In this document: positions 1-64,000 of the stretch, in pieces | Position numbering within the stretch: position 1 is the stretch's first letter | How the letters are laid out: every line of letters begins with the position of its first letter | NCBI GenBank assembly: GCA_043228905.1 | Contig: JBHGNT010000009.1 | Location: 10,292,001 to 10,356,000 of the forward strand | Length of the DNA stretch: 64,000 bases | From: Azolla caroliniana | Taxonomy: Eukaryota > Plantae > Polypodiophyta | Direction: 5' to 3' | The notes under the pieces: model-generated | The model's input: only the letters and a program-made list of their open reading frames with translations | The model's database searches: none | Told to the model about the DNA's origin: nothing | Position numbers and translations under genes: made by a program

Positions 1-258
1 TTTGTAACCTATCCTCAACCATCTTAGAATACATGGGTGTTCGCTTAAGGTTCATGCTCAAGTGTGGTTGTTTATTATCTTCAATGGACTTCTCACAATC
101 AAACCTATGCATACATTTGAGATCAATACATAAAGCCCTATGATCGGATTATGGTGTCCATTCACCAAGTGAGAATTTATGTATACGATCCAAAATACCT
201 TCGGAGAGTAGCACATAGTCAATCACACTATTTCCGTTGTGTTTTCTACATGTAAAAC
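1..258 (-). mobile_element. LINE (non-LTR retrotransposon) endonuclease fragment, degenerate
   Basis: Colinear with 37883-38109, which encodes the APE-endonuclease motif FTYEKYNGNSVIDY on the minus strand. Interrupted at 259 by a copia LTR. Confidence 0.75.
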
Positions 259-870
259 TGTCAAAGTTAATATGCAGAAGCTTTGACAAACTGGTTCACC
301 CGTATAGCAACAGAAAGAGTATAGGTTTAATGGAAGCTTCAAAAAACACAGACAGACAGAGAGTGGGAGAGATAGAGAGAGCAAAATAGCATAAACTAAA
401 TTCAAAATAATAACACTTTGTACATACAAATGTCCTACAGAATACTTTTTATACAAGTCCTTAAAAGGACTGACATGTACTTCAATGCTCACTAACTCCA
501 AGGAATATGCCTATGTACTAGGGTCGGACCGTAGGCTCCAACGGCCTACTGGTTCTCACTATTCCGAAGTATGATCTCGTTCTTCGGTCCGACTCTAGGT
601 TTCGGATACCGATATATCCAAACACCTATCCAGTTCTTTGTTCCAGATACCGATCTGGCTCTGGCTTACTCAACCGATCCGGATCTGGTTGAGCTTGCCC
701 GCTCAACACTCCCTCTCAAGCTCAACTTGAAGTTGGACCGCTATGTGTGTCCACTGGTCCTTTCCTCCGAATCCTCGTGGCGTCTTCCCGCCTTGCTCGC
801 ACTCCTTGACTCGTTCGATTTCGCTTCCCACGACCCATCCGGTTCTGCGTTGTCGTGCCTTTCGACGGAA
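259..870 (-). mobile_element. Ty1/copia 3' LTR (259-708) with PPT and truncated 3' internal region
   Basis: Reverse complement starts TGTTGAGCGG and ends ATTAACTTTGACA, the same family as LTRs at 15525, 20434 and 24136. PPT (CTTGAGAGGGAG) is adjacent at 709-720. Confidence 0.85.
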
Positions 871-974
871 TTCATAACTAGACTTATCTCGTATTCTTCA
901 TCTTGTAGTTCAAAACCCCAACGGTTCCCACCCGACTCACGCAAACGATCCGACACTGAAAGGCACAACACAAG

Positions 975-992
975 TGGTGAACCCGACGTGAA
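975..992 (+). promoter_or_regulatory. Primer binding site complementary to tRNA-Trp 3' end
   Basis: TGGTGAACCCGACGTGAA, 2 nt after the LTR end, is the reverse complement of the plant tRNA-Trp 3' end (TTCACGTCGGGTTCACCA; tRNA sequence recalled, not searched). Confidence 0.8.
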
Positions 993-1009
993 ACACGGGT
1001 GGCAAGGAG

Positions 1010-3021
1010 ATGGAAAATCAACAAGAAGCTAACAATATGATGACAATGTTCGAGTGGATGCTACAAGAACAACGCGCGATGTCGGAGATTGCGGTGGTAG
1101 TAGAGTGGCTTGTGCAACGAAACGGGCAATTCAACGGGAAGGATGTGTCACGTTATTTACGAGACTACAAGGCAGAGATACTACAGTGCGGAATATCGGA
1201 AGGATTGCAAGTGACATCCTTCAATCGGGTGGCTACGGACGGGCTTCAAGGGTGTATTCACGGGTTACGACAACAAAATCCGATGTGGGAAGCGTTTGAA
1301 GAAGCGTTGAAGACCACGTTCGCTATCGAGGACTCTTCCAAGGCAACACGGAGGGGATTCAAAGATTGGGTACAAAGGCCGGACAAGGGGCTGATGGTCC
1401 TTGATGTGGTTTCCGCATTCGAAAGTCGATTCGGGAGGTTGTCCACGAGAGATCAAGCTATCCTCACATCAGACAAAGTGATCATGTTCTTATGAGCTGT
1501 GGACGTCCAGGACCAGAAAGACCTTGGAGTGCTTCTAGAGGACACGACTACTGAGAGTGGCCTCACCAATACATGGGCAAACATGCGGGACATCGCCGTG
1601 CGATACACAAAAAGGGGGCAATGGCTTAGTAATGAAGAAATGAGGGTTTCAGAACCGATTCCAAAACCAAGATCCGGATTGGAAGACCATCAACCATGGG
1701 ATCGGGAGACTATGACCGAGCAGGGAATTGATTTCAACCACGGTGGAGCAGTTGCTGAAGGAGATGGAGAATCTGAAAATAACAGTGGTGAAGAAGTAAG
1801 AAGAGCGTCCCACAAGTTCCAAGTATATGGACCGTTGGTGCATATGGTGCGATAACACTGAACATGATCGAAAGGATTGCGATGAGCACAACGAGGCGCT
1901 ATGATGGGATCTTATCTATTACAAGGGAAATCGGATTCATTCGATGGACTCTAGGAAGCCACTCCGGCTGAACTTCCGAAAAGGCGGCATGAAGAAGGTC
2001 CTAGAGGAGGAGATAGCGGCAAAAAGCAATTATGCGACAACTGCAAGAATACGTGTGGGGGAGTCATTTGGAGCAAAGGCATCATTTTGGCTGACTTTGA
2101 TGAATTTGGAGCACCGCATAAGTCATCTGGGAAGCTACGGGATGGGAGTGCCCTGTAGATAAGAATAACATGCATGCATTATGTCAATTGCATGAGGTGT
2201 ATGTAGATGAGAAACGATGACGCATGGATGATGCGGTTGGGCCATCAAAGACACTGGAGAGCTGGAACTCCGAAGGGAAGGGGAAAGGAAAAACAATTCC
2301 GGCATTCAAACTCGCTTCGGACATTGAACAACGGACGGACCTAAAGAAGGTTTTCGAAGAGAGAATCCTTGATAGTCGGGTGGAATTTTCTCTACGGGAA
2401 TTACTCGGAATAACGAAGGAGTTCCATGATCTTCTTATGGATCTCATAAAAAGAAAGAGACAAAATACAGAGGAAAATTCTCCAAGGGTGAATGCAAATA
2501 CAGTTCTAATGAACAACACGGAACTGGAGGATGAAATTCCGAGCTCCCACTACACAAGGCCACACTGGGCATGCGCAACTATGGAGACTCCGATCCGAAT
2601 CGGAAACATCAAAGAAGCCGTACTAGTATTGATTGATCACGGGTCAGATATCAATTTGATGTCCAAGGAGTTCTACCGGAAGGGGAAGTGGCTTATAAAC
2701 ACCAGCCATGGATGGAAGATCCGGGCAGCCACAAAAGCCACGGAAGATCTATTTGCGGCTTGTTCGGATGTGACGGTGAAGATCAGAGATGTGGAGATTG
2801 ACCAAAATTTCTTCGTGCAAGATGAGGTCTCACATTCCGTGATCCTTGGGCAACCCTTTATCACGACTTCACGGATGGAGACAAAGGTGCTCGATAGCGG
2901 AGCGGCTTTTGGATGAATTCAGAGTCAAAGTGGAGGGAAAACTGTCCAATTCCTAATTGTGTCATCGAATCACGAAAGGAACAAGAGAGAGCTCTTGTCC
3001 TAAACAAAAATGGATTTTTAA
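1010..3021 (+). pseudogene. gag-protease of host gypsy element (stops and frameshifts)
   Basis: ORF pieces 1010-1495, 1499-1855 and 2224-2916. Aspartic protease motif LIDHGS...VILGQPF. The frame continues through mutated stops to ATG GAT TTT TAA at 3010-3021. Confidence 0.8.
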
Positions 3022-3449
3022 AGCAGACTGTTGCAGAGTGGGGAAGTGATAGTCCGAGAAGCCCTGATACCCCACACATGAACAAAACTCTCGGAGCAAA
3101 ACAAGTACGAATCGGTCTAGATGGGGCATCTACATACACGGCTGTAACCGGAGTAATGAAGAAAGAATTCCAAAAGGTGCAAGATGAGTTACGGTATACA
3201 TCAATCATAAAAGAAGACGAAGAGATCATGGGAGTAGTCCAAAAAGTGTTCTACGGAACACACTACAAAGGCTTGAAGAGCTTGAAGAAGAGAATCACCA
3301 TGAAGACTGGGTAGTTCCGGTGGAATCGGTCGAGATGTACAAGATCATTGTGGAAATGGAGCCGGATGCGCTCCGCAAAGAAGAAGCAATGATATGTACG
3401 AAATATAAGACCATGGAAACGAAGGTGCAACCATCTGCGGGACCATTAC

Positions 3450-3548
3450 TGTCATGAACAGTACTGAGACAGAGAAGGAATTAGTACTAAACGAAGGATT
3501 AGTACTATGAGAGGTGTGGAACTTCTTTGAGAGAAGGAAGAAGTGAGC

Positions 3549-3624
<76 letters not shown>

Positions 3625-3942
3625 TGATAAGAAAGATATGTATTATATGAAGAGAATATACAATGGTGGCTAAAAGGCTTAAGACTGGCGTTGAACCAAT
3701 TTGGTTCAACATAATGCCTAGTGCCCTCTTTTATAGTGTTTTCAGGAGTAATCCTGAAGCTTCTAGAATGTTCCAGAGAAATCTGGAATATACACTAATT
3801 TCCTATAATAAAATGTAAATGAAAATAATATTCTACGTATTACAATAGATGATCTAATGGTCATGAGCTCAACCCATATAACCTAAGGTCATGGGTTCGA
3901 GTCTTGCCATATCATGACACTATCTCCCCTTTAAAACGACGA
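3450..3942 (-). mobile_element. Chromovirus 3' LTR (variant A, 3450-3919) plus PPT stub, inverted
   Basis: Reverse complement runs TGTCATGATATGG...GTTCATGACA and is nearly identical to the LTR at 9279. Preceded on the minus strand by TCGTCGTTTTAAAGGGGAGATAG. Confidence 0.9.
3553..3621. repeat. (GA)n microsatellite inside LTR
   Basis: Long GA run, much shorter in the sister LTR at 9279. Confidence 0.95.
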
Positions 3943-4423
3943 TTCTTGTCATGATATGGCAAGACTCGAACCCATGACCTTATATTACATGGGTCGAGCT
4001 CTTGACCATTAGACTATACATTGTAATACATAGAATATTATTTTCATTTATGTTTTATTATAGAAAATTGATGTATATTCCAGATTTCTCTGGAACATTC
4101 TAGAAACTTCAGGAGTATTCCTTAGAACACTATAAAAGGAGGCACAAGGCATTATTTCGAACCAAATCGGTTCAACGCCAGTCTTAAGCCTCCTAGCTAC
4201 TGTACATTTTCTTCACATAATATATATCTTTTCTTACTCTCTCCCTCCCTCTCACTCACTCTTTCCTTCTCTCGAGAGTTCTTCACCTCTCTTAGTACTA
4301 ATACTTCTTTTAGTACTAATTCCTTCTCTGTCTTAGTACTATTCCTGACAGTTTGAACCGATTTACCTACCTTCTGTCTCTCTCATTTCCTACTAATCTC
4401 TTATTCCTCTTTTCTTTCATCCC

Positions 4424-5575
4424 ATGGCCACTGTTAGTGCTGAAGAATATCAATCTGTTTTCTCGGAATTTCAATGCTTGAAGGAGAAGTTCCATGCTTT
4501 GGAACAAGAAAACCGACGGTTGCTGGGGGATCTTCAGCAAATCTCCTTAGAAAAGCAGCAAACGCAACAACAACATGGGGAACTTGCGTTACGCGTGCAA
4601 CAACTCGAAGCAACCATCGTAGCGATGCAACAACAAGGGCCCGGAACACAAGGGATTCATAAAGAACCCAAGATTGGCCTTCCCACGAAGTTCGATGGAA
4701 CGCGATCGCAGTTTAGAGGGTTCCTTAACCAGGTACGATTAGTTATTCAAATGCATCCTTCCTGATATCCCACCGATGCATAACGAGTGGGTCTAGTAGG
4801 CACTTTGTTAAGTGGCTCAGCGTTGTCATGGTTCGCTCCACTATTAGAAAAGGAATCTCCGTAACTCAACAATTTTGAAGAGTTTCTAGGTGAGTTTAAA
4901 GCATGTTTCGGAGATACTGACAACATCAGGACCGCAATCAACAAAATCCGGCGATTACGCCAAGGTGACCTTCCAGCCTCTGCATACGCTGCAGATTTTC
5001 GTCTACTCGCCGCCGATATCCCTTGGGATGATCAAGCGTTGATGGAGCAATTCCATTATGGTTTACGCAATGACGTCAAGGATTTACTATTGACCTTCCC
5101 CGAAGAGCCAAAGTCCTTTACAGAAGTAATCAGTCGTGCAGTGAGATGTGACAACCGCCTCTTTGAGCGATGTTCGGAACGACAACTACAGATGCCGAGG
5201 GCAAGATCAGAGCCCACCTACGCCTCAGTGGTAGCAAGACCTTTTCCGAGGGAGTCATATAATGCGCCTCCAGCGAATACTCCGACTCCGATGGAGATTG
5301 ACACTACACGTCGTCGAGGGTCATTATCCGAAGAAGAAAAGCAGCGACGCCGTACAAATCGACTATGTCTTTACTGCGGTGGACCAGAACATATCGCAAT
5401 AAATTGCCCCCATAGGCCAAGAAGACAGGTAAACCAAATAGTCGCTAGTTCTAATTGTACTAAATCCGAGCCTATTTCAGTAGGGATATCTGATAGTCCT
5501 AATAGTACTAATATCCCAGATCTAGCAAACAAATTTGATGTCCTTAGTCAGTTAGAAGAAGAGTTAAACGACTAA
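4424..5575 (+). pseudogene. Chromovirus gag (PEG10/sushi-like capsid plus zinc knuckle) with premature stops
   Basis: PTKFDGTRSQFRGFLNQ, PTPMEID and CCHC motifs. In-frame stops at about 4763, 4781 and 4862. Confidence 0.85.
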
Positions 5576-8500
5576 GTCCAGCCAAAATAGGAGCCGTTTG
5601 GTTGGACAACCCTAGATCTGTGCAACCCATTAGTGGTTCCATTCCCTCTAAGCAAGTTAGTGATGTGTTCGTAGCCCAAGTAATAGTTAGTACTAAAAGT
5701 ACCCCTCCAGTACATGTCCTAGCACTCCTAGATTCTGGAGCTAACTCTTGCTTTATGGATAAGAAATTTGCTCAAGCTCATAAGATATCCCTAAGAAAAC
5801 TGCAGTGTCCAACCTCTGTAGTAGTCATTGATGGACGTCCCATTGCTTCCGGAAATATCATAGAAGAGTCAGAGCCCATTAATATTGTCCTAGATAACTT
5901 AGCATGTGTAGTATCATTTAATATTATTAGTATCCTAGAACATCCTATAGTTTTAGGATTATCGTGGTTCGAGTTACATAACCCAGACATAGATTGGAGA
6001 ACAAGAGAAATCCGGTGTCGACAAACCCAAGGCTCAACTCAGAAGATGGCAACCATTTCGCTACGTCAGCTGCGTAAAGAAGGGCGCAAGGAGGAAATGT
6101 TCCTCTTTGCAATATTAGTAAACCCCTCCAACACCACTAAAGAAGAATCCACCGTTCAACTTCCCGAGAAGTATCGTCATTACGCCGATGTGTTCGATAA
6201 AGTACAAGCCAACACACTTCCTCATCATCGACCGTACGATTGCCCCATCGATTTACAACCGGGAAAAGAGTCGCCATGGGGACCGATCTACAATTTGTCA
6301 CCAACCGAGCTGGAAGTTCTTCGGGCCTATATAGAGGAGAATTTGGAAAATGGTTTCATTCGGCATTCGAAATCTCCAACCGGCGCGCCCATTTTCTTCG
6401 TAAAAAAAAAAGATGGATCGCTTCGTCTCGTTGTAGATTACCGTGGCTTGAATAAGGTTACAATCAGGAATAGGTATGCTCTTCCCCTTATCTCAAGTCT
6501 TTTAGAACGGATCAATGGTGCCAGGTTCTTCACGAAGATCGACTTACGGGGAGCATATAACCTCGTACGGATCCGACCAGGAGACGAATGGAAGACCGCG
6601 TTTCGCACCAGATATGGGCCCTTCGAGTATACGGTCATGCCGTTCGGCCTCACTAATGCACCGGCAGTCTTCCATCACATGGCTAATGATATATTCCGAG
6701 ATCTATTGGATGATTGTTTGATCATCTATTTGGATGATCTACTGGTTTATTCAAAGACCCAAGAAGAACATGATTCTCATGTACTATTAGTACTAAAACG
6801 ACTTCGAGAACATGGTCTGTATGCAAAGTTGGAAAAATGTAATTTCGGGTGCAACCAAGTGGAATTTCTCGGCTACATCATTTCATCAGAAGGCATCTCC
6901 ATGGACCCAGCTAAGGTCAAAACGGTGGTAGAATGGCAGACTCCACGTTCGGTGCGGGATGTGTAATGCTTCCTAGGCTTTGCCAATTTTTACCAGAAGT
7001 TCATACAAGATTACTCAAAGATCGTTCTACCTCTCACACAACTTACCAGGAAGGGACAACCGTTCATTTGGTCTGAAGAAACGGACATGTCTTTCGAGAG
7101 TCTTAAAAAGGCATTTACATCGGCTCCAATTCTAGCTCATGTCGATCCGGAAAAACCATTCATTATCGAAGCTGACGCATCGGATTTTACATTGGGGAGC
7201 ATACTATCACAACAGGGGAATGATGAGAGGCTACATCCTGTGGCTTTTCACTCACGCAAGTTTGATGCCGCCGAAATCAACTACGAAATTCATGATAAGG
7301 AGCTATTGGCAATAGTGGATTCTTTTATGCAATGGAGGCATTTTCTGGAGGGATCCTCTCATCCGGTCACCGTATTTAGTGACCACAAGAATCTTGCCTA
7401 CTTTCAGGATGCTTGTGTGTTGAATCGACGTCAAGCTTGGTGGGCCCACTTCCTCACGCGTTTCGACTTCAAAATTACATATCGTCCGGGGAGGCACCAA
7501 GGGAAGGCAGATGCATTATCACGACCTTCGTATCTAGCACCCCGTCCCGGCGAGCCAGCTTTCGATAACCAAAAACAAGTCATCTTGGGACCGACACGAC
7601 TACAAGCAACACAGATCTTTGACATGCCTATGGATTCCCGCGTTATCGATACCATACGTGAAGACTTGAAGACAGATGCGTTCGCCCAAGCTATACTAGC
7701 ACAAATTGATCCCTCTCGAGCATCGTGTTCACAGTCACAACCACCAGGTACGGACTATCGGCAATTCAAATATCATGATGGATTACTCTTCTTTAAAGAA
7801 CTTTTGTATGTTCCTAATGGTTCTTGCCGCCTTTGAGTAGTACAAAATTGTCATGACACATATACAACTGGGCATTTTGGTAGTACTAAAACATTACATT
7901 TAGTACAACGAACATTCTGGTGGCCCTATATGCGACAATTTGTCGAGGATTTTGTTCGGACTTGTGATACATGTTGCAGAGCGAAAATGCCAAGGCATCA
8001 TCCATATGGTTTATTAGAACCATTACCAATTCCAAGCAAGCCGTGGCAATCCATTGCTCTAGACTTCATCACAGATCTTCCAGTCTCTAAGGGGTTCAAT
8101 GCGATTCTAACGGTGGTCGATCGATATACGAAGATGGCTCATTTCTTGCCATGTACTAAGGAGATCTCCAGTGAAGACACTGCCGAAATTGTCATGCGTG
8201 AAGTATGTCAGCATCATGGACTTCCCGATAGTATCATCAGTGACCGTGGACCCCAGTTCGTGTCAAAATTCTGGAAGCACCTTTTTAATGCTCAAGGTCA
8301 CTTGTAACCTCTCCTCCGGCTACCACCCACAAATCGACGGCCAAACTGAACGAACAAATCAAATGTTGGAGCAGTATCTACGGTGCTTTCTCAGCTATCA
8401 TCAAGATGACTGGGCAGATATTCTCCACTTCACCGAATTTGCCTATAACAACTCTATCCACGCATCCACTAAAGTTACGCCATTTTATGCTTATACGGGA

Positions 8501-9286
8501 TGTCACCCCCGGTGGAGTGTACTTGAAACCCCAGAGGTGTCCACAAATCCGTGCGCGGAGGATCGTTTGGAGCAGTTACGCAAGATACAAGCGGATTTAT
8601 CTACTCATCTCCAACAAGCTCAACAAACACACAAGGTCTACGCGGATCGTCATCGACTTCCATCCAGTTTTAATATTGGAGATTGGGTGTGGTTGCTACG
8701 ACGACACATCAAGACTACTCGTCCATGTGAGAAGTTAGATTATCGGCGATTAGATCCTTTCCGTATTATTGGACAGATTAATGATGTTGCTTTTCGTCTC
8801 GATCTACCTCCTCAACTTCGGATACATCCGGTGTTTCATAGTTCTGTCCTCGAACCCTACCACGAGAGCACCATCCCAGGACGTCTTATCCAACCTCCAC
8901 CCCCGATCGAGCTTGAAGATGGGCCGGACTACGAGGTTCCTCAACTTCGGATACATCCGGTGTTTCATAGTTCTCTCCTCGAACCCTACCACGAGAGCAC
9001 CATCCCAGGACGTCTTATCCAACCTCCACCCCCGATTGAGCTTGAAGATGGGCCGGAGTACGAGGTTGCCGCCATCCTTGATTCCAAGATTGTTCGCAAC
9101 AAGCTCTACTATCTAGTCGAATTGCTAGGCTATAGCCCCAGCGAACGTACTTGGGAACCGATCGAGAATGTGACCAATGCTCGTGCTCTTCTTGAAGACT
9201 TCCATCGTCAATATCCACACAAACCAGGTCCTCAATCCAAGACGACTCGTGACACTCGTCGTTTTAAAGGGGGGATAGTGTCATGA
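5563..9286 (+). pseudogene. Chromovirus pol (PR-RT-RH-IN-chromodomain), in -1 frame relative to gag
   Basis: ORFs 5602-6966, 7087-7836, 7930-8307 and 8171-9286 carry canonical motifs. Stops at 6964 and 7834, frameshift near 8285. Confidence 0.9.
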
Positions 9287-9680
9287 TATGGCAAGACTCG
9301 AACCCATGACCTTAGGTTATATGGGTCGAGCTCTTGACCATTAAATCATCTATTGTAATACGTAGGATATTATTTTCATTTACATTTTATTATAGGAAAT
9401 TAGTGTATATTCCAGATTTCTCTGGAACATTCTAGAAGCTTCAGGATTACTCCTGAAAACACTATAAAAGAGGGCACTAGGCATTATGTTGAACCAAATT
9501 AGTTCAACGCCAGTCTTAAGCCTTTTAGCCACCATTGTATATTCTCTTCATATAATACATATCTTTCTTATCATCACTCTCTCTCTTTCTCTCTGTCTCG
9601 CTCACTTCTTCCTTCTCTCAAAGAAGTTCCACACCTCTCATAGTACTAATCCTTCGTTTAGTACTAATTCCTTCTCTGTC

Positions 9681-9781
9681 TCAGGAACAGTACTAAGACA
9701 GAGAAGGTATTAGTACTAAAAGAAGTATTAGTACTAAGAGAGGTGAAGAACTCTCGAGAGAAGGAAAGAGTGAGTGAGAGG

Positions 9782-9825
<44 letters not shown>

Positions 9826-10882
9826 TGATAAGAAAAGATATATATTATGTGAAGAAAATGTACAGTAGCTAGGAGGCTTAAGACTGGCGTTGAACCGATT
9901 TGGTTCGAAATAATGCCTTGTGCGTCCTTTTATAGTGTTCTAAGGAATACTCCTGAAGTTTCTAGAATGTTCTAGAGAAATCTGGAATATACATCAATTT
10001 TCTATAATAAACATAAATGAAAATAATATTCTATATATTACAGTGTATAGTCTAATGGTCAAGAGCTCGACCCATGTAATATAAGGTCATGGGTTCGAGT
10101 CTTGCCATATCATGACACTATCCCCCTTTTAAAACGACGAGTGTAACGAGTCGTTTTGGATTGAGGACCCGGTTTGTCTAGATATTGATGATGGAAGTCT
10201 TCAAGAAGAGCACGAGCATTGGTGACATTCTCTATCAGTTCCCAAGTACGCTCGTTGGGACTATATCCTAGCCAATCGACTAGATAGTAGAGCTTGTTGC
10301 GAACAAGCTTGGAATCAAGGATGGCAGCAACCTCGTACTCAGGTCCATCTTCAAGCTCGATCGGGGGTGGAGGCTGTGTAATACGTCCTGGGATGGTGCT
10401 TTCTTGATAGGGTTCGAGGAGAGAACTATGAAACACCGGATGTATCCGAAGTTGTGGAGGTAGATCAAGACAAAAAGCGACATCATTAATCTTTCCGATA
10501 ATACGGAAAGGACCTAATCGCCGATAATCCAACTTCTCGCATGGGCGAGTAGTCTTGATGTGTCGTCGGAGTAGCCATACCCGATCTCCAATGTTAAAAC
10601 TAGATGGGAGTCGATGACGATCCGCATAAACCTTGTGTGTTTGTTGAGCTTGTTGGAGATGAGTAGATAAATCCGCTTGTATCTTGCGTAACCTCTCCAA
10701 ACGATCCTCTACGCAAGGATTTATGGACACCTCTGGGGTTTCAAGTACACACCACTGAGGGTGACATCCCGTATAAGCATAAAATGGCGTAACTTTCGTG
10801 GATGTGTGGATAGAGTTGTTATAGGCAAATTCGGCGAAGTGGAGAATATCTACCCAATCATCTTGATGATAGCTGAGAAAGC
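9681..10882 (-). mobile_element. Inverted chromovirus 3' LTR (variant B, 9681-10117) plus PPT and integrase/chromodomain fragment
   Basis: LTR matches 3947-4350. ORF 10110-10886 is homologous to the C-terminal part of ORF 8171-9286 but lacks the 43-aa duplication. Confidence 0.9.
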
Positions 10883-12940
10883 CCAATCGGAAATCTATGT
10901 GGGCAATACGGCCGAAGACCGTCGCCAGTCAAGATTGTTGTGATTCAAGCTATGAAAGAAATATGCGAGTCACAATCCGAAGTTTGTATATTTCTTTGTG
11001 CATGTGCACTTTATCATATATGGATTCCGCACTATACACACATTGCGGACCCACTCTATCACTTGCTGCGGAAGGGTAAGAAGTTCGAATGGATGCCAGA
11101 ACATACCAAAGCCATGAAGAAGCTCAAGAAAACACTACGGAGGGTAGAAGCACTTATGAAGCCAAACTATGACCGACCAATCATAGTGACAATTGATACA
11201 AGTCCAACCGGGATCGGATGGGTCATCAACCAAGTCGACTCGGATGGTTCGCGATATCCGATCCGATTCGGAGCAAAAAATCTCAACGAAAGGCAACGCA
11301 GATATGCACAAGTTAAAAGAGAATTATGGGGAGCCGAGTCGCCGATAAAATCAGATCGAGACTATTTTATTGGAGCCGAAGTAGTGATCGAAACGAATTC
11401 TCTTCTGATACTCGAGATGATGCGGTGTTGTACGATACTGGATATGACTATACAAAGATAGATTGCATATGTAAAGTCGCTTAATCCGAAGGTGCGACAC
11501 ATATCCGAAAAAGACAACGCCGTAGCGGATATGCTATCAAGGGCACGGTTCGGAGATGACATAACCGAATTCGATAACGAAGAAGTTTCCGAAAACTACT
11601 TTACTTTAGAGCACATATGCCGGGTGAACGTAATCTGAGAATTTCGGTAAGCCGAATACGAGGGAAAAAGCCTGATGATCGGGAAGGTGCTTCAAGAAAT
11701 CAAGGAATCATCGGACAATATGGAAAAGAGAGCCAAGATTCAAAGTTAAAAGCGGCAAGTTCGGAAGTTCTTCTTGAACAATGGATTAATATGGAGGGAG
11801 CCGAAAAGGCCAGATGGTATACCATTGCGGGTAGTCAGAACAAAAGAGCAACGAGATCGAATAATATCCGAATTTTACAAATCTGATTGACCTAGACATC
11901 GGGGAACATGGGCAACATTTGCGAAGATCAAGCAAAAATATTGGTGGAAGAATATGTACAAAGATGTAGCGGAGTTCACGGGAAGCTACGAAAAATGCCA
12001 AATCTACCTCGGAGTTCGACACTGAGATGAATTACATCCGACCTTCTCACCAACAATCAACTTCAAATGGATGGTCGACATTGTGGCCATGCCAACCGAG
12101 ATCGGACATAAGAAGTACTTAGTATTAGCTCAGAAAGATCTGACGAACCAAGTAGAAGGTCGGGTGCTACGGAGGAAAACATGTTCTGCAGTATGCCAAT
12201 TTCTCTTGGAAGAAGTGTTGTGTAGGTACGGGTGCGTAGGACAAGTGATTGTGGATCAGGGAGAACTTGACTCTGATAAAGCTAGGGCATTCTTCGCCAA
12301 ACATGGAGTATGGTTAACACTAACCACGACATACAATCCGGAAGCCAACAGGAAGATCGAATGAGAACATAGTCCAATTGTTAAAGCACTTGTAAAAGCA
12401 TGCAACGGAAGGGTGAAGAATTGACCATAGATGCTTCCGTATGCACTATGGGCAGATCGCAGAACGCATAGTTCCGTGACCGGTTATATGCCAACAGAAC
12501 TTACGACCGGCCAAGCACCGGTAATGCCGACGGAAATGGCAATTGCGACATGGATAGTGTTGCCGTGGAAGGAAGAGATGAGACAGGAAGAATTACTAGT
12601 GGTTCGGATACGACAACTAGAGAGAAGACCCGAAGACATTGCGGAAGCAATACGCAAACAACAAGAAGCGTGGTTCTAGAACAAAAGTTGATTCGACACA
12701 AAGCACCGTCTACGACCACAGAAGATTGAAGAAGGAGATTAGGGGATAGTCTATGACAGTAGTTTGGATCATCAACACACAACGATTCGGAAATTCGCTA
12801 AAAGGTGGTTTGGACCATATGAAGTTCGGAAAGTTTTCGACAACGGAACCTACCAATTATGTGAGTTGGACGGGGCAATAATACAGGTAGTTGTAGCGGG
12901 GAAATGAGTGAAGATTTTCAAGAAGCGAAGTAACGCCGAA
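10883..12940 (+). pseudogene. End of RT, RNase H and integrase of host gypsy element
   Basis: ORFs 10940-11461, 12071-12364 and 12431-12679 with RH/IN motifs; many stops. Confidence 0.85.
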
Positions 12941-13137
12941 CCCTATGTTAGTTTTGAGAACACCGATACAAAGGAGCAATCAGACAAGAGTTACGAAGGT
13001 TCAAAAAGCAAAGAAAGTGGGCTAGAATTAATCATTGACATAGGGGAAGAGACTGAGGATACTACGAATGAAGGAGAATAACAAGTACCGGAAACTTCGG
13101 CACATACCAAAGGATGTGCGGGTTCGGAGGGGGCGAG

Positions 13138-13800
13138 TGTCATAGTGTATTTCGTACACTACGTGAAAAACGTATAAAGTACCCGATTTAATAAATATGA
13201 AGAAAACAAAGAAAATATGTTTACATGCACAAGGCAAGATTCAAACCTTGTACCTCCATGTTTATAATGTAAAGCCTTACCATTACACTAGCATATCATA
13301 AGTGTTAAAAAGTAGATATCCCACATAGAAACGTTATTTCACGAATATTTTCTAGATAAAAAAGCTATAGTTAGATAAAAAAACGCATGATTACTTTTAG
13401 AAAAAGCATGTTAGATAAAGCATATAGTCTATCGACAGAAAAAGCATGGAGTCTATAGTTAGCGAAAAAGCATGGATTGTAAAGACTCTCTCATCACTAT
13501 CTAAGGAAGAGAGAAAGATGTATATGGGGTGTAGATTTTTTTTGAAGGTTTGATTAATATATTATATTCGTGGGGATTTCACGATTTTTCCGTCTATTTC
13601 TCTCTTGCGATCTAAATTCATATTCTTTCCTAAAACATTAATTAATACACTATAATCGTGAGATTCATGAGTTTCATATCTTCCTTTCTTATAACCTATT
13701 CATAACTAGACTTATCTCGTATTCTTCCTCTCCTAGTTCAAAACCCCAAGGGTTCCCACCCGACTCACGCAAACGATTCGGCGCTGAAAGGCACGACACA
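13138..13800 (+). repeat. 3' LTR of host gypsy element
   Basis: TG...CA termini, PPT upstream, 3' end matches 871-972. Confidence 0.85.
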
Positions 13801-13916
13801 AGTGGTGAATCCGACGTCAAGGTGAACAACACTAGTTACAGATTCTATAAGTTGAGTTCTTGTTCTTTTCCTCTCTCATGTTTTCTAGTCTTGTCTTCGC
13901 TCTACTCTATTATACT

Positions 13917-14330
13917 TGTCCATGACATACCTTGGTATTCAGTGTGAGCACTAGAGGTGCTCCACGGTTGGCTTCTGCATGAATTGACTGATTGCTCTGA
14001 CCGGACAACTAATGTCGGGTCGGGTGATCGTTAAATAAATAAGGCTTCCAACAATTTGTCAGAACCGTTTCTCATCGCAAGTTAGTCCGGAGTCGGGATG
14101 AAGCTTTAGGTTCTGGTCCAAGGGTGTGAACACTAGTCGGCAATTGGTCATGTCAAACTTGAACAACATATTCAACACGTAATGTCTTTGGGACAACAAT
14201 ATGTTGTCGAGGGTATGGATCGCTTCAATCCCGAGGAAGTAATGATGGTCCCCCGATTCCTTCATTTCGAATGCATCCGACAATTGAGAATTCACGTGGC
14301 CGATTTCAGCGAGGCGTAGAGCACAACACA
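13917..14330 (-). mobile_element. Ty1/copia RT fragment
   Basis: FEMKESGDHHYFLGIE...LSQRHYV, homologous to 18750-19130. Confidence 0.8.
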
Positions 14331-14360
14331 CGTGGATGGGCTAGATCGAGCTACCAAACC

Positions 14361-14463
14361 TCTCTAATACCATGAAAAGAATTGATGGTGATTCTTGTGC
14401 AACAGAATAGGTTAGAGATGTCTGTTATGCGTGTGTGTGTGTGTGTGTGGTGTGTGTGTGTGT

Positions 14464-14557
<94 letters not shown>

Positions 14558-14780
14558 GAGAGGAGAGAAACACAAGATAGATATAATGGAAATACTCAAG
14601 AAGATTGTATATTACAAAGGAGATCAACTGACCTATTACAACGTAGGAGGAGAGTGCTTTATATAGTCACTCTCTCTCTTCATTAACTATCGAAGCTCAT
14701 GAGTCATGGGGAATGTGGAAACTCATTAGTTATGTGTCATAGAATATGATTATGTGGCAAACTCATTAGTTATCTGGCAA
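14361..14780 (-). mobile_element. LTR fragment with Met-type PBS and (GT)n expansion
   Basis: Reverse-complement homolog of solo LTR 35454-35850. TGGTATTAGAGA abuts the LTR end at 14373. Long (GT)n(GA)n tract at 14430-14556. Confidence 0.65.
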
Positions 14781-15110
14781 ACTTTAGTAAAGTGTAGTTG
14801 ATCATTATTGTAAAGTTAGAACGGGGTGGTTGCCTTTGTAACCGTGAGTGAGAGTGTAACTTTGTAGCCGTCTGTCAGACGAAGGAGAACTCGGGGTCAT
14901 TGCCTTCGAGTTCCGTATTTGTACTTCCTCTCTACTATAGTGATCTGTTTTCTCGGGGTTTGGGGACCCTCGTGGTTTTTCTCCTTTCAGATTTTCCACA
15001 TAAAATATCTGTGTCTCTGTGTCTTTACGTTTTACTATCTGTGTACTAGTTATTGGCTTCTGCACACGAAGATGAACGTGTAACCGGTTGTGGCTGGTCG
15101 ATGTCTAACA
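14781..15110 (+). mobile_element. 3' portion of an LTR (family of 47909-48408)
   Basis: Colinear with 48080-48408; ends in CTAACA. Confidence 0.7.
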
Positions 15111-18100
15111 TACCGACCCTACTGGTTTTGTTTCTGACATGTTAAATCTTTCAAGAACTTTTGTAACATACTTCTCTTGTGACAACCATAACGCATTCTT
15201 AGTTTCGTCTAGAACTATGTGCATCCTCAAGATTTGTTAGACTGGTCCAAGATCTTTCATGGAAAACGACTTACCTAGTGCTTTCTCAAGCTCACAATCT
15301 TCTTAGTGTCTTGTCCGACCACTAACATGTCATCCACATATAGCATGAGAATCAAGAAGGCGCCTTCATTATACCTTTTGACAAACACACAGTGATAAAC
15401 TTGTGTTTTATGGAATCCATGTTCCAACATGAAGGATTCAAACTTCTTGTACCATTGGCATGGAGCTTGCTTTAGACCATACAAGCTTTTCTTCAGTCGA
15501 CACACTAGATTCGCTTTTCTTTTCTGTTGAGTGAGCAAGCTCAATCGGATCCGGATCGGCTGAATAAGCCAGAGCCGGATCGGTGTCCGAAACGGAGAGC
15601 TGTATCGGATTGAAACCGGTAGGCTGTTAGAGGCCTACGGATCCAACCTAGTACGTAGGCATAGTTTTTGGGAGTCAATACTTATTAGTTCTTTATGCAC
15701 TTGTATAAAAGTGCTTTTTGAGCACATTTTATGTACATAGAGGATTATTATTATTTAATTGAGTGTGTGTGCTGATGTCTCTATCTCTCTCGTGTATTCT
15801 TTGTGTAAGGTCTCCATTAAACCTTCTTCTCTACGTTCTCTTGGTATCCGACTGAGCCGGTTCGTTATACACTTTTGTATATTAACTTTCACATGGTATC
15901 AGAGCGCGAGGGTTGAGACTCCTCTGCAGTGGACATACGCTTTCAAAGACAAACCCTAACACCCAGTGAAGAACAGAAGAGAACCAAGATGGACAGAGGT
16001 ATGGCAAGTTTGCTTCCCACAAAAAGGTCGACCGGAGCAACTATGCATCCTGGTCATATAAAATGCACCAGTACCTACTAGGGCATGGTTACTGGAGTTA
16101 TGTGGAAGGAACGAACAATGTAGCGCCAGAGCTGACACACAAGGACTTCCCGACATGGGAATAAGGAGCGAGCAGAGTGTTGTACTACCTTGCATCCTGT
16201 GTGCACGATCAGATGCTCGACTACATCAAGGATGCAAAAACGCCAAAGTAAGCTTGGGAAAATCTTCGGAAGATTTTCGCCACAAGTACCAAAGCCCGTA
16301 AGTTGCAGCTCCGACAAGAGCTAAACAACATCTGGTAGAGAGATATGTCGGTTACAGAGTACACCACCAAAATAAAGGAGATTTGTGACGCGCTTGGGTC
16401 CATCAATGTGGCGGTGGATGAAGACAAAATAGTACAAATCTGCCTTGGTGGTCTAGCACAACGATACGGGCCAGTCCGGAAGGAGATCTGCACTAGGGAG
16501 AAGCCACTGTCCTTCTTCGACCTGCAATCGATGCTGATGGTCTAAGAAAACCACGCAAGTGGGTCGAGGACCACTCAACCAAACAACCAGATGTTGCACA
16601 TGGAGGAGAGCGGCCCCGTGGGCGTGTAGGATGAGGTGGGTCGGCACGCAGTGGAAGTGGCTAGCAAGAGCAAAATTGAAGGCATGGAAACAGTGCCGAA
16701 AGTAGTTCTGGACCCTCCACAAGCAAGAGGAGTCAAAACAGCGCTGAAAATCGGTAAGGGAAGGCCGACACAGAATGCTAGTATTGTGGCAAGAAGGTCA
16801 CAGAGAAAGCGAGTGCTGGAAGAAGCGCGTTGATTCAGACAAATACAAATCTGGCAAGGCCGGATAGGGAAACCGACAAAGCTCACACTATACGCAGAAG
16901 GATCAGAAGAATCCGGATTCGGGAAAACCGGAAAGGGTCCAACCTTTGTGATGAAGCACAAGGCTAACTCGATGAAGAAGACTACTTCCAAAGCGGAGGA
17001 AATATGGTATGTTGATTCCAGAGCCTCAAACCACATGATGACCCACGAAGAGTGGTTCTCGATTTTGGAGAATCCGGAACAACCGGGAATCGTCGAAACC
17101 GGAGATGACACCCCTCACCCGATTGTGCATGTCAGAGAAGTCCCCTTAAGCTATGTTGGACAAAAGGGAAAGCTGATGAACGTACTACATGTTTCGACAA
17201 TCACAAAGAAATTGGTGTCGGTCGAACAAATGGTCAACCAGGGAATGCAGATGTGATTTACACACCTCAAGTGCTTCATCGAGGAAGAAGGCCGGATAAT
17301 TGCGCAAGGGCGCAAAGACGTAAGGATGTTCATCCTCGACACCAACGACGTCGACACCACCTTGTTTGCCAAAGGACAAAAGACCGAATCAGATATCAAT
17401 CTCTGGCACAAGCAGATTGGCCACCGGAGGCTTCGAGACTTGCAATCGAAATAGGTTGTTCTCGGATTGCCGAAATTCAGTGGCTGGAAGGCACAAATAT
17501 GTGAAGCCTGCCAACTCGAAAAGCAACACCGGCTTCCATTCCCCACCAAACAAAACCGGAGCCGTAACAAGCTCGACTTAATCCATTCGGATGTATGGGG
17601 ACCATAGAACGTTAGGCTTGGCGGGAGTCGGTATTTCGTCTCCTTCATCGACGACTACAGCCCGCCAGCACACATGGATCTACCTCATTGAGAGGAAAAG
17701 TGAAGTCTTCAACTCTTTCCGAAATCTACAAAGCCTAGTTGAGAGGGAAACATAATACTTTTCCGGCTAGATGCATGGCGGAAAAGAATACTTTTCCAGC
17801 CAGTTCAACAATTATCTGCAGCAAAAAGGAATTCGGAGAGAATTCAGCCACCGATACACACCGGAAAAAAAACGGTGTGGCCGAGAGAAAGAACCAGTTA
17901 ATTGTTGACATGGCAAGGGAAATGCTGGAGGAGAAGAGCATGCCCAAAATCTACTAGGCTGAGGCGGTCTGGACGGCCATCTACATCCAAAACTGGATTA
18001 GAGACAAGGTGTCAGCACATGAGTTGTATTTCGGGCGGAAGCCGAATTTGAGACACCATCGGATATTCGGTAGCATAACATATGTGCATGTACCGGATGA

Positions 18101-20982
18101 GAAGCGAAGGAAGCTGGATCTGAAGTTGGAAAAGCGCATACTCGTCGGCTACTCGCATGAATAAAAGGGGTATAAGTGTTATAACCCCCAGAGTAAATAG
18201 GCCCAAGTAAGTCGAGATGTCAAGTTTGATGAGTCGGCATCATGGTACTCTCTATCGACTCCAACTCCTGATGAAGACCCGATTCCGGAGGATGAGGCTA
18301 GTGACCCTGGAGAGGTTCATGTAGAAGATGAAGAATTCGATACTCTAGATGAGAGTCTGATCTCATTCTGGCTAAGTGGGATGAATGAGCAGCTGGGTTG
18401 GAGTGACCTTGAAGAATGGACATGAAGAATGCATTTCTTCAAGGTGACCTTGAAGAATGGGTCTATATGATCCAACCCCCTGGTTTTCAATCGGAGTTGA
18501 ACAGGTCGGCGGTGTGCTAACTCAAAAAGTCACTTTATGGTCTGAAGCAAGCCCCTCGAGCTTGGAATGCGAAAATCATGCACCGGTTGCATAAGATGGG
18601 GTTTGTGGCATCAAAGTCTGACTCTTCGTTGTTCATCCGGAAAGGTCCGGAAAGGTCCGGACGGTCTGGTTTGTATCCTACTGTATGTAGATGATCTAGT
18701 GATCACCGGACCCAGACTCAACGAAATCAATCGCATAATGTCCCAGTTGTCAGACGCATTTGAAATGAAGGACCTAGAGGACCTTCATTATTTTCTTGGG
18801 ATCGAGGTGATTCGAACCCCCGGCGGCATATTGCTCTCACAACGCCATTATGTGTTGAATATGTTGTACAAGTTCGGCATGACGGAATGCCGACCGATCT
18901 CCACACCCTTGGACTGGAACCTGAAACTACATCCCGACTCTGAACCGACCTGCAATGAGAAACGGTTCCGACAAATTGTCAAAAGGCTTATCTACTTGAC
19001 AATCACTCAACTCGACATCAGTTATCCGGTCAGAGTGATCAACCAGTTTATGCTAAAGCCGATCGTGGAGCACCTTCAATGCGCACATCGACTATTGCGA
19101 TATGTGAGTGGCACGAAGGACTGGGGACTGTTATATCGACATGGTATAGTCGGGAAACTAGTCGGATATATCGATGCCGACTCGGTTGGTGATGCATCGG
19201 ATCGCCGATCCACCTCCAGTTATATGTTCTCCCTTGGTAGTGCGGTTGTTGCGTGGAGCAACAAAAAGTAGCCAACAATGGCTCTATCGAACACTAAGGC
19301 TGAATATCGGGGCACTACCATTGCCACATGTGAAGCCATCTGGCTTCGACAACTGTTGCAATACCTCCAGAACGAGATGTCGACCCCGATCCTAATTTAT
19401 TGTGACAACGTAAGCAACATACAGCTTGCCAAGAACCTTGTATTGCTCGAACAAAGCACATAGAAGTGCATTATCACTTTGTCCGTGAGTAGGTCCTGAG
19501 TGGTGAAGTTGAACTTCGGTATGTTCACACGGATCGACAGGTCATTGACATCTTCACCAAGCCGCTCGAATCGGACAAGTTGCACTTTTCAGAGATGTTC
19601 AGCATTCAGCATCTCGACGTGCCGCACTTGAGGGGGAGAACGGGAATAGAAACGGGTAATGGCACCGGACAAGGAGCCAGAGAGGAAGAAAGAACAAAGG
19701 GGGGAGATAAGCAGAAAAAGGAATCCGAGCCCGAACAAGTCAGAGCAAGCGGCAACGACGACACTCAAGAAGGAGAGAGTCGACTGGAAGAAGGCCACAA
19801 CCTGGATGTGGTTCGATGTGGTGAAGGGCCTGAAAATGGAAGACGAGTTGGAGACTACCAACTCGGACAAGAGCCAGAACGAATCAGAGGCAACCGATTC
19901 TGACAAGAGCTGGAACGAATCGGTGGAAGCCGATTCGGTTCAACAGTTTGATTCGGAGGAGCCGAATCAGCTAAAGGCCAAGCAGACGAGAAGGCACCGG
20001 AAGTCGACACCGACACGGAGTAATCGATGGGTCAACAAGCACTGAAGTCATAGTAGCGAAGGAGTTGAGATGGGCCTGCCAAGCAGACATGTCAACCAAG
20101 AAGGTCGAGGAGCGCAGAACTGGACAAGTTGTGGAAGGAAGAACCAGACCAGACAAAAAGCGTGAGTGAGGCGAGAGGACGCCAGAAGGAGTCTGATGAA
20201 AGAACCGTCTACAACAGAAACTGACACCACGATCAGACCTCAAGTTGAGCTTGAGGGTGAGTGTTGAGCGAGCAAGCTCAATCGGATCCGGATCGGTATC
20301 CAAATCGGATTGAAACCGGTAGGTGTTAGAGGCGTGAGTGAGGCGGGAGGACGCCAGAAGGAGTCTGATGAATGAACCACCTACAACAGAAATTGACACC
20401 ACAATCAGACCTCAAGTTGAGCTTGAGGGTGAGTGTTGAGCGAGCAAGCTCAACCGGATCCGGATCGGTATCCGGATCGGATTGAAACCGGTAGGCGTTA
20501 GAGGCCTATGGATTTAGCCTAGTACGTAGGCATATTTTTTGGGAGTCAGGGATAGTCACTCGTATGAGGATTGAAGTACCTATCAGTACTTTTGTCAGTT
20601 CTTTATGGACTTGTATAAAAATGCTCTCTGAGCACATTCTATGTACACAGAGGATTATTATTTTTGAATTGAGGGTGTGTTCTGCTCTCTCTGTCTCTCC
20701 TGTGTATTCTCTATGTAAGGTCTCCATTAAACCTTCTTCTCTACGTTTTGTTGGTATTCGGCTGAGCCGGTTTGTCATACGCTTCCGCATATTAACTTTC
20801 ACATTTTCTCCACAAAACCTTTGGGCTTCTGCATATAGATCTCTTCATCTAATTCCCCATGCAAGATTGTTGTTTTGATATTCAATTTCTCTATTTCCAT
20901 ATTCATACTGGTAGCAATACCTAACACTGTTCAAATGGATGTTACCTTTACGACTGGTGCAAAAATCTCATCAAAATCAACC
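15111..20982 (-). mobile_element. Old Ty1/copia RT fragment split by the 15525-20803 insertion
   Basis: On the minus strand, GVDFDEIFAPVVK...DEEIYMQKPKGFVEK (20982-20804) joins [20 protein letters not shown]...YVDDML (15524-15300) once the insert and one TSD are removed. Confidence 0.85.
15525..20803 (+). mobile_element. Ty1/copia LTR retrotransposon with both LTRs, degenerate, TSD TTTTC
   Basis: 5' LTR 15525-15893, PBS TGGTATCAGAGC (tRNA-iMet), gag, PR (WYVDSRASNHM), IN, RT (YVDDL), RH, 3' LTR 20434-20803. TTTTC on both sides. Confidence 0.92.
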
Positions 20983-21049
20983 CTCTTCTTCTAATGAAAC
21001 CCTTTTACTACGATTCGAGCCTTGTATATAGGTGAGCTGCCATCTTCCC

Positions 21050-24000
21050 CATTTTTCCGCTTGAAGACCCAATTGTTTCTCAGGGCTCCATGTACCAAAG
21101 GGAGAGACGTTGATCGGTTGCGGGTGGGTGTATAAAGTCAAATACAACGCCGACGGCTCCATTAATTGGTACAAGGCCCGACTGGTGGCAAAGGGCTATG
21201 TGTAGCAGCAAGGCATCAACTATGATGAGACATTCGCGCCAGTTGCGAAGATGATAACCGTTCTTGTCTTGCTTGTTGTGGCACCGACAAAGGGGTGGTA
21301 TCTCCATCAGATGGACGTGAAAAACGTTTTCCAGCAAGGTGACCTTGAGTAACTAGTGTATATGATCCAGCCCCCCGGATTTTAGTTCGATATGAACACG
21401 TCAGTCGTTTGATGATTGAAGAAGTCCCTATATAAACTGAAGCAGGCCCCACGAGCATGGAATGCAAAAATCACGTAGAGACTATGTTGGATGGGATTTG
21501 CGTCGTCAAAATCGGACTCTTCACTCTTCATCCGGTAGGGTTAGAACGGGCCGGTGAGCAGTTTGCTCTATGTGGATGATCTTCTCATCGTCAGCGCCGA
21601 CCTGGAAGAAATTGACCGCGTCAAGTCCAAACATGCGACATCGTTCGGAATGAAGGATCTTGGTGACCTTCATTACTTCCTCGGGATTGAAGTGATCTGC
21701 ACCCTGGACAACATATCAATCAATCAACGCCATAATGTGTGATAGGGATACACGCTCCCGTTGAACAATGCTCGGCCACAACCGAGCGTAGAATCAAAAC
21801 ACAGAAAACGGGTAATGAACGCACGACACAGTGAAGAGAAGAGTACACAGGATGTTAGCATGGAAAACCCAAACTAGGGAAAAAACCACGGCAGCCCACA
21901 GACTGCAAGCTATCACTATATCACAATGTACAATAGTAAAGCACCGAGGCAACGACCTCGAGCTTGCTATCTTCGCCACAGGCAGCGGTTACAACAGAGG
22001 CAATGACCTCTTCCTCTCTCTCTCTCTCTGTACACAGTTACGCACTCAAATCTTGCACCAACAAGAATGACAACACACATATACACTAAGTTTTCCCTAA
22101 GTCATATTTATACTAATATGACTTTTTGGCTATTTACAAATATAGCCCCATTGGACTCTCAGAAAACATATTTACGAATATGTCCCTTCATCCGGTGAGC
22201 ACTCCTCACCGGGCCTGCATCATCCGGCTCTTGCTGGGCACTCGTCATCCGGATCTCATAGGGCCTTCCTTGCCGGGTACTCGTCATCCGGTTCTCACCG
22301 GGTCTTCCGTTGTCGGGTACTCCACATCCGGTTTCTTCGCACTTCCTATACGGAGGGACCTGTTTCCTAACAAATGTGTTGAGTATGCTCATCAACGTTG
22401 TTCTTCGCACTTCCTATACGGAGGGACCTGTTTCCTAACAAATGTGTTGAGTATGCTCTTCAAATTCAGTATGACGAAATGCAAGCCTATATCGACACCT
22501 CTAGACCGAAAGACATCGTTCGGAATGAAGGATCTTGGTGACCTTTATTACTTCCTCGGGATCGAAGTGATATGCACCGTGGAAAGCATATCGATCAGTC
22601 AACGCCATAATGTGTTGAGTATGCTCTTCAAATTCAGTATGATGAAATGCAAGCCTATCTCGACACCTCTAGACCGAAAGACATTGTTCGGAATGAAGGA
22701 TCTTGGTGACCTTCATTACTTCCTCGGGATCGAAGTGATCTGCACCCTTGAAAGCATATCGATCAGACAACGTCATATTGTGTTGAGTATGCTCTTCAAA
22801 TTCGGTATGACGAAATGCAAGCCTATCTCGACACCTCTAAATCGAAATGTTAAGCTTTGCCAAGGGTTAGAAGCAACATGCGACACGACACAATTCCGGA
22901 AAATTGTTTGGAGCCTTATTTATCTAACGATCACTCGATCAAACCTTAGTTATCCGGTCGGACTAATAAGTCAATTTATGTCGCACCGACCATCGAACAT
23001 TTGTAGTGCGCACATCGGATAATGTGATATGTCAGTGGTACTAAGGATCAGGCATTGTTGTATCGGGCCAGTATAGCCAGACAACTTGTTGGCTATACAG
23101 AAACCGATTGGGCCGGAAATGTCGGTGTTCGCAAGTCAACATCTGGATTCGCGTTTTCACTTAAAAGCGTCGCGGTCGTTTGGAGCAGCAAAAAGCAGCC
23201 GATTGTAGCACAGTCGAGGACCGAGGCCGAGTATAGAGGAGTGGCTATCGCGACATGTGAGGCCATTTGGCTCAAACGGTTATTGAAGGATCTACAAGAG
23301 GAGGTGTCCAGTCCAACAACGATCTACTGCGACAACCTCAGCATTATCCAAATGGCGAAGAACCCCATCTTCTATGCCCAAACAAAGCACATTGAGGTGC
23401 ATTACCATTTTGTCAAAGAATGAGTCCTCTCCGGTGAAGTCGAAATGGTGTATGTTTCGACGAATCGGCAAACTGCCGACATCTTCACCAAACCTCTCGG
23501 CCTAGACAAGATGCGGCAATATTCAGGCATGCTTGGTCTGCAGCACCGACTGAAGAAGTCAGAATGTTCAGATCGGCTGAAGAAGATGAGGACGGATGGA
23601 CATGTGCAGAAAGATTAGAAAAGTGGAGACTAGTCAAACGAAAGCCGGAACCGGAGCCAACTGAGCCAAGGGACGGAAAAGCTGAGAAGGGCAAGAGAGG
23701 CAGCAGAGTTCAAAAGGACAGAGCTGACCAAGCAAAGGCCAAGAACAATACATGGGCAAATTGGTCAAGGGCCTGAAGAAGGAAGAATCGGAGAAAGCCG
23801 ATTCGAATAAGAGCCAGAACGAATCGGAGATGCTCGATTTGGTCGAGAAACTTGATTCGGAAGAGCCGAATTAGTTGAAGGCCAAGCGGACAAGGAGGCA
23901 ACCAAAGCCGACATCGACATGGAGGAGCCAACGGGTCGAGGGGCACCAACACCACGACAACGACGAAGCTGACTTGGACCAAGGGAGCAGACGAGCCAAC

Positions 24001-24574
24001 CGAGAAGGTCGAGGTGCGCGGGACCGGACGGGTCGAGGAGCGCGAGCAAGGCAGGAAGACGCCAGGAGGAGTCGAAGGGAAGGATCGGTAGACATTGACA
24101 CCACGATCCAACCTCAAGTTGAGCTTGAGGGGAGGTGTTGAGCGGACAAGCTCAACTGGATCCGGCTTGGCTGAATAAGCCGGAGCCGGATCGATATCCG
24201 GAACGGAGAACCGGATAGGTATTCAGAACCAAGAGCCGGATCGGATTGTAAACGATAGGCTATTAGAGGCCTACGATCCTAGCCTAGTACGTAGGCATAT
24301 TTTTAGGAGTCAATGTCAGTCGCTCATATGAGCATTGAAGTATATGTCAGTACTTATGTTAGTCCTTTTAAGGACTTGTATAAAAGTGCTCACTAAGCAC
24401 ATTGTATGTACCGAAGTTTTTTTGAAATTGAGTTTATGTTGTTCTGCTCTCTCTGTCTATGTCTCTTGTGTGTATATTGTATGTTCCAAACTCTCCATTA
24501 AACCCATGTTTTGCTTTCTGTTGTTATCCGGTGAAGCCAGTTCTGTCTACAAGCTTTTGCACGCTATTTTTACA
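21050..24574 (+). mobile_element. 5'-truncated Ty1/copia (RT-RH, 3' region, 3' LTR 24136-24574)
   Basis: YVDDLL, MKDLGDLHYFLGIE and TKHIEVHYHFV motifs. PPT CTTGAGGGGAGG, then LTR TGTTGAGCGG. Confidence 0.88.
21740..22372 (-). mobile_element. Solo LTR with AATGTG flanking duplication
   Basis: TG...CA termini. AATGTG at 21734-21739 and 22373-22378. Start resembles LTRs at 47909 and 49329. Confidence 0.8.
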
Positions 24575-25251
24575 AACAACAATCTTGGCGAGAGAAAACC
24601 CTCCTTCGTTCTTCGACCTTCAATCAATTTTATTGGTTAAAGAGAACCACATCCAAACCAAGAGTAAGAAGTCTGAAGAACAAATGTTCTTCTCGAATTC
24701 GGATGGTGGCCGAGGACAAGATTGTGGCAATAGAAGAGGTTAATTTGGCCCATCTCACGAAGGGAACTCAAACCTTTGACAAGAAAATGGAAGCCATCAA
24801 GGAACCTTCGGAAGAAGGGGGAGATTCCATGCGGAACAAGGTCAGCAAACCATGCTACGTACCTGCAAATATTGTGGAAAGATCGGTCATCGCGAAGATG
24901 AGTGCTGAAAGAAAAGAAGTGAGTCGGCTTCCACAAGCCGACAACTCACAAACTACGCCACCAACTCCAAATACGACAACTATGGTGGATTGTTCGTAAT
25001 GAGACATAGAGCGAACTCTCTGTTAGCCTTCGACTCCACAAGCACCTCCAACTCAAAAGACGTGTGGTTCGTCGACTCCGGCGCCTCACATCATATGATG
25101 TCACACATAGAGTGGTTTTGTGAATTAAGAAGGCGGGATCAACCCGACTACATAGAGACGGGAGACAACATCACATATCCTATTCGGCACATTGGCAATG
25201 TTCCATTCGGCAAGGATGGTGAAAACAATTGCATTAACAATGTCTTGCATG

Positions 25252-27114
25252 TGTCACATTCTAGACATGAACCTCTGACTTTTAACACACACACATTACA
25301 TTGTGTTGTGTTAACCATATGGAAACTCTTGTGAATTGTCCACATTCGATTGTGAACTTGTATATATTGTAGAGTCTAGTGTATAGTACATTCGAGAATA
25401 TTCTAGTCGTTAGTATATTCTAGAATTATTCTATGGTATATTCTAAACGGGTATATCGAGATATTTCTCGAGTATATTCTAGAGATATTCAATTTCGGAA
25501 ATTGTATAAATACTTGTAACATCCTTGGTCCCTTTCAAAGGATTCAACACCAGTCATTGACACATCAATCTAGTATTCTCGTTTTGCCTCATCTTTGTCT
25601 CCTTGATCATTATTTCTGTCTTCATGCCCTCATGGCGCTCACAACATCTAGAGTTCCTAGCCTCGTCACATCTAGCTCCAAGTTCATTCGTCGATCGTAG
25701 CCCCATCACATGTGCTCCGTCCAAGTCCACGCTTGGTGTGTCCATGACAGTTTGAATCCCTTCCAACTGGGAGCACTACTCGTCTTTGTCATCGTCTTTG
25801 CTTCTAGAGTTACCATCATCACCCTCCTTGCTTCCGGAGTTACTAGCATCAACATCCTTGTCTTCTACGTCATCATTTTCATCACCTCTTTGCCCAACCA
25901 TTGTCGTCATCAACACTACTTGTCATCATTTTTAGGTATCATTTTGCATCACGGTTTTGGTGAGGAGTGCTTTCGATTGCTCACCTTCCCAGTTCCGGTG
26001 GGGGTCACAACCGCTCACTTTTCCTGGTGGGGATCGGATCATTGCGTGCTTGCACTGCATTTTCGCTATAGTTCAAGTCTCGCGCCACTTTCTGTTGGCG
26101 AGGAACGATTTTGATCGCTCACCTTCTAGTTTCGGTGGGGGTCACAACCGCTCACTTTCCTAGTGGGGATCGCGTGGGTTTCTCGCTAGCGCTATCGTTT
26201 GTGCCGTGTCTTGGGTCAACCTTGACTATTTACCCTCTCATAATAGAAGTCGAGTCGACCGCTTCACTTGCACTACTTTGTCCGTTCGTGTTCCAGTTCT
26301 TGGTGAGGGTCGCATGGTCGCTCACGCCCGTTCATGTTCAATTCTCCGTGAGGGCCGTATGGTCGCTCACCAGTTCTCGGTGAGGGCCCCATGGTCGCTC
26401 ACATCCGTTCGTGTTCCAGTTCTCGGTGAGGGTTGCATGGTCGCTCACGCCCGTTCGTGTTTTCGATGAGGACCGCACATGGTCGCTCATGTTCCAATTC
26501 CCGATGAGGGCCACAAATGGTCGCTCACTCCTATTCGTGTTCCAGTCTCCGGTGAGGACCGCACATGGTCACTCACTCCCGCTATTGTTCTTGTTCTAGA
26601 TCCCGACGAGGACCGACATAGTCGCTCATGCCTGCTATTGTTCATGTTCCAGTTCCCGGTGAGGACCACGCATGGTCACTCACACCCGTTGGTGGCTGTG
26701 TTCCAACTCTCCGCAAGGACCGACATGGTCTCTCATGCCCGTTGGTGTTTGTGTTCCAGTTCCCGACGAGGACTGCACATGGTCACTCATGCCCATTGGT
26801 GTTCGTGCTCCCCATGAGTACTGCACATGGTCGCTCACGCCCGTTGGTATTCGTGTTCCAATCCAGGGTGAGGACCGCACATGGTCACTCATGTCCCTTT
26901 CAAGGGATTCAACACCAGTCATTGACACATCAATCTCGTATTCTCGTTTCGCCTCATCTTTGTCTCCTTGATCATTATTTCTGTCTTCATGCCCTCATGG
27001 CGCTCATAACATCTAGAGTTCCTAGCCTCATCACATCTAGCTCCAAGTTCATCCGTCGCTCGTAGCCCCATGATTTGTGCTCCGTCCTAGTCCGCGCTTG
27101 GTGTGTCTATGACA
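25252..27114 (+). mobile_element. Non-autonomous LTR element with internal tandem array and U3-less 3' LTR
   Basis: 5' LTR 25252-25749; partial 3' LTR 26893-27114; TSD GCATG/ACATG; no recognisable coding domains. Confidence 0.8.
26280..26892. repeat. Degenerate ~40-50 bp minisatellite (GAGGACCGCACATGGTCGCTCACGCCCGTTCGTGTTCCAGTTC-like)
   Basis: More than ten recognisable units. Confidence 0.9.
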
Positions 27115-29343
27115 ACATGTTCCTACAATAACAAAGAAGTTGGTCTCTCTTGGCCAAATCATGAAGCAAGGCATGCAAGTCCGTTTCAAGAATGGAGGAT
27201 GCTTTATGGAAAAAGATGGCCGACTCATAGCTAGGGAACGGAGAGACGGCTGAATGTTCATTCTCGATTCAAACGAGGTAAAATTAGTCATGTATGCCAA
27301 AGGTCTCAAAACCGAGACGAACATCGAGTTGTGGCACAAGTGAATCGGCCACATCAATCTCCAACAGCTTCGAGTTATACAATCAAAAGGAGTCGTCATC
27401 AGACTTCCGGCCTTTGAGTCAAAACAAGTCTACTGAATGTGTGAAGCGTGTCAACTCGACAAACAATATCAACTCACATTCCCAAAGGAGAGCTCCGTAA
27501 GCAAAGGCCTCCTTGACGTAGTCCACTCGGATGGATGGGGGGCCGGCTCAAACGCCGACGATCAGCGGATGCCGATACTATGTTACCTTCATCAACGACT
27601 ACTCCCGCTACACATGGATCTTCCCGATGAAGAAGAAGTGTGAAGTGCTCTCACACTTCCAAAAGCTCAAGAGTCAAGTCGAAAAAGAAACCGGTCGGCT
27701 ACAAATTGAGCTTGTTATCTCAAAACTTCCATGGAAGCCTTAGTCCCCCGTTTTATTGTGTGTAGCACATGATTTATTTTACTATCTTTTCCTCCAACAT
27801 GTCCTAACATTACAAATGTTTGGTTTCTTCTATGGTGACCTAATGGTTGCATCAAATTGTCCAACCTACCAAAGCATCTACATTCTCTCTCCCTCTGCCC
27901 TTGTTTGACTTGCAAGAGTAGAGCAATGAAGATACTTTGTCAATGCCTCCCAAATCATAGACCCAATTCAACGATGTTTCTCTAACTCTTTGGATTGTGT
28001 AGATCTTGCTTTCTTTTTTTAACCACACAATGCCCATTAGGAGTCAGGTTTTGTCCTATTTCTTAACTTCCATTGATGTGCTTCTCATGGTTCCCTTTGT
28101 GGAGTTGTTCTTGTTATAGGTCCCAAACATGTGACCACTTTCACAATAGGTACTAATCATGCATTGATTGCCATTGGTTCATCTCACTACTTGAGCACTT
28201 TTGGTAGGCCATGGAGAAAGAAGCACACCCTATACGAGTTTACCATCAACCACAACATCATCATGCAAGGCCAAATTCACCTTGCCTGATTGTTTATAAA
28301 CTACGGTGATTCAATTATTTGTTAAATAATTAGTCAATCCATCAATCTTATGAGGTGGGCTCATTCTGTTTCCTTCTTTACCTTGAGATATTTTACCAAG
28401 AAAGGAAACATTTGCCAACAGAATTGAATACTTTTTTACCATTGAACTAGTAGTTTTTCAACCTATCGTGCATAGTAACCATGAGATGGAAAACCATTTG
28501 CTCTGATTGATGTTTCATGTGGAGGACATAAGACCTTCAAGCAACAATGATTAAATAAAAAATTTAAGAGAACATGGGCCAAACCATCTAACTGGTTTGC
28601 AATATAAGGAGGGGATAGCAAATGTGATTTATAACTTTAAGATACCATAGTTACACAACTTAGAAATAGAGACATAATAGGATGTCGCCTAAACAGATTC
28701 CAGTAGTTGTTCTATAATAACCACAAGTGTCATAACCATTGTAGCTTCAATGGAATAGCTAAACATTTGAACTTATCATGTAATAGCCAAACATTGTAAC
28801 TTTTCAGTTCAATATGGATCATTTTAATTAGTTTTGGTTTCAAGCATTAAACATCTATCATTCAACAACTGAAAGAAAGCAGCATTATATATAAATAGCT
28901 ATTAAGTAAGACAACTACATCCCTGGAGTGCATTGACATGCCTCCAATGTTTATCCAGTTAAAACAAATCAGATTCTTTCTCTGAACATAAGTGCATAAA
29001 AAATATCTTTTACTTATGGAGAGTTGACATATGACTACATTGTAAGTGACCTCATTAATCGAGAGGCAATATATACTCAAATAACCAGCAAAAGAGATTG
29101 CCAGGGTTACATCATTGTTCAAGCAATTTCCGATTTAAAAACATAGGACGTAGCAAAATCTCTGATCGATGTTGCCTATGACTTGAACAATGTAGAGGTC
29201 GTATATGTGCTTTGGAGGTAAGCGAAGGAATCATCTTGATCCATGGATCAAACATATAACAATTCGCCCAAACCATACAGAGTTGTCTATTGCACAACTT
29301 TACTTGATTGGAAGAAAGTAAGTACTATGTAAATTAAAATCTT

Positions 29344-30601
29344 TCAAAAGAATGGAACAAGCTCTACTGCCTGGACTGCCATATGCCTAATGACATCCGG
29401 CCGTTGTTTCCCGTACATCCTAATGCATTCATCCCTAGCTAGTTGCACAAGCACAGACCTATATTCTGGATCAGGTGACATTGTAGCTAGCATTACTGCG
29501 AATGTCACAGTGCGGAGAAACCCTGGCACAGTCTCGTACATGGCAAGAACAACCTCCATAGCTGTTGAGTTTGCAAATTCTTCTGGCTCCTTGAAGTCTC
29601 TTGTATACCCTGAGGTAAGAAAATTAGCTAGAAAAGCATTTGAATAGCCCCCTAAAATCCATTGTTTTTCTTGTTTTGTCAGATGTGTCAGTGTATCAAG
29701 CTTCCTCTTCACCTCAATGAAGATACTGGCGAGCTTTTTGCTTGCTGGGAATGGACCTTGGGCTCTGGTAGTTGCAACAGAGTAGACCTCCTCTGCAGCC
29801 TTATCATAGTGCTCAAGATAGGAGTCTGATAACTGTTGGAGCTCGGGTTCGAGCATTTTCTCTAAGACACACCTCTCACAGTTGCAATTGAATCCCCCAC
29901 CAGTCCGAATGAGTACCTTATCCCGCTTCCTCAAGGGAGACATGCAATCAGTATAACAAATGCTTATCTCTTCATTTGCTTTCATGGCTTTTGCAGCAAT
30001 AAAAATCATAACTTCTCCAACCAAAAGACGGCCCACATTCGGGCTACATGAATGGTTTACGAACGAGGGAAGAAGCCAAAGTGCATTGATTTTCGATTCT
30101 AATTCAGGCTCACTTCTGGGGGCCGGGATTTTCCCAGAAAATGAGTTTGTTATGATTATATGCTTGATTCGAGCTTCATCAAAAGCCATATCCTCATTTT
30201 CTTCCTCATTGAGGGAGAAAAACTCAGAATCGCTGACTTTCTGGTCAAAAAGCTCAACTTTCGGCACATTATGAACATGGTGGCTGTGATGATGCTTTTC
30301 TACTGACCCCGCCAACGAATATAGCTGGCGCAGTGCCCTTGGCGAGGACTTCACAATCGACATGACTTTATCATACATTTCTCGATTTCCATCATCGTTG
30401 TATGCGGCCGAAAAGGCATTGCTAGCAATGAGGATTTGTCCTACAGAGACGTCTTCTGTGAGAAAGAGACCCCTGCCGCGGCCATCTCTTGTTAGGCCGA
30501 TCCGTAAAGGGCCGATAAAGTCAGGAATCTTGGGTGCCTTTCGATAATCAGCCCCGGAAAGGAGATATTGGGATAGATCGATAGTCTCGCAAGATGCTTC
30601 A

Positions 30602-30643
<42 letters not shown>

Positions 30644-30762
30644 GCATACAAAGAAGAAGAAGATGAAGAAGAAGAAGAAGAAGAATACCTTAAGGTAGAC
30701 CTGATATAGTTTATCGATCTGTTATTCCACAGAGAGGCGGTTCGAAGCTGAAGAAGAAGCAT
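29344..30762 (-). CDS. Intronless SET-domain lysine methyltransferase (ATXR1/SDG35-like) with N-terminal poly-Ser extension
   Basis: 472-aa intact ORF. Motifs GRGRGLF, NHSCSPN, EEISICY and post-SET FNCNCERC. Confidence 0.85.
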
Positions 30763-33460
30763 TTCTTCACGCTAAAGCAGTCACAATAAGCGAGACAGTA
30801 CACAGCAACAGCAAAGCCCGCGGAGGAGAGGAATGTTAAAACTTAAACCCTCCCATATATTTCTTAATTCCTGCAAATACCCCTCCCCCTAACCCACAAC
30901 GTTTTCGTTATTTCCCTAAAATGCCCTTGCCTCAACTAACGTACTTCCTTGCTTCGTGTGTGTGTGTGTGTATGTGGTTTGGTTTGGTTTGGTTTCAAGG
31001 CCAAGAAACCGAACCGAACCGGGCCCATTGCTATTCTCTCCAACCAATCTGCTAAGGATATATCTTCACTAAAAGAACCATACTTCTCACTAATAGGAGG
31101 TTTGCCAAAATATACCGTTGTAGCTCTCACAAAAGCAATGCACAATTTGAGGTTTTAACCCACTTGAAAAGCCTTAACAACCATTTTGAAGGTTCTAATC
31201 GGAATGTTGTTCCTAATCGGAAAAGCCTTAACAACCATTTTGAAGGTTCTAATCGGAATGTTGCTCCTCATCTCTCATGAGATTCCTAAAAGACCCTTTA
31301 GTTTCAAGAAATAAATTTGTAGCATGTGGTTTCATTCCCCCATAGAATGAATGCCATGCATGACCCCATGATGATGCATTGACCTAAAACTTGTTGGTAT
31401 GATTCTGAATGTCGGGAAATAAGCATTAGGCTTAAAAGGAATTTACCGAGAGGGACTCAATGCTTAGAAACACCCTTTTAGTGATTGGTTCGAAAGAAAA
31501 GAGGGAAATATCTCAATTTAACTAAGGCACAAATGTGCTCATGTGGAATTAGTGTGAATATGGTCATAAAATATCTTGCACCCAATTGAGACCACATGCC
31601 AAAATTGTTTGAAAGTCAAGCATTCCATTAGAAGTTTACAAAAAAGAAGGTATACATGGTGATATACATTGTTTTCATGCATATAGAGCTTTTGCATCAT
31701 TGATTGTTTGAATATTTAATAAAGTAGTATTCAAGGGCTTCTCAACAAGTGGGGTCTCCTTGGCCAAATCATGAGCTCTCCTTTGTCAATCAAGCCTACA
31801 ATTTAGAAAGAAAATATGAGAATGCATGTCTTGAAAATGAGTAGCAAGAATGCGTCGAGACTAACAACATCCAAGCATTGAATAGAAACACGAACATATA
31901 TACAAAGCAAGGGGTTTCTCTCCATCATGTCATTAGGATAAGACAAGTACTAGGAGACCCTTTATAAATGAAAGCAAGGAAGGGCAAGGGGAATAAACAA
32001 AAGAGAAATCAACAGCAGTATAATTTGCAAAATAATCTATTATAGCTTAACTTTAAAACACAATATAACATCTTTTACTAATGTCTTTTGGTACCTTTAT
32101 CAAAGATTATGTCTTACTCGAGTGTTCTTCTTGAGAACCACCTCAAGATTGTTAGCTAGCCAAGTTGACTCGAGGTGTGAAAGGGCCGAAAGGCCGAATG
32201 TTGTGTAGGCGAAACAAGTAGTCGAACGAGTGTGGAGTCGAACAAGTGTGCAGTTGAATGAAAGCCGAAAAATAGATAATGCCGAATATAAATAATAGGT
32301 TTTGGTACCTTTATCGAAGATTATGTCTTTTGGTAATGTCATTTGGTACCTTTATCAAAGATTACGTCTTACTCGAGTGTTCTTCTTGAGAACCACCTCA
32401 AGATTGTTACTTAGCCAAGTCGACCCGATGTGTTAAAGGACTGAAACGCTGAATATTGTGTAGGTGAAAAAAGTAGTCGAACAAGTGTGGAGTCTGACAA
32501 GTGTGTAGCCGAACGATAGCCAAAAAATAGATAATGTTGAATATAAATAGTAGGTAGTTGTAACTGTAGGAGTTTACTATTCTTGCTAAACAACATGTTA
32601 TATTTTCTTGACGTAAGCTTCCCATGCCACCTATAAAAAGGGGCATAGGGCACTGTAAAATCTATTGGTCTATAAGTGTATCAAGGTTAATATAGTTGTT
32701 TTTATTGAGGGAACTTTGTGTCCAACTGTGCTTTGTAATTTAACTGTGTAAGTCGATCAGTTGTGGCCAATTCAATTAGGGTACTTAGGAAGTAAGTATC
32801 TGACTTGTGTACTGTCGAGAGGATGGTAACACAAATTTAGCATGCTCGATTCGATCTGTGACAGACAAAGAACACTAGAAGCTTGATGTCGTATGATCGC
32901 AATAGCAACGACGGCTCTATGAGACGCAAAGAACCTCATACTCGATCAGAACATTAACAAGCACAAGCAAAATTCGTTCGGCAGGAGGCCGAAGAAGATT
33001 TAATTTTGGATTTAGAAACTTTCGACGAGAGCAGTTCATAGGATGAGACGTTCGACATTTGTGAAAGCAGCTTTTCAATCTACATACAACAAGACGACAC
33101 AATGTCGTATCCTTACCCTAAGTATAATGATGAAGCAGATGTTGAAGCAGATGTTGAAGCGCATGTACGCGCATTTCTTACTATATGGTAGGCAAACCAT
33201 GTGTCATAGAGATTATCATAAGCAGACGCAGATGCGTCAAAGATAGCCGAATTCTGATTATCACTAGAAGGCCAGTCCGCAAATTGGTACTCCCAGTACG
33301 ACCTTGGTGAATTCGAATCATTTACACAACTAACTGACAAATTTGTCCAATTGTTTCACTAGCAAATCGCACAGTGAGAACTGATGAGGCAATTCTATGC
33401 TGCATACCAGGAGCAATATGAAACAATTCCACAATTCATTATTAGATTCTAGAATCTAAG

Positions 33461-34215
33461 TGATAGGGTGTTTAAGACAAAGGGTAATCTTACACTATAT
33501 GAGGGCTTGACCAAACCAGTTAGATGGAGTTGTGACTCATAATATTTTATATAGATCAAGAGAGACTCAAGAAATTAAGAAAAAAAGATAGAGAATATGA
33601 GAAAGAGATAAGATTGTTATGATATTCCAACATCAAGACAATACAAAGGAGATAAACTCCACATTCAACTAAGAAACCAAAGACCTTCTTGCTACCAATC
33701 ACTCAAAAACCACAATTAAGACCCTTCCTCTTTCACTAAGATATCTCTTCCTAAGATTCCCTCTCCTCTATTAGGATCCTCTCCCTATTAGTCCCTTGAT
33801 CTAAGACTATCACTTCCTCTTTTATAATTTTCTTCATCTTCCTCGTTCACGCTATTTTTAGAAGCTTTTTATCTCCTATTTTTAGCTAAGACCCAACAAC
33901 CTTCTAATCGTCATATCTCCCTCATCAGAGCTCCAAATTTAGGGATTTAAAACGCAGTAGATAGCTCTCTTTACAAGCTTTCTAACCTATATTTAAACAT
34001 AATGTTTGGGTGAAAAATGAAGGAGTTATGACTATTCCTTTGTTATTGTTTTTTATGGTCCGCTTTTTCTCTTTTTACTTTTCTCTTGTTCTCTTACTTT
34101 TACTTTTGACTTCTTCCTAAGGTCTTGGTTTGTGTTCTTAGCCTCCAAATGTGAGTTATCCATACTTTATATTCTTCTAATGTTGAATGACTTAGATTCT
34201 AAAAACACTTTCACA
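33461..34215. mobile_element. Solo LTR, TSD CTAAG
   Basis: TG...CA termini, CTAAG at 33456-33460 and 34216-34220; host gag sequence resumes across it. Confidence 0.8.
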
Positions 34216-35453
34216 CTAAGGAAACAATTGGCGAGGCCGCCACCAAAGGAAGATATGACAGAAACATTTCTCATTGCACGAGACTCTAAGAACGACATGG
34301 GTGGTTTTGGATTTCAAAACCGATACATTAGAACAAGCCATTGATTGGGTCCTTTATATGTAATAAGCTCAAAACAGTGTTGGCATGTCAATGGCAGCAC
34401 TAAGAAAGCTTTGTCAAAAGAGGAGGAGATTCTATTTCAGCAAGCTATACAATGTACAACATGTCTTAATCCGGGACATTCATCGATTGAATGCACTATA
34501 TGGACGCACTGCCCGATTTGCCATTCCATGGCCCACACTTTAGAGCAACGTGAATATAACTTGTTAAACAAACTCACTACGCCCATTCGACAAATAGAGC
34601 CAAGAGAAGATAGAATTCGGCACGAAGACCGTGGCCGGCAAACACACCTATTCAGAGAGCATGATCGACCCCAGTATCAGGAAAGATTCCGGTCAATGGA
34701 TGACAAATTTAGGGAAGATGAATATAGAAGAGAAAGCCGAAATAGATATGATCGAGATTATTCACCCCGACATGAATCAAGAGCAGACAGATGGCCATTC
34801 AGCAACAATAATAAACTCGGTGGAATTGAAAATTCAAGACCCTATGAAGATAAGAAAAGGCATTACGATCAACAAGTAGAATATAATCACCGGTTCCAAC
34901 CATACGAGGACAAATGAGACGATCAGAGACGTCCGACACATGCCAGACAATTTCAATACAATCACGGCCCCGAAATGAACCAGATAGGCAACAATTCCAA
35001 CCGCAACAAGCACAATTTGAAAGATGCAAGTTGAGTGAGTCGACAAAGCCAATTTGTTTTAATTGCTGAAAAGACGGGCACTATGCAAATGTGTGCCCAG
35101 ATAAAGACAGATGAGTGAATCGACAAAGCCAATTTGTTTTAATTGTTGAAAAGACAGGCACTACGCAAATGTGGGAAAGGCCCAATCGTCAACATGGTAA
35201 CAGTTGAGACCTAGCGAGTTACCACAAGAAGTAAAGCAAAACCATCTAAGTGACGAAATTCGAAATGGGGCAAAGATATGGATCGAAAAAGAAAATAACA
35301 AGAATGTTGATCATATGTAGCACAAAATGCAAAATATATAGCAATAGGCAAATCCCAATCAAAAAAACAATCCTCAGTGGCCGATGAACCAATTGTAGAG
35401 AATTCAACTTGGCAAGCCTTGGTTGGCTGCCAAATCACAACACCATTAAGCGG

Positions 35454-35850
35454 TGTTGAGAATCAAGCTCAACCTAGTCTAGTGTGTGAACACACCTTTT
35501 GAGAATCTATGAGCACTCAAAGGTCAAATGTCACCACTACTTTCTACACATTAACTATGTGTCACAGAATCATATTTTATGACACATAACTAACGAGTTT
35601 CCACATTCCCTATGACACATGAGCTTCAGTGAGAGAATGTAGAGAGAGGACCGTGACTTTATATAAAGCACCTCTCTCCCTCTTTTGTACTTGGTTGTTT
35701 TCTATTGTATTTCTTACTCCTTGTTAATATACATTTGAGTCTTTTTATTTTCCGATCTATCTTGTGTCTCTTCTCTCCTCTTTCACACACACATAACACA
35801 CATCTCTAATCTATTCCGCATAACATAATTACTCTAGCTAATTATTTACA
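35454..35850 (+). mobile_element. Solo LTR, TSD AGCGG
   Basis: TGTTGAG...TTTACA, AGCGG on both sides; homologous to 14373-14780. Confidence 0.85.
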
Positions 35851-36138
35851 AGCGGATTGTTAGATTTGGTACCTCGGTTCAAAGAAACTTTGGCGATGAT
35901 TGTGACAAAAGACAAACTACCGAGCATGCCGATTAATTTTACAAATTCAAGTGAAGGACCTGTGGTATTGGATGAGCAAAATCCAGTATTTGAAGTAATT
36001 ATCAAGGGTAAAGAGGTACCCATAAGTATTATAGATGGAGGCTCAGGGGTTAACGTAATAACTAAAGCAACTTGTGATCGTCTTGGCATCCAACAATGGG
36101 AGGTCTGCCCATTCTAGCTTCGGATGGATAACACGAGT

Positions 36139-36409
36139 TGTTAGAGCTTAATCCTAATGTAAGCATATGATAAGGAAATAATAGATAGATAGATAAATGT
36201 GTCAAATGAGGGTATCTAGGCCTCATATTTATAGCCAGACCCAAGGGCCCCAAGCAAGTTCACACTTGACCCTTATGGGTTGTCTCAATTCCTAGGATTA
36301 AAAGTAATCCTCCATTATTTACACTCTCATTTAACCCTCACACTTTATCCACGTGTATAGATTAATATGGTACAATACCATGGGATAATTTATGGTCATG
36401 CATGTAACA
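36139..36409. mobile_element. Short solo LTR (271 bp), TSD CGAGT
   Basis: TGTTAG...GTAACA, CGAGT on both sides, inside the protease region. Confidence 0.75.
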
Positions 36410-37399
36410 CGAGTTCCGTCCAACCCCTCAGATTAATCTGAAAGCTGGAAATCACAACCAGAGGATATTCATTTGAAATTTCGACGGGCGTGTTAAGATT
36501 AGATACATTAGATGCACCAGGTGCATACCCACTTTTGTCGGACGTCCATGGCTACGAACAACAAATATCAAGCAAAATTGGTAGAAAAACATAATCAGTT
36601 TTCAGCAAGGGAAAACCAAAGTAAGAGTGCTGACAGAAGGAAAGGTGACCACTAAATCTGAGATGGATGTCTAAGATGTAGAGTTCAAAGAAACTAAGTC
36701 ACACTCGGTGGGATAGAGGAAGAGGAGACACGATGAGGAAGAAGAAGCGCCAAAAAGTGTTCAAATGCACGTGAGGGGAAAATAGCCCCCAAAATAGAAA
36801 GAAAATCTCCCAAACGTTTTCCCCCCACTTTTTGCTTTAAATGAAACTTGTACGATCCCAACCCCACTCCCTAAAAAGATTTATTTTTTTGCTCGATTTG
36901 TTTTCAATTAGTTAGTACTAACAATATAGAAAATACTCATGTTTTTCTTTTGCCAAAAATAGTACTTTTCTAGTACACCATAGCGTGCTTCAACCCATAG
37001 CCCGAATGAACTTAAGATATTTAGCCGATTTTGCTATTCCACTTCATGCAATAATGCATCGAATGCCATTTCAATGGACACAAATAGAAGAAAAGACATA
37101 TCAAGCCTTGAAGATAATGTTGTCTTAGGTATCTGTTGTTAAACCACCAGATTGGACAAAACCCGACATGGCAATCGGAAATGCTCTAATGCAATTGTTA
37201 CAGCCGAACTAGTATCAACCAATTTATTATGTCAGTCGAAAACTCTCAACAACTGAAAGAAACTACTCAACTATAGAACGGGGAGCACTAGGTATGGTTT
37301 ACAACGTCAATCAATTTTGACATTATCTATTGGGCCGAAAATTTACTTTTCACGTTGACCATTTGACCACTATCTTCAACTGTAAAGAAGGGAGACATA

Positions 37400-38450
37400 T
37401 GTCAAAGAGAACCCTAACACATCATATTTCCGAGAATTTATAGCTCACATAAATTCTTACAATGCATAGACAAGTCTATTAGAGTTAAGTCACCGTAACT
37501 CTCAACATGTTTTTCCTTATTCCCTCCAAATTTAGCATATGCATTTTCTTTTTCTTGTGTTTGGAGAAATTGTTGAGTAACTTATCATATTCTTCTCTTT
37601 CTTTGAATAAGTCTTTTGTACTCATGCAAAAGCTTTTCATAATTTTCCTTATCCCTGACTACATCCAAAATCAGGCGCTTTCAAGCTTCGTGACGTTCTT
37701 TATCAAACCATTTTTTCTTCGACCTATATTTCTTGATGCATTTCCAATGTGTGTGCTTGGTTGAAAAACATTTGTTTTTGTAGGAGAAAAATAACTTTCT
37801 TAACAACTTATCATTTCCATTCTAGTGTGGCATCATGTTGTATCTTTGTCATTTGTAACATACTATCAACTGTCTTGGAATACATGGGCACTCGTTTAAG
37901 GTTAATGCTCAAATGTGATTGTTTATTATCTTCAATGGCTTTCTCACAATCAAACCTATTCATACATTTGAGATAAGTATATAAAGTCTTATGACCAAAT
38001 TCTTGTGTCCACTCACCAAGTGAGCATTTGTGTGTGCGATCCAAAATACGTTGGGAAATCTGCACATAGTCAATCACACTATTTCCATTATATTTTTCAT
38101 ATGTAAAACCATTAGTGTTAGGCCATAAGGATATATCATTTTCAATAAGTATTCTAGTATTGTTGCACATGTGTAGGAGCAACTTCCCAATGTGATTATA
38201 CATTTCTATATCCTATTGCATCATTCAAATATATGGCATGAAACCTTGTGCATCAAGTTAGAAACTTCTTGTATGAGCATTCATGTCACCAAAGACAATA
38301 ACTTCCCCTTTGGATTTGAAATGAGCAATATCATGTTCTAGATTGGCAAAAGGTTGGTCTTTATCTAAACAAGCATGAAGTTTAGAATATTCATGAGGAA
38401 TGTAGCATCTAACCACAAAAGTAAGGGCTTGACCCACTTCGTACAGGCTC
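37400..38450 (-). mobile_element. LINE endonuclease region, degenerate
   Basis: VIVFGDMNA and NSVIDY motifs; homologous to 1-258. Confidence 0.75.
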
Positions 38451-39229
38451 TCCTGATGAAACCTGCATTCAATATTCCACACTTGTTACATGATTGGGGG
38501 GCCACCACGAGACCATCATCTCGAAAGGCATTTGCGATTACGAAAGAGGCTAGTGTTGGTGTGGCCATTAGGTTGCTCCTTATAATATTCGTTGTAATGA
38601 AGGGACTTGACGTTGGGTAACATACCAACATAGTTTTCTCATTACAAAGAGGCAAAAAGAAAAGAAAAGGATTGGGGACATGTTTTTTTCCAAAAATATA
38701 TATGTGTACATGCGTTCATATATCTCTTGTAAGCATAAAGTAGTCAATGAGCTAGCTATTTGGTTGGATCAAATGTTTAATGATGTTCTAGAGGTTAGGA
38801 GTTCAAATGTGACTAAGAGTAAACAATAATATTGATGCATTTGAGTATAAAACATATTTAAACTTAAGGTCTTCGTGCACTTTGGGGTTCTCGTTATAGG
38901 AATTAAAGAGTCGAAACCATATTGGTGTGCATAGAGACTTAGCTTATTTTTAACATTTTTTTGTGAATAAACTATTCAAGAGGCTCACAAACATGATTGA
39001 GCTACCACGCGGAGGGGGTTTAAGGAACTACTCATGGAGCAATCCCAATTGGGTCATATTTTTTACAAATACAAAATTTCCTTAATTACACCTTGAAAGA
39101 GATTTCCAAACTCTAGTAATCTCATGGTGCTCTAGAAGCACGTGTCATTAGTAATAGACTAAACGAACGTCAAGGTAAACCATCATTTGTCATCACCATT
39201 TATAGGAGAAAAAAAAGAGAGGACTGAAT

Positions 39230-40250
39230 AAGCAATTTGCACACACATTGTCCAATGGGAGACTCATCTTGAGCTTTATCCCAAGTCGGATAGTACAAAG
39301 ATTGCCTATGTCAGTCAAGAACTAGGGGGTAAGGTTGTTGCCTAGTGTTGTGGGCTTCATACTACTAGGAAATTACCAAATACCTAGATAAACTTTCGCA
39401 TAGTTTTCAAGGGTCAATTTCTATAACTTGCATCTTGCACCAAGTCAACACAAGCATAAAGAACCTTTCTAACCATAAGTTTTCCTCGATCAAGGATTGT
39501 TTATTTTGTTAAAACCCAAATTCAAAAAACAAGATTGGAAGGAGATAATTGGTTAATTGTTTATTTTGCCAATGGTATCCCGAATTTAGACTATCATTGG
39601 ATACTTCATGATAATGATCCAAAATTCATCAAAAAGGTTGTTGAAACTATTCTTCATTATCAACACACTTCGAAGGACCATAATAAAGATGAAGCGCTTG
39701 GGACCAAGCTATTGCAATTCGCTGACAAATGCAAGACACCCAACAAATTCCTGGATCATAATTTTAAGTGACAAATAGCAATGTTGAAAGATCCAATGCA
39801 AAGAGCATGCAACATAAAAAAAGTTGCAAACCATAAAGGTCAAATTCTTGAAGTCCTCGAGGTCTATACACATCACTTAAGTAATTGTAAAAGCTCTTTC
39901 TCACACCATGTATTGGGACCCAATGATTTACATTGTGCTACCAGGTATATCAATGGATCTCCAATACAATTGTTGTTTGATTCAGGAAGCTCACATAATT
40001 TTGTGAATGATTGTTTGGTTCAGATTTGGGGGATTCAAACCACTGTATGTGATCACACCTATATGATGCATTTGGTTGATGGAAGATTGCAATACATCAA
40101 TGGGGCGATTCATTCATTGGCAATTTATATAAATAATTATGAAGAGCAAGTATATTCATATTACTAATGTAATACTAGCTTGTCCATGGTTCTTTAATAA
40201 AAACTCTTCTTTATCTATTGATTGGGATCACCATTCAGTAATGTTTACAC
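39230..40250 (+). mobile_element. Highly decayed gypsy gag/protease relic
   Basis: LLFDSGSSHNFV protease motif followed by ILACPWF. Confidence 0.6.
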
Positions 40251-40708
40251 TCAGTGTTGGGCAAAGTCCCAAGAACAGTGTTAGCGTTCCGATTGCATTG
40301 GGACTTTTTCCGGCCAAGGTGGGGGATAGCTAGAATTGATTCTGGCCAGGTTTACGTACCTATCGGAATCTAGCCGAATCATATTTTTTAAACCGGCTAT
40401 TTATATAGTTTTGTAAAAAAGAAGAAGTAAAAGTAAAACGTTTTTATATTTATTTATATTGAATTCCTTCTTTTCCCCCTCTTTTTTTCCCTCTGTCATC
40501 TGATTTTCTTCTCCTTGCTTCTCACCCCCTCCTGAGTCCTCGCTCCTCGCTCCTCGCTGGTTACTGCTCCTTGCTCCCTTCTCAAAGCTCGTTGCTTACT
40601 AACATGCATTGCTCCATGTTTTCCTTCTAATCGTTGCTCGAAGATTGCCGCTCGTTGCTCGCTACTTGCTGATTGCGCGACATCTCCAGCTCGTTGTTCT
40701 AAGGTATG

Positions 40709-40750
<42 letters not shown>

Positions 40751-40789
40751 TCTCTCTCTCTCTCTCTCTCTTTGGTGAAAACACACAAT

Positions 40790-43700
40790 TATATTAATAA
40801 ATGTGTGTAAAAAACACTACTTGCAATGGGTGTGACAATGGAATATGGTCACCCACTAACTACACTACATGGGTAGTGGAACATGTTGAATTGCCAATAG
40901 GCAAGACAAACACTCCACCGAGGAAAGAATTTCCACTTGCTCCAATAAAGAAACTTGTCACATTACTACTCCCTTCAACTTTCGTAGATATGCTTTCACT
41001 CCATGTCTACCATCGAATACAAAAGCATTGCGCATATTCCAATTATGACGCAATCCCCAATATCTCAAAAATAGAAATACGATCTCAATCTTTGATTTTG
41101 GGTCAACCTGTGTAAATTGTGCAAACACCCACTATCTAGGTGTCAAATAACACCATGATAAGACTTGCCAAATTTGAGAAATGTAACTCCAAATCTGACA
41201 AGCAATCGGACATTGTATAAATCAATGAGTACTATCTTCCATTTGAACAATGCAAAAAAAGCGATTGCCCGTTGCTAGTCCATGATGCTTTAGAGCTAAT
41301 CCCAAAGGCAATCCTCCAATCAAAACTCTCAAAATGAAGACCTTTGATACAAGTGGCAATTTAGAATGCCAACTACGTTCAACCCCTACATTCCACAACG
41401 ACATCTAGTGAAATAGAGATATATATGAAGTATATAATAGAGAGGTGAGGAAATTGGGTTTCGAACCCAAGACACGGTATAATGCTTGTAGTGTTATCGA
41501 CTTACCACTAGGGTAAGCTAATTACGATAAAAAAAAGAATGCCAACTATATTGTAAGATCTGCCATCACCCATGATCAGATTTGTGCATTCTCCATTCTT
41601 CTTCAGCCTTAGATGATAACCATCCAAGAAACTCAACAGAGCAATGATACAAAAGATTAGTAGTCACTTGTAACGACGACTTTTGACCCTTTAAACACCA
41701 ATCAATCTATAGTTGTTCTCCTGTTTGTAGAGGTAAGGGACCTTGCATCAATGGAATATTTTGTAGTTGTTGTCAAATAAACCCATAATTAGGCAGAATG
41801 CGTAATAATTGTCGTGCTTCAACAAACTCCAAAATTCTTTGAGATGGAGCCTCAACTATATCTCCCACCTCTTTGACCCCCAAACGAAACAAACGATTAA
41901 ATTGAGATCGCAATCTCTCCTTTCCTGGCCAACATAATAATTGAGAAGACACAAGCAACTCTTTTTGCAAAGAATTGCAATGCTCTCTATTAGATGATTG
42001 TTTCCATACACATAACAAGAATACTTCTTGTCATGAGATAACCAAGTGTTGACACATGTAGAGCCCGGAACCCTAAGTGAAATATATCCATTCAGTAATT
42101 GCCACCATGAAGCCTTAATTGTTGTCCTCCCATGTGTTAAACCCTTGTTCTCAATGAAGTATTGAACAATAGATATCCATGGTTGTGAGTTTGAACAAAT
42201 GTCTTGTAATAATGAAAATCTACGAGCCATCATATGCTTAGATAAGTTCAATATTCTAGTTCCCCCCAAGCGCTTAGGGGTTGCTAGATGATTACACGCA
42301 ACCCAAGTGATTCCCATCTTATCCCTCTTCTTCCACAACAAATTTTGAAGAGGTTGCAAAATAGAATGCAAATTCTTCTTTGTCCATGGCAACAATGGCA
42401 AGTAATATAACATCATGGGTTCCATAATACATTGTACAACCTTCAAGCGTACATGAAATGGCCAAGATTGTGACTTCCAATACATGAACTTATCCCTAAA
42501 CTTACTAAACATCCATTCAATCAATTGACCATTTGTAACATTCATTCCTAATGGATAGCCCAAGCATCCCCTTCTCAAGATTCTCTCGCGAGGCTTGTAG
42601 AAACATGAAAGAATCATCAGCCAAAGCTTGTGCTACTAGTTGCCCTCCAGATGGAAGGTGTAGACTCACAATGTTACCATTTCTTGCAAGCCTTGATAAC
42701 ATTACTAACAAGGGAGGAGTAACAATAGCAAACAATAGTGGGCTAAGAGGGAATCCTTGACGAACGGATCTTGTGAGGGCAATATCTGACATAACTCCCC
42801 CATTAAGCATTACTCGAGACACCGCATCTTGTCCTAATAAAAATATGAGGCGAGACATACGAGGTCCAAAGTCCATTGTATGCATTAACCCAGAAACAAA
42901 GGACCAATTAACATGATCATAAGCTTTCTCCAAATCTAATCAGACCATAATCAATTCTTGATGAGTGTTTCGAGCATAATCCATGGCCATTTGAACATTC
43001 AACACATTATGCAATATATTCCTACCTACGATAAAACCATATTGGGTGGGGTGTATCAACTTTGCCAAATACTTTTGTAATCTATTTGCCAAGACCTTTG
43101 TAAATATCTTATACAATCCCCCCATCAAAGAAATAGGTCTCCATTGATGAAATGACTCGGGAGATGCCACCTTTGGAACTAATTTAATTAGACCAACCTT
43201 CAAAGATTGAGGCATACAAGCAGAATCCCAAGAATGTTGAAACATCAAAGTTAAGGGCCCCTTTAAAATGTTCGAATATCGCTTAAAAACTTCATTTGTC
43301 AAGCCATCCCAACCAGGGCTCTTACCACTAGGAAGATGCCTTAAAACTGTGTCTACCTCATCCTTAGTGAAATCCGCATCCAATTCATGACTAATGAGGT
43401 CATGCACAATACATCCAACCACATCATAAAACTCATGACGTGCTCTACTCACCTCATTTGTCATTAACAATTGTGGGCCAATCAACTCCTTAAAGTAATG
43501 AACACATATGTCAATTATTGTAGTAGGATCCTCTATCCATTCATCCCCTTGCTTCACATGTACCACATTAGATCGAGTATAAGTAGGATGTAACACTTGG
43601 AAAAACAAATGAGATTGACATTGATTATCTATGAGCTCATCCCTTAGTTGTCGCATCTTCGCATAACGATAACTTTGGCATTGCAACTGAGAAATAATAG

Positions 43701-44232
43701 CATGCAATTGACTTTCGATATCCAAAAGCTCCTCATCTAATGGTGCATGTATCAATAATGCTTACGCCTAGAGAGAACTTGTGAGAATTGTCGAAGAATA
43801 CCTCTTCTTCGTTGAGCATTAGTTACTCTATACATACGATGACTGATCTTAATGTTTTGTAACATGGTATCCCATGCTTTAACTCCTTTAAGATTCACTT
43901 CTTGTGAAAAATTTAGCAAAATTTGCTCCATGATAAAGCATAATGGAGGCATTCCAAGTAAGGATTTATACATGTCAATTGCATGATTACAAACCTCCGA
44001 ACAAATAGGAAAGTGATCTGAAGTTCCTACATCTTGTAGAACTTTCATAAGAAGTGATGTCGGTAAAAAAGAATCATTGTGCATCACATACATTCTATCT
44101 AACCGACTCCATGTTTGTCTATGTTGAGCGGATTGGAAAGTAAAACCTGGATCATTCCCATGCAACCATGTCCAAACATTCAACTTCAGAACCTCCATAA
44201 CCAATGAATCCCAAGCAAGTTGCATAGGATCA
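40790..44232 (-). mobile_element. L1-like LINE ORF2 (endonuclease end, RT, zf-RVT), degenerate
   Basis: SRLDR...SDHFP, KSPGWDGL, WRPISL, QYGFI, EKAYDHV, RQGFPLSPLLF and LADD motifs. Confidence 0.9.
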
Positions 44233-44259
44233 TCCATGATTGAATGTTGAGATGGTTTG

Positions 44260-44811
44260 GACATAGGGGTGGTTTGGTAAATTTGGAACTTCCAGGGGCA
44301 TTCTTGTAAATAAACGAACTTCCAGGGGTATCCTAGTACTTTTCCCTATTATAAATTTGTGTGAGAAAATAATCATAAATTTATTTATCATACTCATCAT
44401 AAATTTTGTCATCATACTTATCATAAATTTGGTTATCATAGTGATCATAAATTTGATCATTATACTTATCATAAATTTGATCATCATACTTATCATAATT
44501 GATTATCATAAATAAAAAGGAGACTCTACATATAATACATATAAATTTTAATAAGTTAAAACAAGAGTTTAAAATTAAAAGTTAAAAGTTAGAGCCTATA
44601 GAGAATATTTTTTAGTATTTTTTAACCTATAAACCTTTAAACCGAACCATATAAACAGAAATCAATAAGCCGATAAATTCAAAACCGAACCGAAACCGAT
44701 TAGTAACATTTGAAACCAAACCAAACCGTTTATTTATCTTTGAACCTATAAACTGTTAAGCCACGGTTTTTTGGTTCGGTTCGGTTTGAGCCGAAATCGG
44801 GCCCATTGCTA
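44260..44811. repeat. AT-rich ATCATAAATTT minisatellite plus AACCG-rich DNA-transposon-like end
   Basis: 12/24-bp periodic array at 44370-44510, AAACCG repeats, and terminal GGGCCCATTGCTA shared with 31021-31033. Confidence 0.55.
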
Positions 44812-47040
44812 TCAGGAACTATGGATCGACAACAAGCCGAATTACGACAAGTTGAGGATTTTCAGGTGCGAGGCATACACCCTCATACCGAAAGACGATC
44901 GCCGCAAACTTACACCAAGGTCTAGGAAATGCATTTTTCTCGGTTATGAACCAAATGGTGAAATCGGCTACCAACTCTAGGACCTTGAACACAAACAGAT
45001 CATCCAAAGTTCAGACGTAGTGTTCAATGAGTCAGCCATGCATCAATCGGCCAAAAAACCGACCGAAGTTCGAAGGGTAATTTTTTCGGATGTGGCAACC
45101 CTTCACGAAGGCCCAACACACAACACGAGGTCGGCTTCACGGGTAGCTAAAACCTCTAGCACTGACTTGGCAGCGCACAAGTCAGCACAATCGAACAATT
45201 CGGATCCTAACCATCCGATCCAGACACCTGATGCAACTGGTCCAATCATACCTCGAAGATCTGAGAGACTGTCGCAACCCCCAGAGAGATACTCTCATGG
45301 TATCTTCTTTACGGATGCTGGAGAACCGACGTCATATAAAGAAGCATTGGCATATGCCGATTCGGCCACCTAGCATCTGGCAATGGATTCCAAGATGAAC
45401 TCCATTCGAGCAAACCAAACTTGGGACTTGGTCGGGCTCCCGAAGAATCAACGTGCTCTTCCATGCAAGTGGGTCTATCGAGTCAAAGACACGTCTGATT
45501 CGGCCACCCCAAAATTCAAGGCTAAACTAGTAGCTAAGGGTTTTTTACAAGAATATGGCGTCGATTCCGACGAAATCTTTTCACCAGTGGTGAAAATGAC
45601 AACCCTTAGACTCATGCTCGGCGTCGTGGCAGTCGAGGACTTAGAGCTGATTCAGTTAGATGTCAAAACGACATTCCTCCATGGTGATCTAGAGGAGGAA
45701 ATTTATATGGAGCAACCGAAAGGCTTCGTGGCACCCAACCAAGAACATCTAGTCTGCTGACTCAAGAAGAGTCTTTACAACCTAAAATAGGCACCACGAC
45801 AGTGGTATAAGAAGTTCGACGACTTCATCCAGTCAGTCGGCTTCTCTAAGAGCGATGAGGACCACTGCCTCTTCACCAAAACAACTCGAGATGGGTCTCT
45901 CGTCTTCCACATCATCTACGTGGATGACATGCTACTGCTTGCCGAACGAGGGTTGAAGTTTGCCATGAAGGACCTCGGTCCAGCAAAAAACATTCTCGGC
46001 ATGAAGATTAGTTAGAATCGAAATCGAAGACAATTGTTTCTGTCCCAATCCAACTATATTAGACGTGTCCTTGAATGCTTCAACATGCAATCGACAAAAT
46101 CTGCTTCGACCCCGCTCCCCATTAGCCTTCGGTTGTCTTAGCGAGACTACCCGACATCCAGTTCGGAGGGGGAAATTATGAAGTCGATACCGTATGCACC
46201 AACAGTTGGCTCCCTGATGTACGCAATGGTCGCGGCGCGGCCTAACATTGCTCACTTCGTAGGAGTCATCAACAAATTCATGCACAACCCTGGTCGATCG
46301 CATTGGAACACAGTAAAGCATGTGTTCAGACCTGGTGGCCACAAAAGACCATGGCATCCTATTCGGTTTAAACAACACTTCAGGCGTAGTCGGATACACC
46401 AACTCGGACTTTGCCGGTTGTGTGGACAGTCGAAAATCGACAACCAGATATTGCTTCAAACTCGGCAATGGAGCGATCTCATGGAAATTGAAACTCCAAG
46501 ATTGCACTACTACATCAACAACTAAGGCCGAATACATAGCCGCGTCAGACGCAGCGAAAGAAGCTTTATGGCTTGGTCAGCTAGCATGCACATTTCGACA
46601 AGTCGAATCTGACTCGGCTCCAATTGTCTATAGTGATAGTCAGGGTGTTGTTGCTCTGTCGAAAAATCCGGTTCATTACAATGCCTCTAAGCATATCAAC
46701 ATTCGATATCACTTTGTTCGGGATTGCATCATGTTAGGGAAAATCAACCTCGAGAAGCTACCTACAACCAATAATATCGCAGATGGGATGACCAAGTGTC
46801 TTTCAGCGGATCGATTTTGATCCCTTCGGCACCAGATGGGCATAACAAAGAATCTGTCTAATTAAGTTGGACACTTAGGATGTTTTCGAACAATCGACTT
46901 CGACAATTCAAAGTTCAGCTAAGTTTCCCCAACCTTGGCCAGTTTGGCCTTTTGTTTTTTGAAGTTCACCGACTCGAATGAAAATTCAATTTGCTCGAAA
47001 ATTTTGCATCAATTTTATGTAAATAGTGAGAAGGGCAATT
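44812..47040 (+). mobile_element. Ty1/copia 3' half (IN C-terminus, RT, RH), degenerate
   Basis: RKCIFLGY, ALPCKWVY, QLDVKTTFLHGDLEEEIYMEQP and SKHINIRYHFVRD motifs. Confidence 0.88.
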
Positions 47041-47206
47041 GCCCTAAGTTAGTTAGTATATAAACTGACTTTGTAATCTAGTTTTGTAGTTGTTGAAAAT
47101 AGAGTAAATCTTTTGCCTAACGTCTCTTTGTCTTGCATCACGCTTTTTGTTGATATTGTTGTTTCTATCAATCCACCTTGCTTGTATTTGTTTATGATCT
47201 TCTCTC

Positions 47207-48640
47207 TCGAAGAGTGCTGACTTGTTCCGCACTAGATGGCCGCGTTTCCAACAGACTACGTCCAGGAGGCCTTTGCTCACATTCCTCTTTTTCAGGAACG
47301 GTTATCGATGTTGTTTGCCGAATTAGCAGGCTTCACATACACTTGCAATCTCCTTCTCTATAAAAGTCGGGAGTCCGATGATGACCCCTTTCGATTGCAT
47401 GCCCTTCAGCTTCTGGAGATTGATGTGGTCAATCCTTTTGTGCCATAGATCTATGTCGGCGTCGGCTTTATGGCCCTTGGCAAACATTGCCGATTTCATC
47501 TCGTGAGAATCGAGAATGAACATTCGGCCTTCTCTTCGTCCACGAGCAATAATTCAGCCTTCCTTTTCAATGAAGCAGCCTCCGTCGTTGAAACAAAGTT
47601 GCATGCCTTATTCCACAATCTGGCTTACCAAGACCAGATCCTTTTTTACGGTTGGTACATGCAAAACGTTTCTTATGTAGATTTGTTTATCGTCTTTCCC
47701 GAATGGGACATTGCCGACATGCTGAATGGGGTGAATTGTGTAATCCCTAGTTTCCACATAGTCGGGTCATTCCGGTTCTCTCAAGTCTTGAAACCATTAT
47801 TAGTGAGATGACATATGGTTCGAGGCGCTTGAGTCGACAAGCCATACATCGTCTGAGTTGGAGGTGCTAGTCGGGTTGGAGGTTGTCATAGAATTCGCTC
47901 TATCTCGCTGGGAAACATGTCCCTCCGGATGTGAAGAGAAGTATCGTGTTGGTGAGTATCTCGGCCGAAATCGAAATCCGAAATCGTTTCGGAAGACTAT
48001 AATTGTAAATAGTCTAAAATGCCTCTTGGGGGCTATACTTGTAAATAGCCAGAAAGTTGCTTATAAGCAACTAGGGCAAACTTTATAGTGTAGTTGATCA
48101 TTATTGAAATGTTAGAACAAGGTAGTTGCCTTTGTAATCGTGAGTGAGAGTGTAACTCTGTAGCCGTCTGTCAGACGAGGGAGAACTCGATGTCGTTGCC
48201 TACGAGTTCTGTATTTGTACTTCCTCTCTACTATAGTGATATGTTTTCTTGGGGTTTGTGAACCCCTGTGGTGTTTCCCATTTCAGGTTTTCCACGTAAA
48301 ATATCGGTGTCTCTGTGTCTTCACATTTTTTTTCGTATGTGTACTAGTTCTTGGTTTCTGCACACAAATACGAACGTGCAACTGGTTGTGGCCGATCGAT
48401 TCTTAACAGAGGTGCTAGCCGGGTTGGAGGTTGTCATAGAATTCGCTCTATGTCGCATTACAAACATTCCTCCACGATCATTGTAGTCGGAATTTGAGGC
48501 GAAGTTGGTAAGTTGTCGGCTTGTGAAAGCCGATTCACTTTTCTTCTTCTGACATTCTGCCTCATAGTGGCCGATTTTGTCACAATGTCCGAACTATCAT
48601 ACCTAGGAAGCCGCTCACACCTCCTTCCATGCTTGCACCT
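47207..48640 (-). mobile_element. Ty1/copia gag end-protease-integrase start fragment
   Basis: DLWHKRIDHINLQKL...CEAC; homologous to 24860-27560. Confidence 0.8.
47909..48408 (+). mobile_element. Solo LTR flanked by a 48-bp direct repeat
   Basis: Starts TGGGAAACATGTCCCTCC and ends CTTAACA; flanks at 47861-47908 and 48409-48456. Confidence 0.8.
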
Positions 48641-48643
48641 CAA

Positions 48644-49329
48644 CCTCTGATACCAAATTGTTGAGAAACAAATCATTAACTTACAAGAAGAATACGTTGA
48701 AATACACAATTCAGATCACACACATCAATAGTGTACACAGATTTTACGTGGAAACCCTAAACGAGGAAAACCACGGGAACAGAGCTTCATTATACAGTGG
48801 ATATACAAACAGAGAAGATTACAACACTCTCTATGGAGTGTATCAGCCTCACAGGGCTCTTGGTGCCTTCTATTTCACACACATAGCTATGGCGCCACTT
48901 TGTCCCTCTTCTTCCTCTCGTGCTTTTCTGCAACGCTCTTATTCTCTCCTCTCTACACACCTGTTACACTCACACAACCTTCTGTTCTACGCTCTATGTA
49001 TTGCCCTAGATGTATTTATATTCATACATCATATGGGTTATTTACAAGTGTAGCCCCTACTACACATCACTACCAATATTATCTATAATAATAATTAGCC
49101 ATCAACTGACTCTAGTGTCAACTGTCCAATCGGTCTGACTAGTCGTCCTGGTCAGCCCGACTAGTCGGTCGTGTCTTTGACTTGGATCTCCTTCCTATCG
49201 ACTTTCTCACAGTTGACTCTTCAACCATTGACACTCGGCCCAAACAGTTGGCTCCTCCTTGTCTTCAACTGTCGGCACTTCTTGGCCCAAACAGTCGGCT
49301 CCTCCCACTGGAGGGACATATTCCCAACA
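48644..49329 (-). mobile_element. LTR (48659-49329) with tRNA-iMet PBS
   Basis: Reverse complement reads TGTTGGGAATATGTCCCTCC...CTCAACA, ATT, TGGTATCAGAGG. Confidence 0.8.
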
Positions 49330-50804
49330 AAGTCGAGTTTGATTCTCAACACACACACACACACACATAAAGGATTCTTGAATTTACACCCAGAATGGAG
49401 CATCAAATGTTAAATGTTGTGAGGATAATGTACACATGCTAAGCACAGATCCCACTATGATAGAGAGGATTGAATACATTGTGAACATTCATGTTTAAAA
49501 GGGTAGTGTTTGTGAGGTTCAAGGTTCTTGTTATGGTTAATGAAAGTGAGTGGGAATCATGTTTGCAGTTTATGAGGCATCTAAATGTGGAGATCCATAT
49601 TTATCATTGTGCATCTTTGTCCATCGAGAGAAAATGTCAAGACCCATGGCAACTCCACCTTGTTGGAGAGATGACATATGAAACTCAAGATAAGAAAGAG
49701 AATATGCCATAACACTAAATGGTTTGGAATCATATATAATTTATAATAGCCAAAAATAGCGGTGCCATGGTCAAGTGGGAAATATGATGATTTGCAGGGT
49801 TCAGTTGATGCTCTAAGGCAACGTCAAGTGGACTTTAAGAAAGGGTGGCGAGGGCTTCACTTATTTTCAGATACAACTTCTAGTATGAGGTGGAATTATG
49901 CCATACCTTCTTTTTTATTGCATAGGTTGTAGTTTGTGCTCCACTTGTTTCTTATATGATATCATATGTTTGATTAGATGTTGGTATTAGCCTTTGTATT
50001 ACAATAGAGGTGAGATGAAATGTATCCTTCTGTTTTCTATATGTACATTTCTCAAGTAATATACTAAGGTGTATCTTTCTTTCAAAAAAAAAAGGAACGG
50101 TGCCATGGTTCCGTCATTGCTCATTGTTGGTATTGAATGACAAAATTTCCAATTATAGACCTCAATCAATCATCTTCATTGTCATGCCCAAGAAGGGGAG
50201 GAACCATATACGGAAGAGATGTTGGAAGATAGAGAATAACAAAGCCTCAATAATCAAAGCGGTCAAGATGTTAGTGTGTCATGACACAATTAATTGTTGT
50301 GTACATGAAAAGTGACAAATTGATAGAGTGGAAATATTATCATTACCACGATGCCTTAATCATTGTTCATGCATGTGATTGTCTAAATACTACACGATGG
50401 ATACCCATAATTGTGACATAAATTCCAAATATCTTCAACAAAGAGGATGAACAAGCTTGTTCACATCAAATGCATTGATTGAAACTCAAATGAATTTAGC
50501 AAAGAAAACATTTCCCAAACACTAATGTCTACCTTCAGAAAGAATAACAATGGAATTTCCTTCCATGTAATCTTCGAGCATAAAGGCTTCCTGAATTGAT
50601 TATTAAATGTATTCCTTCGTACTAGGAACAAGTGGCACGAATGTTTGCGAGCTTTGAAACAAAGCGATTCAAATTTCAACATATCGAAGTTAATAGAATT
50701 TGTGGTTTCTAGGGAAAGAAAGGGAAAGCATGTTTAATTCAAAGAAGCAAAAACAGGGAGGAGGTTGGGTTGGTGGTGGCTCGCCGTGTCATGCGGAATC
50801 GGAC

Positions 50805-50836
<32 letters not shown>

Positions 50837-51714
50837 GTCGAATCTCCTTGTACTCCTCTTTCACGTCCCTTCACCTTCTTCTTTGTCCTTCGATCGATCG
50901 ATCCACCGTGTGAGGTGGTGAGTGTTTTGGATAAGTCGCTCCTTCATTCCATTCCATCCTTTTGCTTTGCTTTGGGTGAGGGGTGTGGGAGGGGGAGGAT
51001 AGGGGTAGGATTGGCAGCCTCAAAATTTATGTATTCAAAATTTCAAAAGCCACTGCCACGTCAGCCCCAGGAAATTCAGCCGAGCAGGCTGAGCTGGCAT
51101 TGCCACGCAGGACGAAGAATCCGACGTGCCAGCACTCGCTCGTCTGACGTGGATGGAGGGGGGGGGGGGAGCTCTCAGGTGTGTGTTTTCACGCGTTCGT
51201 TCGTTCGTTCGTTCCTTTCTCTTTGAAATACAAAAATTTGGATCTCTCTCTTTCTCTCTCTCTCTCGCTATTCCTTGGCTTCTTCTTCTTCTTCTTCTTC
51301 TTCTGCTTCTGCTAAATCCTCCTCCTCCTCCACAACATCCTCTTGCTGTTGCTGCTGCTACCACCAAAATACCCCTCTGTTATCTACCCTTCCGGAACCC
51401 TAATTATCTTCCCCGCCTGCTAAGCCCTCATTCATCGAGGTTCTTCCTCTTCACCCGCCTCCGTTTTCTCTGCTGATTCCTATTTCCCCTCCCATGCTAA
51501 ACTCTAATTCGAAGATCTACAGCATAGATACTCACACGCATTCGCGCACATAAGAACTCTTCCTCTCCCCTTCCTTGTCTGCAATCGTTTAGCTATAATA
51601 CCCCTTTCCTCTTGAATCCTCCGCCTTTCCAGGCAGATCTGTTACAGTCTGTTGAAATGTTCTCGTTGTAATTCCACGCTTCTATGTTGACTATCTCAGT
51701 TTAATAGCTAAGAT

Positions 51715-54700
51715 ATGTCTGCAAGAAAGCAGAGGAGTGGTGGTAGAGGTCATGTGAAAGGAAAAGAGAGGTTCACAGAGCGTGAAGAAGAGTCTGGGAC
51801 AGAAAAGAGCAAGCAAAAGGTTAGTGGAAGTTTTTTTTTACTGACATATGGACGATACCCCTTGTTACAACCACAAGGATTGTGAAAAACGTTTTTTGAA
51901 ATTCTATGCCTGCAAAAGGCAGGCATTCTGTGAGAAGGTTAAAGAATATATCTAGTGCACTTGATGAAAGGGTAGCGTTTTTCTTTTTTCAAATTTGGAG
52001 GTTTTACTCTTTATCATTTATGCTGTAAAATAAATTTTAAACAAATTGAATTTTCTATTTGATTAAAGCAATGCCTTTCAGAACTGGAGGTTTTGTTTTG
52101 TGATCTTATGCATGTTCGATTAAAGCATATGTATTTGTTTTTTTAAATTAGAGATTCTATTTGTCACCGTGAAGTAATATTGAAGTTTCTATGTAAAATT
52201 GCTCTTGTGTACGAGGATGATTGGAAGCAAAATTCATTTATTGGTTGATTAAAGCACATTGTTTCTTTAAAATTGGAGGTTTCATCCACACGTTGTGAAA
52301 TAAGATTTAGGATGCACTGTGGGATTTCTCTTGCACATGAAGATGATGGAAACATGGTTAGCTTTTTATTTGACTAAAGCATTGTGTTTTTCCAAGAGTG
52401 AAGGTTTTATTGCCATTGTGAATTACGGTTTAAGAGGCCATGAAGAATTTCTCTTTTGTGTGGAAAAAAAGCTCAGCTTTGTTGTTTGATTGAAGCATGC
52501 TGTTTTGTAGGTTTATTGACATTAAGAAATGAGATTACAGGAAATTTAACTTGTTTGATTAAAGCATATTGTTTTTTCTTTAAGATCTGAGGCTGCCACT
52601 GTGAAATAAGATTTAGACTAACATGTTTTTTTTAGTATTTTTCGAAATTGGAGGCTTTATTGTCATAACATGTTTGTGATGGTGAAACACGATGACTGTA
52701 TGTGAAGTGGTTTATTGTGTTCAGGAGGTTTTTATTCTAATTCAGTGTACATTATGGTGACATCTTGACCTTGAATTCACAGAAAAGGAAACTTTCGGAT
52801 TTATTGGGTCCTCCATGGTCAGAGGAGGATCTCAAGCATTTTTATCAGTCTTATCGCCACCATGGAAGAGACTGGAAAAAGGTATTTATTTGTTTAATAT
52901 TCTTGTTGACAGGTGTCAATGACATTCTAATGTGAAACAGTATGCAAAATTGAGCCCCTAAAGTGATGTAAAACTTGTCTTCTTTGTGACATGATGGTAG
53001 TGCAACTATGTGTAACTGTAAAAAGTATTGGTCATTTGAGTACCAATCACCAACATTAAAACACGTTTTCTGTAGCATCTATTTATATCATATCCTTTTC
53101 TTTATCTATAAGTATTTGGTATTTGCTAAATCCTGAGATTAAATAGTAAATATTTACATTTATAGTGATTAATGTTTTGTGGTTATGATATAAAGGTGGC
53201 AGCTTCATTCCAAAATCGAACAGTGGAAATGGTTGAAGTTCTTTACAAAATGAATAAGGTATATTTTTTTTTATGAGCAAGTTGTATCAGCTTTCATTTA
53301 TTTATGTTCCCTATGGCTAATTATTCACTGAAATCAGGTAACATGGCATTTATGGTGTTTTCAAGTGAACTATCTCAAAAAGATTTAATGCTATAGCTCT
53401 CAATTATGTCTATGAGTTATGGTGATTTGAAACTGGGAATACGTCTATTAACATCTGCAATATTCAATAATGGAATGCAATGTACCCATTACTTTGGTCC
53501 CCATGCAGATCTACAAAATGCTGTAAAATTTCAAAGCTACACATAAAAAAAATCAAGATATGAGGGGTATGATAATAGCCTTGGGTTTGATAATAATGCT
53601 CACTGTCTATGTACTTAATTCTATCTATGTTCAGATCACAATTTGTTCTGTGGTTTCCTGGCCTCGACTCTTGGAATAATCATACATCTAATGTGATACA
53701 AAATGTCGTCCAAACTATTTACACATTTTTTGGTTTAGGATTTGTGTTTTGAGTATGAAAGCCAGATATATAATGGTCTGACTTTCTCTAAGTTGATTGG
53801 AAAATAGCATTCTTTGATTGCAAGTATTTCTTCAACATATTTGTGTATGGATGTGTTTCTTTTAGTTGGTTTTACTATTTTCTTCTTGGAGTTTTCGTTT
53901 TCATTTATAACCATTTTCATTTCCTCAGGCTTTTTCCATTTCTACTTAATGATATTTGCAAATTGTAGGCACCTTTGCCTACTAACACTTCTCCTGTTGT
54001 TATTTTCCATTTCTAGGCTTATTTATCCCTACCCGAGGGAGCTGCATCGGCTGCAGGACTCATAGCAATGATGACTGATCATTGCAATATTTTGGTTGGT
54101 TAGCTTGTCTTTCTTTATCTGTGATCCCATGCATAATTATAGAATCTTAGACCTGAATCTTACATGATTTCTACTATTTGATTAGGAGGAAAGCAATAGC
54201 TTTGGTGATGATGATGATGACAGTAGCAAGGAAATTTTAGGCTCACCTCAACCTAATCCAATTCTTTCACGGTCTCGAAACACATCACCCATGCCGAGGC
54301 CTGTCAATAGATCCAAATTTGTGCCACAGGTATCTGGGATATCCAGCTATGGAGGGCCATCACCTTCAAAGAAGCCACGAACTGTTGCTAGTATGTTATT
54401 TGATTTTCGTTGGAAATTGCATAACCTTCCTTTCCCATATTAATTTGAGAAATGATTACTTATTGGGTTTTCTTTGCAGTGAATCGACCCAGAGCAGTTG
54501 GGAAGAGGACACCTCGGGTTCCAATAATGCATTTTCAAGATAGAAAATCATCTGAAAAATTGTTGATTGTGGATCCAATGGAAGATCAAGAACAAGATTC
54601 GTTCGGAGAATGTGACGAAATGAAAGTAGCATTAACATTAGCGGCCTCGGCTTCTCAGAGGGTTGCTTCTCCTCAAATTTCTCGCACCCCTCTATGTAAT

Positions 54701-57700
54701 GCTAGTCAATGGAGAAATTCACCTGCTCAAAATGGCTGCAATAAACATGTTGTCAATACAGGATCAGAAAGCTCTGATAACAACAATACTGGTTCTAATA
54801 TGGATGGCAGAGAAGATGGAGAAAGTGAAGAAAGCAGGGATATCGAGAGTGACATAGTGACCAGAGGAATCACGGATTCTCGGAAAAGATATATGCATAT
54901 TGGAGAAGGAAAAAGTAGGACACGAAGAATCCCTAAATCTCTGTCGAGAAAGGGGAAACTACAAGGATTTGACAAGCTTAGATCGGATGATTTGAAGGAA
55001 GAATGCAGCTGCACAGATGAAGGAACGAAAAAACGAGAAGATGTGAAAATGGGTGATGGGTTCGTCAATGAACATGCATCCAAAAAGAAGAGGCTGCCCT
55101 CTCAGAAGACTAAAAACCGAAGTAGGCAATTGTTTTGTGGAGGTAAGCTATTCTTCATTTGTATTTGGGAATGCTGGTAGTTATAGGCACCTTGTTGATG
55201 TGATCCGCATTTTTTTTATTTCATAAACAGGAGAGGAAAGTAGTGTACAGGTTTTGAGTAATACTTCGTTTGTATTGGAATTTTGCCAGTGTTAGAGCAT
55301 TGCTCGTATGATCCTCAAAATGTTTTATTTGCTTGAGTGTGAGCTGAGATAAGTGTCAAGCTTTCAATTTTAAGTTCAATGTCTTTTGGGCGTATTTTTC
55401 AGATGAAAGAAATGGGCTTGATGCATTAGCAACTTTGGCAGATTTGTGTTTTCTTCCATCACCTAGACGTGAATCAGGTCTGTTGGTTTAATTTTTACTT
55501 TCTGCCAGAATGGTATGATCTGACAAGGAAGTAGTATACTTGGTGTCTAGGTTTACTTTTTCACATGTATGCCAAGTAGTAATTACATCGAAACAATTAA
55601 GAATATCCATTTGCACAGTTATTTATTATTCTTATACTCATGAAAATCGCTGAGGTAATAGACATTCCTTCCTGGAAGCGTTTCAAGCCAAATAAAGATG
55701 CTACAACTAAGAGGGTGGGTTTGTCAGCAGGAGATAATCAAGCTTCACATGCTCACATATCGTATGGTCCATCCAAGGGCATAGCAAATATGAATTCAAA
55801 AGATGGTTTGCAGGGCAGATCAAAGGAGTCCTTTGCCAGACTTAATGTTAATGGAAAAATGATTGAATCAGAAACTCAGAAATCAGCAGAACTTAGGAAA
55901 AGGAAAAGGAGAGTTGTTTCTGACAAGGTGTGTGTCTTTACCACCATCTTAGGAGAGTTTCTTTTTTATGGTTATGTTAGTCATTTATTGAGTTTAAACT
56001 CAATGTTTTTTGTAGAGAGATCAGTTTTCAGATGGTAATGGAGAACTTGAGGAGAAGGTAAATATGAAGGTTATGATAGCGCATTCTCATTACGTGCATG
56101 AATGTACTCTTCTTGTATTTTGTTCTAAACTTGTTTATCTGTTTAACTAATAAGGTTTCTCTACATTCCGAGGAACTGATCAACCAAATGAAAGCAAAGC
56201 GTACTTTCTTAGGACAAACCCCATCTAAATATGTGGGACGACCTGTTAAGCAGGAGCCTGAAACCCAAGAAGTTCATGTAGGGGAATTTAAACTAAAACA
56301 AGTGCCTATGTTAGATGTTGTAAAGCTTCCTCTAAAGCAGAGAACCCAAAGGAAGACTAAATATGCCAAGGAATCAGTGAGAACATGTATTCCTCACTCT
56401 GTTCTAGAAGAAAATTCCAGTGATCAGGTACACAATGTGAAGCTAGATGGACTTTCTGTTGCTTAAACTTTTGAAATTTGGAAAATCTTGTTGTTTTCTT
56501 CTCTTCTTGGCTGATTTAATTTATATTTCCTGTCTTTTGTTGTCTCAACAGATCAGCCTTCTTCATTGTCTCTCATCTGAGAAAGTTCGGCAGTGGTGTA
56601 TTTACGAATGGTTTTACAGTGCCATAGACCTTCCCTGGTTTGCACAAAATGAATTTGTTGAATATCTCAACCATGCTGGCCTTGGGCATGTGCCAAGACT
56701 TACTAGGGCTGAATGGGGTGTCATACGTGGGTATGCTAAATTCTTTTTGTGTGCATAGGTTAAGAATCATATGAAGAATTTCACATAATGTATTTGAAGG
56801 GATTTAATGCAGATCTCTTGGAAAGCCACGTCGACTGTCAAAAAGATTTCTAGAGGAAGAAAGAGAGAAACTTGAAACGTACCGAAATTTGGTTCGAAAG
56901 CATTATCAAGACATTCGAATGGGACACTTAGGAGGTCTTCCTATAGATCTTCCTAGACCTTTAACAGTAGGTCAACGGGTTATTGCACGACATCCAAAGA
57001 CAAAAGAACACTGTAAAGGGAGCATCCTTACTGTTGACTGGAATAAGTGCAGGGTTCAATTTGAACTTCAGGAAATGGGTGTAGAAGTAGTTGCTGTATG
57101 TCTTCTTTCCTTTATAGATAAACTTTGAAGTTTGGTATTCTTTAGCCAAGTTTTTTTTTGCATCTCTTATTTGTTTTCCTTCCTTGAAAACAGGACGTTG
57201 ATTGTATGCCAATCAATAGTTTGGAGAATGTGTCAGACATATTGCTCCAAAAGAGCAGCCATGTTGATCAAGGAAATCACATTGAGGATTCCAAGTTCGA
57301 TGTGCAGTCCTTGGTAATCCGACCTGCGCTCAAAAGTTCTCTAAATGAAAGACATGATAAACATGAAAGTGTTCCTGGAACAAATTCATCAAGCTCTTTA
57401 CTAAATGCACTTTGTAATCAAGCTCAGGTATCTAAATGTCACATAGATATCTATATTTATTAATAACCAATATTCCCAAACATGACGATTCAGTAAAAGT
57501 GTTGTGTCCTTTGTGGAGCAGGCAGCAGACACAGCAGATTCTGTTATGCAAGTCAAGATGGCAGCAAATGAAGCTGTGTTCGCTGCTCAGCAAGCAGTAT
57601 ATAATCAGCCATTATCATCATTACAGGTTCAAGCTAGAGAAGCAGATATCAGAGCACTTGCAGATTTAACTCGAGCCCTCGACAAGAAGGTGATTGAGTG

Positions 57701-59164
57701 CATTTACATATTTGTGAAAATTTATTGTTTGCTGCAAATAGTGTACTTTCTGGAGACGATCAACATCATGAGTTCTGTTAATCTCCCAAGGCTAATACAA
57801 AGATTACAAAGGAGATTGCAAACCACCAGTAAGAAATCCCTGTTCACACTGATTGCTATGAACCAGGACTAACGACAAGTATTTATATGAATCATAATTA
57901 GGATAAAATGTGTGATCAATGAATCAAAGATAGCATTAACTTAGTATTAAAGATAGATATTAATTAGAGAGGGGTGGCTTTATAGCTTTAGCCCAACCTC
58001 AACTCCTTGCAGCATGTTATGCCTTCAAATGTTGGTCTTTCACAACTATATTCATGGAGCTTCAGTGCTGCCATAGCCGCCTTTCTGGCCATTCAGTCTA
58101 GACCTAACTTGATATATGAATATGATGTGTAGGAAGCTATACTCCTGGAACTGCGGAATATGAATGACGATGTTGCCTCGAATAAAAAAGATGGAGATGT
58201 TGTCCGCAGATCAGATATGTTCCAGAAGCATTATGCTACATTGCTTCTCCAAATTAAAGAAGTGAACCAACAGGTGTGATATACTATGATGATCTGTTGT
58301 TTTATGCTGGTTTATCCATGTATTTGATAACTCATCATTTGCCCTCTTTGTCACTTTTTCCTGCATAGGTTTGTGAAGCTTTGTTGCATTTGAGACAGCG
58401 TAACAAATATCGGGAGAATTGTATGCCACCATGGCAACGGCAGACAGTGCAGCACTCGACAGGAAGTACCCATTCAGGAAGTCTAGAAGCAACCAATCTA
58501 TCACTTGAACAGTTTCCGCTTGCAAGAGAAGTAACAATGAATGCAAAAGAACAAGCTAAACTAATGGTGAATAGTGCTGTGGAGACTATGCTTTATGTTA
58601 AAGAGGGAGAAGATGCTTTATCCAAGATTGATATGACACTCAGCCAGCTGCCAAAGAATCCAAATTTGTTTGTATCTCATGCCAAAATTGGGAAGGTTGA
58701 TACTTCGGTACCGAATGGTGGCTGCAACAGCACAGGTTTTCAAGATTGGACGAATCCTGATCTGCCACAAGGTGCTACAAAGCAAGGGAGTACTTGGAAA
58801 GAACCTATGTGTCTTGCCGATCTCATGTCAACTTGCGTTGCTACTCTTCTGATGGTTCAGGTGAAACGTTATCTTTGACTCTTATTCTAGACTACTTTGC
58901 TTGATACTAGATAAGCGGTTGCTTGTATATGAATGATTGTATCAATTGTTTGATAATCTACAGGCATTTACGGAAAGGCAGTATCCTCCAGCGGAGATAG
59001 CTATGGCTTTTGATTCTGTTCTTGTGGGTTTGCAGCCTTGTTCTTCGCAGAACTATCCAATCTACACTGAGATACAACATTATGCAAGCCTTCTTAAGAA
59101 CCAAATAATTGCTCTCATCCCAACACAATCCTTGCATTCGGATTGTCCACTTCCGCATTCTTAG
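51715..59164 (+). CDS. ALY: ALWAYS EARLY / LIN-9 homolog (SANT-Myb + DIRP; DREAM complex subunit)
   Basis: Predicted GT-AG exons: 51715-51819, 52783-52881, 53196-53258, 54017-54094, 54186-54390, 54480-55142, 55403-55477, 55662-55927, 56155-56427, 56552-56730, 56813-57095, 57194-57427, 57522-57689, 58133-58273, 58369-58860, 58964-59164. Motifs [48 protein letters not shown]...[18 protein letters not shown] and [11 protein letters not shown]. Confidence 0.9.
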
Positions 59165-61364
59165 AAAGTTATCAAATTGTACAACAAATCATTCCATTTT
59201 ATAAATAAGGTTGTGGAACAGCTTGTTTCATATGGCTTATCAGCATTGTCCTCCCACCATTTGGCTTTGTACAATGCTTTTATGTCTTCCAGCTACAATA
59301 ACCTCTGGGGTTAGCATCAATATAATCACTGTATTCTTCCTCCATACAGGACATTGTAAGATTTTCATTTGATTAGAGTATCTGTTTGCATTAGGGTATC
59401 AATTCCCAGCGTTCTTGTATTTAAAGCATCCCCTTTGGTTGTACATCAAAGTTCATTTTGTCACAATTTTGGGTCTATTGTATCAAAACGAAATATTTTA
59501 GTGTAAAGAGTATTTTTTTTCTTTGAATGAGCAAGACACCCAAAGTAACTACTTGCACAGAAAATATATCTATTGCCAGCTTTGTGAGGATGTGAATTTT
59601 AGTAAAATTGGAAATTTGTTTGATTGGATAATAAGGTAGCCCTTCCGCCTTGTGTTTGGATCCATCTGTTGATAGTACTTGATTGCCATGGCATGTTAAA
59701 AATTGTGTTGGAAATACTAGGGTTGCCATCAAAGTTTTGGATGAGGTCAACAGTCACATGAGTAGTGCCATACAATACAATATCTTACAAAGTCATCAAT
59801 AAATTTTGGATGAAATGATTTGTAGTTAAGTCATACCACGTTAAAGTTTATCATATTACAAGGCCAAGGCTAGTTTCACAAGTCTTGGAAGGTGGATGTG
59901 GTGCTGATATTGATAAATGATTGGCAACAATAAGGTAACATTGCAAAAAGTGTTGAGATTCACACATGTTGGCATCATGCTTTGTGAATTTGAACTCTCA
60001 TGCGATTGATTATCACATGATTTTTTTTTGGACCTTCCATGATTTGACAACACTTTGATAGGTATGTGTTTGCTTTGTGAACCAAGTCTAATATCTTAAA
60101 GGAATGCATCACGCATGGTTTATGAGTATCTATTTTAAATATATGGCACAAACAAGTTATAAAACTTCTTTAATTTGCATTTGGTGAGGTATAAATGAGA
60201 GTAATTACCAAAAACCAATGAAAGCAACAATCATGTATGTAGAAATGGACAAAAATGCTATAACGCTTTTGTTAGCTTGTGTGGTTCTAGAAATTTGCCT
60301 TGAAGATTTCTAGTTTGTTTTTATGCATGCCACTAGATTTTGTCGTCCCTTTATATTACATGAAACCTCAAGACAACAGTAGATATTATGGCTATCTAGA
60401 CTCTCTTGAGCACATGGATGTCCATGGATTGCTGATTTAGTATATAGCCAATTGATTGTTGTACAAGACAAGAAAAAAGGAGCTTCCATGAGGGTAGGTA
60501 GCCCCTAATGGGCCATGGATTCCTCTGTCTATTTATGCCAAGAAAACAATCATCTCATGCTTGGCCATGAACCAATGAATAAGCCCCTCGATCTATGTCT
60601 TGCCTATCCACTTTTGTATGGCAAACCAATTGAATGATGGGGCGTTGCAACAAATCAAATGCTTTTTAGAGAGCCTCGTCTCACCGACCAACAATATCAC
60701 ATTGAACATGAGAATCAATAGGCTAGTTAGTACAATCTAGATGGGCCGCAAGAAGAGACATCATCATCACAACTACACTAGTAACCGTCGAACCCTTATG
60801 ATATATATAATATATCGAACTTATAGTGATTCCACATGAAGGAGCATCGTAAGGGAGTTGAATTTGTTCAGTCCACACGGAAGTAGCAATATCACGTTAC
60901 GTTGGGGAAGTGAGGAAAGGCGTTTGCGTAATGCTGAGTTGGGTCAAGAAATGTGTAATGTATATGTATGTACATCGATCCATGAGGAGGGAGGGTGCAA
61001 AGATGTTTATGGAGGAGAAGGAGAGATTCAATTGAGACCACCTGCAATTCCATTCATTCCTTATATTATTAATTATGTATTATTATTATTATTATTATTA
61101 TTTGTCCTTCCCTCCCTTTCTTATTTCCTTTTTGTTATCACGCCAGAAAACCAAATTTAGGGTTAGTTATTTTAGGCTTTCTTGCAGAGCTCGCCATCGC
61201 CAGTGGAGCAGACATATCATACGGACACGCAGATTGACGATCCGATCCGATCCGATCCGATCCGACCCGACCTTCTCCTCCTCCTCCTCCTCCTCCTTCT
61301 AACACAGGTGTGTACACATTCTTTCTTCTACTTCTCCTTCGTCTTCAGAGTGTTTGCACCGCCC

Positions 61365-63843
61365 ATGGATGTCCTTTCGGCCATCGATTCTCTCTCTGAG
61401 AGACGGGAGAGGCTTCGTACAGCTTTCTCTGCGCTCGAATGCAAGCAAAACGCCATGATTCTGAGCAATTTCGGGGCGAATTGGAACGATGTGGAAGTTT
61501 ACCTCAATGAGGTTGAGAAACGTCTGCGTGTTTCTCTGCTCGACATCGTTTCAAAAGAAACGTCCATTAAAGAGAGAGAGCGAGAGGCCAAGGAGGCTCT
61601 CGCGGAGAGAGAAACGGGCATTTCTCGGAGAGAGCAAGCTTCACTTGCTCTCGTCCAGGAGAAGAAGGATGCTGCGGTTGCAAGCATCCTTGAGGCGAAA
61701 CGTAAATGGAATAATGAGCAGTGGAGAGATGAAGAAGGGGAGGAGGAGGAAGAGAAAGGTAAGAAGAAGGGGAAAAAGGAAAATGAAAAACAAAAGCAAA
61801 ACGAGAAGGTGAATGAAAAGCAAAATCAGAAGGAGGAGATTGAAAATGGAAAGCAAAAACAAAAAGAAGAGGAGGAGAAGAAAAAGAAGAAGGAAACTGA
61901 AAGAGAGAGAGAGAATCTAGTGCAAAAACAAAACGAGAAGAAGGAGATGGATGACAAAAGCTGTATAAACACAAAACCTTCAAAGGTGGATGAGGGAGTG
62001 GAGGAGAAAAGCTTTAAGAAAACGGAAACTTTGAAAGCTGAGGAAGTGGAATGTGATGATGAGAAGCATGTTCAAAGAAGAAGAAGGGAGGAGGAAATCT
62101 TTGCTAAAAAGGAAGCTTTAAAGGCTAAATCTGACAACAATAAACCACATCAAAACTCAATTGCTGGTACCCAAAATCACTTATCTTTGGATGTAGATGC
62201 CACGTCTAATGCTGAAAAGCCAGCCTTTAATGGTAAGGTACTCAGTCTCAGTGGCCTTCTTACAAAAGAGGCAAATAGCACATCGGTTGATGAGGTTCTA
62301 AAGCCTCGGCCAATGTTGAAATCCTTGTGCGAGGCTATGGACTCAGAAAAATTAAGGATTTTTATTGCTGATCGGCGCAAGGACCTAAATGGTATCAGTG
62401 CCGAGCTTCCTTTTGCACTAAAATCTGCACCACATCCTGCAGTACTAGTGCTCAAAGCCTTGGAAGGCTATCATCCTCCCGAGGGCCAGAGTTCTGTCTC
62501 AGTCCTGAAGAAGGAAGCTTCTTCTCTATTACTTGCTAATAAGCGAGCCTGTGTGATATTATTGGAATCACTTGCCGATGTGATGAAGGATAGAGATGAG
62601 CTTTCAGAAGAATTGAAGAAGTCAGCTCAGCGGATTGCTGACTCCTGGAAGTCTAAGATCAACTTGCAAGTTGACTTGACTTCCAATCAAGCTATCGAAG
62701 CTCAGAGCCTTTTGCAACTTTTGGCAACTTTTGGTCTGGCTTCGGAATATGACCCTGATGAGCTTTGCAAGCTTGTTATTCCCATCACACGGCGTAGGCA
62801 GACACCCTCTCTTTGCCGAACCCTTGGTTTGTCATCGAAAGTTCCAGGTTTGTCCTTTGTCGTGACAAAGCACAATCTGATGCTTTGCTTTTAAAAAACA
62901 AAGCTGTCTGCCTATTTGTATCAGACTTGATCATGTTGGAGCGCAATAATGCATTCTTCTTTGGCTATTTTCTTGGAAAATAGTTATTGTTTTGTTTGAT
63001 TTGTGTTTTCATTGTTGTCGAATTGTGCATTTTTTATTATCTTATATTTATTTATATATTTATATATTATGTTTGAGTGGCAGATATTATTGAGAGACTC
63101 ATAAAAGATGGGAAACAAATCGAGGCCATTGCTTTTGCTACTGAATTCGATCTTTTGGAGAGGTTTCCACCAGTTCCATTGCTAAAGACATATCTAAAGG
63201 ATTCTCGGAGAGTTGTCCAGAACACACCGAAGGGTCAGGTAAGAATTCCTGCACTCATGATTTTGTGTACAAAGTCATTGCTTAAGCAGACTAATTATGA
63301 ATTGATAATTATAATGACCCACAGAATGATGCTAATCACAAGGAGTTATCAGCACTAAAGGTTGTTTTGAAGGCAATAAATGATCTGAAGCTTGAAGAGA
63401 AGTATCCATCGGCACCACTTGAAAAAAGAATTGCACAACTAGAGAAAGCAAAGGCAGACAAAAAACGTACGGCTGGTACAGCCAGACCACAACAAATGAA
63501 AAGACCTAGAACAAATGTTAACTTCGGTAGTACTTCAAGAGATATGGTTCATGATAAGCCTTTCTATCAAGGAAGAGTTGCATATGGAGAACCTGTTTTA
63601 CCTTACAATGCAACAACCACCCACACTGGTTATGATCGTCATCTTTTAAATGGTTACAGTTCTACATATGCTGGTGGTGCACCTAGAAGAAGCCCTGTTT
63701 CAATGCAAAGCTCATATATCTATCCTTCTGATGCTATTGCTTCTCTTGGTTATGGATCATCAGCGTATGCTAGTACTAATGCACCATATAGTAGTTATGC
63801 CTATGGTTCTGGTTTACCATCTGGGTACCAATCATATCACTAA
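61365..63843 (+). CDS. FRL: FRIGIDA-like protein
   Basis: Exons 61365-62847, 63084-63238 and 63325-63843. Motifs LCEAMD, PAVLVLKALEGY, RACVILLE, EAQSLLQLLATFG, FPPVPLLKTYL and LEKRIAQLEKAKADKKR; Tyr/Ser-rich tail. Confidence 0.88.
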
Positions 63844-64000
63844 AAACGTGGTTGATTTGTACTCTCCATGGATAAATCATTCGCTGCAAGGAAAAGGAGT
63901 AGAAGCAAGTGCTATATGACCTCATTGAGGTCAATGCTCTTTACCCTGTGATAATGCTTATCAATATGTTAATATCACAAATTTGAATGCTGGCACTTGA

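What the first reader, a model, noticed from the sequence alone, without database searches (positions are those of the whole stretch)
4131..4364. Chromovirus appears to self-prime reverse transcription (no tRNA PBS)
Seen: after the 5' LTR (ends 4350) there is no TGG-type tRNA PBS. Instead TTGAACCGATTT (4353-4364) is perfectly complementary over 12 nt to AAATCGGTTCAA (4164-4175), about 30 nt downstream of the LTR TATAAAA (4131), where transcription should start. Known: fission yeast Tf1 primes with the first 11 nt of its own RNA, which fold onto the PBS and are cut off by RNase H. Inference: this plant element uses the same tRNA-independent mechanism, unlike most described plant LTR retrotransposons.
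Basis: partly seen in the sequence, partly recalled or inferred. Interest (0 to 1): 0.85.

Follow-up and report, generated by a model that had tools for sequence, protein, structure and literature searches.

The report
Self-priming retrotransposon lineage in a fern
In this dead jumping gene, likely from a fern, the 12 bases where DNA copying starts pair exactly with the predicted first 12 bases of its own RNA, and sister families keep the pairing with different letters, so the lineage likely primes itself without a tRNA, a trick shown in yeast Tf1 and already predicted in print for the related moss elements.

Summary
Observation confirmed: 4353-4364 is the exact complement of 4164-4175; 0 of 5000 shuffles reach 12 nt. 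The element is a broken chromovirus (Gag-PR-RT-RH-IN-chromodomain). Its RT falls on the fungal/vertebrate Tf1/sushi side, apart from seed-plant elements (100/100). A host gene groups with ferns. The covariation test succeeds. In 24 LTR/PBS pairs from the window and related contigs, 22 are perfect 12-bp duplexes, in 7 different sequences. Pairing stops sharply at both ends (0 of 24 at -1, -2, +13, +14). Self-priming is therefore very likely (0.92), but the start site and the RNase H cut were not observed. It is not new in kind: Neumann et al. 2019 predicted self-priming for 83% of 1500 plant Tcn1 elements, and this scan noted it before in a probable moss genome. Additions here: a likely fern host, where a 2010 PCR survey found no Tcn1; the covariation; and antisense tRNA-type A/B boxes kept at the LTR start in 11 of 14 divergent relatives, function unknown.

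The parts
3947..4350 (+). 5' LTR (TG...CA), subfamily 'Y'
   Evidence: 98.7% identical to the inverted LTR at 9681-10117
4131..4137 (+). TATA box
   Evidence: sequence; a TATA start lies 29-33 nt before the primer in 21 of 22 pairs measured
4164..4175 (+). Predicted self-primer: first 12 nt of the RNA (+1 inferred at the conserved C|A)
4176..4183 (+). R-side extension of the duplex: bulged C, 2 bp with the GT spacer, then GTC pairing with GAC at the LTR end (4347-4349)
   Evidence: RNAalifold consensus of 15 LTRs; GTC/GAC 97.8% paired but without two-sided changes
4353..4364 (+). Primer-binding site, complementary to 4164-4175
4424..5575 (+). gag, with three in-frame stops
5548..9286 (+). pol (PR-RT-RH-IN-SH3-chromodomain), overlapping gag in the -1 frame; broken by two stops, a frameshift in integrase and a 129-bp tandem duplication (8809-9066)
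9266..9278 (+). Polypurine tract
   Evidence: sequence
9279..9684 (+). 3' LTR of another subfamily ('X'), its end lost at a tail-to-tail junction
9681..10882 (-). Inverted 'Y' 3' LTR plus the 3' end of pol of a second copy (chromodomain with YxxW..Y cage residues)
3448..3942 (-). Inverted 'X' 3' LTR with its PPT, abutting the 5' LTR
4006..4016 (-). Antisense tRNA-type A box in U3
3962..3972 (-). Antisense tRNA-type B box in U3, 44 nt after the A box start

Best explanation
This is a decayed copy of a Tcn1-like (Tf1/sushi-group) chromovirus, likely in a fern genome, whose PBS is the exact complement of the 12 nt predicted to begin its own RNA, so the family likely self-primes reverse transcription. 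Steps: (1) Pol II would start at A4164, 33 nt after the TATA box (inferred). (2) Nucleotides 1-12 pair with the PBS; this is shown in sequence and kept by compensatory change across families, and a short R/U5 helix extends it (predicted). (3) The element's RNase H would cut after nucleotide 12 and free a 3'-OH (inferred from Tf1, which cuts between nucleotides 11 and 12). (4) RT would extend it into minus strong-stop DNA. (5) Copying of the attached RNA primer into the plus strand would regenerate the PBS (inferred), which would explain why primer and PBS change together and why pairing ends at exactly 12 nt. This copy cannot supply the proteins, but its cis signal is intact.
For: Perfect 12-bp complement, 0 of 5000 shuffles; fold z -7.2. 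An unbiased search of 40 Gag-upstream regions found a perfect 12-bp match starting 2 nt after the LTR end in 23. Of 24 primer/PBS pairs, 22 are perfect and 286 of 288 positions are Watson-Crick. There are 7 sequence types; each pairs 12/12 with its own PBS and 4-11/12 with the others. Pairing is 0 of 24 at -2, -1, +13 and +14. On the 15-row alignment the helix is 95.6% paired, with two-sided changes in 8 of 12 pairs, and 0 of 500 shuffles reach the covariation score. RNAalifold finds the helix unprompted. The types map to separate RT branches. RT lies with Cryptococcus, Trametes, Ustilago and vertebrate sushi-like proteins, apart from seed-plant and Closterium elements (100/100). The Tf1 mechanism is as described in PMC7175516 (passage). 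The Tcn1 prediction is in PMC6317226.
Against: No direct evidence: RNA runs gave 45 reads and 61-70 reads per run, mostly from diverged copies, with no pile-up of starts. Two of 24 pairs are imperfect (L006 one G-U, L024 one mismatch), and L058 has a damaged primer and was left out. Most contigs come from one series of assemblies and are collapsed repeats, so the independent evidence is 7 types (at least 10 paired substitutions among the 6 in-clade types), not 24. One row (L082) is misaligned by 3 columns, which inflates its two-sided counts. Novikova et al. 2010 found no self-priming signal in Selaginella SM-Tcn1. No host tRNA set was available to search.
Confidence: 0.92

Rival explanations
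1. The duplex is a structural element (packaging, dimerisation or translation control), and priming uses another primer or site.
For: Covariation shows pairing, not priming. No cleavage or cDNA end was observed.
Against: The duplex sits exactly at the PBS position (2 nt after the LTR end in all 24 pairs), has a fixed length of 12 and a sharp edge at a conserved pyrimidine-purine start. No alternative tRNA site follows the LTR. The geometry is that of Tf1.
Confidence: 0.05
2. A host tRNA or tRNA fragment primes. The PBS contains TTGAACC, the complement of the tRNA T-loop motif GGTTCAA (motif recalled).
For: The T-loop-like heptamer is present in 3 of the 7 primer types. A host tRNA set could not be searched.
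Against: The PBS starts TTG, so it cannot pair with a 3'-CCA end. Four types lack the heptamer (GAATCAA, GAGTCAA, TGATCAA, TCGACAA), and every change is mirrored in the element's own R, which a host tRNA would not require.
Confidence: 0.02
3. Chance match, or a by-product of the local palindrome (TTCGAACC-AAATC-GGTTCAA) around 4164.
For: The window's primer does lie in an imperfect palindrome.
Against: 0 of 5000 shuffles. The upstream AACC stays fixed when the primer changes to GAATC (L018, L023), so the palindrome is not conserved while the PBS match is.
Confidence: 0.01

Closest known systems
Plant Tcn1 chromovirus clade (moss and club-moss; Neumann et al. 2019, PMC6317226; Novikova et al. 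2010, PMC2864245)
   Same: Chromodomain with cage residues, gag overlapping pol, about 5.7 kb, no tRNA PBS, self-complementary PBS (predicted for 83% of 1500 Tcn1 elements), RT on the fungal Tf1/sushi side.
   Different: Host is likely a fern. [quoted passage not shown] Neumann's test was a BLAST match of at least 10 bp, not covariation. The antisense A/B boxes did not appear in the passages read.
Tf1/Tf2 (Schizosaccharomyces pombe), Tj1 (S. japonicus), Cryptococcus Tcn1, vertebrate sushi
   Same: PBS complementary to the start of R; RT in the same broad group.
   Different: The primer is 12 nt here against 11 in Tf1. The mechanism is proven by experiment in Tf1 only. RT is 58% identical to an unlabelled Cryptococcus protein.
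Helenus / Cassandra / Ajax (TRIMp3; Kojima 2024, PMC10886601), for the A/B boxes only
   Same: tRNA-type A and B boxes inside an LTR without a functional tRNA.
   Different: Those are non-coding elements under about 1.3 kb thought to use the boxes as their own promoter. Here the boxes sit antisense at the outer edge of U3 of a protein-coding element that has its own TATA box. Kojima notes in passing that 'not a few' Repbase LTRs hold tRNA-like sequence.

Membership tests
Tf1-type self-priming elements | PBS complementary to the element's own R start, not to a tRNA 3' end | tested here: met
   12/12 pairs; PBS starts TTG; covariation in 7 types
Tf1-type self-priming elements | The complementary segment is the 5' end of the RNA | tested here: inconclusive
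   TATA distance and C|A edge fit; RNA reads too few to show starts
Tf1-type self-priming elements | RNase H cleavage releases the primer, which starts minus-strand DNA | not testable with these tools
   needs biochemistry; RNase H domain present
Tf1-type self-priming elements | Duplex extended by further R/U5 pairing (known to me from paper titles in reference lists and from recall) | tested here: inconclusive
   GTC/GAC 97.8% paired but invariant; outer 3 bp 73% paired
Plant Tcn1 clade | Ty3/gypsy domain order with a C-terminal chromodomain | tested here: met
Plant Tcn1 clade | Aromatic-cage chromodomain (95% of Tcn1) | tested here: met
   Tyr, Trp, Tyr present in the neighbouring copy; this copy lacks the Trp; cage positions recalled from HP1
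Plant Tcn1 clade | RT groups with fungal/vertebrate Tf1/sushi elements, not with Tekay/Reina/CRM/Galadriel | tested here: met
   100/100 branch apart from seed-plant and Closterium RTs; outgroup rows carry species names, not lineage labels
Plant Tcn1 clade | Monophyly with the type members (PpatensLTR, SM-Tcn1) | tested here: inconclusive
   No labelled moss or Selaginella sequence was returned. A 25-row group with unnamed proteins and Adiantum nelumboides P0339 has only 87/80 support.
Plant Tcn1 clade | gag overlapping pol; length 5.5-9.4 kb | tested here: met
   ORFs 4424-5575 and 5548 onward; 3947-9684 is 5.74 kb; ranges
Plant Tcn1 clade | 5-bp target-site duplication | not testable with these tools
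   The copy is rearranged and has lost its outer end; no fetched contig was seen with both flanks
Helenus / TRIMp3 | Short non-coding element | tested here: not met
   5.7-kb coding element

The most novel reading that the evidence does not exclude
Ferns carry their own radiation of self-priming Tf1/sushi-type chromoviruses, and this lineage has kept, at the outer edge of U3 and facing outward, a tRNA-type Pol III promoter (A box, 43-44 nt, B box) while the DNA around and between the boxes drifted. Each LTR would then recruit TFIIIC/Pol III as a portable insulator, antisense promoter or landing site, in an autonomous element that needs no tRNA at all for priming.
Probability: 0.4. Interest if true: 0.55.

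Novelty: new member of a known kind. Interest (0 to 1): 0.33.

Why it matters
Self-priming in plant Tcn1 elements had rested on single-copy complementarity. Seven co-varying primer types give comparative evidence, and they fix the predicted start site and primer length (12 nt) to the base, so one 5' RACE or in vitro RNase H experiment can settle it. A fern host would fill a gap in the Tcn1 range (moss, club-moss, now fern) that bears on the fungus-to-plant horizontal-transfer debate. The conserved antisense A/B boxes hint at an overlooked Pol III or TFIIIC function in LTRs of coding elements.

Tried and rejected
Whole-genome copy analysis: no genome is held. Start-site mapping: 45 reads on the window; 70, 67 and 61 reads and 3 contigs on L006; no start pile-up, so uninformative. 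The small-share runs were not used as evidence. Idea that a U3 copy of TTGAACC hides the 3'-LTR primer in a hairpin: rejected, because the upstream bases do not co-vary with the primer. Real tRNA gene in the LTR: ARAGORN finds none in the window, and Rfam gives no tRNA hit to E 10 in 3300-11000, only hairpin-type miRNA matches below threshold over the inverted LTR junctions. Relaxed ARAGORN called 8 of 30 LTR starts with inconsistent anticodons, not taken as evidence. Labelled Tcn1 references: none returned. Viral contigs gave nothing close. Neumann's Additional files 1 and 3 (per-element PBS data and sequences) were too large to read and may list related PBS motifs; the two 12-mers searched were absent from the five readable files. 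The landing-pad idea for the A/B boxes was not tested; the one nested insertion in the window (3947) lies downstream, not upstream, of the neighbouring LTR's boxes.

Full report
1. Observation. The 5' LTR spans 3947-4350 (TG...CA). After a GT spacer, 4353-4364 (TTGAACCGATTT) is the exact reverse complement of 4164-4175, with no pairing at the adjoining positions in that register. TATAAAA lies at 4131-4137. In 5000 dinucleotide shuffles of the LTR, none gave a 12-nt complement to the 20 nt after the LTR. The duplex is part of the minimum-energy fold from either start tested (z -7.2 and -7.0).

2. What the element is. Pfam shows Gag, protease, RT, RNase H, integrase, SH3 and chromodomain. Gag (4424-5575) has three in-frame stops. 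Pol overlaps it in the -1 frame and carries two stops, a frameshift and a 129-bp duplication, so this copy is not autonomous. Four LTRs of two subfamilies lie within 7 kb. The 5' LTR matches the inverted LTR at 9681-10117 (5 differences in 380 columns), and the 3' LTR matches the inverted LTR at 3448-3919 (5 in 385); the types differ by 12-14%. The locus is therefore a rearranged nest (my inference: nested insertion, inversion, then a deletion at a 4-nt microhomology). The PBS goes with its own 5' LTR type.

3. Host. A FRIGIDA-like gene in the window is 63-65% identical to Adiantum and Ceratopteris proteins and 48% to Sphagnum and Ceratodon proteins. In a 33-row tree it groups with the fern sequences (99/96). 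No labelled lycophyte or horsetail sequence was in that tree. I put a fern-type host at about 0.9.

4. Clade. RT trees of 73 and 50 rows separate the element, together with Cryptococcus, Trametes, Ustilago, amphibian and fish proteins, from seed-plant and Closterium elements by a 100/100 branch. The window's family forms a 100/99 group with contigs at about 73-97% RT identity. Its wider group includes an Adiantum nelumboides protein but has only 87/80 support. No labelled moss or Selaginella Tcn1 sequence was available, so Tcn1 membership is likely (about 0.8) but was not tested against type members.

5. Covariation. A metagenome scan gave 77 loci (best 80 of 154 confirmed stretches), and a prokaryote-collection scan gave 15, apparently contaminating eukaryotic contigs. 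One search examined 40 Gag-upstream regions without assuming any motif. A perfect 12-bp match beginning 2 nt after the LTR end was found in 23. Of the other 17: two have 11 of 12 pairs (L006, L024); six have a PBS but no intact R in the contig; four have no LTR junction; four distant elements show 8-9 bp (one of them, L083, read by eye); one starts too near the contig end. Across 24 primer/PBS pairs (L012 counted once), 22 are perfect. The types are AAATCGGTTCAA, AAATTGGTTCAA, ATTCCGGTTCAA, AATTCGAATCAA, AGTTCGAGTCAA, ACTCTTGATCAA and CAGTCTCGACAA. Each pairs 12/12 with its own PBS and 4-11/12 with the others, and positions -2, -1, +13 and +14 pair in 0 of 24. On a 15-row alignment the helix is 95.6% paired, 8 of 12 pairs show two-sided change, and 0 of 500 shuffles reach the covariation score (L082 is misaligned there, and the shuffles ignore kinship). 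RNAalifold finds the helix and a short extension unprompted. A TATA start lies 29-33 nt upstream in 21 of 22 pairs measured, and 23 of 24 primers begin with A after C. Limits: most contigs come from one series of assemblies and are collapsed repeats, so the independent evidence is seven types.

6. Mechanism. Shown: the duplex, its position, its length and its conservation. Inferred from Tf1 (PMC7175516 passage: first 11 bases pair with the PBS, RNase H cuts between 11 and 12): the start at 4164, a cut after nucleotide 12, and priming. Inferred by me: regeneration of the PBS from the attached primer, which would explain the sharp 12-nt edge. RNA reads could not test the start. In S. pombe Tf2, most wild-type transcripts start downstream and lack the primer (PMC5341516 passages), so a start-site assay needs a de-repressed tissue.

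7. What is known. Neumann et al. [quoted passage not shown] Novikova et al. 2010 (PMC2864245; passages and section 7) found no Tcn1 by PCR in 26 ferns and horsetails and no priming signal in SM-Tcn1. Tj1 (PMC4600332, passages) and Cryptococcus Tcn1 are proposed self-primers. PMC3601003, PMC8282616 and PMC13469084 were read as passages only and added nothing on this point. The primary Levin papers were seen only as references. Searches for Tcn1 or chromoviruses in ferns (listings) showed no such report; genome-paper supplements were not searched and could hold one. This scan noted self-priming in a probable moss element before (e1-7364707; not checked).

8. Extra feature. The first 130 nt of 30 LTR starts were read on the opposite strand. 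Among 17 representatives under 80% identical, 14 belong or are assumed to belong to the window's RT group (L015, L025 and L034 by identity only). Eleven of these 14 carry an A box and a B box, 43-44 nt apart, with at most 3 mismatches in total and 0 of 100 shuffles as good. The misses are L015, L021 and L025; 0 of 3 outside the group have them; the sense strand has at least 5 mismatches in all 30. L045 also has them. Mean pairwise identity among 13 representatives is 0.65 (A) and 0.74 (B), against 0.36-0.37 between and outside the boxes. That comparison is anchored on the boxes, and the consensus was recalled and adjusted after seeing the data, so it leans favourable. It is not a tRNA gene. 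Kojima 2024 (PMC10886601, parts 1-4 of 6 read) describes such boxes in non-coding TRIMs and holds that autonomous partners must use Pol II. Two searches found no report for coding plant elements. Function is untested; a TFIIIC-bound insulator or an outward/antisense Pol III promoter is my best guess.

9. Verdict. Real, and very likely self-priming (0.92). A new member of a known kind, already predicted for its clade. Modest added value comes from the covariation, the likely fern host and the A/B boxes. Interest 0.33.

Noticed in passing
window 3962-4016 (- strand), the same motif in the other three LTRs by alignment; L007, L012, L017, L018, L020, L028, L032, L034, L043, L045: Antisense tRNA-type A box and B box, 43-44 nt apart, at the outer edge of U3, kept across otherwise unalignable LTRs.
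   Followed up: partly
window 3448-10882: Four LTRs of two subfamilies in the order X(-), Y(+), internal, X(+), Y(-); the last two are fused tail to tail at a 4-nt microhomology (9681-9684), forming a long hairpin. Likely a nested insertion plus an inversion.
   Followed up: partly
L012, L023, L028: Contigs with head-to-tail copies sharing an LTR; L028 joins two subfamilies with different primers. These may be tandem arrays or assembly collapse.
   Followed up: no
L047, L054, L083, L084: Distant Tf1/sushi-side elements with 8-9-bp self-complementary PBS, starting AG, shorter than the 12 bp of the fern group.
   Followed up: partly
P0339 (Adiantum nelumboides), P0052: A named fern protein falls in the neighbouring Tcn1-like branch. 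P0052, a member of the window's RT group, carries a precomputed dUTPase family hit (PF00692; family name recalled).
   Followed up: no
window 2221-2916, 29344-30771, 61176-62894: A DUF4100 ORF (probably another retroelement's Gag region) beside the nest; a SET-domain gene; a FRIGIDA-like gene used to place the host.
   Followed up: partly
window 26461-26899, 44347-44514, 22441-22847: Degenerate tandem arrays with units of about 53, 24 and 168 nt.
   Followed up: no

Follow-up and report, generated by a model that had tools for sequence, protein, structure and literature searches.

In the 64-kb window, by which we mean the whole stretch of DNA that was analysed and whose positions supply all coordinates given here, the element at 25252-27114 (family 2) is in all probability an old copy, no longer active, of a protein-less, self-priming LTR retrotransposon family that is high in copy number and would be helped in trans by a chromovirus of the Tf1/sushi/Tcn1 type. 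The evidence is the anatomy of the element, the complementarity between the start of its R region and its primer-binding site (PBS) together with the conservation and covariation of that pairing, the absence of coding capacity, the abundance of the family, and the affinity of the reverse transcriptase (RT) of a neighbouring chromovirus at 3930-9680 (family 1).

Results

A gene-less LTR element inserted in a copia pol gene

The block at 25252-27114 is a 1863-bp non-coding LTR element lying inside a copia pol gene. Its excision along with one 5-bp duplicate restores an unbroken copia pol frame (..NNVLH followed directly by VPTITKK..), and the host copia ORF matches Pfam Pol_BBD. The left target-site duplication, GCATG (25247..25251), falls in this host ORF and is matched at 4/5 positions by the right one, ACATG (27115..27119); these and all features of the element described below are given on the plus strand. 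The 5′ LTR (25252..25749, 498 bp) has the ends TGTCA...TGACA, and contig L008, an intact relative, matches 25252-25692 at 96.6%. Its putative U3, which contains short TATTCTAGA-type repeats, is placed at 25252..25536 because of the TATA position and the start of the complementarity. A TATA box, TATAAATA, is found at 25505..25512, and the putative self-primer AAAGGATTCAA, the predicted first 11 nt of the RNA, occupies 25537..25547. It is followed by the 5′ arm of an extended R helix (25549..25568), whose 3′ arm (25733..25751) consists of the U5 end and a 2-nt spacer, GT. The putative PBS, TTGAATCCCTT, lies directly beyond at 25752..25762 and is the complement of the element's own R start. The internal region (25763..26892) is non-coding and includes a decayed array of ~46-54-nt tandem repeats (26282-26893), detected by TRF. 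The element ends in a truncated 3′ LTR (26893..27114), which carries a second copy of the self-primer, AAGGGATTCAA, at 26902..26912.

No interior ORF gave a Pfam match, the longest being 145 aa and lying within the tandem repeats; a tblastn search of the element with family 1 proteins found nothing, and an Rfam search with a permissive threshold returned no match. Folding shows no unusual structure in the tandem-repeat region (z = -0.5). Two interior copies of a unit (25957-26010 and 26095-26150) contain a PBS-like TTGCTCACCTTCC and, ten bases past it, GGTGGGGG followed directly by TCACA, which resembles a polypurine tract and LTR start; these units may be what is left of an earlier, minimal PBS-PPT interior.

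The 3′ LTR was truncated after integration

The repeat shared by the element ends comprises only 25528-25749 and 26893-27114 (222 nt, 94% identity), and the 3′ "LTR" is therefore R-U5 only. The two copies differ at 13 of the 222 nt, 8 of these differences being transitions (K ~0.06). What the sequence-only reading had called the 3′ copy does contain the primer, but it is not a whole LTR, since the 276-nt U3 is absent. In contig L008 the intact order is the tandem array, ~142 nt, the polypurine tract AAGAGGGGGGATAA, and then TGTCAC and U3, from which it follows that the window copy lacks ~419 nt, including the polypurine tract and the 3′ U3. The deletion junction shows short microhomology (G and CCC), and in none of the other copies, on 37 metagenome contigs, does the tandem array abut R. 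In the established retroviral strand-transfer scheme, a new insertion receives its 5′ U3 as a copy of the 3′ U3. Because the 5′ U3 derives from it, the 3′ U3 had to exist at integration, so that its loss is later and an origin of the gap during reverse transcription is ruled out. The 3′ "LTR" stump, with ~419 bp apparently lost after insertion, is new here. The window copy is old and inactive and cannot itself propagate.

The PBS is complementary to the start of R

Immediately past the LTR end at 25749 (..CATGACA) stands GTTTGAATCCCTT, as the sequence-only reading had it, in which the spacer GT (2 nt) precedes the PBS. This 11-mer is the reverse complement of the primer copy in the 3′ R at 11/11 positions and of the one in the 5′ LTR at 10/11, in agreement with the earlier description of a perfect match in the former and one mismatch in the latter. 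The TATA box precedes the first paired base by 32 nt; the spacing of ~30 nt originally proposed thus stands, whereas the start of the box is 25505 rather than 25506. In the window the frame GACAGTTTGAA is present at exactly two places (4347 and 25746), the ends of both LTR families, and TTCAAC[G/A]CCAGTC at exactly six, all within LTRs of families 1 and 2, which bears out the earlier observation that both families share a PBS frame and TTCAAC in R.

Inverted 10-mers within 900 nt of each other are common in this repeat-rich window (~125 pairs), as would be expected if the complementarity were a chance inverted repeat. The match is nevertheless fixed at LTR end +2 and TATA+32, and even without a constraint on position relative to the TATA box, an exact 11-mer complement in the preceding 498 nt at offset +2 was found for only 0.2% of 20,001 random window positions (1.3% with ≤1 mismatch), both rates being computed before the TATA+32 position is demanded. 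With recurrence in four families that have different cores, chance is effectively refuted, and we regard its probability as negligible.

A conventional primer must also be considered. The PBS resembles the sense strand of the tRNA T-loop (GTTTGAATCCC vs GGTTCGAATCC, which we take to be the T-loop consensus), so that a tRNA or half-tRNA with a fortuitous likeness to the R start might be imagined to serve as primer. This likeness is of the same polarity as the tRNA, however, and hence offers no pairing between PBS and tRNA. Moreover, a tRNA-type PBS is absent next to the 5′ LTR, where GTTTGAATCCCTTCC is found without a TGG start, ARAGORN finds no tRNA in the window, and the PBS cores differ among sister families and R changes along with them, for which a host tRNA primer gives no reason. 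A tRNA primer of this kind is accordingly very improbable. Because a canonical tRNA-iMet PBS, TGGTATCAGAGC, does occur at 15894, after the LTR of another family (window 15682-15905), the putative self-priming appears as a trait of the lineage and not of the genome as a whole.

The R start and U5 end form an extended helix with covarying cores

In folds that begin at the predicted start, the first 11-12 nt pair with the PBS in the minimum free energy (MFE) and the centroid structure of both families alike. The family 2 duplex consists of 11 nt and then an unpaired C, after which the helix resumes through the AC/GT spacer, GUCAU/AUGAC of the LTR end and 10 more pairs, such that in all ~32 nt of R pair with the U5 end. 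Both arms are indicated by the folds and by duplex energies, and the 3′ arm also by the alignment described below; a modelled pairing that reaches ~32 nt is new here. Pairing with the 5′ R yields a duplex of -30.8 kcal/mol (shuffled sequences, -9.9 +/- 2.8) and pairing with the 3′ R one of -35.7, against a shuffled background of ~-10 +/- 3 that never came as low (0/2000). Taken as a whole, the family 2 R-U5 fold is no more stable than shuffles (z = -0.01), the terminal helix alone standing out; the family 1 fold has z = -7.1. Among 14 aligned R-to-PBS stretches, 93.7% of the cells of the 28 helix pairs are paired, a figure somewhat flattered because the structure was taken from one aligned row, versus ≤43% with the partner slid. 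Four helix pairs are altered on both sides, which was reached by 1 of 500 shuffles.

The extent of this helix, well past 11 nt and like that of retroviral leader structures, would suit a structural RNA signal for packaging, dimerisation or translation control, with the element using another primer, e.g. a tRNA fragment pairing elsewhere. We consider this unlikely, though less so than a tRNA primer at the PBS: the paired block occupies the very place required of a PBS, 2 nt past the LTR; no tRNA-type PBS follows the LTR; and in four families, whose cores covary, pairing begins at the predicted first base of the RNA. The use of the R start as primer remains our preferred reading.

Families 1 and 2 differ at three primer positions, and all three differences are compensated in the PBS, which sustains the argument from covariation against chance that had been made when only the two families of the window were in view. 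Core 1, AAATCGGTTCAA / TTGAACCGATTT, is that of family 1 (window 4164 and 4353), and core 2, AAGGGATTCAA / TTGAATCCCTT, that of family 2. Core 3, AAGGTGAACAA / TTGTTCACCTT, represents a subfamily and is assembled from separate molecules, the primer from loose contig ends in two runs and the PBS from contig L024, where the LTR preceding the variant PBS has the standard primer (7/11); this contig may be collapsed or chimeric. Core 4, AGCAGATCAA / TTGATCTACT, pairs at 9/10 in L042, an old metagenome chromovirus copy and the only one of the close RT relatives L038-L042 in which a 5′ LTR/PBS is present. A common geometry unites the four families or subfamilies: TATA, 32-33 nt, CA step, primer, LTR end, 2-nt spacer and PBS. 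In all four cores pairing ends exactly at the C before the first A, 32-33 nt past TATA. Plant transcripts tend to start at a CA step, and the C-A pairing boundary fits such a start site. The natural compensatory changes represented by the four cores suggest selection on pairing between the 5′ end and the PBS.

One seeming further family, 'GACA GT TTGGGCCTGCT' (L010, L015), has no upstream complement and was judged to be coding sequence. Separately, loose contig ends before 25781 (runs X4 and X2, from organisms B and A) suggest more PBS variants, ..TTCAATCCCTT.. and ..TATACCTT.., for which no matching primers turned up.

The complementarity is conserved in a very abundant family

A metagenome scan with a 22-mer from R, the primer core being deliberately left outside it, yielded 37 plant-like contigs. 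TATAA stands 37-42 nt before CAAC in 35/42 R copies, and AAGGGATTCAA is kept in 33/42, although these conservation counts are non-independent, many of the fetched copies being closely related. At the 12 junctions of 5′ LTR and PBS that were fetched, pairing is 11/11 in seven and 9-10/11 in four more, partly with G-U pairs (L006, 10 + one G-U; L017, 10; L018, 9; L036, 9 + two G-U); junction L024b, from a high-coverage contig that may be collapsed, has 7 pairs. The sequence-only reading had proposed that other copies be examined for the complement and for its distance from the TATA box, and on both counts its expectation holds: the complementarity is conserved, and the distance is fixed rather than random.

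In three public DNA runs from two organisms, 7,700-9,700 contigs each match the element at ≥85% likeness, and family 2 is therefore very high in copy number. Position 25539, where the window copy has A, reads G in ~99% of read depth (96 contigs, best run), so the mismatch is private to the window copy; judged from these reads, nearly all other copies should pair 11/11 at this place. Our search of public runs turned up no RNA run containing the element, and one presumed-RNA run held six diverged contig pieces with no usable start. Contigs L008 and L022 are intact, with the polypurine tract and a full 3′ LTR present.

Two peculiar arrangements were seen among the contigs. In L013 (oriented, ~1435-1437; equivalent to window 25571-25732) the entire R-U5 loop is lost while the helix arms are kept with few bases between them, which could record a jump of reverse transcriptase over the helix base or be an ordinary deletion. 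In L024 (LTRs near 941-1154, 2662-2863 and 3908-) and L022 (first 50 nt plus two LTRs), LTR-interior-LTR-interior arrays share LTRs, and the second interior of the L024 array has a different PBS core; either true tandem recombination or collapse during assembly could account for them (coverage 14-20x vs ~2x).

A neighbouring chromovirus as candidate helper

The neighbour at 3930-9680 is a coding chromovirus with protease, RT, RNase H, integrase SH3 and chromodomain, the C-terminal SH3_Tf2-1 and Chromo domains of its integrase lying within 8171-9286. Its self-primer (4164..4175, plus strand) begins 33 nt after a TATA at 4131, and its PBS (4353..4364, plus strand) is 2 nt past the LTR end. Family 1 RT is 57-68% identical to RTs of frog, lizard and fungi (basidiomycetes and a mucoralean), compared with 36-51% for seed-plant and algal chromoviruses. 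The RT tree puts it on the side of fungal and vertebrate Tf1/sushi-type elements and separates these from seed-plant chromoviruses with 100/99 support, the name of the group resting on taxon distribution in a tree without a labelled Tf1 or Tcn1 reference. This distribution is that of the Tf1/sushi/Tcn1 group (PMC6317226).

Family 1 and the intact copies of family 2 have in common a polypurine tract and LTR start, A(A/G)AGGGG(G/A)GGATA(A/G) followed directly by TGTCA, and the two families also share the TGTCA/TGACA ends, the GT spacer, the TTGAA frame of the PBS and the R motif. These shared cis signals are what a gene-less element would need in order to use such a helper in trans. The sequence-only reading had also proposed to identify the autonomous partner and to place its RT in a tree with Tcn1/Tf1. 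The placement described above is that of the neighbouring autonomous family. An autonomous element with the exact family 2 core was not recovered among 37 loci; tblastn with family 1 proteins led there only to unrelated neighbouring fragments, and contig L029 has the PBS and no recognisable protein. The broader proposal of that reading, a lineage of self-primed elements that includes non-autonomous members, is supported, family 2 being devoid of protein domains and family 1 coding.

In the four LTRs of family 1 at this locus, the R primers differ by CG>TG or CG>TA (AAATCGG, AAATTGG, AAATTAG), as expected of methyl-C decay. About 10-25 nt into U3 there is an antisense stretch that looks like the 3′ part of a tRNA, with a T-loop-like GGTTCGAGTC or GGTTCAAGTCC (3943-3985 and 9279-9320; L038 4303-4355; L022 2000-2050), and in family 1 and L038 it ends in ..GCCA.

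Discussion

We propose that RNA polymerase II would start transcription of family 2 at the A of the CA step, 32 nt past the TATA box, and that the first 11 nt of the resulting RNA would fold back onto the PBS, 2 nt past the 5′ LTR, while the ~32-nt helix of R start and U5 end may help to hold primer and PBS together. A helper chromovirus, of the Tf1/sushi/Tcn1 type, would then supply the RNase H that cuts after nt 11, and the freed 3′ end would prime minus-strand DNA. Relatives such as the chromovirus at 3930-9680 could provide Gag, RT and integrase in trans.

This scheme follows that of fission yeast elements. Tf1 primes with its first 11 bases, RNase H cutting between bases 11 and 12 (PMC7175516), and Tj1 of S. 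japonicus was read like Tf1 (PMC4600332). Like the predicted RNA start of family 2, the first ~11 nt of Tf1/Tf2 (Schizosaccharomyces pombe) and of Tj1 are complementary to a PBS close behind the 5′ LTR; in both cases a tRNA PBS is lacking and additional RNA structure surrounds the duplex (PMC7175516, PMC4600332). In contrast, Tf1 is autonomous and its mechanism is experimentally proven, whereas family 2 is gene-less and resides in a plant, its RNA start and cleavage being predicted. Among surveyed plant elements, 12% are likewise predicted to self-prime, these being the Tcn1 clade of moss and club-moss and TAR copia (PMC6317226). The Tcn1-clade chromoviruses, a REXdb class, are Tf1/sushi-related plant elements with predicted self-priming (Neumann et al. 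2019, PMC6317226). Family 1 resembles them in its PR-RT-RH-IN-chromodomain order and in an RT that groups with fungal and vertebrate elements, in a tree from which a labelled Tcn1 reference is absent. The clade has been described from mosses and club-mosses, and a PCR survey obtained no Tcn1-like clones in ferns by 2010 (Novikova et al. 2010, PMC2864245); family 2, on the other hand, is a non-coding derivative.

In its LTRs, PBS, polypurine tract (in intact copies), 5-bp target duplication, lack of gag/pol and high copy number, family 2 is similar to LARD and TRIM elements, and it shares cis signals with an autonomous family, as gene-less and autonomous pairs share PBS and PPT. It departs from LARD and TRIM in a length of ~2.3-2.4 kb with ~490-bp LTRs, which belongs to neither size class, and in having a self-primer PBS instead of a tRNA site. 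Our full-text literature search found no description of non-autonomous self-priming LTR elements.

The mechanism itself is not new, and the modest additions made here are the gene-less state, the long helix and the covarying set of cores. It is a tentative but serious possibility that family 2 represents the first documented protein-less LTR retrotransposon family bearing a self-primer, with copies numbering in the thousands in two or more fern-type genomes, from a plant group that gave no Tcn1-like elements in the PCR survey, and with cores (four seen) that diversify in lock-step as a possible family-specific match code. Because the cores change in lock-step, they could be such a code, keeping each RNA priming only on itself. 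With family 2, tRNA-independent self-priming, proven only in fission yeast, would reach a gene-less element that is very abundant in a non-seed plant. In annotation, families of this kind, which may form a visible share of large fern genomes, will escape or be misclassed by LTR finders that demand a tRNA PBS.

Additional features of the window

The chromovirus is flanked by inverted family 1 LTR copies (3450-3930 and 9690-10130, minus strand), with a U5-to-U5 junction at 9680. Long ORFs encode a Frigida-like domain (61182-62894, plus strand), which marks the host as a plant, and a SET domain (29344-30762, minus strand), and these are probably host plant genes or gene fragments situated among the repeats.
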